64,000 nucleotides of DNA from Octopus vulgaris (lineage: Eukaryota): positions 63,178,001 through 63,242,000 of the forward strand of contig OX597819.1 of the NCBI GenBank assembly GCA_951406725.2, in the 5' to 3' direction. The notes under the pieces were generated by a model, which was not told the origin of the DNA, did no database searches, and worked only from the letters and a program-made list of their open reading frames with translations. This document shows, in pieces, positions 1 to 64,000 of this stretch (positions are counted from its first letter, which is position 1; each line of letters begins with the position of its first letter). A program made the position numbers and the translations under genes.

Positions 1-112
1 ATAGAGTAAGTACTAGGCTTTCAAAGAATAAGTCCTGGGGTCGATTTGCTCGACTAAAGGCGGTGCTCCAGCATGACCACAGTCAATTGGCTGAAACAAG
101 TAAAAGAGAAAA
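1..112 (+). mobile_element. SINE family A, 3' part (cut by window edge)
   Basis: aagtactaggctt...ctggggtcgatttgctcgactaaaggcggtgctccagcatg...ctgaaacaagtaaaagag matches the 3' end of the copies at 9370 and 12865. Confidence 0.85.
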
Positions 113-915
113 AGAGTAATATATATATAGGGAGAGTGTATGAGACAGAGGGGTTGAGAGGTGTAGTTGTGGCTTTGTGGTGAGATGTATGCTTCCCAAT
201 CATATGGGTCCGGGTTAAGTCTTACTGCGTGGCACCTTGGGCATGTGTTTATTTAGCGTGGGGCAGACCAAATCTTTGGGAATGGGTTTCGTGGACATAT
301 GTATTCTTTATGTATTCTTTATATTTGTTTAAATCATTTGCCTGCAGCCATGCTGGAGCATCGCCTTTATTCGAAAAAAATTTCTTTGTAAGTACATATT
401 CTGTCGGATTCATATTTGTCGCACAACATCAGTCGCCAAGCGATGGTAGTGGTGGGAACACAAACACAGACACATAAATACACATACACACACTCTTGTA
501 TTTTTCTACATATAATAATAATATATTTGGCGAGGTCCGTACCCCCTTGACACTTATGTGAGCATATATTCCTGTAAATTTGGTACGACTCTATACACTG
601 TCTCTCTCTCCTACATTTCTCTGCTTTTCACACTTTGCTTTCTACTTTGATCTGTCCCCTTCTCTCTCTCTCTCTCTCTCTCTACTTCTCTCCCTTTTCT
701 CTTTTCTTGCCTCTGATTCTTTGGTCTACTCTTCCCCCACTCTTACATTTCTCTGTCTTTCTTACTTTGCACTCACAAGTCAATCTTTGACACCCACTCC
801 TTCTCCCCTCTCTAATTCCTTCTTTCTCTCTCTTCTCTCCCCTTTGTTGCCTTCGTCCCTCTTTTTTCTCTCTCTCTTTGTTTCCTTTGCCCCCTTTCTT
901 TTCTCTTTCTTCTCT

Positions 916-1335
916 CATGTGACCGCTGGTCAAAATCAGCCTTTTGGCCTTCGACCACAGCCATGAGAACATCTGTTGTCTTCGTCTGCCGATAAAGGCA
1001 TTTTCCCAAAATACGCCAGCTAAACTTGTACTGTTATTAGTCGTAAGACACCTGCTGTTTTCGTCCTATTTTTACCATTATTGCTTCTTGTATTTCATTT
1101 TTGTTTTTTGTATTTTATATTCGTGTGGCATCGTCCGTTTTTCTGTCCCTATTTCGTATACATTCGATCCTTCTTCCAAGAAATCTAATGCTCGTAGCTT
1201 AGTTTTTCTAATGCTCGTAGCTTAGTTTTCCTGGGGGCTGGCCGGATCGGAGCGATCTCAAGATTAATCAGCCGAAATTGCTACGATGATCCGGTTCTTG
1301 ACTGAAGATTGAGTGTTTTGCGTTCTTGTCCCAGT
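916..1335 (+). mobile_element. Dispersed repeat, probably PLE-derived non-coding segment, preceded by a CT-rich tract
   Basis: 1156-1310 is a diverged reverse complement of 31720-31855 (shared atctcaagattaatcagccgaaattgcta); 23-bp tandem duplication at 1184-1229. Confidence 0.6.
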
Positions 1336-1349
1336 TTGTATTTTTCTAC

Positions 1350-1384
<35 letters not shown>

Positions 1385-1394
1385 TATATATATG

Positions 1395-1530
1395 CTCTGA
1401 GTTCAAATTCCGATGAGGTCGACTTTGCCTTTCACCCTTTCGGGATCGATAAATTAAGTACCAGGTTGATCTATTCGACTGGCCTCCTCTCCCCAAATTT
1501 CGGGCCTTGTGCCTAGAATAGACAGGATAA
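1395..1530 (+). mobile_element. SINE family B, 5'-truncated
   Basis: ctgagttcaaattcc...gaggtcgactttgcctttca core plus tail type 2 (ccccaaatttcgggccttgtgcctaga). Confidence 0.8.
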
Positions 1531-1777
1531 GAATTCCTCCTGGCAAAGCTCCATTCACTTTGGGTAATGGAAAAGAACCACCTTCTTCCACGTGATATTA
1601 ATTACACACACACACACACACACACATAGGGACATATATATCTGTGTGTGTATGTGTGCATGTGTGTGTGAGTGTGTGTTTGAGGGTGCATGCGTGTTTG
1701 TTTTGCGCGTAGTTATGGATGTATTCCGTCAATTCGTCGAATGTTTAACGACTTTCATTTTGTTGTCCTCTATTGTG

Positions 1778-2090
1778 CACCTCTTCCTCCTCTCTCTCTC
1801 TCTCATCTCCTCCTCCTCCTCCTACTCTCTCTCTTCTCTTCCACTTCCTCCTCATCCTCTCTCTCTTCTTCTCCTCCTCCTCCTCCTCTTCCTCTCTTTC
1901 TTCTCTTCCACTTTCCTCCTCCTCCTCTCTCTCTTCTCCTCCTCCTCCTCTTCCTCTCTTTCTTCTCTTCCACTTCCTCCTCGTCCTCTCTCCTCCTCCT
2001 CCTCCTCCTCCTCCTACCCTCTCTTCTCCTCCTCCTCCTCTTCTCTCTTCTCTCCTCCCCTCTTCCTTCTCCTTCACCGTTTTCTCTTTA
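1778..2090. repeat. Compound (CCT)n/(CT)n polypyrimidine tract
   Basis: Almost pure pyrimidine on + strand with recurring ctcttccact subunits. Confidence 0.9.
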
Positions 2091-2683
2091 ATACTTTTCT
2101 TCTTTTTGACTACTTTGAACTAGTACCGCTCATCATTGAATTTTTCCGACAGTAATCCCAGCAAGACAACCGCCATTACCCCCTATCCACCATCAAAACC
2201 ACCACCAAAACCACCACCATCACCACCACCAAAACCACCACCACCACCACCACCACCACCACCTCCACGACCATTGCCAAATGTTAATGAAACCAAACAT
2301 ATGCATCTTAAACGGTTAAAAAGAAAAGATGTAGGTTAAGACAGACCGTTGTACACCAGCAGGAAACATAACGAGGTGCTTTCTACAGCATTAATATCTT
2401 TCTGTGATCACCATCCTGCCTATCTATAACTCTTCATAACAGCAACAGCGATGATCATAAGAAAGAACAAAGGCAAAACGAAGCCAACAGTGCGCTTTCT
2501 ACGTCTGGTCCTTTAGTAATACTACCCAGATCCCTCTGAAGCTGCACCCTTATGATCTGCAGGTACATGTGCATATGTGTATGCATATATCTATGTACGT
2601 GTGTGTGAGTGTGTGCGTGTGTTACGTGCATTACATGCGTATACATAATTGTATATATACACGCACAGATATATACATATGTT

Positions 2684-2948
2684 GAGGCGCAATGGCCCAG
2701 TGGTTAGTGCAGAGGACTCGCGGTCGTAGGATCGCTGCTTCGATTCCCAGACCGGGCGTTGTGAATGTTTATTGAGCGAAAACACCTAAAGCTCCACGAG
2801 GGTCTTTCACACCAACTTCCTCTCACTCTTTCTTGTATTCGCTTATCCAGCGGGGTGGCGTCATTTGAAGGCTAAAACAATGTGAAGCGCATTGTGACCA
2901 GCGATGTGTAGCAACATCTTATAGCCTGGTGGTCACTGTGATCACGGT
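2684..2948 (+). mobile_element. SINE family C (tRNA-like head)
   Basis: A-box tggcccagtgg and B-box-like cttcgattccc; head shared with 63287 (ccagaccgggcg...gtttattgagcgaaaacacctaaagctccacgagg). Confidence 0.8.
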
Positions 2949-4528
2949 GATATATATACATATATATTTGTGTGTGTGTGTTGCATACATATACACGCTA
3001 CGTGCTTTGCCTGCATATACATAATTATATGTACACACACATATATATATATATTTGTGCGTTTTGTGTGTGTGTGTGAGTGTGAAGCTACATAATATAG
3101 TGTTTTAAATTCATGATGCCTGAGAGACAAGATACTCTCAGTTTGAATGCGTTTAATCACAGACCTGCTTAATAAGCGCTACAGCCTTGCGTTTAAACAG
3201 TAACATTACAACCGTCGTCACAATCATCATCATCATCATCATCATCAACATCATCGTCGTCATCATCATCAACATGAACAACAACGACGACGACAACAGC
3301 AACAACAGTAAGGACAGTAACAAGAATGAAATCAATAGCAACAACATGGCGGCCACGATCGCAACCAGTAACCTCATTTATTCACCACTACCACGACATG
3401 CGACGAACGTACCTCACCCATCTACAAGTTTTATCCCTCTCTACTAACATAACTATCACAAACATACAATACTGGACACCGTGAGAAGAACAAGAGAACA
3501 TATTTGAAGACCTGAAGTTCGTGCGCGCACATAAGAAAACAAGTGAAAAATAAAATAGAAAAACAAAAGACATCACACAAAAACTTTCTGAAACTCATGA
3601 ATATGCAAATTTCCTCAATGCTTTATGCAAATTAGCGTCCATCCTATTTTTTCCTTTCAAAAATTTTGCTCATTTATTTATTGTTTCGTGTTTATCATTA
3701 TCCTTATTATTTTCTTCAATTTTATATCATTATCGTTGAAATTATTTTTATTTATTTATTTATTCTCCATCTTTTTGGGGTTTTTGATTACTTCATTTTC
3801 TATATTCCTCCACCAACACCAACTTTCATACATTTATAAATGGACTTTCGCGAAAATAAGAAATTTTTGAAAATTTGAAAATTAAAAAAAACAAAAACAA
3901 TACATACCCTCTCTCTTCTCTCCCTAAAAATGGAACAGGACAAAAAAGAAAAAAACAACACGCACACACACACGCACACATACACACACAGACACACACA
4001 CATAGACACACATACCAATGAAAACAGAAGCAAATGCCGAAAAGCATTTTATCATAAGATTGACTGAATAATAATAATTAATCTACTACACTTCTTCCTC
4101 CTCCTCCTCCTCCTCCTCCTCCTACTACTACTACTACTACTACTACATCACGCCACCAGTATACAATATAAAGAAGGTATCTGAAGAATATTTGGAGAAA
4201 TGAAGTGAAAGTTGAAAGAACGGTCAATTGAATGAAGTCTTTTGTCGTCCTTCATTTTTTCTTCAATGTTTTATGCGTTCTACGTTAAAAAAATCGCTTT
4301 GGTCAACTTCCCTTTCTGTATTAGCAGAATCGTTTGTTTGCCTGAACGCAAATACCTGCGCTAATTGTTCCGGCTCTTTAAATTGTGTGTTCAAATTCCA
4401 CCGAGAACAAAATTGTGTCTTTCATTCTTTCGGGATAGACAAATTAATGTGACCAGTCGGATTCTCAGGTTTTAATGGGATCAACTAACATTATCTTCTG
4501 TATACCATGTGTTGAGTAGATAGTGTTG

Positions 4529-4941
4529 GTTGAAAGAAACAGTATGGAAGACGCGGCTGAAAGAGATTGTGACGGGTACCTTCGTATCTGGCCAGGATTT
4601 GGTCAACTTTTTTAGTTACCAACTCAGCAGTAAGATCAGGCTGGAGAAGAGGTACCTGTCATGTGAAAAATTCAGAAAAAGGTGGAAGCTTGTGGAGAGA
4701 AAGCTGGGAGTAACTGGCACCAAGTGAACGGAGCCACGGAAAGAAAGCAAAGGTTCTACACTGGTGTAGGGTGCCTTTCCTTCGTGTTAAACATTGCTTT
4801 TAGCAATGTATTCATTTTAAATCTCATCTGTATGATAATCATTGTCAATTTTTAATCGTTTAAAGCTACTCACCCTTTTTATGTTTGTCTGTCCTTGTCC
4901 GTCCCCTCTATGTATTGTCTTATGGCAAATATTATGAAATA
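4529..4941 (+). mobile_element. 5'-truncated L1/Tx1-like LINE 3' end
   Basis: Flanked by 15-bp direct repeat gagtagatagtgttg (4514-4528, 4942-4956); ORF 4530-4727 (KETVWKTRLK...FVSGQDLVNFF...KIRLEKRYLS..KFRKRW) resembles an L1/Tx1 ORF2 C-terminus; clade assigned by recall only. Confidence 0.65.
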
Positions 4942-5303
4942 GAGTAGATAGTGTTGTTTGATGCAATATGACTAAATCAGAGCAGTGCATTGACAGTACC
5001 CTAAGAACTTAGGACAGTTGTTATTTCTTTTGCTTCACAAACTTCTGAATTCAAATTTCGTCGAAGTTAAATTTCATTTATATCCCTCCACAGTAGTTAA
5101 AAAAAAGTACCAATAAAATATTGATATCAAAACAATCGACTAATCTTCTCCCACAAATTCCGGATCATGTGACTCGGTTAGAAACAATCATATTTATTGT
5201 TGTGATTGGCGGCAGTGAATGTTATGTTTGAAGCAGATATGATCTTTAAATATAGCTAGTACTGTCGAGATCAAGCAGAATACACACACACACACACATA
5301 CTC

Positions 5304-5341
<38 letters not shown>

Positions 5342-5358
5342 GCATGTATGTACGCATG

Positions 5359-5507
<149 letters not shown>

Positions 5508-5987
5508 GAGACTGCTATATTGATTGAAGTGAACATTAAACTGTCTGTATACTGTCCTGCATATACCTGTGTTTGTCCTCGAAAACTAATTTTGATGCGA
5601 CGAAAAACGACCAACGTACACATAAAAAAAACTATATAAATCCCCAAAACACTATATGTTGTGTTCCATAAATTAGATGTTATATGTTATAGGCTGAGAA
5701 TGTTGTACCGCACTAACTCATACGGACTGACCCTAGACTCCTGGAATGTCGATCCAAGTAGTATCTATACCGAGAATAATGTCGAATGTTATATGTAAAA
5801 TTGTTGACTGTTCAAGTAGTATGTGTTAACTGTCTATGTGATTCCATCTTATACATTATGGGTTGTGATTATTGTCTGATTATTTATGTAACCATGGGAA
5901 TGTGTCTGACTGCCCGACTGCCACTAGACACTAATGCGCCCTTGACATATATTGACGTATGTAAATACGAAAATATAGCTATATACA

Positions 5988-6500
5988 TCTATTATATAAA
6001 ATCGTTCTGACTGTCTGTGTGTGTGTCTTCTAGGATCTCAGGCATCCTCCATCCGATTGCGCTCAAATTTGATATGTAGATACCGACGGTGTCAGGGCGT
6101 GTATAAGTCTTGAAAAAATTACAAAAATCGATTCCAGGTGAGAATGCAATCAATAAAGTCGTCTTTGTCCTGCTTTTCTGCCGTCAACCTGTACATAACT
6201 GCACCTTCCATTTTTGGTTGTTTTTGTACTGCTTAAAGCACGTTTCTTTCCTGCCAAGCTTACTATTTAAACCATCTTTGTGTTCTTCCAGTCAACAGGC
6301 TTATTATTACTGGTACTTTAAACTCTTCGGTTGCATATTTGTGTGAATAAAATCGTATTTCTTTGGAATAGAAAGAAGTCTATCTTTATTTCTTCTTTTG
6401 CTGGTGTCTCAAATTTAGGTTAAATCAGTGTTTCTAGGAGGGGAGGTCTATGGGACGGTCGGACAAGTTGTTTTGAGAAAATTTGGTTTAAATGTTTGAC
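5988..6500 (+). mobile_element. Possible non-autonomous Helitron/Helentron-like element, 3' limit uncertain
   Basis: a|TCTATTATATAAAA start followed by ctgtctgtgtg microsatellite and ccgattgcgctcaaatttgatatg; no 3' CTRR terminus identified. Confidence 0.35.
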
Positions 6501-7772
6501 AACTCAGCGCCGTCCATTGGACTGCGGGGGTGGACGTTTTGCTCGTGCATATATAAATATGACTTCATAGGTGTGGGTAAGGAAGAGTGAGATATATCAT
6601 GAGGTGCGATTATACGCCTGGAAAATAAATGTTTGTATGGGGAAGCATACATGTAAAAATATAAATGCACATGCATAAAAATATATCTATGCGCATGTTA
6701 AGATACCTTCCATGTGAATGTAGGATAACACATATAAATGCACATAAATATAAGTGTATAAATATAAGCATATGTATTTGTAGTTGTATGTATATAAATG
6801 CTTGTATTAGTATACGCCTGTTTGCGCATGCTAAAAACCGCTAAATATATGTGTGAGTTTGTGCCTACGTATACTTGTGTATGTGTACTCCTGTCTACCA
6901 AACCAGCGCTAAGTAAGCTGATCCAGTCATCTGTAACCGGCTGAAGAATGGCTCCACAACGGGGAGCAAGATATTAATTTATTTGCCTCTAATACGACCA
7001 TCTTGATTGTTTGAGAATGCCCTTTCCTTGACGACACGTGTGAGTGTGTATATATGTGTGTATACGTATACGTCTATATATGTGTTCATGTCAAAAAGTG
7101 TATAGTTTTCCTTCGTTTTATCTCGCCAGGTTTATACTCCATCTCTTTCTGTAATTTATATTATGTATAAACAGTGAATTATAACCTCACCTATTGGTTA
7201 TAACCCCAAAATTATTCACAGAAAAGCAGAGAAAAATATTAACTCACAGAAGCACTGAAAAATATGTAATATACTAAAACAGAAGAATTAAAACAAGGCA
7301 TGCGGCTGAGAAGAATTTCGTGATGTGAAGAATCAAATGTGAAAAATCAAGTCGAAACGATGAAAATGCTCGGATCTTTGTGGTTACCAACACTGTATGT
7401 CGAAATCTTAAAAAAAAAAAATAATAATGTACCATATAGATGAAATTTTGGATCTAGTTTTTCTATGTGTTAGTATTTTTGCCTATTTTTTTCATTTTTG
7501 GGACACATTGACTTACATAGCGGGATTTATGATTTCACTAGGTTAATTCTATTCATAAAACTTTAAATTAGTAGTATTTCTAACAAAAACCGTTAGCTTC
7601 ATATTTCAACTGCTTAACTGAAATTTAGCCCACGTAACAGGAACTGAGAGGGATATCGCGAAACAGAGAATCTGTGGGTGATACAGATAATATGATATTA
7701 TTTTTGAATTCTGCATACAAAAACATATAAGATACAGGTATTCTTTTCCTTGGGACAAATTCTTTGTCCCAA

Positions 7773-8568
7773 GCGAGCAAACTAAATATTTAAAAGCTTC
7801 AAGCAAACCAACAGGAATTGCTAGAAATAACAGTCAAAACGTGAGGCACAGGCAGTGAACCGCAACACAGCGTGCGGTTGCCATGGTAACAAGCTGCTAA
7901 TGCCACGCTGTTTGTTGATTCGCTAAAATTCTTTAATTTACGAGATAAAGTAATTGGTTGATCGTAATCAAAATTCAGAGATGTACCGATACACCAAAAG
8001 TGAAAGCAATCTGAAAAAAATTGAAAGGGGCTCATTTTGCTAATGAAGAAGACTAGTTCCGTAATTGTTGACGCTGGATCCGAATTTGTTAATCATTTAT
8101 TCCAAAAAATTTTGCGAAAATGTTGCAGGTGTTCAAAGTTTGATAATTTTCGGAATTTTCAGCTAATCAGAAAACAGCGCGTTGGCTATCTCTTCCAACA
8201 TCTGTCACTGTAGCGAGAAAGTGAGGGTGGAGGGCACTGGCATGTCAAAACATTAAACTAGCTGCAACTAAATTAAATATTTAAAAGCTACGAGCAAACC
8301 GACAGGAGTTACTAGAAATAACAGTCAAAACAATAACAGCAAAATAAACAGTAAAAAACAAAAAAAAAACATTCGCGAGCAAATTAAATATTTAAAAACT
8401 GCGAGCAAACCAACAGGAGTTGCTAGAAATAACAGTCAAAACGTTAAAATATACACCAGTAAAGTAAACAGTGAAAACAGTGAAAAACATTAAAACATTC
8501 GCGAGCAAATTAAATATTTAAAAGCTACAAGCAAACCAACAGGAATTGCTAGAAATAACAGTCAAAAC
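7773..8568 (+). repeat. Four copies of a ~68-bp unit
   Basis: gcgagcaaattaaatatttaaaagct...agcaaaccaacaggagttgctagaaataacagtcaaaac at ~7773, ~8267, ~8375, ~8500. Confidence 0.85.
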
Positions 8569-9369
8569 ATTGCTTAAAACAGACGTTTATACGTTGAAAA
8601 CCTCAAGAAAGTAAGTTTGCAATACACTCTAGGAATATAAGTAATCTTTTTCATATCTCGTTCTCCACATAAATTCACAAAGAGAAGCGTGAATCATGGA
8701 ACCGTGTGTCCTGTGCCGGCGTTTGTCTCCACGCTGTAAAGATGCCCAGGTACTCACAATTTGTTGGTTACATTTAATTTGGTGGTTACACGACTTGTGC
8801 GCATGCACAGCATCTTTGGTTACTATAGAAACAGAGTTCTTCGCAATCAGCTATGGAACACATATTAAGCTTCTTTGTTTACAATGCTAACAGAACTTCA
8901 TCCTGATGTGTAAAATACTCGCTTCTGATTGGCTAAAATACCTAAATTTTCAAAATTTAAAGGCTAGTAACTTTTCCATTATGAATTTATAGGGAAAATG
9001 AATTTCATTTTAATAATTAGCATACAAAACTTAATCCATATACCAAATTTGAAAACAAATGGAACAAAATTGTAATCAGTGACCATAACCACTAAGATCC
9101 AAGTGGACTATTCGGCATACATCTTGAAATATAACAACGTCCAAATTATATATATATAATTATATCTTTTGCCAAATGAACACACGCACTGTATATTCAT
9201 CGTTTACTATTTTATTACTGATGTTTCGTCACTCATCACGTGTATGCTCCTGTTCCACTTAGTTCATTACGTTCTTCTAAGAGCAGTAATAAACGGGTGA
9301 ATAACGATTATATAGTGCCTGTGTTTATTTGGCAAAAAGAAACAAAAAAAAAACAAAGAAAATCTGACC

Positions 9370-9855
<486 letters not shown>

Positions 9856-10283
9856 ATTCCGAAATATAACAATATATGTTTCAACACACTATTTCACATC
9901 AAGAATCTTGCAACGCAAGTTCATAAACATGTGTGTGTGCACGCGCTTGCGTGTGTATATACATACATACATACATACATACATATTTACCACGTTTTTT
10001 CACACCGTTTCCGTCGGTTAGGGGTTACAGTGACAGACTGGTGCCTAAGGTGCCGCTTTGTCGGACTGAAACAGAAACCACATAGATACAAATGGAATTT
10101 CCTAACAACGCAGCCATACCTGCACCTGAATTAGAAGAGGCTTCAATTTCCCCCACCCAAACCCTACGTCAAGTGGGATAAAAACTCCTCTAGAAACTAA
10201 AAGGAGAAATTATCTCAATACAACATTTCAAAAAAATATATATATGGCGCTATTTATTGTATATTTGTTGTATATTTGAAAGT

Positions 10284-10490
10284 GGAGAGCTGGCAGAACC
10301 GATAAAACGCCAGGCAGAATGCTTAGTAGCATTTCGTCCGTCTTTGCGTTCTGAGTTCAAATTCCGCTGAGGTCGACTTTTCTTTTCATCTATTTGGTAT
10401 CGATAATGTTAAATACTAACTGAATACGATGTAATCTGTTTATCCACTCTGTCGAATTTTTTGGTATTGTGCTAAAATTTGAAATTATTA
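10284..10490 (+). mobile_element. SINE family B, diverged
   Basis: gagctggcagaa...gttctgagttcaaattccgctgaggtcgacttt. Confidence 0.75.
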
Positions 10491-11005
10491 TTTGTTGAAG
10501 TTTTAAAAGCGAATACAAACAAAATTGTCTGAAATCGGAAATATAAAAAAAAATAAAGATGGAAAATAAAATAAACAAAGAAATGAGAGTGACAAAACTA
10601 AATAAACAACCTCCAATAAATATATGAATTAGGTGTGGTAGAACTGTAGATATAAAACTGAAGTATACAACAAATTTAAGAAACAGAATATATATATATA
10701 GTGAAACTAGAAATGTTTATTCTTAACAATTCTTGCCGTTGAAATATCTAGATTATTATGGAAGGAAGACTACACAATTGATGGCTTGAATGAACTCGAA
10801 ATAAAATTTTGTTTGTTCAGTTCAACAACATTATTTGTTGCAATCATCTAGAGTTGGGGATGTTTACAAGATTAGTGATATTAGTGTTACGTGTAAATGT
10901 ATGTGCATATATGTATGTGCACAAATATATATATATTTGTATACATACATACATCTGTCTGTCTGTCGGTCGGTCTCTCTCCCTCTCATCTCTCTCTCCC
11001 TCGCC

Positions 11006-11059
<54 letters not shown>

Positions 11060-12173
11060 TAAATAATGGCCATTTCCCTTTATTGGATTAAATTTGGCTT
11101 ACAGCTGTTTCCAGTAGTCATTATAGGTTCCCTTGAGACAGGGTTACTCATTTGGACTATAGTTTATTTGAGAAAAGTTGAACGACCTAAAAAGCATGAA
11201 TGCTAGTTTCAGCAGAGCCAATGTTGATGGACTACGACCGGGACCTTGCTCCTCTATGCTTAGCTCTCTGCGGGCAATAAAGGAATAAATATTATTAGCT
11301 TGGTTTGCAGCGCTTCTGAATTATTTTTCCGGATTGATAATCCCTCACAAATAGTTACATAGGAATTATTTACCAGAGAATTCTGACGAAGGTATGTAAA
11401 CATAAACTTCGACGTCACTATCAAAGTTTTCCTTGAGAACTTGAAAATCATGTATTCCTGTACTCCGTTAAATATATTGTGTAATCCTTCAGTGCAATGG
11501 TAAATTGATTTTGTATATAACTTGAGATAAATGCAAAAATTAACAAGCACATACACTTACGCATATGTATGTGTGATTTTGCAGCAATGCATATGCATCT
11601 TTATAAGCATGTGTCTGTATGTGTGCATGTGAGCGTAAAATCCTGCGTATGAAAATTCAATTTCTTACTTCAGATTTACGTAACAACCTAAAATATACTG
11701 AAAAATGACAATAAATATTTTGTTACAGTGTATTAATAATTTTGTTATGAAAGAATTTTTAAACTCGGATAGGGAACGTTAAACGAATTGGAGTATTGAT
11801 ACAAAAGAAATATATGTGAATACAGAAAGACAATACTAAAAGAGAATAAAAATAACAGAATAGAAAATAAAATGAATAACGTTTAATATAGGAAAATTTT
11901 GAACTGAAGAAGTATATAAAGATATAAAAAAAACATTTGATGATGAAAATATGAAAATGATAAGGAGATATAGTGTATGAAAGGAAAGGAAGAGTGAATT
12001 GAGACCGGAGAAATTTTAAGAATTTGAAGGGAAAAAAATATACGTTAGAAAGAAATGTAAGTAAAATGAAGAATAAATTGTTATAAAGAATATAAATGAA
12101 ATATTTCAGTCATAGTTGCCGAAACGGAAAAATAAAGAAAATAATCACGGTGCTGATGATGATGACGATGACT

Positions 12174-12224
<51 letters not shown>

Positions 12225-12592
12225 TGAGAATGAATAATTTAGAAAATTGTGACAAAAACAAAACAAGACAAAATATTGTAATGAAGATATTGGAATGAAA
12301 TATGAGACAGCAAATGTCAGACAGATGAAACGATGTGAATCACAGATGGAAAATTAAGTGAAAATGACAGGTGGAATTAGAGAAGAGATAGAGAAAAAGA
12401 AGAGAAAGACGAGAGAAAAAAAAAGAACTGGAAGAATTAGAAGAATGGGGAATAAAATAAGTGGGTTAGAAGAAAGTAATATAGAAGGCAGGGAGAAGAA
12501 AAATATGAACAACAAGAGAAGAAGTTTAATAAATGTCTAACAGCATAATATTACTATCCGGTCCTGATCGTAATGGGAAAAGTCTATCTATA

Positions 12593-12669
<77 letters not shown>

Positions 12670-12864
12670 GTATGTCTGTCCATCTATCTATATATATGTA
12701 TGGTGATGCAAACAGGAACAATAGAACTTAAAATATGAGTATATCTATCTATATCTCTATTAATATTTGGTAGAAATAACACGTTCACTCAAGTGCCGAA
12801 ATATAAGCATCAACTCACGAAACTATCAGCCCTTGAACCACTCTCATGCTTTTGCTTAATATCC

Positions 12865-13230
12865 GAGTGGCTGTGTGGTAAGTAGCTTGCATAACAACCA
12901 CATATTTCCGGGTTCAGGCCCACTGCGTGGCACCTTGGTCAAGTGTCTTCTACTATAGCTTCGAGCCAACCAAAGCCTTGTGAGTGGATTTGGTAGACGG
13001 AAACTCAAAAGAAGCCCGTTTAATATATGTATATGTATATATGTGTGTGCGTGTTTGTGTGTCTGTGTTTGTTCCCCCAACATCACTTGACAACCGATGC
13101 TGGTGTGTTTACGTCCCCGTAACAAGGCTTACAAATAACTAGGCTTACAAAGAATAAGTCCTGGGGTCGATTTGCTCGACTAAAGGCGGGGCTCCAGCAT
13201 GGCCTCAGTCAAATGACTGAAACAAATGAA
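12865..13230 (+). mobile_element. SINE family A
   Basis: Colinear with 9370-9855 apart from an internal deletion near 13122. Confidence 0.9.
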
Positions 13231-13248
13231 ATATATATATATATAAAA

Positions 13249-13529
13249 TTAAAATTATAATTCAGGGTATCTAAGAGATAACTCTACGCTGGAAATAGCA
13301 GCCAAAAATTGACTCTAAAACCACACTAAAAGTTTATACAGCACCAGGAGACAAAGAGACAAAATAAACTAGCAAAAAAATTACTATATAATTTTTTTTT
13401 GCTAGTTTGTTTTGTCTCTTTGTCTTCTCTCCTCGTGCTGTTCGAACTTTTAATGTTGTTTTAGAGTCAGGTTTTGGCTGCTATTTCCAGCCTGGTGGTA
13501 TCTCTTAGATACCCCAAATTATAATTTAA
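13249..13529. repeat. Imperfect palindrome, arms ~135 bp
   Basis: gggtatctaagagata...gctggaaatagcagccaaaa...gactctaaaac mirrored by gttttagagtc...ttttggctgctatttccagc...tatctcttagataccc; centre ~13386. Confidence 0.9.
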
Positions 13530-13625
13530 TAATAATTATTACCTTTGGAGGTTTTTTTATTCCGATGCTGGCTATCTGATAAGATCGGTATTTAAACAAC
13601 GATCTTATCCTTATTTATATAAATT

Positions 13626-13697
<72 letters not shown>

Positions 13698-13796
13698 AAG
13701 TTAATCCAAAAATGAAAACACAAATTGAAAGAACAACACGAGGACGTAGAACAAGTATAGTGTTATTGGACGCTCGGAAAGGAAAGATATACATAT

Positions 13797-15018
13797 TGTT
13801 ACGGTTTAGCTGGTGCATTTCCCGGTGACCCACATTGGAATTATGGTTCCGGTATGTCTAGTAGAAAAGTGACAGTCTTTTGTTTAATGGAGGACTAATG
13901 GGTTTTGGAAGGACCTGTGACCTCGTGCGGTTGATAAGAGGGTCAGTGAGAATGTGAAAGAGGAGGACAGATTAAGGGAATCTGAGAGCAAATGGAGAGG
14001 GTATTGACAGTAAGAGAGGACAGGCAGAGAGTATGGTAGAGCTGTCTGAGAGAGATAGAGTATAAGACTAAGGGACAGATAGAGAGGGTAAGGGACAGTA
14101 GGCGATAGCGATAGAGTAAGAGCAGAGGGCAAATAGAAAGGATAAGCAGTAAGGGACAGATTGAGGATATAGATAGAGTATAAGGACCAGGGCAGTTAGA
14201 GAGGGTGTGAGCGGTACAGAGGGAGATGAGGGAGTGGAAAAAGGACAGAGACGAAGTGAGGTCTGGGCAGTCGTTGAGCGGTCGTCGAAGAACACAGACG
14301 GATCTTGCAGTCGCTGGCCGGTCCTCGAAGAAGACAGTCGGATTCTGGAGGTCAGAGCGAGTAGATGGAATCTTAGAAGCGTTGGAATTTTAGGAGCAAG
14401 CTGGGATGCGAGAAAGCTTGGCGGCACAGAAGGGATATGTACAGAGGATTTAGCAGTATTGAGAGGAATGGGACACTGGCGATTCAATTAGGAATTGAGG
14501 TATGCGTTTGTGCATTGATACGTGTCACGATGTATTGAACAGTGGAAAGAACAGTCAAGGACTTGCCGATATGTCGATTATCGAGTTGTGGTATTTATGT
14601 TCAGAATTGAGTAAAGGACTTGTTGATGTGACTTTATCTGTGATGTTTAGAAAGAGACTTTAAAGAACTGTTGTCTTCGGACGTGAACTTTGAATTGTAC
14701 TCTTGAATTGCTGTTGTATTATGCTTTGATCTGTTGTATGATGTATTGAGTAGTCACGTGCATGTCTTCCTTTAAATGTCTGCCTTAAATGTATTTGATG
14801 TGTAGCAATTGATTGTCATATAAACTGTTGTTGAATATAAGCCAGTGTCTCTGTTGCCTCTGTGCCTCTTTTGGGTGTCTCTCTGGGTTGTGCCTCTGTA
14901 TCTCTTTCGGTTGTGGTTGTTGTTGTATCTCTCCTCTCTCCTCTTTGGGTTCCGTGGCGAACTTGTGAGCCGTTCGGGGCGGGCGACGACGGTGGGCGAT
15001 TCCGTCCGTTTCGTAACA
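13797..15018 (-). mobile_element. Solo LTR (Gypsy-like), 1222 bp
   Basis: Termini TGTTACG...CGTAACA (7-bp inverted) with 4-bp TSD ATAT at 13793-13796 and 15019-15022; strand inferred weakly from ATTAAA near the minus-strand 3' end. Confidence 0.75.
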
Positions 15019-15465
15019 ATATATATACATACATACATACAAAATTAAGAGGAATGTATGTAACACAATTTTTGATCTTTGGGTTTTTTAAATATGCTAA
15101 GCCACTGGTTTTATTTAATTAATATCAATTTCTACCATTGTTATTTAATTTTATATGTATATATTATATACATAATCCATAATTATAACGATAGAGAAAT
15201 TGGCGATGGGTACATCCTCAGAATATATTACCTTTTTTTTACAATTTCATACAGCATATTTTTATGGTTACGACGACCTACATATGTTTCCACTGCAAGA
15301 ACTATGCTTGGAAGTAAGCTTATTAACTACCCATCGAAAGACCTTCAACGAAACTGCACAGAACATATTTGCTCGGTTGCATGTACAACTCCTCATAATC
15401 TATGTAGTAGAAACACCTGTAGGTTGTCATAACCATAAAAACATCCTCTTTTTCTCTTTTTCTCT

Positions 15466-15886
15466 TTTTTTTACTCTTTTTTTTTGTTTCAGTCATTTGA
15501 CTGCGGCCATGCTGGAGCACCGCCTTTAGTCGAGCAAATCGACCCAAGGACTTATTCTTTGTAAGCCCAGTACTTATTCTATCGGTCTCTTCTGCCGAAC
15601 CGCTAAGTGACGGGGACATAAACACACCAGCATCGGTTGTCAAGCAATGCTAGGGGAACAAACGCAGACACACAAACACACACACACACATACACATATA
15701 TATATATATATATACATATATACGACAGGCTTCTTTCAGTTTCTGTCTACCAAATCCACTCACAAGGCATTGGTCGGCCCGGGGCTATAGCAGAAGACAC
15801 TTGCCCAAGATGCCACGCAGTGGGACTGAACCCGGAACCATGTGGTTGGTTAGCAAGCTACTTACCACACATCCACTCCTGCGCCT
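15466..15886 (-). mobile_element. SINE family A, full length
   Basis: Reverse complement of the 9370 element, including the internal microsatellite. Confidence 0.9.
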
Positions 15887-16342
15887 GTATGCTTTGTAAA
15901 ATGAAAGGAAATAAATTTTGGGGATGTACCAGTCTCCATATTCTCTATGTTTATATGTATTGCAAATATACATTCCATATAATATTAACATCTAGTTAAG
16001 CGAACACGGAATTATCCATACAAGGATTTACTGTTTGATTGACAACTCTTTGTAGGCATAGACGTTAAGTACTAATTAATGAGGTTAGCCATAACATACA
16101 ATATAATTGAGTGCTATTACTCTATCCATCCGGATATTATACATACTGAAACACACACATACACACACGCACACACACACACACATATATATACACACAC
16201 ATGTTTTTCTCTCGTTCCTCCACACAAAGACACACCATCTCTCTCCTTATCTATCTTTCCCTCTTTTTTAAATACATCAAGAAATGAAAGAGATAACCTA
16301 AAAGAGAGAGAAAGTGTGTGTGCGTGTGTGACACATAATGTG

Positions 16343-16393
<51 letters not shown>

Positions 16394-16468
16394 TTGAGTT
16401 GTTGGGTATCGCACGAGTGGGATTATATAAGAAAAAAGGTTTGAAAATGCAATTTAAACGATGTTTAT

Positions 16469-16513
16469 TTACTTAACCGGTTTCACTCTTTGGTAAAAGA
16501 TTGTCAAAAGTAA
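16469..16513 (-). ncRNA. Putative minimal type I hammerhead ribozyme (mirror copy)
   Basis: Reverse complement of 17037-17081. Confidence 0.65.
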
Positions 16514-17036
16514 CATTAAAAGTATCATTGAATAATATGGGTTCAGAAAAGTTTTTTACATAATTGTCACATTGAATATTATGCATTCAAAAAAATTTTT
16601 TACAGTAATTGTCACATTGGATATTATGAATTCAAAAATGTTTTTTTATACAAAATTGTCACATTACATGTATAAATATAGTGTTTGGTAACAGAGAAGT
16701 TCAATAGTGTGATGAGAATATTTGGAAAAATTGGCAGAAAAGGATAAAACAAATATATTATTGGAAATTTTGTTGCGTTAATTATTGGTTGTCGCAAATT
16801 GTCACATTACATGTATATATATACAGTCTTTGGTATATATATACAATCTTTTGACAGCAAAATTTAAAATGGATTTTTTATACATCTCAGAATATTTTAA
16901 GTTGAAGGCGAGAATATGTTGTTACTGACCTGTTGTGACAATTATGTAAAAAAATTTTTTGAATGCATAATATTCAATGTGACAATTATGTAAAAAAACT
17001 TTTCTGAACCCATATTATTCAATGATACTTTTAATG

Positions 17037-17081
17037 TTACTTTTGACAATCTTTTACCAAAGAGTGAAACCGGTTAAGTAA
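17037..17081 (+). ncRNA. Putative minimal type I hammerhead ribozyme, U3-A8 core
   Basis: ttactt-TTGACAA-tcttt/tacc/aaaga-gt-GAAA-ccgg-TT-aagtaa: 6-bp stem I, 5-bp stem II, palindromic stem III, GUU site, followed by AATAAA. Confidence 0.65.
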
Positions 17082-17118
17082 ATAAACATCGTTTAAATTG
17101 CATTTTCAAACCTTTTTT

Positions 17119-17247
<129 letters not shown>

Positions 17248-17397
17248 GGATTTTAAATTTAAGTGAAATTTTTCAAACTTGTTGATATATTGACATGCAT
17301 TTTCACGATGAATTTGATGTTGAGGTTTACTCATTCCAGAAATAATTTTTAAATGTTACAAAAGTTTAAAATTTGATAATTTTTACATTATCATATA

Positions 17398-17540
17398 GGC
17401 GCAGGTATAACTGTGTGATAAGAAGCTTGTTTCTGGACTACTTAGTTCCTGGTTCAGTCCCACTGGATGGCACATTGGGCCAGTGTCATCTACTGTAGCC
17501 TCGGGCTGGCCACAGACTTGTGAGTAGATTTCGTAGACAT
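17398..17540 (+). mobile_element. SINE family A head, diverged
   Basis: ggcgcaggtataactgtgtg...ggttcagtcccactg...tagcctcgggc. Confidence 0.7.
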
Positions 17541-17810
17541 TTCTTGAGGAAATGATGCAATAATGGTTTTGTGGAATGTTGATTAAGTATTTAAATGTGT
17601 AATTTTGTTGTTCTCTTGAGATGCATAGACAATCTTTACCCCTGTTTAAGAGGTGATCACGTTTTTTATTTTGGGTTTAGATGTCGCTTCTCAAAGACAC
17701 GAGATTTGGTCAGGGAAAAACTTGCTCCCCATGCTCGTACCATTATATATATATATTGAAATTATATATATTTATTAAAATTAAAATTAAAATTTTATTA
17801 TTAGAATTAT

Positions 17811-17864
<54 letters not shown>

Positions 17865-18239
17865 TATAAGAATTACACCAGGATGTTAAAAGACACCTAC
17901 ATTGCTAGAGATAATAGCTAAAATGCGCTAAAGGTTTAGTTAACGCACATGAATAAGAACACATACACTTACAGGGACCATTATCAGTTAAGCCAGATCG
18001 GTGTTCGGCTTTTTCCAGACCTGTTTCTCAATTAGTATATATATTTTCGTCATCCAAATTAATCGCCGGCATTTTTCGGACCATTGTGGTCCTTTTAAAT
18101 GTATATTCTTTATTTATGTACATTAACTACAGTATTAGATCATTTTAGGTCTTATTTCGAGCAAAGTTGGTGTTTTTAACACCCCAGTCACATTTAGCGA
18201 CAATTATAATTCTCCTTTTTGGTGAAACATCGAAACCTA

Positions 18240-18312
<73 letters not shown>

Positions 18313-18338
18313 TGTATATATACATACATACATACACT

Positions 18339-19000
18339 TAGAATCCATATAAGTGGATTCTCTATGTATTTAAATATACACTATATCGTATGACTAATAT
18401 ATAGTGTTTTTGACTAAAATATTTTTACGCGTTGGACCACTGGAAATGTAAATTTTGATTGAATGTTTTTAACTTTAATTAAATTCCATTTCCCTTTGAT
18501 ATGATTGAATTCTTGGATAATTTTTGGATAATTTTCGGTTGGCGGTTTATTGTAGTCAACGAATGGACTGCGTCTGCGCAGAAAATTTGAAAAGTTAGGT
18601 CGTATGTACACGAGACAGGTAACCTATTTTGTCTCGTGTAGATAGGTTGGTTCCTGCTGACGAAAATCAGACCTTGTGAGCTCTCCATGACTCGCTAAAA
18701 GAAGATTAGAAACCAATTGGTCCAGGAATCTAGACGGTAAATGTTTTTAATTTCCAAATTTATTTCTGTCGAATCTTATCCCCGATTTTTGGTGGTTATA
18801 GAACTTAGCTGTTCTTTCTAGCGCGTAGAATCTCTATAAGTGGATTCTCTATGTATTTAAATATACACTATATTGTATGACTAATATATAGTTTTTTTAA
18901 CTAAAATTATTTTACGCGTTGGACCACTGGAAATGTAAATTTTGATTGAATGTTTTTAACTTTAATTAAATTCTATTTCCCTTTGATATGATTGAATTCT
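18339..19000 (+). repeat. Partial tandem, 487-bp period (175-bp direct repeats 18339-18513 and 18826-19000)
   Basis: tagaatc...aagtggattctctatgtatttaaatatacac...gatatgattgaattct repeated with few mismatches; bounded by microsatellites. Confidence 0.92.
18649..18730 (+). ncRNA. Putative type I hammerhead ribozyme
   Basis: ggttcctg-CTGACGA-aaatc...gatta-GAAA-CCAATTGG-TC-caggaatc: canonical core, 8-bp stem I (one GU), palindromic stem III, GUC site at 18720-18722. Confidence 0.8.
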
Positions 19001-19029
19001 ACATACATATATAAATACGTGCACACATA

Positions 19030-19085
<56 letters not shown>

Positions 19086-19254
19086 CTCACACACGCATAT
19101 ATATATATATGTGTGCGTCTGTATGTGTGTGTTTGCGTGTGTTTGTGTGTGTGTGTGTGTGTATGCCTGTGTGTCAGTGTGAGATCGCATATTATGCATC
19201 TGAAAAAAAACGGAGATACCTTACAATAATAAATGCTTAAGCTACCACAATATC

Positions 19255-19880
19255 ACACACAGAAGAATTCTGTAACGAAGTTGGAGGAACTAGTGAGAAA
19301 AGTGCCAGCTTCTAATGACCAAATAATTGTGGATGACTTCAAATTGAGTAATTGATGCAATTTCGTAACATGGCCTGCGCACGGTAAACTTGCCGAGAAA
19401 AACATCGAGATGGTGATTCATTCCATACAATTTGCAATGGACATCAACTTTTTGATGCAAAAACATTCTTTCAGTAGAAAAATGAAAAGAAGACAAGGTC
19501 TAAGAATTAGTATCTCATTGATTATATTTTAGTGAAACAATGTCATGTAAAGGTTGTATGTAGATTGTACATAATGAGAGGGGCAGAGTGCTTGACTGAC
19601 TACCGGCTGGTCAGGACCAAAGTCAATGTAACTATAACACCTAAAGCTAGATACGCTGGAAGTACCAAATATTCTTCATGCGGCAGATTTGAAATGTTTC
19701 GATGCTCTATTCTAATTTCTTAGTGCAGTAGATGATATCCCTCTTGATGCAAGCAATTCTTGGGCAGTTTCAAGAAAGAAGTCTTCTAGAACAACATCAG
19801 AAACAGTTGGCTGGAAAGCGAACTTCCTAACTGCGTAGCCAAAAATAGAGAAAATGCAGAAACTATTAAAGAAATGCTTA
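19255..19880 (+). pseudogene. Decayed RTE-like LINE AP-endonuclease region
   Basis: Frameshifted fragments LEELVRKVPASNDQIIVDDF, LIDYILVKQ and MRGAECLTDYRLVRTKV match the GDFN, IDY and D/HR motifs of LINE endonucleases. Confidence 0.7.
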
Positions 19881-21062
19881 AGTTTTGCTTTTTCGCGTCC
19901 TTTCCTTTATAGGGCGGATATGGGCGGTCTAAAGCTGTTAAAATTTGTCTTATCGTCTAATTATTGATTCTTTATGATATCGTATTTGGTTTTTTAGGAT
20001 TATATTTTTATTAAATATCTCTCCAATTCTGAACATTTTATTGGATTACCTCATAAGTGTTGGTACAAAGGAAAAACACAATCCATTCATCAATCCATAC
20101 ATCCATTAAACTCACAACAGAAACTAATAAAAAAGAACTACAATTCTTAGAAATTCTATGAAAAGTAGACGATACGGAGATCACAAAACATATTCTATTG
20201 ATAAGAAAAAGATACACATCAATATATAAATTTTTCTCATATGTTCAACTTACATCAAACGGAATATCCCGAACTGCTTGGCAAGACATATACGCGCACC
20301 ATTGGTCAATGCAGGACTACGATGTATAGGACTGGAAAAAAATATAGCAGCTCCTCAAGTCTACATAAAACCCCTTTCAAATAAATACTCAGAAGGATTA
20401 CACACACACACACACAGACAAACACAACACTGATACACAGACTCAGACACACACAGAGACACACACACACAGACACACACACACACAAACACACACACAC
20501 AAGCGCGCACCCCTCACAAATACACACACACGGACCAACACAAACACACACATAAATACAAGTAAGATGTAAATGACTGAAAAAGTTTGCTTTTACTTTG
20601 CACAGTAGATAGATAAAATTAAGAACCTCACTTATCGACAACTACTGGTGTCAGAAAAATATTTGCAACTCTGAAATACAGTATCACCACCGGCAAATAA
20701 CAGAATACCTTAATGCAGTAAGTAGTGGCACCTGCTGAGGTTTCTGCAGTGCGTTATTTACCATGTGGCTTACAATGAGTGAAGGATCAATGAGTGAAAC
20801 TTCCTTTTAGGCGAACGTAAACTCATACAAAATTTATTGTGCTCCTGGCGTTATGGCTGATTGTGCTGAAAAATAAGCTCAGTGCTGTATAGCACTTTAT
20901 CCACTAAAATCAAATACAATTCACGCTCAAAAGCTTTTTGGACTCTCGGAACTTTTGAACTGTAAATACCCAATCTTTCTTGACTGCTTTTGGCAGTTGT
21001 ATTGTGTTCAAAACTCACTTTCTTGTCTGTAATACATGCATACATACATACAAACATACATT

Positions 21063-21403
21063 GTTGTGACCCCCTTCGGTCAGACACTGACCATGGGCTT
21101 GCAACTAGAGAGTTACCCTCTGAGGCACAAGTCTGGGCAAAATTTTTTTATGGAAGACCAGCAGTCGCCCATGCATATCGGCCTCCCCTCTCCACGTCAC
21201 CAGTGTTATCCAAGGGAAAGGTAAGGGCCGATACAGCTTGGCACCTGTGACGTCGCAACTCATTTCTACAGCTGAGTGAACTGGAGCAACGTGAAATAAA
21301 GCGTCTTGCTCAAGAACACAACACGCAGCCCGGTCCGGGATTCGAGCTCACAACCTCACGATCGTAAACTCGACGCTCTAACCACTGAGCCACGTGCCTT
21401 CAC
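21063..21403 (-). mobile_element. SINE family D (tRNA-like head)
   Basis: Minus strand tggctcagtgg...gagctcgaatccc...ttgtgttcttgagcaagacgc; colinear with 61716-62052. Confidence 0.85.
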
Positions 21404-22582
21404 ATACATATATACATACATACATACATTCATACATACATGCATATATACATACATATATATATGTGTGTATATATATATACATACATACACATATATA
21501 TGTATATATCTATATGCATATACGTATATAGATATACAATATATAGAATCACATGCACACATATATCAGACATTGTGTGGATTCTAATAAACATAACTTA
21601 GCGTATTCTGCCCCAGTTAATAATTCAGATCGTTATATATATACCACTGCTCACTGTACCCCAAGCTGCGTGGTTGCAAAGCGAATTTCTTTGCAACACA
21701 CACATGCCTGTCATGGGAACGAATAAAATTCAAGATGATTTGGTCGGATTTGAACCAAGCAAATATACTAATTGATCCCGCCCCTAAATAAACCTTGTCG
21801 TAGAAATAATGGTGATGAATAATTCTATTTTATTAGTTCAGTTTATGAGCTTGTATTAAACCTAAATGACAAACATACAACTAAATAAACGGCGTATTAG
21901 TTAGCCCTGCTCATCTATGGAGAAGTTCGTGGTTTTATTATATTAATAAAAGTTATTCATATTTATTTCATCTTGTTGTATCACGTAGCGATAATTTCTC
22001 CCTTATCCGAGACGCAATGTTTTTGGAGGCTGCCAATATTTCATACGCTTGGAATGTATATTGCAGGTAAAACACCGACATACGTACTGAAATATTGTTT
22101 TACATAATGCGACAATACTGACATTTCATTACCCGAGCAAAAAGTTCAATAAATACGATGAAAACTATTGCAAAACAAAAGGCAGTAACAAAAATAAGAG
22201 GAAAATAACGAAGCAACGATAACAACTACAGAAAAAAAAAATAATACAAAGCGAAAACGATAAAAAAAACACATTGAAAATGTTTCCGTTTTTACTTTGC
22301 TGTGTTCTACCCCCTCCTTTAATATCTTTGATATATTTATCTAGTTTATTTTATTTTGTTCTTGCTACCACCCCTTCCCAATCGATGTTAACAAAATCTT
22401 TCATAATTGAGGTAATGCTATACGGTCAGTTATATTTGGAGACCGTTTTACTGGTTGAGCCAAGCCAAAAACAGCGGGGGACTGGCGCCGTATTTACAAT
22501 ATCAATGTATTGGTATAACATTAATCTATTGTAGTCATACAGACCGCTGCCACAATGTTGTTGCTGTTGTTGCTACTGTTGC

Positions 22583-22669
<87 letters not shown>

Positions 22670-22939
22670 CATCCTTTGTAGTAAGAATAGTTGTAGTATC
22701 AATTGTGGTAACAGCATTAGTCGTAATATATCCGTCATTATCAACACCTCGTCATCGTCGTCGTCATCGTCGTCATCATCATCAGCGTCATCGTCATCAT
22801 CATGATGGATAGGTATGAGTGGTGTATATTAAACATTTACGTAATTTTCTACGCTGCTCTTTACTATTTACTAAAGCTACATTTCTAAATTAGTTTTGTT
22901 TATGTGTGTGCTTTCAAACATTCACGCGTATGCATCATG

Positions 22940-22975
<36 letters not shown>

Positions 22976-23466
22976 TAATATTGTATATATATATATATAT
23001 GCATATGTGTGTGTGTATATATAATATTATATATATATATATATGCATGTATGTGTGTATATAAATATAAATACACACACACGCAAACATATATTAGTCA
23101 TATATATACATAAAGATTAACATTAGACGCATATAATGAATATGAATATTACTATATGTGTGTATATATGTGTATGTATGCATATAACTGTATATGTATA
23201 TATATTTATATACCTATATATTACATTCATAGTAAAGGTTGTCTTTAACGCGGAGTTATATTTAAAAGCAATTCAACATTAAATTGAAAAATCATTGAAT
23301 ACGTTTTGTTATAAGTACATCTTTATCAAATTTTGCTAAAGAAGTGATAAGCAGAAGACTAGAAGTCAATGTCAAACTTAACATCGTAAGAATTAATAAA
23401 TACATGAGTACTAAAATGCATTCATATATACATGTATACATACATAGGCACACAGACACACACACA

Positions 23467-23511
<45 letters not shown>

Positions 23512-23535
23512 ACACACACATAGGTACATAGGACA

Positions 23536-23629
<94 letters not shown>

Positions 23630-23639
23630 GCCACTACAC

Positions 23640-23800
23640 ACATTTTTTCTCTCTCCTTGTTTTTTTCTGTGTCTATTTCTGTAGAAGAGTGTAGGCTCGA
23701 AACGTAAAAGACTTTTTCTATTCCTGAGCGTTATACTAATACATCTGTTTGTTGTGTACACCACCTATTTTCGTCTTTTGTTTTTTTCGTAAACTCTCCC
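23640..23800 (+). mobile_element. PLE-terminus-like repeat carrying a variant hammerhead motif (23671-23712)
   Basis: CTGTAGA-a-gagt/gtag/gctc-GAAA-cg-TA; diverged inverted copy at ~57510-57660 and related motif at 37123-37158(-). Confidence 0.6.
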
Positions 23801-23812
23801 TATATATATATG

Positions 23813-23854
<42 letters not shown>

Positions 23855-24100
23855 ATGACCTAGTAGTTACGTTGTCTCATGAGATCGGGGCTTAAATTCC
23901 TTGACCGTGTTGTGCGTTGTATGCTTAAATACTCTGCAATCACTTTAACATGTGACATGTGGTATACTGTGCACCTGTTCAAACATCGATTTGATGGAGA
24001 GAGACTGAGCCGATGTAGAGCAGATATAATTGATCACTATAAGCAAATCGCTTGCGCTGGCTGCCCTCGCAAGACATTGCACAAAATCCTTCGTGGAATA
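23855..24100 (+). mobile_element. Possible diverged SINE (family E)
   Basis: tgacctagtagtta...gcttaaattcc resembles a decayed tRNA head; single copy in window. Confidence 0.35.
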
Positions 24101-24649
24101 TGAACGACTACTACCATTCATTGTCTTGTATCATTTCCTTACCATGATCTACAAAATTTGATCTACCAGAATATGTATCGCCTCATGCGGCACTGTGCTC
24201 TCACATGAAGAAAAATTTGTTATATTCATATACATCCGAAGAGTGCATTTTGGGTTCGATCCTTGTAGGGGAATTTAATCTGCTGTAATTTTTCATTCGT
24301 CACGAAAATATTAGCACATGGTATGATTGATACTGTTGTCAGAAAATCTAAATACATGAAGACTTGAATGGATCCGACTCTGTGTGAGTGTGTGTGAATA
24401 CGCGGTTGTATACACGATACAGCATGACTGGAATTGATTTCATACATTGCTTTCCAGCATGATGTTCTTTCATCTATGCGTTCTATTCATATGTGTATTC
24501 CTGGATTCTAAGGAACTTCGATTGATATGGAATCAACTGAGACTGAGAGGAGACGCGTCTTTACGTACAGCTCTTTCACTTTGTGTCTCAAACGGTGTGA
24601 TTCTATGTAATACATGTGTACGTATATATCATATGCACGTAAATGTATG

Positions 24650-24723
<74 letters not shown>

Positions 24724-25602
24724 CATATAAGTACGTTCATGCATGTATTTATATATTTATATAGATTTATTTATATATATAAATATATATTTTTATATAT
24801 AAACATATACACATTCTTCTATTTACATGTATATATGTGTATATATGTATGTACATATATATATTGTATGCATACAGACACACAAATATGAAGGGCAACG
24901 TATACATACATTCAGAATTGTAAGCAAATACGCACACACAAACATACACACACACGCGTATATACTCATAGATACTAGGTATACGTATTAATATACACTT
25001 ATTTAGCATGATCTATATTGATATAATCTGCTGCTGACGTAAGCTGACTTTCTAGTAATACAATATTCCAGGTGCTCTTGAAGTTAATTCTTGTGTCTTC
25101 AATAATCATCGCATAAAACTCCGAGTAGGTACAATATGAACCATGGACTACTTAGAAATGTCTATGCCTTCCGAAACAACACTGAGCAGTGAAACGAAAT
25201 ATGTGTACGTATCTGTGGGTGTGTGTATGTTATATCTCAGAATATACATGTATTACGTGGAAGTGTATATATATACATATATATTATGTGTAGATCTGTG
25301 TGTATCTTTGAATAAACGAGATTTCTGATTCGATCTCCCTGTCTACATTTTGCTCTCGCTTTTGTTTCCATACACCCACATGCAGATATGTACTTACGTA
25401 CATGTAAACGTGTGCTTCTATAAAACTTTGTGTGCGTGTGTGTGTTTGTAAGCGAGCATTCACGTAACGTAAGCGTGTTGGTATCCGTGTTGCGTCACTT
25501 TTGTTTCTGAGAATATATGTAGGTACATATATATATATATATATATATATCTGCATATACAGACGTGCGTGTGTGTATGTGTGTGTGTGTATGAGCGTGT
25601 GC

Positions 25603-25678
<76 letters not shown>

Positions 25679-25852
25679 ATATATATGAATATATATATAT
25701 ATATGTATGTATATATATATATATATATGTATACATGTGTGTATGTATATATATATATAATATATACACATGTGTGTATATATATATATACATATGCATA
25801 TATATATATAAAGTGTATATATATACATATGCATATATATAAAGTGTATATG

Positions 25853-25911
<59 letters not shown>

Positions 25912-26609
25912 AATTATGTATATATATATATATATGTATGCATACTTATGTATATATATCTACAAACACAAATATACACACATACACCCGCACACATCAC
26001 ACATACAGATATGCGTGTGTAATCATATCTCTGTATGTGCATCAGTTTGTGTGCATATATACATATATACACACTTATGCACAGCCTCGCAATCAATAAT
26101 ATAGTAGTCATATTTAATATTGCCTTGATTCAGTCATGCATGTCCGTCTTTTCCTTTGACGAGATGAATCAAATCAAAAGAGTTCTCAATATACCTTGTT
26201 TATTTATTTCCTTCTTTCCTTATTCGGCATATGCTCATAAGGCATATTTAGACAGAGAACGAGCGAGAGGTAGAGAGAAGGAGAGAGATGGAGATAAAGA
26301 GAGAGAGAGAAGTGGAACGGTATACGCGTCTATTTAAAATAGGAACGCACAAAAATATTCTACGCATATAAAAAGGAAAATGCGGTTTTAACCCAACCCC
26401 TATCTAGTAATATATTAAAGACTATCAGATATAAGTTTCTCGTGTTCGTCTACTAATCCGGTGTGAGACGCCCGACACCTGCTGGGTTATGGGTTCCTTT
26501 TGGGAAGTGGAAAATATTATGTTATTATTAACATTATTAGCTCTGATAGTATTTATAGTGATATTAATCACACAACGAAACTCAGGGTGGCACACACAAA
26601 CACACACAC

Positions 26610-26686
<77 letters not shown>

Positions 26687-27013
26687 CATGGAGACATACA
26701 CACACATACGTACACACTCATAGTCACACACATGCAAACGAAGTAGAGACCTAGAAAGCAATAAGCCTAACTTTTGAAACACACGCACACAAACATATAT
26801 ATATATATTTATACGAGCACGCATATATATGTAAAGGGTTTTAATATAGGCCGCCATTTATGAATTGTTTAATAATAATAATAATCATAATAATAATAAT
26901 GATAATAATGATAAATATTAGCAGTTATAGATGTGCAGGTGTACAGTTATACGTATAAGTATGTACACATATATGTATATAGCTATATATATATATGTGT
27001 GTCTATATATATG

Positions 27014-27048
<35 letters not shown>

Positions 27049-27487
27049 GTATGTATGTCTATATATATATATATATGTATACACATGTATGTGTGTGTAT
27101 ATATTTATATGCATGTATGCGTGCATGCGTGTGTGTATATCTGTGAGTTTCCTCGTATTTGTGTGCGCACGACTATGAATAAATTTGTTATATACATACA
27201 TACATACATACATACATACATACATGCACAAACACATTCACATACACACACAAGCACAACCACATACGTGCTTATATACACACACGCATATATCAAGTAT
27301 TAGTTAATTTAATATGATATATATTAGCTTATATTGGTATTTTCATATACAGAAGTTTCATTCGGTACATTTTTTGTATATGGTAATGTTAAAATATATC
27401 CATAAGTTAATACAAATCTATATATGTATGGTTCTGCGAATATACTCCATTATTCTCCCCTTCCTTCTCTCTCTCTCTCTATCCCGC

Positions 27488-27545
<58 letters not shown>

Positions 27546-27843
27546 TACACACATACGCACGTACACATTCACATATGTACATGTACATATATATTATACA
27601 TAAATGCATTCATATAAATATGTATGTGTATGTGTATACAGAAACACACACGCACACACAAACACATACACATATCTACACACGTACACTCGCCCCCAAC
27701 AGACATTCACACACCTACGTGTTCACTCACATCCACAAACCCATATACGCGTACGTGATTTATGCATGTATGTATATGCGTGTGTTTATCGAACCATATA
27801 CTGTACATAATGAACAATGAAAACGAGAAATACACTCACTCTT

Positions 27844-27875
<32 letters not shown>

Positions 27876-28319
27876 ACACACTCACACACACATACACAGA
27901 TGCACACAAACACGCACACATACGCACGCTCACGTAAACACATACACACACACACACACACAGCATCACATAAACACACACACGCATACAATCAAAATGG
28001 CATGCTTGTAAACAGAGGTTGGGCGTAGGGGAAGCGATATGTTGGAGCTACGCAGAGAATATATAAGATTAAGGGGGCGGTGAAACTCCTGCCGTTAAAC
28101 AAGGTCGGTTTCCGGGTTTCTTTCCAATAGAACATCGGGAATTACAAAGAGTTATTTCTAAATTTATAAAAGGGAAAAAAATACATGAAAAATATCCCAC
28201 CCATTCGTATTTTATTTTTCTTGCTAAAGCTCATAAACAGCCAACGCATTTTCAATAAATGAAGACCGCTTAGGGTCTGCCCAACATTATAATATATATA
28301 TATATATGTATATTTACAC

Positions 28320-28433
<114 letters not shown>

Positions 28434-29057
28434 TATACATATACGTATATATATATATATATTAATAAATGAGTCAGTAATTCAAACGATTCAAACAAGC
28501 ACTTTATAATATTGTTCAGCAACCATAAACTATTCTTACTCACATTCTCTCCCTCTTCTCTCATTTTCTCTCTCTCTCTCTCTCACTCTCTATTACCCAT
28601 TGTGTGTATATATATATTTACACACAAACACGGACACTCATACACACGCGGGCACACACAAACACACGAACACACAAGCACACACATATCTGTATGTTTG
28701 TATTAGAATTTCTTTGTGTGTTAGAACAGAAAATAACCACACACTAGAACGAAGAACTCAATACTACAATTTAATACACTGTTATATATTCATTTATTAA
28801 AGGTAGACAAAGGAACTATTGCTTTCCTTATCGATCTGTATATCCATCCTTCAGTGTTTGCATTTCTATGTATGTATTTATGATTGAGAACAAATCCGTT
28901 AGTGAGGCCCTGGTTTAGGAATACAAGTGCTTTTGAAGAATATGAATTCACGTCTTAGCCAATATTGTTCTGAGACACAACCTATTAGGGTTAATTTGCA
29001 TGGGATACACTGGTATATATAATTATTTGTTTATTGCACATAAGTCGTTAAATTAAG

Positions 29058-29258
29058 AGGGGACAAACAAGGACAGACAAAGGGATTAAGTCGAATACAT
29101 CGATCAATCCCAGTGCGTAACTGGTATTTATTTAATCGACCCCGAAAGGATGAAAGGCAAAGTTGACCTCAGCAGGACTTGAACTCAGAACGTAACCACA
29201 GACGAAATACCGCTACGCATTTCGCCCGCCGTGCTAACGATTCTGCCAGATCGCTGCC
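29058..29258 (-). mobile_element. SINE family B
   Basis: ggacaaacaaggacagacaaa...ccccgaaaggatgaaaggcaaag...ttgaactcagaacgtaa. Confidence 0.85.
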
Positions 29259-29326
29259 CTACACTAGTATCTGTAATAAAAAAATACTCCATACATCTTT
29301 TCCTCCACTTATTTAATGAACTGTCC

Positions 29327-29403
<77 letters not shown>

Positions 29404-29486
29404 AATTAGAAAAATAACACATTTTATCAATTCAAAATGAAAATCTAAGTTACACCATCTAGAAAATTACATAAGTGGTTTTTCTA

Positions 29487-29531
<45 letters not shown>

Positions 29532-29807
29532 ATTTTGTGAAATTTGATTTAGTATTTCTAAATTGAATTTTTCCTTGTAAGTTAGGAATAATATTCCCTC
29601 AAATTATTATTATTATGATATATATATAAATATATATATAATTAATAGTTATCGCCATATTTATATGGCAGTCTTATAAATATAAGACTAAAGCTGTCGC
29701 TGATTAGCTCCAAGAGGCCACCGCCTCAAGCTAGCTATTTGACACTCAACCTGCGTCCATTATAAACCTTCGAACAGGGGAGGTCAGCCGTTTCATCCTG
29801 CCAGTCA

Positions 29808-29858
29808 GACAGCTGCAGACATGTTTCAGGGTATTTGCCCTTTATCAATGCAGGTGTC
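29808..29858 (-). ncRNA. Putative type I hammerhead ribozyme, U3-A8 core
   Basis: Minus strand gacacctgca-TTGATAA-aggg/caaata/ccct-GAAA-catg-TC-tgcagctgtc: 9 of 10 bp stem I, palindromic stem III, GUC site. Confidence 0.8.
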
Positions 29859-29884
29859 GCTACTGACTGTCCCTGTTCGAAGAA

Positions 29885-29934
29885 TCTATTTACCTAGTTT
29901 CAGTGGAATACATCCACTTGTTTTCAATAATAGA
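29885..29934 (-). ncRNA. Second, atypical hammerhead-like motif upstream in tandem
   Basis: Minus strand tctatt-aTTGAAAAca-agtgga/tgtat/tccact-GAAA-ctagg-TA-aataga: 6-bp stems I and II, but an over-long core strand. Confidence 0.5.
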
Positions 29935-30639
29935 AATATTAAAATTACTAAGTCTCTCTAAAGGAGATTACATACATCCGCTTTGACAAACGCATATAAG
30001 AGGTAACAAACAACACAACACAAATGGGGACAGGTAGCATAAATAATTAAATGAATAAACGATTTGTCACGCAAATGTACATATACATACGTTGGGCCCA
30101 ATTCATTCAATCGTGTTCGTGCATCTGAACATCTTAGTTTCAACCATGGGCAACATTTGTTTGAGGATCTGCAGCTCTTTTGCCCCCACTAGTAAATATT
30201 GCATTTCAATACCACCGCTGTTTATCCAGGTAAAACCACTGAATTGGATCGATACCCGCTGGTAATGAATTGTTGCATGCGTTGCTGCTGGCATGCATTA
30301 AACGTGAACCTGTACCGTAAGACAAATGATGCGATTCTATAACATTTCTGCTAATACACTGCTCTTAATTTGTAATTTCTGTTTAGCTCGAAATGATAAT
30401 TCACATCAAATTAGAGTGAAGAGCGCAAGAACAAACAAACAGCGCATTCTGTACAACTGTGTGCCAATTCATTCCTTGTTCATACATACATGCGTAAAAT
30501 ACATACACTCACACATATATTCAGACACAAACACATATTTATATACATTTACCTACACACACGCGCGCACTCACACACGCGCGCACATACACACGCAAGC
30601 ACACACACACGCAAGCACACGCGCATTCTTCGGTTGTGT

Positions 30640-30912
30640 GTCAAGAAGGCTTCCAATGGTCTCATGCAAGCAAGACGCAACGCCACAACCCCGGTTGAGC
30701 ACATTTGGTCTTTGAAAGAAAGCGTCACACAGTACAACATAAAGTAGAAGATCCTGAAGTTGTGTAAACCGCACTTCAATAGCAGTAGGAGATGCAAATT
30801 GTGCCTGGCTGACAAGTGAGCGATTTTAAAAGGTACCCAACACCCGGATGTTTACCTGAGTAGCAGGAGTGAAGTGCTTAAACCTTGTCCACATGAAAGG
30901 AACTACATTCTA
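30640..30912 (+). pseudogene. Penelope-like (Naiad-like) GIY-YIG endonuclease C-terminus, decayed
   Basis: Translates HIWSLKESVTQYNIK*KILKLCKPHFNSSRRCKLCLADK* and then LSSRSEVLKPCPH, matching the HIW / CxxC / LNxRxE..CxH pattern of PLE endonucleases. Confidence 0.75.
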
Positions 30913-31372
30913 TCGTACCTCCGGCCTACCATGACTGCAACCACAGGTTCTCGACCTCGGCCTTTCACCGATACCCTCGAACCCAGCAAAGAATTTGACC
31001 AGAGCATACACCAATGTACTCATGTACGAACGCCCCAGCAAGGCTAACATAACCCCCTCCTTATGGCCTTTACCAATACAGAAAGAAAACGGACTAAGGA
31101 ACATAGTTATATATACTCTGGATAATATTAAACGTATGTCACCATTACACATATCACATACCCCAACCCTACAGGGGCACCATACTTAATAACGCAGGAA
31201 ACATTTCAAAATAATTTTTACCGGCTTTACAGGCATATAACTAAGGCATATAACTCCTGACCTAATACCCTGCCCTTTTTCGTTTCACCATCTTTTTCAC
31301 AACAACCACAAACCAGATGTGTCGTTTTACCTGCGACAATAGAGAGCACTCGCCATATTCCTTTCCATGTCG

Positions 31373-31462
31373 GCTAACTCTGATGAGCGTTATGTTACAT
31401 AATCCGATCGTTACATAACACTCCGTTGTATTCTTAGCGCGAAACCGATTGGTAAGATCAGT
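31373..31462 (+). ncRNA. Putative type I hammerhead ribozyme in the PLE 3' region
   Basis: CTGATGA (31380-31386), stem II gcgtta/tagcgc, GAAA (31441-31444), CCGATTGG, GUA site 31452-31454; stem I partly decayed. Confidence 0.7.
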
Positions 31463-31569
31463 GTGTGATGGCTCTATATTAGAGTACATTTCGGGTAGTA
31501 TACCCAATCTATTGACAGATATACGAGTGCATCCTTTCCCTGACTTATGGACTCTTAGTCGACTCGCGA

Positions 31570-31624
<55 letters not shown>

Positions 31625-31626
<2 letters not shown>

Positions 31627-32230
31627 TAAACAGTAAAAATAATTACAGACATGGACAAGAACATGAAACACCACAGAGACGACACAAGAACCACAGGACG
31701 GGACATTCGAAGCCCTCAGTCATCAGTCAAGAACCAGATCATCTTAGCAATTTCGGCTGATTAATCTTGAGATTGCTCCGATATGGGCAGCCCGCCAAGG
31801 GAAATCTAAGCCAAGCGCATTAGATCCCCTGGAAGAAAGCTTCGAATGTATACAACACGAGGACGGAAAACGAACGAAGTACACGAACAAAAATACAGAA
31901 TACGTGACACCAATAAGAATACAAAAACGTAAAAACAATAACGGTAAAAATAAAAAATAAACAACAAAACAAAACCAGGACGTAGGACAAGGGTCTTTCG
32001 ACAGGACGAGTTGAGTATGGGGCTGGCTTATGAAGTTGTGCCTAATGGCCGCAGGGAGACGAACAAATACGTGTTGCTTCGGCGGCTGCTGGAACGAAAA
32101 GAGCGCTCAACAGCGGCTAGCGGTCACGTGAGAACAAAAGACAGGAGAAAGGGACAGATGAAAAGAGAGAGAAGGTGGACGAGGGAGGAGAAGAAAGAGA
32201 CAGATCGAGGGGGCTGGAGGTGAGAGAGAT
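31625..32230 (-). mobile_element. Dispersed repeat, same family as 916-1335
   Basis: Inverted homology through cggtcac (32121-32127), followed by a GA-rich tract. Confidence 0.6.
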
Positions 32231-32305
32231 AGAGAAACATCTGTGAGTGAGTGTGTGTGTGTATGTTCTTGAATACTTTATAAACATCTTCCACGTTGCA
32301 ACTGT

Positions 32306-32365
<60 letters not shown>

Positions 32366-33079
32366 CAGACAGAGAAAGGGAGAGAAAGAGGGAAAAATAA
32401 AGACAAAAGAAGAGAAAGAGAGAGAGAAAGAAGGAGTAAGTGAAACACATACACATAAATGTACAGGCATATTTAGAAAGGCGGGAATGAACATGAAAAA
32501 GGAAAGGAAGTCAGAAAAATAAGCAGGTTATATATTCTATAAAATTTTCAGCAGGAATCATTCTAACTTATATGAAACATATTTAATTTGAATTCCAAGA
32601 GAATTTTTCCAATATTCTGATGAAGGAATAACTCTTATATTAGGTATTGTACTGGACTATTATTAAGAATGTACCTAAGGCAGTAAATAAGTTTATCGCC
32701 AGGTATTGAGAGAAAAGAATAAATCTTGTGGTATGTTATTAAGTTTTTAGGAGCCTATGGTATAAGATTGGAGACACGTGTAACTTATTGCATATTAAGA
32801 AAGAGAATTAAAGAAAATTAATGCGGTAATTGAAGTTATGTGATAATATCGACGGAACGTTTAGGTCGGATTTAAGAGAGACGAGGAGACACGTTTCACG
32901 AGGCAGAGTATTTTAAGGGACGGAACGATAATATAACAGGTTGTTTGGAAAGACTTAAAGAGTAAACGTTTCAGCTTAGTTTTGTTTATCTCACTGTCTA
33001 GGAAAGAAAAGAAAACATGAATATATATGTGTGTGTGCGTGTGAGAGTGTGTGTGTGCGCAAATATGTATGTATGTGTT

Positions 33080-33137
<58 letters not shown>

Positions 33138-33218
33138 ATTATAATTTTATTTTGGAAAACATAGATCGCGTTGAAGTGACCACGTCGAACCCGAGGTGCC
33201 ATACATTGTACCTCTATA

Positions 33219-33283
<65 letters not shown>

Positions 33284-33292
33284 ATCTGTCCG

Positions 33293-33411
<119 letters not shown>

Positions 33412-33932
33412 CTCTAGCTATCTATCTATAGATACTAAGTAATTAAGGGTTTAGCAACGAATTGCCTCACCAACACACCGAATTTAGAAATAGCAGTCAA
33501 AGATATATAGCTATTCCTTCTACTAAAAGGGGGATCTCAGTAAAAACACAGCACTTGATTTCCTCGAATGGGGCTTTTACATGCCGAAATCTACTTGGTG
33601 TAATTGATAATTATCCCTAATTAATTAATTTCACCCTTTATTATTACTGATATCTATAGATAGATAGATAGATACATATATACATACATAATACATACAT
33701 AATACATACATATATACACATACAATCTCATGCACTCTCACATACACACGTACATATTTATGCATGTATATATTCTTATTTTAATTGTTGTATTTCTGAT
33801 ACACTTTTTCTTGCCTTTTCATATTCTCTGTTTCTCTCTTTCTCTCTTTCTCTCTGTCTCTCTCTGTCTCTCTCTGTCTCTCTCTCTCTCTCTCCCGCGT
33901 ATAATTATCGTCTCGATGTTTTTCTGTTATTA

Positions 33933-34138
33933 AGGATGCGAGCTGGCGGAATCGTTAGCACACCGGACGAAATGCTTAATGCTATATCGTGTGTCTTTAC
34001 GTTCTGAGTCCAAATTCCTCCGTGGTCAAGTTTTTCTTTTAGGGTCGATAAAATATGTACCAGTTGCGTACTGGGGTCGATTGTAATCGACTGGCCCCCT
34101 CCCCCAAAATTTCGAGCCTTGTGCCTAGAGTAGAAAAG
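33933..34138 (+). mobile_element. SINE family B, tail type 2
   Basis: gcgagctggcggaatcgttagcac...ccccctcccccaaaatttcgagccttgtgcctagagtagaaaag. Confidence 0.85.
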
Positions 34139-34649
34139 TATTTTTCCGTTAGTTTACTGGTTTTTCTTTTTACTTACTTCCACCTTTATATGTAAGGAAC
34201 CTACAAAGCATCACTTAACTCAGTGTGAGAGCACATCTATTCATACCAGAGCTATAGAATACTACTCTTATGTAATACCCCTCAAGCATTACGTAACTTT
34301 GCATATGGAAACATTTATATGCTTGAGTGTCACTAGTAATAAAGATGTGCTAAATAACATCCATACCTTATCTGGATTATATCTTTATATGTTATCGTTT
34401 GTTTTAGTCATAAGACTGCGGCGAAACAAGGACATCACGAATGAATTGCCAGCAGTACTTATTTGTTTACTACTGGTATTCATTCTGCCAGTCATTTTTG
34501 GCGAGCCGCTAGGTTAGGAGGACGTAAACATACAAAACACCAGCTGTCAAGAGGTGGTGGGGGATAGACACAAACTCTAACACATACACACTCTCTCGCA
34601 CACACACTCACACACACACACAAATACAAGAGGTTTTCAGCTTCTTACT

Positions 34650-35062
34650 TATTTACTGCCCACACGGGGCTACACAGAGAGGAGACAAACAAGGAGAGAC
34701 AAACGGATTAAGTCGATTATATCGATCCCATTGCGTAACAGGTACGTATTTAATCGACCCCGAAAGGATGAAAGGCAAAGTCGACTTCGGCGGAATTTGA
34801 ACTTAAAACGTGACGGCAGACGAAATACCTATTTCTTTACTACCCACAAGGGGCTAAACTCAGAGACGACAAACAAGGACAGACAAACGGATTAAGTCGA
34901 TTACATCGACCCCAGTGCGTAACTGGTACTTATTTAATCGCCCCCGAGAGCATGAAAGGCAAAGTCGACCTCGGCGGAATTTGAACTCAGAACGTAACGG
35001 CAGACGAAATACCGCTAAGCATTTCGCCCGGCGTGCTAACGTTTCTGCCAGCTTGCCGCCTT
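34650..35062 (-). mobile_element. SINE family B dimer
   Basis: Two tandem units joined at gacgaaatacc|tatttcttt (~34830). Confidence 0.9.
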
Positions 35063-36139
35063 TTCAGTTTTCAGTTTCTGCCTACCAAATCCACTCACAA
35101 TGATTTGATTGGTTCAAGGCTACAGCAGAAAGCATTTAGCCGAGGTGCCACATAATGAAACAGGAACCCTGTGCTTGGGAAGCAAACTTTTCATCATATA
35201 GCCACGCCTATATATATATATATATATATGTGTGTGTACTTTTGTTCATATGAGTGAGTGTGTGATTGTGTGTATGTGACTGTGTGTATTATGTTCATAT
35301 GAGTGTGTGATTGTGTGTATGTGACTGTGTGTATTATGTGTATGTGAGCCTGTGTGTGCATTTGTGCATATGTGCGTATATTATAATACATACACGTAAT
35401 ACATATAGCCCTGCAAAGAACGTACAAATTAACTGACTTGTAACTCCGCATCCAGATTTCTGCAGGAACGAATCGCAGTTGACTGGCATAGACTTTCTAT
35501 CAGAAATCTCCAAAATAGAATAAAAAAGACAAAAAACAAAAACAAAATTCCTCTGTCGTATAAAAAAAAAAACCCTCGTTTGAAGTGGTTATCAGTTCTC
35601 TTAGACTTCTTTTCTGCTTGATATTTACCTATGAAATCTTTAACCATGAAGACAATGAGATACGTGAAGTGCAGAGATATGTCACTGTAACCCAATAAGG
35701 TACTGATGTTTCGTCATTTTCACTAATTCATTTTGTTATTGCAAGAGAATGTCATTCCAGACTCAAATTCAATCAATCTTGTAGAACTGTAGAGATTTGT
35801 CTTTTATGTTCGCTTTAGACACCGGGAATCATCAGCCGGTTCTAAGTGCCATCAGTGAAATCAATATTGCATGTCATTGAACAGAGATTGACTAACCAAC
35901 AAATAATAAGACGTCCATCAGCTGACAAGCCGTAGCAGTACTATACATACATATATACATGTATTTTTGTATGTATCTATGTATGTATATATTTATGTAT
36001 GTATATATATATATAAATATGTACACACACACACACACTCACACATATATGTGTACAACTTACATTTATATAAGTATGTATATATACGCATATGCATGTA
36101 TAAAGACGCATACATAGAACATCCATCCTCATATATATG

Positions 36140-36224
<85 letters not shown>

Positions 36225-36510
36225 CAGGTGCAGCATATATGCATATATATCCAGTATTCATTATTTCACAAGAGAAAATATTTAAGATGTTAGTTGATAT
36301 AAGTTTACAGGTTGATGGTTGTATTTATTGACTGCGTTTTATAATATATTTACAAATCAAAATGATCATCTTTGCTTTCATCATAGACTTTAAGAATTAT
36401 GTTTGAATAATAAGTGTATTGGTATATTTAAATTATGAGTAAATATATATATATGCCGCACCAGGTATTTCTTTTATCTGTTAATGCTTTCAGAGAGATA
36501 TAGAGATATA

Positions 36511-36972
36511 TTGGGTTGTCCGGAAAGTTCGTGCCAATTTTTAAAGGAAAGAAAAAGGTCAATAAATATTTGCCATTACCCAAGCTTAAGCAGGTGCTCA
36601 TGAACGACGGATTTTGATAGGTTGGGCCTTTCTGCCAATTCTCGGGTTGTGCAATGAGGGTTATTTTCAATTAGTGACTTAATTTTGTCATCATCTGTAG
36701 TTGATAGTCTGCCTGATCGCTCTTTATCAATAAGGCTACAATCTCCAGTTCGGAACATTGCAAACCACTTCTGTACAGTTATTTCGTATAAAGAAACATC
36801 ACCGTAAACTGCGCATATTTCTTTAGTTGTTTGTGAGGCATTTTTCCCTTTACGGAAAAAGAAAGGCATCAAGTGCCTAAAATGAACTTTCTTGTCTTCC
36901 AATTTAAAGGATTACAGAATTAACACAGGTTTTAGGAACATAAACCTTCTTCCAGGAAAAGATAGCTTAAAC
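36511..36972 (-). mobile_element. Internally deleted mariner transposon with transposase N-terminal HTH fragment (36576-36902)
   Basis: MEDKKVHFRH...ICAVYG...TVQKWFAMFRTGD.SL.DKERSGR...TTRELAE; TIR-like ttgggttgtccggaaagttcgtgcc after TA at 36511; no DDD domain; second TIR not seen. Confidence 0.85.
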
Positions 36973-36991
36973 AATGTGTGTGTGTGTGTGT

Positions 36992-37023
<32 letters not shown>

Positions 37024-37391
37024 AATTAGGATAAAAATATGATAAAACAACATGATAAAACAACGCGGAGACGTGTTACATGCAAAGTATTAATAAGTCG
37101 CTCGCGGAAGGAAAAGAAGGGTGTTATACGTTTCGAGCAAAGTTCTTCTTCATAAACAGGAGACAGAGGAAAGTCGAAAAGAAAAGGAAGATGGAGGAAA
37201 AAAATTCGCCAGCAATCCACATGTAGTTACACTTTGGATCATACATTTCGCCGAGGTCGTCTTTCATCCTTTCGACGTCGATAAATAAGTCTCAGTTGAA
37301 CACTGGTAATATAATTCCCTTATCCTTCTCCTGAAATTGCTGTCCCCGTGACAAAATTTGAAATCAATATAATGTATATTATATACTCATT

Positions 37392-37462
<71 letters not shown>

Positions 37463-37468
37463 CACATA

Positions 37469-37570
<102 letters not shown>

Positions 37571-37980
37571 CATACATATATATAAATTATTCAAAGTGAG
37601 TTAGAGGTTGTGAATCCAACCAACTAAGGGATAGTATGTATCCAATATACTGCTGGTAGAATACCCACTTAACACACAAGTGTTGGTTATTGCGTGACAG
37701 TTACATTACTAGGCGAGGGTGATAAGTGATTTTACCTTTGATTTATATCGGAAGAAGAAAATGGAGGGAGTCCAGAGGTAGTATTCATGAGCTGTTAGAC
37801 ACTATATTATGTATATTTATTTATTTAAAACAGTTCTGATAATATATATATATATATACATGTGTAAAGTACTAGAACTTTCTAGAATAGAGAAAGAAGA
37901 GTGGTTTCTTACACCTGTTTCTGCCAAGAGACCACAGTACCCCACATGTTATTTCCATCTTTTCAGTGTACTTTAGTGAT

Positions 37981-38093
37981 ATTTAGATAAATTTAGGGTA
38001 CTTGGGTATACCTCTAGACTACCTCAGAAAGTTTATAAGATACCCAAGAAGTTCATAGGGTTAATTAATGCATATATAAATACACACACATAT

Positions 38094-38161
<68 letters not shown>

Positions 38162-38192
38162 ATATATATATATATATATATATACATACATA

Positions 38193-38250
<58 letters not shown>

Positions 38251-38369
38251 TATGTATGTGTGTATATATATATATATGCATAAAGTAGCCCTCTGAACTT
38301 CTTGGACTATCTTATAAACTCTCTGACGAAGCCTAGAGTCATACCCAAGTACCCTAACTTTATGTACAT
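37981..38369. repeat. Diverged inverted repeat (~96-bp arms) around a (TA)n-rich tract
   Basis: ttagggtacttgggtat...gtttataagata..ccaagaagttca mirrored by tgaacttcttgg..tatcttataaac...atacccaagtaccctaa. Confidence 0.85.
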
Positions 38370-38372
38370 TCT

Positions 38373-38494
38373 CTAGGAATGATAAAAAAGGTACTGAAAC
38401 CTATTTGAAAATGATACCAGGTTTACCATCCCTACAAGAAATGCAAAAAATTGTGTTAACTGGAACGGCTCTGATACTGAGAAGAGCATTATAG
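38373..38494 (+). pseudogene. Short 3' fragment of an R4/Dong-like LINE
   Basis: [39 protein letters not shown] (one frameshift) aligns with the C-terminus of the 55086 ORF (LGMIKKYSDKYITKTPGL...QKIALLGTAHILRRAL). Confidence 0.75.
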
Positions 38495-38665
38495 CTGTGA
38501 AAACAACATCCATTCATGAATTTATCTATTAATTACATTTTTAAATACATATTTTGCTTGTGAATTTGCGCGTGTAATCTGAGAACGCATACACTGAGCT
38601 TCTCTGCCCAAGATGTACGGAAAACACTCGGCGAGAAACGGAAGAATTTTGAAGAAAAAAGGTGA

Positions 38666-38738
<73 letters not shown>

Positions 38739-39543
38739 TAAAAACAAGATTGGGTTAGTTTATGTGCAACTTCATTGTCTCCCTTGAAAAAAGGATGCCA
38801 ACAATGAGTTTGACGATGATGGCGATGATGACGACGACGACGACGATGATGATGATGATCATGATGACGATGACAATTACGATGATTCAACATTTTCAAG
38901 GCCATGCTGATTACTGCCATTCATCTACTCACGGGCATCATCCCAAATCCAATAAAATATCTCCTAACAAATCACACATTCAACAGAGTAAATCCTAACT
39001 AGAAATACGCTAAATCACAAGAAACAAGTAATAGTCAAGAAAATCAATGAACCTATAACAACCCAGGCAATACTTATTCGACATAATTACCACATTAACT
39101 GCTGGGAGAGACACTGAATTTAGTTATACTGAAGAAAGAGCAATAACACCTGAAGCATGCATGTACACCCATTTCTTGTTTTTTTCTATCATCGATCGCA
39201 TACTTTACATTAGACGTATGCGTGAACGAAAAGTCGAAAATTTCGGTGCTGACTCGACAATACAATACAAAACGATTTTCAATACAAGATTCTTAGAGAT
39301 GACTTTAAAAAGTTATCATGTAATACTATATTAAACACATACACAACAACCGCCTGGTACTGGAAACTCAGAATAATTTATGTAGCAGATGCGAAATATA
39401 TCTAACTGAACAAAACAAAAAGGCGCATTGTAAGAAAGCATTACATAACACTCATTTCAATATAGCCGAAGCACTTGTCTAATAATATTAGAAATTAGAA
39501 ACAACAAAACACAAAACCAGTCTCATATTGAAATAAAACACAG

Positions 39544-39579
<36 letters not shown>

Positions 39580-40172
39580 TTTGTGCTGGAATCTATTCAG
39601 AAACAAGACGTGTGCCAGTTTGTACCAGAGATTCACTGAAAAAAAAATTGCTTTTACTGCACTTTTGAATTTGAAAAGAAATATAGCTATTTACAAATGG
39701 TCACAACCTTACGAAAACTATACCTTCTAAGCAAATCACCTTCTCTAAATGTATTTAAAACTTTATAACATAATTTGAACACTATATCAGAAGATTATCT
39801 CCGTTCTCTTTGGCCACATAAAAAACAAATGCTACCAAAATGGACCAAAATGAGTCAGCTATGCAAGGGACATTTTCCTCTTCAATTCTACAGAATTATA
39901 TTTGAAAACAGACTCATACATATCAATATCCATCCCTAGACATCGGAGAGATTCGAAACACAAAAATATTGACAAATATCTGTCAAATGAAAGAGGATCA
40001 TAGAAAAATGGCACATGATATGAAATTGACGAAACTAAACAAAGTAAAAGAAAAATTAGCATAAAATAATCATCATAGTTTCTTCACGACATGCTGGAGT
40101 GACTTCCTTCCCGATATATTAGCGTACCATAGCACTAAAGAGAAGAAATTGATGTTAGTCATGGCTCGTTTT

Positions 40173-40401
40173 GTACTTCGTTATTGCCCACAAGAGGCTA
40201 AACATAGAGAGGAAAACAAGGACAGACAAACGAATGATTCAGTCGATTATATCTACCCCAGTGCGTAACTGGTACTTAATTTATCGATCCCAAAAGGATG
40301 AAAGGCAAAGTCAACCTCGGAGGAATTTGAACTCAGAACGTAACGGCAGACGAAATACCAATAAACATTTCGCCCGGCGTGCTAACGATTCTGCCAGCTC
40401 G
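40173..40401 (-). mobile_element. SINE family B with TSD
   Basis: Family B sequence flanked by tggctcgtttt at 40162-40172 and 40402-40412. Confidence 0.85.
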
Positions 40402-40723
40402 TGGCTCGTTTTAACCCACTTTACACGACATGATTTGAAAATAGAAAAATATCAAAGTAGACGTTATTGTGGAGAAACATATCGAACACAAAACAGAATA
40501 TAGATTGTTTAACACCAAAATTGATCTATATATATTATTAGCTACCTCAATTAAAATAGGAGCACATTTGAGGAAAATTTCCTGGGTAAAAAGAAGTACT
40601 CGTTACCTACGTTCCAAACACTCTCAACTATAATAACTACAACTATACTCACGAATTTTTACTTTTAAAGATGATGCAGCAGTACAAAATGATGATTCAA
40701 TATTGGTAATATGAGGTTTTTGA

Positions 40724-41120
40724 AGGCGCGAAGCTGGCAGAAACGTTAGCCTGCCGGGCGAAATACTTAGCAGTATTTCGTCTGCCGTTACGTTCTGAGT
40801 TCAAATTCCGCCGAGGTCGACTTTGCATTTCATCCTTTCGGGGTCGATAAATTAAGTACCAGTTACGCACTGTGGTCGATATAATCGACTTAATCCGTCT
40901 GTCTGTCCTTGTTTGTCTCCTCTGTGTGTAGCCCCTTGTGGGCAGTAAAGAAATAGGTATTTCGTCTGCCGCTACGTTCTGAGTTCAAATTCCGCCGAGA
41001 TCGACTTTGCATTTCATCCTTTCGGGGTCGATAAATTAAGTACCAGTTGCATATTGGGATCGATCCAGTCAACTGACCCCCATCCCTAAAATTTCGGGGC
41101 TTGTGCCTACAGTAGAAAAT
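40724..41120 (+). mobile_element. SINE family B dimer (tail 1, then tail 2)
   Basis: Junction aaagaaata|ggtatttcgtctgcc at ~40955. Confidence 0.9.
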
Positions 41121-41389
41121 AATATGAGAATTTCCAACAGCTAGGGAGAAATAAATGAGAAACACGAAATTACTCATTTTACTCCGGTTACTAATTGGAC
41201 GGAAAACTGTTGTATTCATTATGGCGTCGAGGGAAAGCTTTGCATGATTTAATCTCCCTGTCTCACCCTCTTTCTCTCTCTGCTAAAATCACTGAGAAGG
41301 ATGAATTGAAATTTGGAGCAGTCGCGGCCCTTAAACACATTTCAATTCAAGTAATGAATTGCATTGATTTGTTATTGTTGTTTTTGTTG

Positions 41390-41567
41390 TTGTTCTTCTT
41401 CTTCTTGTCCTTCTTGTTCTTGTTCTTGTTCTTGTTCTTCTTGTTCTTGTTCTTGTTCTTGTTCTTGTTCTTCTTGTTCTTGTTCTTCTTGTTCTTGTTC
41501 TTCTTGTTCTTGTTCTTCTGCTTGTTCTTGTTCTTCTTGTTCTTCTTGTTCTTCTTCTTCTTCTTGT
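41390..41567. repeat. (TTCTTG)/(TTC) compound microsatellite
   Basis: Direct reading. Confidence 0.95.
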
Positions 41568-42926
41568 AATCCTGTTATTAACTTGATGGATGACAGTAAC
41601 CTGTTGCACGGATGACTATCCCGTGTTTAATTTTCCGTTTTATGTGATGTCATCGAAGCCCCTGGAGTCTAATATGCAAAACGAAATTCCGCTGATCGAT
41701 GTTATACGTGTAATTACTCGAAATGAACCGTTTTGATACAGACGTATGTTGATTTCCTCTAAAGTGCATAACAGGGTTGTCAGAACGTCAAAAAAAAAAA
41801 AACAGAGAAAATTTATGATATTTGTTCCGCTTCTTTACATTATATGGTCAAATCCCGCCAAAGTCATCAGTAGTATTCAACCCCTGCCTCTGGATTTGCT
41901 AAAGTAATTTGCTAGTCAAACGCAGGTATAGCTGTGTGGTTAACCTCACTCTTTGCAACCACTCCGTTTCGAGTTTGGTGTTGGTTTGTTCATTTATAAC
42001 TTACATAGTGGTCCGGCTTAAGTGTTCCATAGGATAAATGCTAAACATAGCAACCAATACTGCGGTTTATTTATTCCACTAAAATCCCTTCAAGACGGTG
42101 TCCCAATATGACCGCAGTCCAATAAACGAATCATGTGAAAGATTAAAGATAGCAGATAAAATGTGTAGTATGTATACTCTCTTCCCTCTTCTTCAACGTT
42201 GGTTTTATGACGAAATAAGAAACCGTCAATATTGCTGTCAATATAAATAACGGTTTGGCCGTTTTTACTCTGTGAGTTCAAATACAGCCGAGGTTGAGAG
42301 GTACTTCATCATTTTGGGGTCAATTAAAATAAGTATCAATTGAATACTGGGGCCCGATGTAACCGAAATTGCTGGCCTTGTGTCAAAAGTCGAAACCAAT
42401 ATAAAATGACGGAGGAACAATGTCTATATATTTTCATAATTCATTTTAGTTGAATAGTCATTCTTATAGAGGGGGAGCGCTAAGCATTGATGAGTAAAAT
42501 TGTAATACTATTATCAGTCCCAATATGTTTGATGGATGTTCGAACCGCGTCACAAGCAACTCACTGCATTTTGTCGTAGTGTCGCCTGCTTAGTGTTTGT
42601 GATTGAAGAGGAGGTAACTACTTCGAAATACTAGCATCTCACGGCCTGGATAGATAGCTGAATTAGGTGTATACACACCATTTGTCAACAAATGGGATAT
42701 ATTTTCTGTAACAAAATGAAGTGAGTAGCTTGTACCCCAGTTCGAAGTGCCTGACGCATCTTTGGATTAAAAATAAGATTACACACAGTCTTACGTCTAA
42801 AAAGAATGGCGTGGTTGCTCGATGCCCTGATAATCCGTTTTTGTATGTGAGATTCCGAGTGATTTGTTTAGGATTATCCATATATACACTCAACCAAAGT
42901 CTAGCATAACATCTATCGAATAGAGA

Positions 42927-43310
42927 CGGCGAGCTGGCAGAATCGTTGTAGTGTCGGGTAAAACAATTGCTTAGTGGCAATTACTCTGGATTATCAGATT
43001 GTGAGTTTTCAAGATATCAGTTACGTACTGAGGTCAATGTTATCAATTTGCCCTATCCTCTAAACTTTGATGGCCTTGCGTCCAAATATAAAACAATCTA
43101 AGGCGGTGAGCTGCGAGAATCGTTAGGGCGTTGAGCAAAATGCATAGCGACCATTCTTCCGATTTCACGTTCTAAGTTCGAAGTGTGCAGAGGTTGACAT
43201 TGCCTTTAATCCTTTTAGAGTCGATAAAATAAATACCGGTTGCGTACTAAGGCTGATGTGATAGAATTTCCCCTCCTATTAAAATTGCTGGCTTTCTGCC
43301 AAGATTAGAA
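42927..43310 (+). mobile_element. Two adjacent old SINE family B copies
   Basis: ggcgagctggcagaatcgtt at ~42928 and ggcggtgagctgcgagaatcgttag at ~43102. Confidence 0.65.
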
Positions 43311-43912
43311 AAAAACCAACCAAGATATAACGGGATTTGAAACATGTTTGCAGAAATGAATGCATATAATTTGCCCGACTGTAGATTAAATTTATTGCGT
43401 TTCAATAAAGATTATGTTTTAGTTGACGTAAAATTGTAGAAGTCGAGGAATATCAAGCAATGCATTGGAAATCATCGAATGGAATATTTCTTACTGATTA
43501 GAGTGGGGTGGAGGCAAGGTTCCCTGGAGTTCAATGAGGCGCACTTAAAACAAATAGAAGTTATTTCTTCGCTCTTTCTCACTCACATTACATCGTCATA
43601 TACTAATATGCACACAAACACTATGACATCGGTATATATATATATATGCACAAACACATACACCGACGCATATACGTATATTCATATGTATTTATGTATA
43701 TAGTATAATATATGTGTGTATACGCATAATAATATACATGTAAACCTTTATATACTTACGTATATATATATTTGTTAATATAGATAATATGGACATAGAT
43801 TCATACACACAAATATGTATGTGTATATACATACCTATATATGTATGTATGTGTATGTATACATATGTGTGTGTATGTATGTATGTATGTATGTGTGTAT
43901 GAAAAGACTGAT

Positions 43913-43952
<40 letters not shown>

Positions 43953-44372
43953 CATAGAGAAATAGATAGCTAGAGAGATAAATATAGTTGGTTATAAAGA
44001 AATATTCCATTATCTACAATTCCCGTCCAAGAATAGAAACCAGCAATGGCAATATTCTAAGAAAATATTGCCTTAAAATCTTTTTAATTAGAAAAACGCC
44101 TATCAAACCGTTGACTGAGATTACTTCTTTGGCTGGTATCCATTTTGATTTGGAAGGAATCTTCTACGCGAATCTATATTTTAAGGTAAGAAATGAAAGC
44201 ACGCTCATTGGGTTCCATCGATTCAAAAAGCCGATGCACAAGGAAATAATCAAAAGGAAATATTACTTACACATAGACATATACGTATGTGCATATATAT
44301 ATGTATGTGTGTGTATACATAAATATATATATATACATACATATACATATATGTATATGTATATAGATATGC

Positions 44373-44410
<38 letters not shown>

Positions 44411-44475
44411 TATATACATGTATATGTATATATATAAATATATATATATGTGTATGTATATACATATATACATAC

Positions 44476-44543
<68 letters not shown>

Positions 44544-44699
44544 ATTCATAGATATATTAATATGAATATATATATATTTATATTATTTGTAGTAGTAGTA
44601 TTGTTTTTGTTGTTGGTGTCGTAGTTGAAGATATTACTCCTGTTTTCATTATTATTATTGTTGTTGTTATTATTATTATCATTATTATTATTATTATTA

Positions 44700-44778
<79 letters not shown>

Positions 44779-45318
44779 ATTATTGTTCATCTTTCCGTAT
44801 GATCATTCAGACGTGATGAACGAAAACAGCGATAGCAATAGCAGCCAAAATGTAATCTTAAAACTTCACAAATAACAAAAGTTCCGTACAGAAGTGACAT
44901 GACGAATATGCACTAAAACTGCTCATGCGTATTCGGTGCATTTTGAAGCGTAGTCAAAATGTCACCTGACCTTCATCAACTGCGAAATTCGCCATCGAAT
45001 ATCAGCAGTCTTAAACTATTTTTGATGTTAGAAGTGAACTCTCTTTGGTAGCCAACGCAACTCATTTATTCTGTTCTTAATTACTATAAAACTTGTCCAA
45101 CCATGAATTTCATGGTCGGTCGATGGAGAAATAAAGAGGTGCGTTTGTCTCTTTTCTGTATGTTCGAACGCGTGCTGGGGCGGTGTATATTTGAATAGAA
45201 GAATGTGTATTGCAGCGGGGAAATATGTAGTAATTCATACGTACATACCTACATACATACATACATACATAGATACATACATACGTACATAAATATATAC
45301 ATACATCCACACACACAA

Positions 45319-45375
<57 letters not shown>

Positions 45376-46414
45376 TGTATAGGTACATACACACTCAAAT
45401 GCATACATTCATATATATATATATACACACAAATACAAACATGCATATATATATATGTGTGTATATATATATAGAGAGAGAGTGTGTGTATCTGTGCGTG
45501 AGAGTGTATGTATGTATGTGTGCATTTGCGAGTATATTTGTCATATGTAACATATAATATAATTGTACACACACATACATATATGCATACATATATTTCG
45601 TGTGCATATTCATATATGGATGCGTGCGGCTGTGTGTGCATGTATTTAGAAATAGGTAGGTAGACATTCTCATAACTACACATGCATACATATATATATA
45701 TATACATACATATATATGTATACGTATATTTGTATATAGGTGTGTATATTATATATAAATATATATATATATATATATGTATGTGTATGTATGTATATAC
45801 ATATATGTATATATGTATATATATATATATATGTGTATATTTGTATATATATATATATGTATGTATGTACGTATGTATGTATCTTTGTCTATGCGCGTTT
45901 TGTATTTTTTTACCCATACATATATACATATACATACAAATATACATATACAGACTTGTCTGTGCATGTGTATATATATATATATATGAAATTTGCATGT
46001 GTATTCGTGTGTATGCTAGTATATGAATAGGTTGTTTATTTTTATATGGGTTTGTGATTCTGCTAGTTGGTAGCTGAAGAATGTGATGGAAATTTCCAGG
46101 CCACTAGCTGCACTACTCACTTCATATCTATGTTTATTTCCTGTTAAATTGTGTTCTTTCTGCCGTCAAAGCAAAATCCGAGTAACGCTTAAGTCTTTGC
46201 AATGAATACGAAGCTGGCCTGAACAAAATAGATTTATTTCTCGTCATTTATTATGATTTTTTTTTTCTGTTCTTTCTCAAAACCAATTTTATTATAGCAA
46301 TGAGATATAGCATGGCCGGTTTATCCCACGGAGTCTGTTATTACTTGTAGAATTTAATAAAGTATGTTCAGTCTAAGTAGATTTCTATTTTTGTTTCCAG
46401 TTTTGTTTCTGTTG

Positions 46415-46484
46415 TCGTCGTCATCACCACCACCACCACAACCACCACCACCATCATCATCAGCACCATCACCACTACCACCAC

Positions 46485-46519
<35 letters not shown>

Positions 46520-46543
46520 CCATCACCACCATCACCATCATCC

Positions 46544-46576
<33 letters not shown>

Positions 46577-46670
46577 CCACCACCACCACCACCACCACCA
46601 CCGCCATCATCGTCATCACCATCACCGCCGTCGTCGTAGCCATCATCATCATCATCGCCATCATCATCAT
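46415..46670. repeat. (CAT)/(CAC) compound microsatellite
   Basis: Direct reading. Confidence 0.95.
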
Positions 46671-47086
46671 GATATTATTTTTATTAGGTAATTGTTGTTG
46701 TTATTGTTGTTAGGCTTATTACATTACCTGTTCATTTCGTGCCCATTGTTTTTTTCGTTTATACCAAATGAGATGTAGATAAATATAGATGTAACTATAT
46801 ACACATGTACACGCATACACGCACACGCACATACGCAAACATATACACTAAAATGTATACATTTACAAATACATATAAAGATATGTATATATATATATAT
46901 TTATATATAGTTGCGTATATGTGTATATATATTTATATATGTATATATGCATATACATGTACATATATATGCATGTGTGTGTGTACGTATAAGCATATAT
47001 GCATTCTCAAAGGCATAAACTACCATGTATAAGTGTATGTGCATAATAACTTATATATGCTTTTATGGATACGTTTATATATATAT

Positions 47087-47157
<71 letters not shown>

Positions 47158-47302
47158 CATATACATACATATATATATTTGCATACACGCACACACGCAC
47201 ACATATATATGGATTAATATATTTTATATGCATAAATGGCTATGAAAGCAAATTCATACACTCACTTTTCACGATTATAATTGTGTGTCTATCTATCTAT
47301 CA

Positions 47303-47363
<61 letters not shown>

Positions 47364-48833
47364 CATCAGCATTATCATTTATGTGACAAGTCTTATTGTT
47401 TCTACTGTTTTCAAGCTTTGGAAATTGGATTGCGTTCTTTGTCCATGTTTTGTGTAGACATCGTTCTCTTTATTGTTTAATATCACACACACACACACAC
47501 ACAAACATATGGTTCGAATCCAGTTAAGGTTTATTTATCCACGTAATTTGTCATTGATTAGCTACATTATTCATCAATTAATTCATAGGACGAAGGATCA
47601 AATCTAGTTAAATTTTAAAGATTCTCTTTATATCTTATTCCGTTGCCTCCAAATGGAATTTTAATGACTTTATGTCTTACTAGGGCAAGCTCAATCAGTT
47701 ATACGTTTGTTTGTTTGAAATTTTGGCACAAGGTCGGAAATTTCGAAGGTGGGTGCAAGGCAACGACATCGATCTCAGTGCTCAATTGTTGCTTATTTTA
47801 TCCACCCCGAAAGATAAAAAAGATAGTGGATCGGGACGGCGATTGAACTCACAACTTTAAGACGTACAAAATGGCGTTAAGCAGATCGCCGCTTTGAGTT
47901 ATATGTATATTACTATTACGTTTAGTAATAGTAATATTACTGCACTGACTAAATTCTGGTCACATGCTAGTGGAAAGTTAGATATTTAAACTTGTTTTCC
48001 AAATTTATGTATGTGTATATATTAAAACAGATCTTCATATAAAACAGATTGGTTTAAACAGATCGTTTGGTAGAAAATGTTGCAGATTGCTAAACGCTAT
48101 ACAACACTTTTAGAACGTAGAAGTGTCACTAATATGCAACATAATCACATCATCGAAAGGAAACCCTTAAATGAATTTGTCGAGAATTATATTCCGGAAA
48201 AGCCTACGATGACCCATTTCAGGATAGACTTCATTGCTCCGTTTTTCTCCTGTCATATTTTGTCATTTCTTATTTAATATTGAAACTAACGTTTTGTCCT
48301 CTCCAAAACTGTTATCTGCATCCTTCTAGCATGAGCAAATGGTTTTCTTCCATCAGATTTTCCAGAATAGTTTTTCACAACCTCTAAAGTATCATCCTTC
48401 TCCTGTACCATGTATAATATGCCACAGTTTTCTTAACAATTTATATAGGTTTTGCCAGATTGCCAGGTAACTGAACAGTGTTAAGGAAAATACTTAAGTC
48501 CACGGTTTTTCATGCTTTTCATTTAGTTTCAATCAGGACCTGTTCCATAGCTTCCCTTGTGGTATTGGTTTCACCCAGCACTGACTGGGCAAATGTAAAA
48601 AAGGTTATGTTGAAGTGAGGCATTTCATTCTTTCCTTCCTCTTTTTCTGGGTGTATTCTGCTCTAAATCTGTTTAGATTTATATGAATATAATTCGTCAG
48701 ATCCCTGACTCTTCACGTCTTCCTCGGTAGAAGGTCTCGTGCGCTTCTTATTGAACGTCTTAATAAATTAAACCCATGCAAATATATAGACACACACATA
48801 TGTATAAGCATACATATCTATCCAACCACCAAC

Positions 48834-48918
<85 letters not shown>

Positions 48919-48944
48919 TTATCTATCTATCTATCCATCTATCT

Positions 48945-49025
48945 ATTATAGCCTCGGGCCGACCAAAGACTTGTGAGTGGATTTGGTAGACGGAAACCGA
49001 AAGAAGCCCATCGTATATATATGTA

Positions 49026-49088
<63 letters not shown>

Positions 49089-49278
49089 ATGTTTGTCCCC
49101 CCAACATCGCTTGACAACTGATCCTGGTGTGTTTACATCCCCATAACTTAGCGGTTCGGCAAAAGGGATAATGGAATAAGTACTAGACTTACAAAGAATC
49201 AGTCCTGGGGTCGATTTGCTCCACTAAAGGCGGTTCTCCAGCATGGCCACAGTCACATGAATGAAACAAGTAAAGAGT
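48945..49278 (+). mobile_element. SINE family A, 5'-truncated
   Basis: tatagcctcgggccgaccaaag...gaaacaagtaaagagta. Confidence 0.9.
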
Positions 49279-49395
49279 ATCTCTCTCTCTCTCTTTCTCA
49301 CTCACACACACACTCTCTCTATCTTTCTTTCTCACTCACACACACACACTCTCTCTCTCTCTTTCTCATTCACACACACACACACTCTCTCTCTC

Positions 49396-49441
<46 letters not shown>

Positions 49442-49745
49442 GAGAGAGAGAGAGTGTGTGTGTGTGAATGAGAAAGAAAGAGAGAGTGTGTGTGTGTGAG
49501 TGAGAAAGAAAGATAGAGAGGGTGTGTGTGTGAGTGAGAAGAGAGAGAGAGAGATACTCTTTACTTGTTTCATTCATGTGACTGTGGCCATGCTGGAGAA
49601 CCGCCTTTAGTGGAGCAAATCGACCCCAGGACTGATTCTTTGTAAGTCTAGTACTTATTCCATTATCCCTTTTGCCGAACCGCTAAGTTATGGGGATGTA
49701 AACACACCAGGATCAGTTGTCAAGCGATGTTGGGGGGACAAACAT

Positions 49746-49818
<73 letters not shown>

Positions 49819-49832
49819 TACATATATATACG

Positions 49833-49834
<2 letters not shown>
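49010..49834. repeat. Near-perfect ~825-bp palindrome centred on (AT)n
   Basis: SINE A 3' half and its flanking CT/CA tract are duplicated in inverted orientation around ctcccaat(at)n attgggag. Confidence 0.95.
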
Positions 49835-49884
<50 letters not shown>

Positions 49885-50276
49885 TTGGTTGTTTGTGTGT
49901 GTGTGTGTGTGTGCAACTTAAAGCCAAGAGATTCTTCATCAGCTCATGGGCTATTAGTAGCAACAGGCGAGAGCACAGAACCGCTCTGATATCCAAAATA
50001 CTAATCACACAGCATTGATATATCTGCACTGAATAAGACGAGATTTGCAGAGGAGGAGCATTGAGAGGAATTCCGGACAGGATATACATTCTTCTGGATT
50101 GGTAGGTCCAAAAAGAAGCCCAGAGAAACAGATATCAGATTTGCTATACAACCTCACCTTGCTGACCGGCTCAACTCAGAATCGAACGGTGTCGATGAAC
50201 ATCTCGTTGTTACGTTGGGAATTGGCAAGTAACTAACGAACCACTATCAAGCTTCTGCTTGATATTTAACAGGGAA

Positions 50277-50670
50277 AGGCGGCGAGCAGGCAGAATCGTT
50301 AGCACGCCGGACGAAATGCTTAGCAGTATTTCGTCTGTCGTTACGTTCTGAGTTCAAATTCCGCCGAGGTCGACTTTGCATTTCATCCTTTCGGGGTCGA
50401 TAGATTAAGGTACCAGTTACACACTGGAGTCGATATAATCGACTGAATCCGTCTGTCTGTTCTTGTTTGTCTCCTCTGAGTTTAGCCCCTTGTGGGTAGT
50501 AAAGAAATAGGTATTTCGTCTCTCTTTACGTTCTGAGTTCAAATTCCACCGAGGTCGACTTTGCCTTTCGTGATCGATAAAATGCGTGCCAGTTGAGCAC
50601 GGGAGTTGATGTAAACAATTTACCGATAAGCCTAAATTGATGGCCTTGTGCCAAAATTTGAAACCAATAC
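50277..50670 (+). mobile_element. SINE family B dimer
   Basis: Junction aaagaaata|ggtatttcgtc at ~50509; approximate TSD ttaacagggaaa / ttatcagggaaa. Confidence 0.9.
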
Positions 50671-50945
50671 TTATCAGGGAAAATATTAGGTGCTTGTAGA
50701 GAATGATAATATGTTGCTAGATTTAAAAGCAGCCCATGACTGACTCATTGAAGGGTAATAAATCGAACTCCTCATCTCTAAACAAAGAGAAAAAGAAACG
50801 CTAAACGTGCTGACCCATAACCTACCTTCCTACAGATAACAAAACCATCAACTGCAATAACACAGCGATCATATGTACATCATTTGCTTGCGAAGAGCAC
50901 AGATCGGCTGATGTAAGACTCATATGCTTCTGAAGATGTTTCATT

Positions 50946-51066
50946 GGCAATAAATTTCAGTACGGAAGATTGTATGCATGTACACACACAGGTACGTACA
51001 TGTGTATATACGTGTGTGTGCGTGCATATATACATGCATACAATCTTCCGTACTGACTTTATTGCC
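50946..51066. repeat. Hairpin with a 26-bp perfect stem
   Basis: tcagtacggaagattgtatgcatgta / tacatgcatacaatcttccgtactga, extended by ggcaataaa / tttattgcc. Confidence 0.9.
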
Positions 51067-51097
51067 CAGAACGTTTTACATTTATATATATGATGTA

Positions 51098-51201
<104 letters not shown>

Positions 51202-51202
51202 A

Positions 51203-51327
51203 CAGGGTGTAGAAAGTCTGGATACATGGGGATTAACACATACTTTAAGAAATTATTTTTCTTTATATTTAATTTTTTATGCTATGATTTTATTGATTCC
51301 ATGTAACCAGACTTTGTAGGCACACTG
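51203..51327. mobile_element. Tc1/mariner-type MITE, 125 bp
   Basis: TA|cagggtg..tagaaagtctggatacatgg ... ccatgtaaccagactttgtaggcacactg|TA: imperfect ~30-bp TIRs with TA flanks. Confidence 0.7.
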
Positions 51328-51361
51328 TATATATATATATATATATATTTATTTATATCAT

Positions 51362-51798
51362 AAATAAATAAAATATATGTATATATACATATATGTACAT
51401 ACTTACATCTACATGTATATATACATGCATATATATATATATATATGAGTACAGGACACCACAAATAAACGTAGAACACAACGAGAGACGGGAACATAAA
51501 ATCAAACAAGGAAACGGACTTTTTTTAAACAACGAAAAAACAGAGTACAGGACAAACAATACAAGGAAAATTCCCCTTCATCAGCAGTCCCTGGTTCGAC
51601 TCAAAGTGTGTTTCGAAGTGCTGTCCTTACCTTCGAAACACACTTTGAGTCGAACCAAGGACAGCTGATGAAGACGAATTTTCCTTGTATTGTTTGTCCT
51701 GTACTCTGGTTTTTCGTTGTTTAAAAAAGTCCGTTTCCTTGTTTGATTTTATGTTCTCGTCTCTCGTTGTTTTCTACGTTTATTTGTGGTGTCCTGTA

Positions 51799-51829
<31 letters not shown>

Positions 51830-51902
51830 CTGCATGTATATATACATGTAGATGTAAGTATGTACATATATGTATGTATATATGCATATATTTTATTTAT
51901 TT
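51362..51902. repeat. ~540-bp palindrome with 12-bp spacer
   Basis: Arms 51362-51618 and 51631-51902 are reverse complements with scattered substitutions; centre tgtgtttcgaag-tgctgtccttac-cttcgaaacaca. Confidence 0.93.
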
Positions 51903-51949
51903 ATTATATTACTATGTGGCCGAACGTACGCGTTATTTCTCTTCTCCAA

Positions 51950-51980
<31 letters not shown>

Positions 51981-52759
51981 GCATATATGCTTATGTGTAC
52001 ATACATACACACATCAAGAAACACACGCATACAGGTGTATGCCATAAAAGTTTTCTATATCTTCTATATATTTCGCTCAAGTTGCTTTGGTCAGACCGAG
52101 ATCATTATAAGCTACGCCTGCCCCCGTTTCCGTCTAGTTGTACTGAACTGGAAAACAAACCTGGCGGATGTACTTACTCAATAAGACCCTGATTGCACAT
52201 ATCAACATAAAATAATATGACAATAAATATATAATTATATTAACATATACAAACGGTTATTAAATATTTGTAATATAAATAATTTTTTTTTTATGAATAT
52301 ACTGATGTACGAATATATTTTTTTCAGTTTCCTTTACATAAATAAATATTCCGTTAAAATTCTTTCTCATATTTTTCAACTATTCACCAGGGGAAAACAG
52401 AGCACGCTAAAATCATAAAACCCAGTAATGGTAGGAAAAAAATTTCGCCCAGCTTCGACAAATGTCATTGTCACGGGTTTAGTTTCAGTTATTTCCCTGG
52501 TGTTTATGCTAGCACATCTCTTGTTCGTAGTAATAAAAATTCAAACAGCTGAGTTAATTTACTGGCGAAAGTAGTGTTGGTAATTAAATATCATAAAAAT
52601 GTTAACCACGACCATTCCATGGGTTTCTTCATATCTCACTCTTAGTTGTACCATCTGAATGAGACGATCAGGTGAGGCTGTTTGAACGTTTATGAATTAA
52701 GGTACAACCCTCTAGTAAAATCAGTATCGTTATATGTTGAAAAAGGTATATAATTAAGG

Positions 52760-52958
52760 CGGCGAGCTGGCTGGGCGAAATACTTAGCGTTATTTCGTCT
52801 GCCTTTACGTTCTGAGTTCAAATTCCACCGAGGTCTACTTTCCTGTCATCCTTTCGCGGTCGATTAAATAAGTACCAGTTACGCAATGGGGTCGATTTAA
52901 TCGACTTAATTCCTTTCTTTGTCCCTTTGTGTTTAGCCCCCTGTGGGCAATAAAGAAA
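52760..52958 (+). mobile_element. SINE family B with 13-bp TSD
   Basis: tatataattaagg at 52747-52759 and 52959-52971. Confidence 0.88.
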
Positions 52959-55024
52959 TATATAATTAAGGTTTATAAAGGCACTTACTGGACACAACGG
53001 TGCGTCTGCTCATGGGATTTAGTAACGTAAGGTTTTAAAATTTAGTAATTTATGAAATTTCAGTTAGATTATTTATTTATGATAAAGCTCCCTCAAGCGT
53101 ATTTTTTGAAAAGCGTTAGCAGTTACAAAAAGTTTCAATTGCTATTTCTCGTAAGATATTTAAGAAGATATGTCTGTCTCATGAAACCTCATTATATTTA
53201 AAACAGTATTTTATTATTCTTGAAAACCCCGTTTTTTTTAATGGTGTAGAGACAGCTGTAATTTATTAGATGAGTCATTTGTTCGTATAAAATAATAAAT
53301 TTGAATTGAATTCATGATTAAATTATTTGATTGTTCAATTTATTACTTTGGCTTCCATATCTAATTTATATTTATACATTTATAAACTATATGCTTATTT
53401 TATTTATTTATTTACGTATTTGTTATGAGCGATAATTCATATCATTGTTATTTATATAGGTAAAAAAAGAAGTAAATTCTTTTGATATTTTATATCCCTT
53501 TGGTGGTTATTTAACACTTAACTAAATTTTTATCTTTTGCATAAATCTGATTATTTACTTGTTACTTTTTAGTATTAGTAAATATAATTGTCGTGTATAG
53601 AATAATAAAGGATAATGGAAACTATTACAATTGACACATCTTTTAAAGTCATACCGATACCTCCAAAAAATGTATATATGAAGGAACTATTGATAAAATA
53701 ACGGACTTCCCTAATAGACTAAAGATGGAGACCTTTTTATTATGATAAATCCCAAATGGGTTCCACTAATAACAATATGGATAATAGCATTGATTTTATC
53801 TCTGGCTTATTTAAAACCAAGAAAACGCTATTACATAATAACTACTTAGAAATATTTGAACAAGAATTATGAACTACAATCAAAAACCTAAAATTCAAGA
53901 AACACCCACAGCGGAACAACCAACACCAATTGAAGCTAAAGAAAAATTACCCCATGAACTGAAAAATATAAAAGAAATTATTGTTAATCCAGATAAAACA
54001 AGAAACGTATGTAATATAGCTATGAATTTATTCTATAAATAGATATATAAAGAACTTACGTTGGACAGATAAACCTAGAGGCTAAAAAATTATGGAAAAT
54101 CATAATATAGATGATAAAAGAGAACCATTAATGCCTATTAGACTATGGGTAACAATTAAGGATCATCAATAGAATTTGCATGTAATTACATAGGTTAGAT
54201 AAATCTGATTTATGTAAACTCAGCAGGATAATTTTAGATAAATCTATACCGATCTTGAATTATAATATCAGACTACAATTATGATTAAACACCCAGAATG
54301 CTATTAAATGGTTCTCAAACATAATTAATAAATATAAACCTAAATAGATATTGATAATTCTTACGCTAGTATAAACCCATCTTGATATTATCCAAGATAC
54401 ATACACCTATTAGCATGAAAGAAATTAATGTAATTTTAACAGCCCGCAAATCAATTATATCATTCGATAATAAATTATGGGCAAGAAACGATACGCCTAG
54501 CTGTTTCGATATATGTATAGGGGCGCCAGATTCTGCGTAAATAACTGACATACCTTGAGTATATTTATTGTCTAATAAACAAAATGAATTCCCAGAGCTC
54601 GTGGGGGGACTATATACAGATGATGCAATCTTTCTAGTTAAGAATACATCTAATAGACGTCTATAACTTATAAAGAAACGATTATTTAATTTTTTTTAAT
54701 CATTTAGACTATCTATAACTATAGAAAAAGAATATAATTGAATTAATTACTTAGATATGATTTGTAATTTATCATCTGGAATACATGAACCATATATTAA
54801 AGCAAATTATAAATTAAAACATATAAATCATTAAACAATTACCCACTTTCAATGAAAAAACATTAGTATATATTAGTAGTAAGAGAATTTCATTTTATTT
54901 TATAAAGGAGATATATTTAATAGACATAAAGGCCAATATCATTTGGGTTTAAGTAAAGCAGGTTATAAGAATAAATTACAATGCATTAAAGGTAATAATA
55001 TTATAAACACAATGAGTAAAATTG

Positions 55025-55063
<39 letters not shown>

Positions 55064-55085
55064 TTAATAATAATAATAATAATAA

Positions 55086-56269
55086 GCTACAATATTCTTA
55101 ACTGGACACGAAATGAACTGTCCAAAATAGATAGGAAAACAAGAAAAATACTGACAGGATCTAGGATGCATCACCCAAAATCTGACATAGAAAGACTATA
55201 TATACAACGTATAGAAGGTGGTAGAGGCCTTATACAGCTGGAAAACTACTATAAAATAACCACCATAGGACTGCAAAAATACCTACTTCAGAAGGAAGGA
55301 AAACTGATCCAGATAGCAGCAAAACACGAGCAAAACAAAAAACTGTTCTCAGTATTTAAGGAAGCTGACAAATACAAACAAGAAATCATACCACCTAATA
55401 AACACGAAGAAGAAGAAGAAGATGATGAAGAAACAACAAAAGCTATAAAACAAATGAAATCCAAACTAAAAATAGAACAGCAACGAACCATGATAAAACG
55501 ATGGCAAGAAAAGCCCCTTCATGGTAAATACTGCACTAAACTAAACGCAAAAGAAATAGACAAAGAAAGATCCCAGCAATGGTTGAGAAGCTCAGGACTC
55601 AAAGCAGAAACAGAGGGATTTTTAATTGCAGCACAAGACCAAAGCCTCCCCACCAGAAATTACCAAAAACATGTAATGAAAAGAAATATTACAAGTAACT
55701 GCAGAATATGTGGAGATGGACAAGAAACAATAAATCATATTATCTCTAGCTGCCCAGTCCTGGCTAAGAAGGAATATATTCACAGACATGACAGAGTTGG
55801 AACCTACATACACTGGAAGCTATGCCAACATTATGGAATAACAACAGAAAAAAGATGGTATAGGCACACACCAGAAAAGGTTACAGAAAACGAGAAAGCA
55901 ACCATACTCTGGGATATGCCGATACACACAGATAGAGAAATTAAGGCCAACAGACCAGATATAGTTGTCAGAGATCATGAAGAAAAAAAATGCTTTCTAA
56001 TTGATGTATCAATACCGGCAGATGACAACGTGTCTCTAAAAGAAATGGAGAAACTCTCAAAATACAAAGACCTGGAAATAGAGGTAACTAGAATGTGGAA
56101 TCTGAAAACAGAAACAATTCCTATCATAGTAGGTGCATTAGGCATGATAAAAAAATATTCAGACAAATACATAACAAAAACACCAGGACTTACAAACACA
56201 TATAACATACAGAAAATTGCACTACTAGGCACTGCACACATCCTACGCAGAGCACTTTCCATACAATAA
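55086..56269 (+). CDS. 5'-truncated R4/Dong-like non-LTR retrotransposon ORF (post-RT region, CCHC zinc knuckle, restriction-like endonuclease)
   Basis: Uninterrupted frame with RLY..R..GGRGL, CRICGDGQETINHIISSC, RHD and NRPDIVV...LIDVSIP...EKLSKY; no true start (the poly-Ile lead is the TAA tract); 3' UTR to ~56364. Confidence 0.9.
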
Positions 56270-56364
56270 CCATCAGAGCATCACAACAAATCACAGCACA
56301 TACCCAAGGCACACAGAGCTGCGCTCGGTAGTGAAGTGAAAGCACGCTATAAAAATAAAAACTG

Positions 56365-56495
<131 letters not shown>

Positions 56496-57509
56496 TAAAA
56501 ATGTTAATACTTACAATCACTGATATATAAATAAACCGAATAAAATTAAATATAATATCTACTTAAAGAATGAAAATAAATATACAAATTTTAGTGATTT
56601 TACTTATAATAAAGTAAATACTAAAAAGATAAAATGGCTTATAATACCATATGCCATATAAATAAAATATAATTTGGTGTAATTTATTTATAGACTAATT
56701 AATAAACATTCTAATATAAATAATAAATATGAAGTTATGAGCAATAAAAAATAAAGATAGATATGGCTTAATTCATAACTTATCTATTATTATAGATTCT
56801 ATAAATAATTAAAAAATGCATTATTTTAACTTAAATAGAAAATGTGCTAATAATAATTCCCCTAATACCAAACTTAATTTAGAAGATATTATTAGTAATA
56901 CTACTTGTTATTTCATTAATAAACAAAATATTTTTAATAACAATAGAAACTCAGTAACATATAAAACCTCCTCCTCCTCCTCAACTAATATAAATGGTAA
57001 TTCTTATAAAACGTGATTGTAAAAACAAAGATAGCTGTGCGGTTAAAAATTTTTGTAAAGTGAAAAATGTGGTATATCAATGTAAAGTTAGATTATATAT
57101 TTATGATAAAACTCGATCATATAAAGCGTCTGATGAAACGTCATTATATTTAAGGCGATATTTTATTGTTCTTGAAAACCCTGTCTTTTTAATGGAGTAA
57201 AAACAGCTGTAATTTACTAGATATGTCATTTGTATAAAATAATAAAATTGAATTGATTTATCATTTAATAATTAAATTATTTAAATGTTCCATTTATCAT
57301 TTTGGTTTCCATTTCTAATTTATATTTACACATTGATAAACCGTATGTTTATTTTATTTCTTTATTTACGTATTTGTTATGAGTGATAATTCATAACAAT
57401 ATCATTTATATAGGTAAAAAAACAGTAAATTCTTTGGATATTTAATATCCCTTAGGCAGTTATTTAACACCTAACTGAGTTTTTATCTTACGTATATACA
57501 TATAATTAT

Positions 57510-57720
57510 AGGGGGAGAATTCACAAAATAAAAAAGATGGAGACAACAAACAGATTTATTAGTTTAACGCTCGGGAAGTGAAAAATTCTTTAACGTTTCG
57601 AGTCTAATTTCTTCCCCCGAAAGTAACACAGAAAGAAACAAGGAGAGAAAATAAAGAATGTGTAGTGGCTAGCGATCTATCATGGCGAATGCCAGACAAT
57701 GGGGTCACACAGGAGAGCTA
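57510..57720 (-). mobile_element. PLE-terminus-like repeat, family of 23640-23800
   Basis: gggagaattcac...caacaaacagatttattagtttaacgctcgggaa...acgtttcgagtcta. Confidence 0.65.
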
Positions 57721-58454
57721 GAAAGAAAAGGAGAAAATAAAGTAGCGGTGATCCTAAAACGAAGGTGCGCGTGCGTTTGTATAAGAGAGCATGTATGTGA
57801 GTGTGGAAGAAGGCTGATGACCTTGACGTGTGCGTATGTGTATGTGTCGGTGTGTGGAAGATGGTGCGGGGCTGGGAAATGGCCAGTGCTAGTGTGTGCG
57901 TGGTGGTATGTGATGTGGTGTTGTGTGGTATGGTGGTGTATGGTGTGGTGGTGTTGGGATGTGGGCGAGGCGAAAATGGGGGAAGGAAGGGTTGGGTGTG
58001 GGTTACGCTCAGAGTGGGGGTAGAGGTGCCGTATATGGGATTGGGTGTAAGTGATGGGGGGATAGGATGGGGTGGATAGGGAAGGTGCGGTTGGATTGTG
58101 TAGGCGTGGAATTACAAGAGAGGGGTGACGATGAAGAGAGAGGAGGAAAGGGAGAAGGTGGGTAGGAGTGAAGAAAAGAAGAGTAGGAGTGAAGAGAAAA
58201 AGGATTCGGAACAAAAGAGGAGAGGTGGATGGGAGGAAGTAGGTGTGAGAAGGAGAGAGGAGAGAGGAGGAGGGTCAGATGAAGAGGGGAGGACAGTTGA
58301 GCTCATGTGGTGCGTAGGAGCGAAGAGAGAAGATTAATCCCTATACATACGTATATAGCGTTATAATCTGGTTTAAGAAAATCGTACACAGCAAGAAAGT
58401 TTATCTTAGCGTGTCAGATCGCTGTAAAATCCATTTACTAAAACGGAATACACA

Positions 58455-58532
<78 letters not shown>

Positions 58533-59303
58533 CATATTTACATATATAAATATATATGTGTATTTTTCTCTTGTTAAAAATTAACACGGAAAATATAGAT
58601 AAATAGTTAGCCGGGTAGCAAAAAAAATCACACAAGTAAAAAGTTTGTTCTACATTTAGGGATAGGAATAAACGTAACAGTAGAGGGCTTAGTAGATTAA
58701 TTTGATATCTAAAAGACCACAAAAAACAATTTAATTTAGATTGGTTGATTCTCTCAATCTCAGTACCTTATGATAAAGGCAAGGAATTCTGTCTACTCTG
58801 TAATTCTGAACTATTTTTTATTCGTTTTTCTAAAAATCCGCTTGTAAACACGGTTATAGAGCGTGCATACGGATGTAAACATTTGCAGAAACGCACCTTT
58901 AAGTGATATCTATCACTATATATAATTTAAACACTAATTTTCGTCTTACATTTCACACTTACTAGATATATTGTTTTCCAAGTCTATATAGTTGTATTTA
59001 ATATACATATAGTTATATATTTCTCATTTATTTCATTTTTTCTCTCCACTTTCTATAGGCTACATTTGATGTTATATTCTCTAACGTTTTCTGTGAAACA
59101 AACTTAATAGCGTTCAGTTAATCACTATACATATCTATCATTTTATGTTAAAATATCTTATTGACGAGTTTCATTTCTTTATTTCCCTGCAGAGAAGATT
59201 ACATTGTTTTACACCATTTTATTCCTTTGGAATAATACCAGTGATATCTTCGAAACATATGTCGGAAGTAAAAGAATTCGAATAACACCTGAGTTTAACT
59301 CCA

Positions 59304-59341
<38 letters not shown>

Positions 59342-61282
59342 CAATGTGTTTTTATGTATGTATGCTTGGAAACATGTACGTGTTCGTGGTTTTGTGTGTA
59401 CAGTGTACTTTTGTAATTAATTCATTCCTTTACTTGCTTATGTATCCAAATGAAATATCTTTCAATTTGTGAGTTTGTGTATCTGTCTGTCTGCTTATCT
59501 CTCTGTAAGTATTTGTATGCATATATATTACTGTATATATGTATGCCTATATACGTATATGTGTATGTATGAACATACACACACACGCGCGTACTTACAT
59601 ATATATGTGCATATATGTAAGTACGCGTGTATGTATGCAGTGCGTTCTTCGTAAGTTAATTGGCTCCAATTAAGAGGTGTAGTAATATCGACTTCCTTCT
59701 TAAATACCCTATCGAGACACGAAACCTATATCATTAAATCACACACACATTACTACATTGCAAAATCCGCCTACTGTGGTCCAATACTTCTTTGGAATGA
59801 GTTAATGTGGAAAGTAAAGCACTGTTTAAGAACACAAGAGGAATGTTAACACTTAATTATTCGTGTTAAATTTTTATCACGCAATTCCAAATTGTTTAAT
59901 ACTTTTACTTCTATAACTGTGTCAAAACACTGGGGGCTGTTTATACTGGTTTTCTTTTATTTTTTGGTTTCTTAATAGAAACGTGAAACTCTTTGGAAAT
60001 AATTTCTGTCAGTGTTTAGGAATTTAGTTCGCGTCGTTTGTGATGATTAATCGGTGTATTTAAAGAGCTAAATATCACTGGGGAGTTTATTAATTTCAGT
60101 AGGAAAACTCGTAAGACTATAAGGTCAGTTTTAATTAAGAAAATTAATCCTTCCTTTTGGAATTAAGCGTTGCTATGTCTGAAAAATAGAAGAAATAACG
60201 CAACAACAAAGGACAATGTGGGACCAAATCGCACCTTAGCATCTGAAAAAGAAGAATAATTATCGGAAGCTAATGTTGTTGTTTTTGTTGTCATTGCTGT
60301 CGTCATCGTCGTTGTTTTTTATTAGTATTCATGTTGTTCTATGCTGGGAGTGGCTGAGAAGGCGGAGTGAAAGCTAAAACGCCCTTTGATATTTAGTTGC
60401 GTCCATTTTGTTCTCCGTTCGAAAACCTTCCAAGAGAACTGCATTATTTTTTCTTGATTAAGTTTATAACGTAAGCGCGCACGCAAGTGTGTCTGTGACC
60501 GTGTGTATCCGTGTGTTTGAAAGCCTAGGTGTGTGTGAGCGTGTGTGTGTGTTTTTGTGTGTGTGCGTATGTATGCACGTGTAACGTTAAGAGTGTGAGT
60601 AAGAGGCTGTATGTTACTAAAACAATGATATAGTGATTGAATAAAGCACGTTACATAATGTAATCCAAGATAAACTCTTGCAAAATAAAAGTGCGGTCGT
60701 AGCAGGAATATATATGCTCTCAGACCTGGCATATTAGAGTTGAACTAGTATTAATTAATTGAGAAAGGATTTACTACAATCACAAGAAAACCAACGACAA
60801 CAACATTTCAAAAAACAAACACGACGTGTTACTCAGTTTGCAAAAGTAAAAAAAAAACATCAATAGCAACAAGCAAGTCCTGAAAGAATTTTTTCTCTTA
60901 TGTATTTTCATACTTTTAATTTTGATACGTTCAATTCCATATATTCTTACAACATTCAGTCATTATATTAATCTTCGGATTCTTGGTCCATCTCCTAAGA
61001 TGAAAAAAATAGAAAACGTTGCATAGTAAGAACGGAGAAAAAAATGACGTTGACATCAACTTTAAAATTCGTCCAAGGCTTGGTCTCTGTGCTATCCACC
61101 CTCTACAAAAATCGTCCTCGCGTCATATTCTGCACTAAATTAGAGCCATTTCACCTCAACTGGTTCTGCATATGTAACGATGTTATATGTGAGCATGTCC
61201 ACGTATGTTGTAGGTGTTTATTTGCGTGTAAGGTGCGCCTTGTTCAGCGAGTGTGTGAGTTAGTGAGATGGTGTATTAGATA

Positions 61283-61500
61283 ATGGTTTCAAATTTTGGC
61301 ACAGGGCCAGCAACTTCGTGGGAAGGGGATCAGTCGATTACATCAATTCCAGTGCTCAACTGATACTTATTACATCGATCCCGAAAGCGATGAAAAGCAA
61401 GGGTGGCCTTCGCGGAATTTGAACTCAGAACGTAGAGACGAACGAAATGCTGGTAAGCATTTCCCCTCGGCGTGCTAACGATTCTACCAGTGCGCCGCGT
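61283..61500 (-). mobile_element. SINE family B, diverged, tail type 2
   Basis: aaattttggcacagggcc...gcggaatttgaactcagaacgta...gcgtgctaacgattct. Confidence 0.8.
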
Positions 61501-61715
61501 TAAATGGTGTATTAGATAATGCTATACATGTTTATTGTGTGCGTTAATGTTGTAGTTTTAAGATAGATGTGATATCGTATGTGTATAGTTGTTATAAAGG
61601 AAAAAGGAGAACGGGCATCTGTATGCTTGCTTGAGCAGATTCTAGTAGTTTCGTGGATATATGTAACCAAAGGAAAGAAAGCTGATTTTTCAAAAATGAG
61701 AAGTTTATTTAGTTT

Positions 61716-62052
61716 GTGAAGGCGCATGGCTCAGTGGTTCGAGCGTCGGGCTCGTAATCATGAGGTAGTGAGTTTGTTTCCCGAACTGAGCTGTGTGTTG
61801 TGTTCTTGAGTAAAACACTTTATTTCACGTTTTTCCAGTTCACTGAGCTGCAGAAATGAATTGCGACGTCACTGGCGCTAAGTTGTATCGGCCTTTGCCT
61901 TTGCCTTGGATGACATGAGTAAATTGAAGAGGGAACGTTGATATATGTGGGCTACTGCTGGTCTTCGAGAAACAACGCTGCCCGGACTTGTGCCTCGGAG
62001 GGAAAGATTGTAGGTGGGATCCCATGGTCATTACTGAGCAAAGGGTTCTTTA
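61716..62052 (+). mobile_element. SINE family D
   Basis: Colinear with the reverse complement of 21063-21403. Confidence 0.85.
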
Positions 62053-62585
62053 CTTATTACTATTTATTTTGTTTGAAATGGAAGAAGTGTTGTTATGCCT
62101 TTTAAGACCGGGAATTTGCAGAATCGTGTTACAAGATAATACTGGAGGGGAATCTTTTTGGACATGTGTTGCTATATGAGCAGAAGCTACGTGCATGCGT
62201 GACACAGTCTTGTTTATTCGGTAATTCTATTACCAGGTCACTGGAATGATCGTGAGTATAACGAATCGGTCAAATATTCGAAGCTTCTCACCGTTTACGT
62301 TGAGGTCCGTAGGTTCTCCCAGATCCTCAGAGTAATCCCTAAGATATATGTTCATTATATAGATTATTCAATGTGCTCCCTATTTCTCACGTCCGTTTTT
62401 CAACACTTTTTAACACTCTCTGATCTCCCTATAATTTTTTCTTCCCTGTCTAACACTTATTTTCTTAAACTTCTAGACATCCAGATGACAACCCTATCGT
62501 GACTGCAAAATTTATAGCTTTTACAATCCATTGTAGCTTATTCCTTATTCATTACAGCCTACCTCATCCAACCCCCAACCAGACT

Positions 62586-62780
62586 TTCTCTTTTACTCTT
62601 TTTCTTGTTTCAGTCATTTGACTGGACCACCGCCTTTAGTCGAGCAAATCGACGCCAGGACTTATTCTTTGTAAACCTAGTACTCATTCTATCGGTGTCT
62701 TTGCCGAACCGCTAAGTTACAGGGACGTAAACACACCAGCATCGTTGGGGGTACAAACACAGACACGCAAACATATACAC

Positions 62781-62840
<60 letters not shown>

Positions 62841-62980
62841 TACAACAGGCTTCTTTCAGTTTGACAAGGATTTGGTCGGCTCGAGGCTATAGTAGAAGAC
62901 ACTTACCCAAGGTGAAATGCAGTGGGACTGAACCCGGAACCATGTGGTTGGTAAGCAAGTTACTTACCACACATTCACTC
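62586..62980 (-). mobile_element. SINE family A with small deletions
   Basis: ttgtttcagtcatttgactg...ctatagtagaagacact...cagtgggactgaacccggaaccatgtggttgg. Confidence 0.88.
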
Positions 62981-63286
62981 ATGAATTTTATAATTACCAT
63001 TCACAGCCCTGTGGCACATGGAGACGGTTATATGACTCCTATGGCGTATACGCGGCTGAGATAACAACAATTCAGCTGGACTGGCGCTGAACTGTCGCAG
63101 GGTTACTCTTGTGGAGCTGAGTGAAGTGTAATAAAGTGATTTACACTAAAACGCAACTCACCACCAGATCCGGGAATCGAAACCGGAATCTTGAGTGCAA
63201 CACATTAGCCACTAGGTTCCATGGTTTCATTATCTATGTTATAATCTGTTACCTATTTCATTTCCTCCACCATCACTGCGTGCGTG

Positions 63287-63600
63287 GAGGTGCAATGGCC
63301 CAGTGGTTAGGGCAGCGGACTCGCGGTTGGAGGATCGCGGTTTCGGTCCCCAGACCGGGCGCTGTGTGTGTTTATTGAGCGAAAACACCTAAAGCTCCAC
63401 GAGGCTCCGACAAGGAGTGGTGGCGACCCCTGTTGTACTCTTTCGCCCCAACTTTCTCTCACTCTCTCTTCCTGTTTCTTGAGTAACGCTGTGAGGGAGT
63501 GGCGTCCCGCCAAGCTGAGGGTAACACATACACAACAGAAACCAGGAAAACGGGCCCATGAGCCTGGCTATGCTTGAAAACGGCGCATAAATAAATAAAT
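63287..63600 (+). mobile_element. SINE family C
   Basis: Head shared with 2684; different 3' part ending in (aaat)n. Confidence 0.8.
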
Positions 63601-64000
63601 CACTGTGTGCATCACACGGCGGGAATACCTAAGACCAGAGTGAAAACCATTAGCATCAACAACCATCGTATCTCTACCATTCTCTATTTCACCGCTGGTT
63701 TTTTTTTTGTTTGCTTTTGGTTATAAGTGACTGTGTGCAAGTATAAGTGTGTATGTTCTTTTTTATCCACAACACTCGATGTGCTCCCCACTACATTCCC
63801 ATTAAGTAGTCCTTTCAATAAACATCTCATCTCTACAGTACAATCCGACGCTAATTCTGCAGTATGGCGTCACATAATGACATTTTCCTACGATAATACG
63901 TCTGCTTTATTTTAATACGCATGTTCTTTTATCTCTCTTTTCTTTTGGGTTGCTGGTCTGCAACTCCTTTCATACGCAGCTAATCCGTGTCTTTTAGTGG

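Follow-up and report, generated by a model that had tools for sequence, protein, structure and literature searches.

A ~362-nt non-coding repeat family with one conserved hammerhead per unit, likely a retrozyme, in an octopus genome

The two hammerhead-like motifs in the 64,000-nt stretch of Octopus vulgaris DNA analysed here (the window) are best explained as the middle of a truncated copy from a family of ~362-nt non-coding repeats, which carries one conserved hammerhead per unit, likely works as a retrozyme and is likely reinserted by a Penelope-like element (PLE); we put the probability of this reading at roughly 0.8. Judged by alignment, positions 29971-29640 of the minus strand are a solo, 5'-truncated copy of the unit, and the site singled out by the first-pass annotation is the middle of that copy. 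The first 15 nt of the unit are absent, and the copy terminates in TA-rich DNA at the first of the family's two 3' ends. According to our model, tandem arrays would be transcribed, two hammerheads would dimerise by way of the stem III palindrome and cleave after GUC, once per unit, and a rod of 41-47 bp would keep the two monomer ends, 5'-OH and cyclic phosphate, close to each other and so favour ligation into a ~362-nt circle. The RT/GIY-YIG protein of a PLE would nick (TA)n DNA and begin copying at either of two internal sites that are spaced by ~60 nt, and such two-site copying would give insertions that are longer than one unit, 5'-truncated and often 5'-inverted. The features of the window copy are listed below, with the evidence in brackets.

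29640..29971, minus strand: solo 5'-truncated copy of the ~362-nt tandem-repeat unit, assigned to a non-LTR retrozyme family (89% match to natural unit positions 16-362)
29885..29934, minus strand: upstream motif, 'HHR2', with a conserved hairpin at 29918-29902, one additional A at 29928 and stem II preceded by two additional bases (sequence, pattern counts, folding)
29854..29882, minus strand: 5' rod arm, which lengthens stem I and has an 18-nt deletion at 29854/29853 (alignments, deletion junction)
29813..29853, minus strand: HHR1, a type I hammerhead with a U3-A8 core, a stem II of 4 bp and the palindrome ACAUGU as stem III (sequence, core conservation, covariation, strict descriptor)
29768..29812, minus strand: 3' rod arm, which takes in ccctgttcgaag of the 12-bp closing helix (folding, pair counts)
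29641..29689, minus strand: a pair of hairpins and then GATAACTATTAAT, which is the first of the two 3' ends fixed across the family (alignments, folding, end mapping)
29617..29640, no strand: TA-rich target entered by the copy (sequence; family-wide end pattern)

The conserved hammerhead and its rod

The minus-strand U3-A8 hammerhead with a GUC triplet and a predicted cut at 29818/29817 (HHR1) reads in the sequence as first described, with U3 at 29848, a TTGATAA core, stem II as AGGG/CCCT, GAAAC-AT-GTC, and stem I as CTGCA/TGCAG. A strict hammerhead descriptor found HHR1 alone in the whole 64 kb and nothing in 20 shuffles. Among 84 aligned family copies the core is kept nearly throughout (G5 in 80, A6 in 81, G12 in 82, A13 in 82, A14 in 84, A15.1 in 84 and U16.1 in 81), and the sole variable core position, N7, changes by subfamily (T62/C17/A3). 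These 84 rows, drawn by custom patterns, are what remains of 172 BLAST matches once exact duplicates and copies not near full length are removed; they omit the most numerous subfamily, which was inspected separately.

Covariation across copies, which had been proposed as a check, spoke for HHR1: its stems are 95.6% paired and contain 130 doubly changed cells, in 7 of 13 pairs, a count that includes shared ancestry and stands for a handful of independent changes. The double changes in stems I and II are of the kinds G-C/U-A, G-C/A-U and A-U/G-U/G-C. RNAalifold returned only 12 pairs (-4.17 kcal/mol) for the 84 rows, probably because decayed copies break pairs, and pair support was counted on named structures in place of its consensus. 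The compensatory changes across subfamilies indicate selection on the ribozyme fold; HHR1 thus appears, from its conservation and covariation, to behave like a ribozyme under selection, and a single type I U3-A8 hammerhead within a long rod is supported. Stem III is palindromic in 75 of the 84 copies (ACATGT 31, ACTAGT 21, ACGCGT 17, ACGT 5, ATTAAT 1), and its words have predicted self-duplex energies of -3.1 to -8.9 kcal/mol. Since the palindrome is retained through four main spellings, HHR1 likely cuts as a dimer, by analogy with the short palindromic helices III reported to act in this way (PMC4209133).

The perfect 12-bp helix that had been noted around HHR1 (29882-29871 with 29779-29768) was confirmed from the sequence. 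The rod is a feature of the family, 91.3% paired over 29 pairs, with compensations that are few but real and further ones visible by eye in the most numerous subfamily. In the predicted folds of five natural cut-to-cut monomers of 360-363 nt, the rod arms form the two ends of the molecule with 41-47 pairs between them, and the circular minimum free energies lie between -108 and -132, whereas shuffles average -79 to -88. The repeated unit is accordingly defined as the ~362-nt monomer between successive HHR1 sites, and from these folds we infer that the rod would clamp the monomer ends for ligation into a unit-length circle. Imposing the HHR1 fold on an intact copy costs 0.3 kcal/mol, versus 7.0 for HHR2.

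The window copy departs from this arrangement by its 18-nt deletion, placed at 29854/29853 by alignment with intact copies, and owing to this deletion its predicted fold has stem I of HHR1 in register at a probability of only ~0.1. Part of the gacac/ctgtc extension in the window copy is also a product of the deletion. The deletion junction has only 2 matching places genome-wide, and a copy from a different subfamily (L152:1500-1720; G000:C15:59751) has the identical junction; the deletion hence has two separate origins, between short direct repeats. Because the window copy is both solo and deleted, release of a circle by this copy alone is likely impossible. The region around both motifs folds far better than chance (z -5.16; 0 of 200 shuffles). 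An Rfam search of the region returned nothing at gathering score, and the hairpin ribozyme RF04191 was rejected at 17.3 bits, where the gathering score is 210; the conservation of its loop B is absent, and the matching stretch varies freely among subfamilies.

The repeat family and its insertion marks

The exact hammerhead-core pattern has 2,727 matches in this microsatellite-rich, 2.8-Gb animal genome, at least one of them outside the family, compared with 1 for the reversed control. A first look gave 2,178 candidates for the family, of which 40 were scored. Head-to-tail units measure 360-364 nt, with up to five full units in one fetched array; the unit has a GC content of 0.40-0.42, is highly self-paired (z -7.18) and is non-coding, with no sense-strand frame of at least 60 aa. 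Copies lie mostly in head-to-tail and inverted arrays that end in (TA)n: among 49 non-overlapping loci, a head-to-tail junction is found in 44, an adjacent inversion in 30 and a solo copy in 5. They end at two fixed 3' positions ~60 nt apart, the first of which (GATAACTATTAAT in the window copy) is likely the site where reverse transcription starts. By the rule applied, 64 of 92 terminal cases enter TA or CA repeats, a few of the ends classed as 'other' in fact running on into the next unit. Parts of the unit occur in 19 of 24 listed sequencing runs, under four organism labels and with no RNA run among those listed, and every one of the unit's 29 bins is covered by contigs of four runs guessed to be RNA, a result that does not bear on expression.

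Of the subfamilies seen, the one with the most copies (TTGAAAA core, ACGCGT) was met at L156, L157 and L158 (G000:C1) as near-identical arrays of four to five or more units with an inverted head, which suggests that these arrays were inserted ready-made. A diverged copy at L164:~620-690 bears another stem III palindrome, ACCGGT. Elsewhere in the window, a 184-bp unit of SINE-like character, which we presume to be akin to octopus SINEs, is found in tandem at 34652-35013, and a further copy at 29060-29260 lies near the hammerhead copy. Two window ORFs searched against Pfam gave no match, and a 78-aa stop-to-stop frame of non-repetitive composition (23867-24103, plus strand) is without a Pfam match.

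Insertion marks of PLE type pervade the family, in the form of tandem junctions (44/49), inversions (30/49), an optional 3' tail and entries into TA or CA repeats (64/92), and these marks make it likely that the family is mobilised by a PLE. The same genome holds an intact 781-aa frame with RT and GIY-YIG domains and a CGRPNCGIC linker; a Cys-rich linker of this kind has been described for Neptune and Nematis (PMC8557442). From 6,136 GIY-YIG candidates, 150 were scored and 30 loci were examined, and 18 of these 30 contain the TTGATAA...GAAACAT core of HHR1; the pseudo-LTR (pLTR) of the 781-aa PLE has the same U3-A8 core with ACATGT. The genomic PLE, too, stops at two 3' positions, with ~38 nt between them, that run into (TA)n; this end pattern was matched at 15 of the 30 loci, all of them entering (TA)n, with the ~38-nt tail at 5. 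For a PLE of anole, such tails are explained by two internal RT start sites, and its hammerhead is described as needing protein and as dispensable for insertion in vitro (PMC11167929).

The ~362-nt unit had no sequence homology to 14 PLE pLTR/3' regions (z <= 1.3), and no family copy served as the pLTR of an ORF among the 30 GIY-YIG loci and one full element. A candidate autonomous partner sharing the tail was set aside, the 448 matches to it being members of an older subfamily of the ~362-nt unit itself. Five retrozyme loci contain PLE fragments, one of which lies directly against a copy in L019; the fragments are decayed, vary between loci and were not taken as partners.

One apparently intact young PLE was observed at L153:432-4590 (G000:C16:20834500-20841000), with a pLTR carrying a U3-A8 hammerhead, a 359-aa upstream frame without a Pfam match and then a separate 781-aa RT and GIY-YIG frame, a length that recurs in many of its genomic copies. 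The 3' UTR of this PLE has several degenerate GATTGGTC(A)...TGATGACGTC repeats (L037:1950-2420 and L042:1980-2330), which we take to resemble CCAAT and CRE boxes and which might function as a promoter lying upstream of the pLTR.

The upstream motif and alternative readings

The first-pass annotation had proposed tandem hammerheads, both nested in the rod, and had tied the proposal to conservation of the upstream motif within the family. The elements of that motif (TTGAAAA-CA-AGTGGA/TCCACT-GAAAC-TAG-GTA) are present and would direct a cut at 29891/29890, but the motif sits 5' of the rod, which takes up its 3' stem I strand, and across the family it is not conserved as a hammerhead. Its hairpin is conserved among the 84 copies and its TTGAAAA 5' half is nearly invariant. 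For the 3' half, 24-nt exact patterns gave T-GAAAC 344, C-GAAAC 769, C-GAAGC 270, T-GTAAC 164 and T-GAATT 129, such that GAAA is kept in 1,113 of 1,676 matches and broken in three ways in the other 563 (GTAA 164, GAAT 129, GAAG 270), and the 769- and 270-copy classes, the former being the largest, lack the pairing at the base of stem II. Covariation lends the upstream motif no support, with 1 doubly changed cell in 14 pairs, as many as 459 of 500 shuffles reach, a result unaffected by the misalignment of four AATAGA rows at the outermost pair.

Folding points the same way. The probability of stem I is at most 0.015, with its 3' strand in the rod and its 5' half in another hairpin; imposing the hammerhead fold costs 4.8-7.0 kcal/mol; and the self-dimer pairs out of register, with no duplex formed with stem III of HHR1. 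The motif, which in the window copy also shows an A-A mismatch beside the core, is admitted only by a descriptor relaxed after the fact for a bulge and two extra bases, and this relaxed descriptor matches 3 times in 20 shuffles. Based on these folds and counts, we consider the upstream motif likely to be a conserved hairpin in a hammerhead-shaped frame, inactive as a ribozyme. The predicted cut sites are indeed 73 nt apart in the window copy, but this spacing is the private product of the 18-nt deletion and is 91 nt in intact copies. The proposed circle of ~73 nt is unsupported, the upstream motif being unconserved and the 73-nt piece having one rod arm only, and the product would likely be an RNA circle of roughly 362 bases rather than 73.

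In our estimate it is very improbable that both motifs cut and that a small RNA circularises, whether of 73 nt as here or of 91 nt as in intact copies. This idea draws on the rarity of the hammerhead shape by chance, even under the relaxed descriptor in shuffles of 64 kb, on the retention of GAAA in the majority of matches with a nearly invariant TTGAAAA, and on the 145 copies that carry the AATAGA of the window, which could pair with TCTATT to form a 5-bp stem I. Weighing on the other side are the post hoc relaxation of the descriptor, the stem I probability and out-of-register dimer, the two extra bases and the broken pair of stem II in two classes, the GTAA, GAAT and GAAG forms in three amplified subfamilies, the lack of covariation, and the A-A mismatch or extra base beside the core, which Perreault et al. 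(2011; PMC3088659) give as a criterion for rejection, also describing a natural two-base insertion there that impaired cleavage. None of the 3 joints listed in the contigs guessed to be RNA fits a 91-nt circle (expected at L087 1611 back to 1521), although such contigs cannot show absence, ends or strand. A narrower version, in which the 145-copy subfamily of the window, with its 5-bp stem I, has a newly assembled, protein-assisted second ribozyme cutting a 91-nt RNA from the 362-nt monomer, seems to us just as far-fetched; were it true, the 91-nt junction would not re-form a hammerhead and the tiny circle could persist.

A better, still tentative, account of the upstream motif is that it is a decayed ancestral hammerhead, for example that of the PLE pLTR that gave the tail, whose hairpin was kept beside the RT start. 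Because GAAA is present in two thirds of the matches, 145 copies carry AATAGA and the shape is rare in shuffles, a relic origin is plausible; the three separate core breaks, the weak A/U-rich stem I, as in the PLE hammerheads of this genome, and the position abutting the second 3' end fit it as well. GAAA is, however, already absent in the subfamily with the longest terminal branches (mean pairwise difference 0.126 vs 0.03-0.04), a midpoint-rooted tree whose inner branches are weakly supported makes GAAAC look derived, and there is no homology to the sampled PLE pLTRs. Such decay and our preferred explanation are mutually compatible. More doubtful is the proposal that the unit is the detached pLTR of an unsampled autonomous PLE, or a linear multimeric RNA that forms no circle, with the hammerhead as a passenger. 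Scoring covered only 150 of the 6,136 GIY-YIG candidates, with 30 loci examined, and PLE insertion in vitro did not require the hammerhead (PMC11167929), yet the arrays run unit to unit with no ORF between, and compensatory changes preserve stems I, II and III and the rod across subfamilies.

Relation to known retrozymes and Penelope-like elements

In sequence and fold, the family has the characters by which metazoan non-LTR retrozymes are recognised, as these are described in PMC7229834 and bioRxiv 10.64898/2026.07.22.740005: non-coding tandem units of 170-400 nt (~350-390 in mussel), one type I hammerhead per unit, a GC content under 45%, high self-pairing and co-occurring PLEs. It differs from the retrozymes of those accounts in its U3-A8 core, in a stem I that grows into a ~45-bp rod rather than a short looped stem, and in arrays that bear PLE marks (two 3' ends, 5' inversions and (TA)n targets); the family is known here from genomic DNA, and its circle is a prediction. 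The same preprint bases the case for PLE mobilisation of animal retrozymes on co-occurrence and homology, and reports that 8 of 9 predicted retrozyme dimers failed to cut in vitro (bioRxiv 10.64898/2026.07.22.740005).

The minimal hammerheads of PLE pLTRs, as presented in PMC4209133, resemble HHR1 in the U3-A8 variant, reported in Schistosoma, and in a short palindromic helix III that implies a dimer. The ~362-nt unit is set apart from them by being free of an RT ORF and not homologous to the sampled pLTRs, and HHR1 by a strong stem I, a helix II of 4 bp and no extra base after A9. The family's pair of alternative 3' ends, its targets rich in A/T, its partial tandems and its inverted heads truncated at the 5' end recall the PLE tails and internal RT initiation treated in PMC11167929 and PMC8557442, except that the tail measures ~60 nt, against 30-40 nt there (PMC11167929), and belongs to a non-coding unit.

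Our literature search found no paper on the ~362-nt family or on a cephalopod retrozyme, although supplements might list the family; as far as its sequence allows it to be classed, this is a non-LTR retrozyme family that is new, within a class that is already known. Four amplified subfamilies have changed their stem III word and yet stayed palindromic, which amounts to natural evidence for action as a dimer. Finally, the PLE end-and-inversion signature on the arrays and the intact PLE protein in the same genome make up a pair with which trans-mobilisation and rolling-circle copying could be tested directly in vitro.

Follow-up and report, generated by a model that had tools for sequence, protein, structure and literature searches.

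A decayed, probably Hydra-clade Penelope-like element with a type I hammerhead motif next to a (TA)n tract

A nuclease remnant and a hammerhead motif on one strand

The window, by which we mean the whole 64-kb stretch of DNA analysed, is AT-rich and microsatellite-rich animal DNA. On its plus strand, at 30667-30918, lies the C-terminal half of a GIY-YIG endonuclease of the Hydra type of Penelope-like elements (PLEs), broken by two stops. The frame that opens at 30625 has 105 positions, and the stops fall at codons 41 and 65 (30745 and 30817). Most tblastn matches start at 30664-30679 and end at 30912-30936, which sets the limits of firm homology at about 30667 and 30918. Since the starts cluster in this way, the half that carries the GIY...YIG motif is missing from the copy. 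An earlier note had begun the remnant at 30640; that position holds only as an outer bound. A single tblastn match that would have extended the nuclease to 30445 was rejected because it passes through the microsatellite.

Table 1. Coordinates of features at the 30.6 kb element and the 487-bp unit
Feature	Position	Strand	Basis
(CA)/(CG)-rich microsatellite, 5' flank of truncated copy	30500-30625		sequence, repeat scan
Possible degraded 5' edge of insertion, homology uncertain	30640-30666	+	few tblastn starts; contig depth 0 in 3 of 4 runs at 30626-30657
CxxC motif	30793-30804	+	frame translation, alignment
CxH motif	30886-30894	+	frame translation, alignment
3' spacer between nuclease and ribozyme	30919-31364	+	all depth bins covered in 4 of 4 runs
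Type I hammerhead motif	31365-31472	+	core, stem III, descriptor scan
3' element tail	31520-31570	+	likeness by eye to 5' end of Hydra-1_Obim consensus; contig loose ends
(TA)27, likely insertion target	31571-31624		repeat scan
487-bp non-coding unit, then a second copy of its first 175 bp differing at 8 sites	18339-19000	+	between microsatellites
Hammerhead of 487-bp unit	18650-18729	+	descriptor scan, folding

A search of 1.84 billion representative proteins returned 1092 relatives of the remnant at E<=0.001, with a best value of 5.7e-15, and the translation matched PLE endonucleases, as the earlier note had proposed. The CxxC..E..CxH pattern was found in 140 of the 150 listed relatives, four of these 150 reached the YxDD motif of a reverse transcriptase (RT), and the long protein matches carried the ADKT motif and the CxC linker. 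Alignment with 13 relatives demonstrated that W28, C57, C60, L78 and CxH are kept in the remnant, and that the conserved E and N of the nuclease read D and S. Among listed relatives with both GIY...YIG halves, which the 30.6 kb copy itself does not have, at least two cysteines lay between the halves in 1 of 35, a count that bears on a CCHH insert. Neither an RT nor a GIY...YIG motif is attached to the 30.6 kb copy, so its clade membership rests on 84 residues together with the architecture. Pfam assigned no family to the remnant and gave sub-threshold GIY-YIG matches in 3 of 12 homologs, with nothing stronger. A word-index search of longer proteins with the remnant yielded 21 candidates, none of which scored, and a cluster look-up gave eight proteins, none with a name. 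The nuclease tree was built from 82 columns without an outgroup, and its bootstrap support was unsettled.

About 465 nt behind the nuclease end, on the same strand, stands the hammerhead motif, which confirms the physical link between the two that had been noticed previously. The motif consists of the core at 31380-31386, the G10.1-C11.1 pair at 31387/31440, GAA at 31441-31443 and a near-palindromic stem III at 31444-31453, and cleavage is predicted after 31454. Core positions C3-A9, G12-A14, A15.1-U16.1 and H17, along with G10.1-C11.1, are all present. Thus the core and the G-C pair of the earlier description stand, and helix I holds just two contiguous pairs, followed by a mismatch and a distal extension; contigs of the family suggest a longer distal stem I. 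The core halves are separated by 54 nt (31387-31440), within which a 6-bp helix II may form. The fold constrained to a hammerhead lies 14.1 kcal/mol above the free minimum, against 2.7 for a second motif at 18657.

Our hammerhead descriptor, which was composed after both of these sites had been seen, matched only 18657 and 31380 on the two strands of the window, and a scan that demanded three contiguous stem I pairs skipped the 31380 site. The descriptor matched 1 of 2000 dinucleotide shuffles of 30625-31575; even with its post hoc origin, the 31380 hammerhead is more than a chance occurrence. Rfam gave no match in 31300-31560. Over the whole window, no hammerhead was among the 150 listed of 455 Rfam matches, nearly all of which were microRNA-family models lying over simple or inverted repeats. 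Judged by its sequence and modelled fold, the 30.6 kb copy is likely inert.

The tail downstream of the hammerhead resembles the 5' end of Hydra-1_Obim by eye, as would a short terminal repeat like the 53-nt repeat described below. Loose contig ends behind 31558 and 31565 continue into (CA)/(TA), the (TA)27 tract begins 117 nt past the predicted cleavage site, and the element ends at about 31570. The (TA)n tract that had been reported to follow the hammerhead is therefore real, and it lies farther downstream than the segment then described. The 5' flank of the copy is (CA)-rich, its 3' flank is (TA)27, and a target duplication could not be made out. A look-alike of the GCTC...GAG hairpin at 31471 was given no weight because most contigs of the family differ there. 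Soon after the (TA)27 tract, a dispersed repeat at 31715-31952 matches 1067-1313 on the opposite strand (71% over 261 nt).

Family copies and related loci

The stretch 30625-31572 was present wholly or partly in 9 of 24 listed sequencing runs, from 5 studies and 4 organisms, with no RNA run among those holding it. Contigs from four of the nine runs were compared with it. Each run contributed 665-991 contig pieces, mostly less than 90% alike to the 30.6 kb element, and their summed depth peaked over the ribozyme and tail, which indicates a 3'-biased multi-copy family that ends in microsatellites. Summed depth does not equal copy number, but its course in run X1 fits many 5'-truncated copies: values of 1120-9168 across the nuclease from 30690 onward gave way to about 250 within the spacer, then climbed to 12135-18297 at the ribozyme core and in part of the tail. 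A single X1 record, at a depth of 65, was identical across 30830-31531. Among the contigs listed for the four runs, none spans the whole 30.6-31.6 kb stretch and none is a full-length member of the family.

At the second stop, as at the two codons where E and N have decayed, most paralogous contigs differ from the 30.6 kb copy; these changes therefore look like decay of this one copy. The long loop seems to be a trait shared across the family, since depth in the bin over loop II is largely preserved relative to the adjoining bins; by our reading of the variants (40 of 305 rows), two majority letters in the loop II contigs would improve an inner hairpin. Near-identical pieces, for example one with 3 differences in 182 nt, occur in three of the four organisms (B, C and D), which suggests that the insertion is shared and older than their split.

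Whether relatives of the nuclease carry a hammerhead had been set as a check on the proposed link. Metagenome contigs scanned with the homolog P0101 gave 46 loci, and the remnant itself matched 37. A locus was eligible if it extended to the end of the nuclease with 300 nt or more of sequence following, which left 24 and dropped 22. In 17 of the 24, the 800 nt behind the nuclease contained a hammerhead on the same strand, at a distance of 114-271 nt, and the dropped loci supplied 3 more, for a range of 112-271 nt over all 20. A relaxed scan recovered 1 of the 7 eligible loci that gave no match. About 11 of the 20 hammerheads look by eye like one family, so the 20 matches are not independent. 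Locus L001 carries an open frame of 719 codons that shares 37% identity with the remnant across 84 aa; a hammerhead follows 251 nt after this frame, and downstream of the ribozyme comes a terminal direct repeat of 53 nt. The check thus gave a positive answer, including one case behind an intact 719-aa ORF. In L003 the hammerhead is upstream, inside a short (TA)-flanked piece. Examined for the RT region that the 30.6 kb copy does not have, L003 showed RWK, DKT and the linker, and L001 showed RWK, DKS and the linker.

A GCTC-hairpin-GAGCA motif lies about 80-100 nt after the hammerhead start in L001, L005, L009, L019, L023, L035 and L037, that is, in 7 of the 17 loci with enough sequence, compared with 15 of 1700 shuffles. 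It can also be seen close to the 5' end in both L001 and L003, as well as in Hydra consensi from the literature. We regard it as a candidate terminal recognition structure.

The related loci also bear on the idea that two independent insertions, one bringing the nuclease remnant and the other the hammerhead, landed next to each other. The spacing in the 30.6 kb copy exceeds that of every relative found, and the drop of X1 depth within the spacer could be taken in the same sense. The spacer (30919-31364), however, is part of the family: every bin of it was covered in 4 of 4 runs, and joints connect nuclease positions to positions near the ribozyme, such as 30752 to 31295 in 4 of 4 runs. Depth that rises toward the 3' end is expected from 5' truncation, and a second, unrelated unit in the window, at 58649-59307, runs in the same order from remnant to hammerhead to (TA)n. 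We therefore consider two separate insertions extremely unlikely, and treat the locus as a single element.

The 487-bp unit and long domain II

The second descriptor match, at 18657, belongs to the 487-bp unit, which is 1.36 unit lengths long and is flanked by TA-rich microsatellites. Its longest stop-free stretches are 35 codons on the plus strand and 71 on the minus strand, and a tblastn-type protein comparison of the window detected no PLE protein trace in it. The hammerhead is well formed, with a palindromic stem III and a perfect proximal stem I, although it has an A10.1-A11.1 mismatch; 45 nt containing an inner hairpin separate its core halves. This locus (18339-19000) does not form a tandem array in which two or more successive units each carry a hammerhead. 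A perfect 10-bp inverted repeat lies just upstream of the hammerhead, at 18608-18639 (+). Like non-LTR retrozymes (PMC7229834), the unit is non-coding, carries a type I hammerhead and exceeds one unit in length; unlike the typical retrozyme monomer of about 300 bp, it measures 487 bp with one hammerhead in its 1.36 units.

Compared with 30625-31575, the unit gave a sole notable match, 12/13 nt spanning GAAA and stem III. No alignment was obtained for stems I and II, for loop II or for either flank, shuffled sequences scoring as high in 283/500 cases upstream, 441/500 over loop II and 102/500 downstream. The earlier note had likened the two hammerheads (placing this one at 18649): the likeness persists in the core and stem III and in the length of loop II (54 and 45 nt), and is lost in the sequence of loop II. 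It had also suggested that the unit derives from this kind of PLE, which was not established, as alignment ends with the 13-nt core. Direct descent from the 30.6-31.6 kb family would account for the 12/13 match and for a weak 15/20 motif downstream, but it leaves the remaining stems, the loop and both flanks without alignment. Moreover, the 175-bp repeats of the unit differ at just 8 sites, so the unit looks younger than the decay required to erase homology to that family. Such descent is largely refuted and, in our view, quite unlikely. The unit is likely, as judged from its sequence, a separate non-autonomous, retrozyme-like unit, whose kinship with the 30.6 kb element is distant at best.

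A wider relationship deserves more weight, namely that some related Hydra-type family gave rise to the unit as a non-autonomous derivative, which PLE machinery copied over more than one unit length. A stem III that starts with ACC is common to the unit, the 31380 motif and Hydra-1_Obim; it was found in none of the 20 hammerheads from related loci and, by a count made by eye in supplementary file S2 of PMC8557442, in just the octopus row among 26 Hydra rows. Few stem III positions, on the other hand, are free once the core and the palindrome are fixed. When both strands of the window are searched, the 20-mer at 31531-31550 has one other match of at least 15/20; it lies at 18773, 51 nt past the cleavage site of the unit, and the 20-mer itself lies 77 nt past that of the 31380 motif. 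This match was equalled by 27 of 2000 shuffles when the query was limited to the 32-nt tail, but the 20-mer was chosen after the fact, and the figures are 93 of 1000 against the whole unit and the 102/500 given above for the unrestricted comparison. Long loop II in both hammerheads, the 1.36 unit lengths and the TA-rich flanks also favor such an origin. So does the precedent of Xenopus, in which retrozymes are reported to be homologous to PLE termini and 24 of 57 families match transposable elements, nearly all of them PLEs (10.64898/2026.07.22.740005). A PLE origin or PLE mobilisation of retrozyme-like units has already been proposed (PMC7229834; 10.64898/2026.07.22.740005). Against it stands the lack of a PLE protein trace in the unit. 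A 65% match of the unit to 53470-53607, the leader of a Hydra copy at 53.6 kb, was not accepted, as it reached just 13/300 shuffles in one of eight tests. By eye, the 3' end of Naiad_Obim in the PMC8557442 supplement bears no resemblance to the unit, and a look through that supplement for three hammerhead motifs of the window, each 11-12 nt long, gave no match, although its line breaks could mask them. Taken together, we find the arguments for and against a related Hydra-type parent about evenly balanced.

A third hammerhead, at 59187, follows a second 5'-truncated Hydra-type nuclease remnant that lies between (TA) runs at 58649-59307 (+), its nuclease part at 58649-58905. The motif begins 280 nt behind that remnant and is followed by (TA)n. 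Its core carries a single change, stem I has 9 bp, stem III is palindromic, and the 58 nt between the core halves contain a 7-bp inner hairpin. The 3' regions of this remnant and of the 30.6 kb element could not be aligned with each other (224/300 shuffles as high). The three window hammerheads therefore have 54 (31380), 45 (18657) and 58 nt (59187) between core halves, compared with 12-29 nt in the 20 hammerheads of the related loci. Folding predicts an inner hairpin for the 18657 and 59187 motifs, and one is suggested for the family of the 31380 motif. The supplement of PMC8557442 lists long loop II variants for two spike-moss PLEs, which gives the trait a precedent. In the papers listed by a literature search, titles and the beginnings of abstracts yielded no report of a long or branched helix II in PLE hammerheads, though such a variant may already have been published. 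Tentatively, and with more doubt than confidence, we suggest that the hammerheads of Hydra-type PLEs in this lineage form a variant whose domain II is enlarged and branched, at 45-58 nt including an inner hairpin. Usual descriptors would be too short for this variant, represented within the 64 kb by three elements that do not align with one another, and the 487-bp unit would be a Hydra-derived retrozyme that keeps it, which would make a cephalopod-type pair of PLE and retrozyme.

Other repeats share the window. A long, heavily decayed Hydra-type PLE occupies 53037-57509 (+), with RT at 54370-54978 and the linker and nuclease start at 57015-57089. Its direct repeats (53176-53554 and 57128-57509, 83% identical) start inside the nuclease frame, with a shorter 76% piece upstream, and the element may represent a family that lost the second half of the nuclease. 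CTGATGA-like sites in its 53.0 and 57.1 kb repeats were rejected as hammerheads, as they match neither descriptor. This Hydra copy is interrupted at 55085-56480 (+) by an open 394-aa 3' fragment of a non-LTR element that ends in (TAA)n; its zf-RVT match (E 1.4e-5) is below the cut-off, and we take the fragment to resemble Dong/R4-type elements. Long, near-perfect inverted repeats lie at 49013-49821 and 51560-51689, the first with 283-nt arms at 98% and the second a hairpin-like element. Copies of a SINE-like repeat, presumably of octopus type, are found at 29050-29260, 34650-35060, 40720-41075 and 52760-52950. Along with the similarity of the 30.6 kb element to Hydra-1_Obim, described below, they suggest that the DNA of the window is octopus-like.

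Placement in the Hydra clade

Hydra elements were described as PLEs with a C-terminal endonuclease (EN+) by Craig et al. 2021 (PMC8557442). The same source gives as features of the clade CxxC and CxH around E and N, the absence of CCHH, canonical hammerheads and insertion at (TA)n, names the ADKT motif and the CxC linker as diagnostic, and in its supplement already includes Hydra-1_Obim from Octopus bimaculoides. The 30.6 kb copy has the CxxC/CxH nuclease end, a same-strand 3' type I hammerhead and (TA)n at the insertion, all of which it shares with Hydra-1_Obim, along with a stem III of the form ACC...GGT. The layout of nuclease, hammerhead and (TA)n is thus the published architecture of the Hydra clade and not a new link. 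In an ungapped comparison by eye, 29 of 67 residues of the remnant are identical to the Hydra-1_Obim protein, and both have a two-residue insert before the conserved N. This level of identity points to a sister family and not to the same family.

The two elements differ in other respects. The spacer between nuclease and hammerhead is about 465 nt in the 30.6 kb element and about 130 nt, by eye, in Hydra-1_Obim, and where the former has 54 nt between core halves, the latter has an 8-nt loop on a 7-bp stem. The 30.6 kb copy is also 5'-truncated and broken, unlike Hydra-1_Obim. Its loop II is longer than in the Hydra rows of the PMC8557442 supplement, and both its spacing and its core gap lie beyond those of all 20 related hammerheads, which speaks against a Hydra assignment. 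According to Cervera and de la Pena 2014 (PMC4209133), most genomic hammerhead motifs of metazoan PLEs are single and tied to truncated PLEs. The 31380 motif resembles those hammerheads in its type I core, its G10.1-C11.1 pair and a short palindromic helix III suited to dimers, and differs from them in that its core halves are much farther apart, probably with an inner hairpin in its family.

Protein homology, the hammerhead core, the multi-copy family, a common 3' end adjoining microsatellites and the same order of parts in relatives were all observed for the 30.6 kb element. We conclude with high confidence that 30640-31570 is a 5'-truncated, decayed copy of a Hydra-clade PLE, likely put into (TA)n by target-primed reverse transcription that stopped early. 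As inferred from PLE biology, the RT-endonuclease of an active parent would have nicked AT-rich DNA, in the manner of the Poseidon PLE (PMC11167929). The parent RNA would then have been copied from its 3' tail, with an early stop leaving about 0.9 kb. Tandem transcripts of the parent may have been cleaved by its hammerhead, which would probably have acted as a dimer paired through the near-palindromic stem III, as considered for metazoan PLEs (PMC4209133). Insertion by the Poseidon PLE has been reconstituted in vitro, and hammerhead cleavage was dispensable there (PMC11167929), so a role for the ribozyme of the 30.6 kb element is assigned here by inference.

The 30.6 kb element is a real but ordinary fossil of a described clade and a new family member. 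It adds a further decayed family to that clade and confirms the published layout of nuclease, hammerhead and (TA)n. If the 487-bp unit had a Hydra parent, the case for a PLE origin of retrozymes, hitherto made with Xenopus sequences, would reach a mollusc-type genome. Should the long domain II prove conserved and functional, descriptors built for short loops would miss whole hammerhead families in such genomes, and the insert, if functional, would be a candidate for controlling cleavage or for binding the PLE protein.
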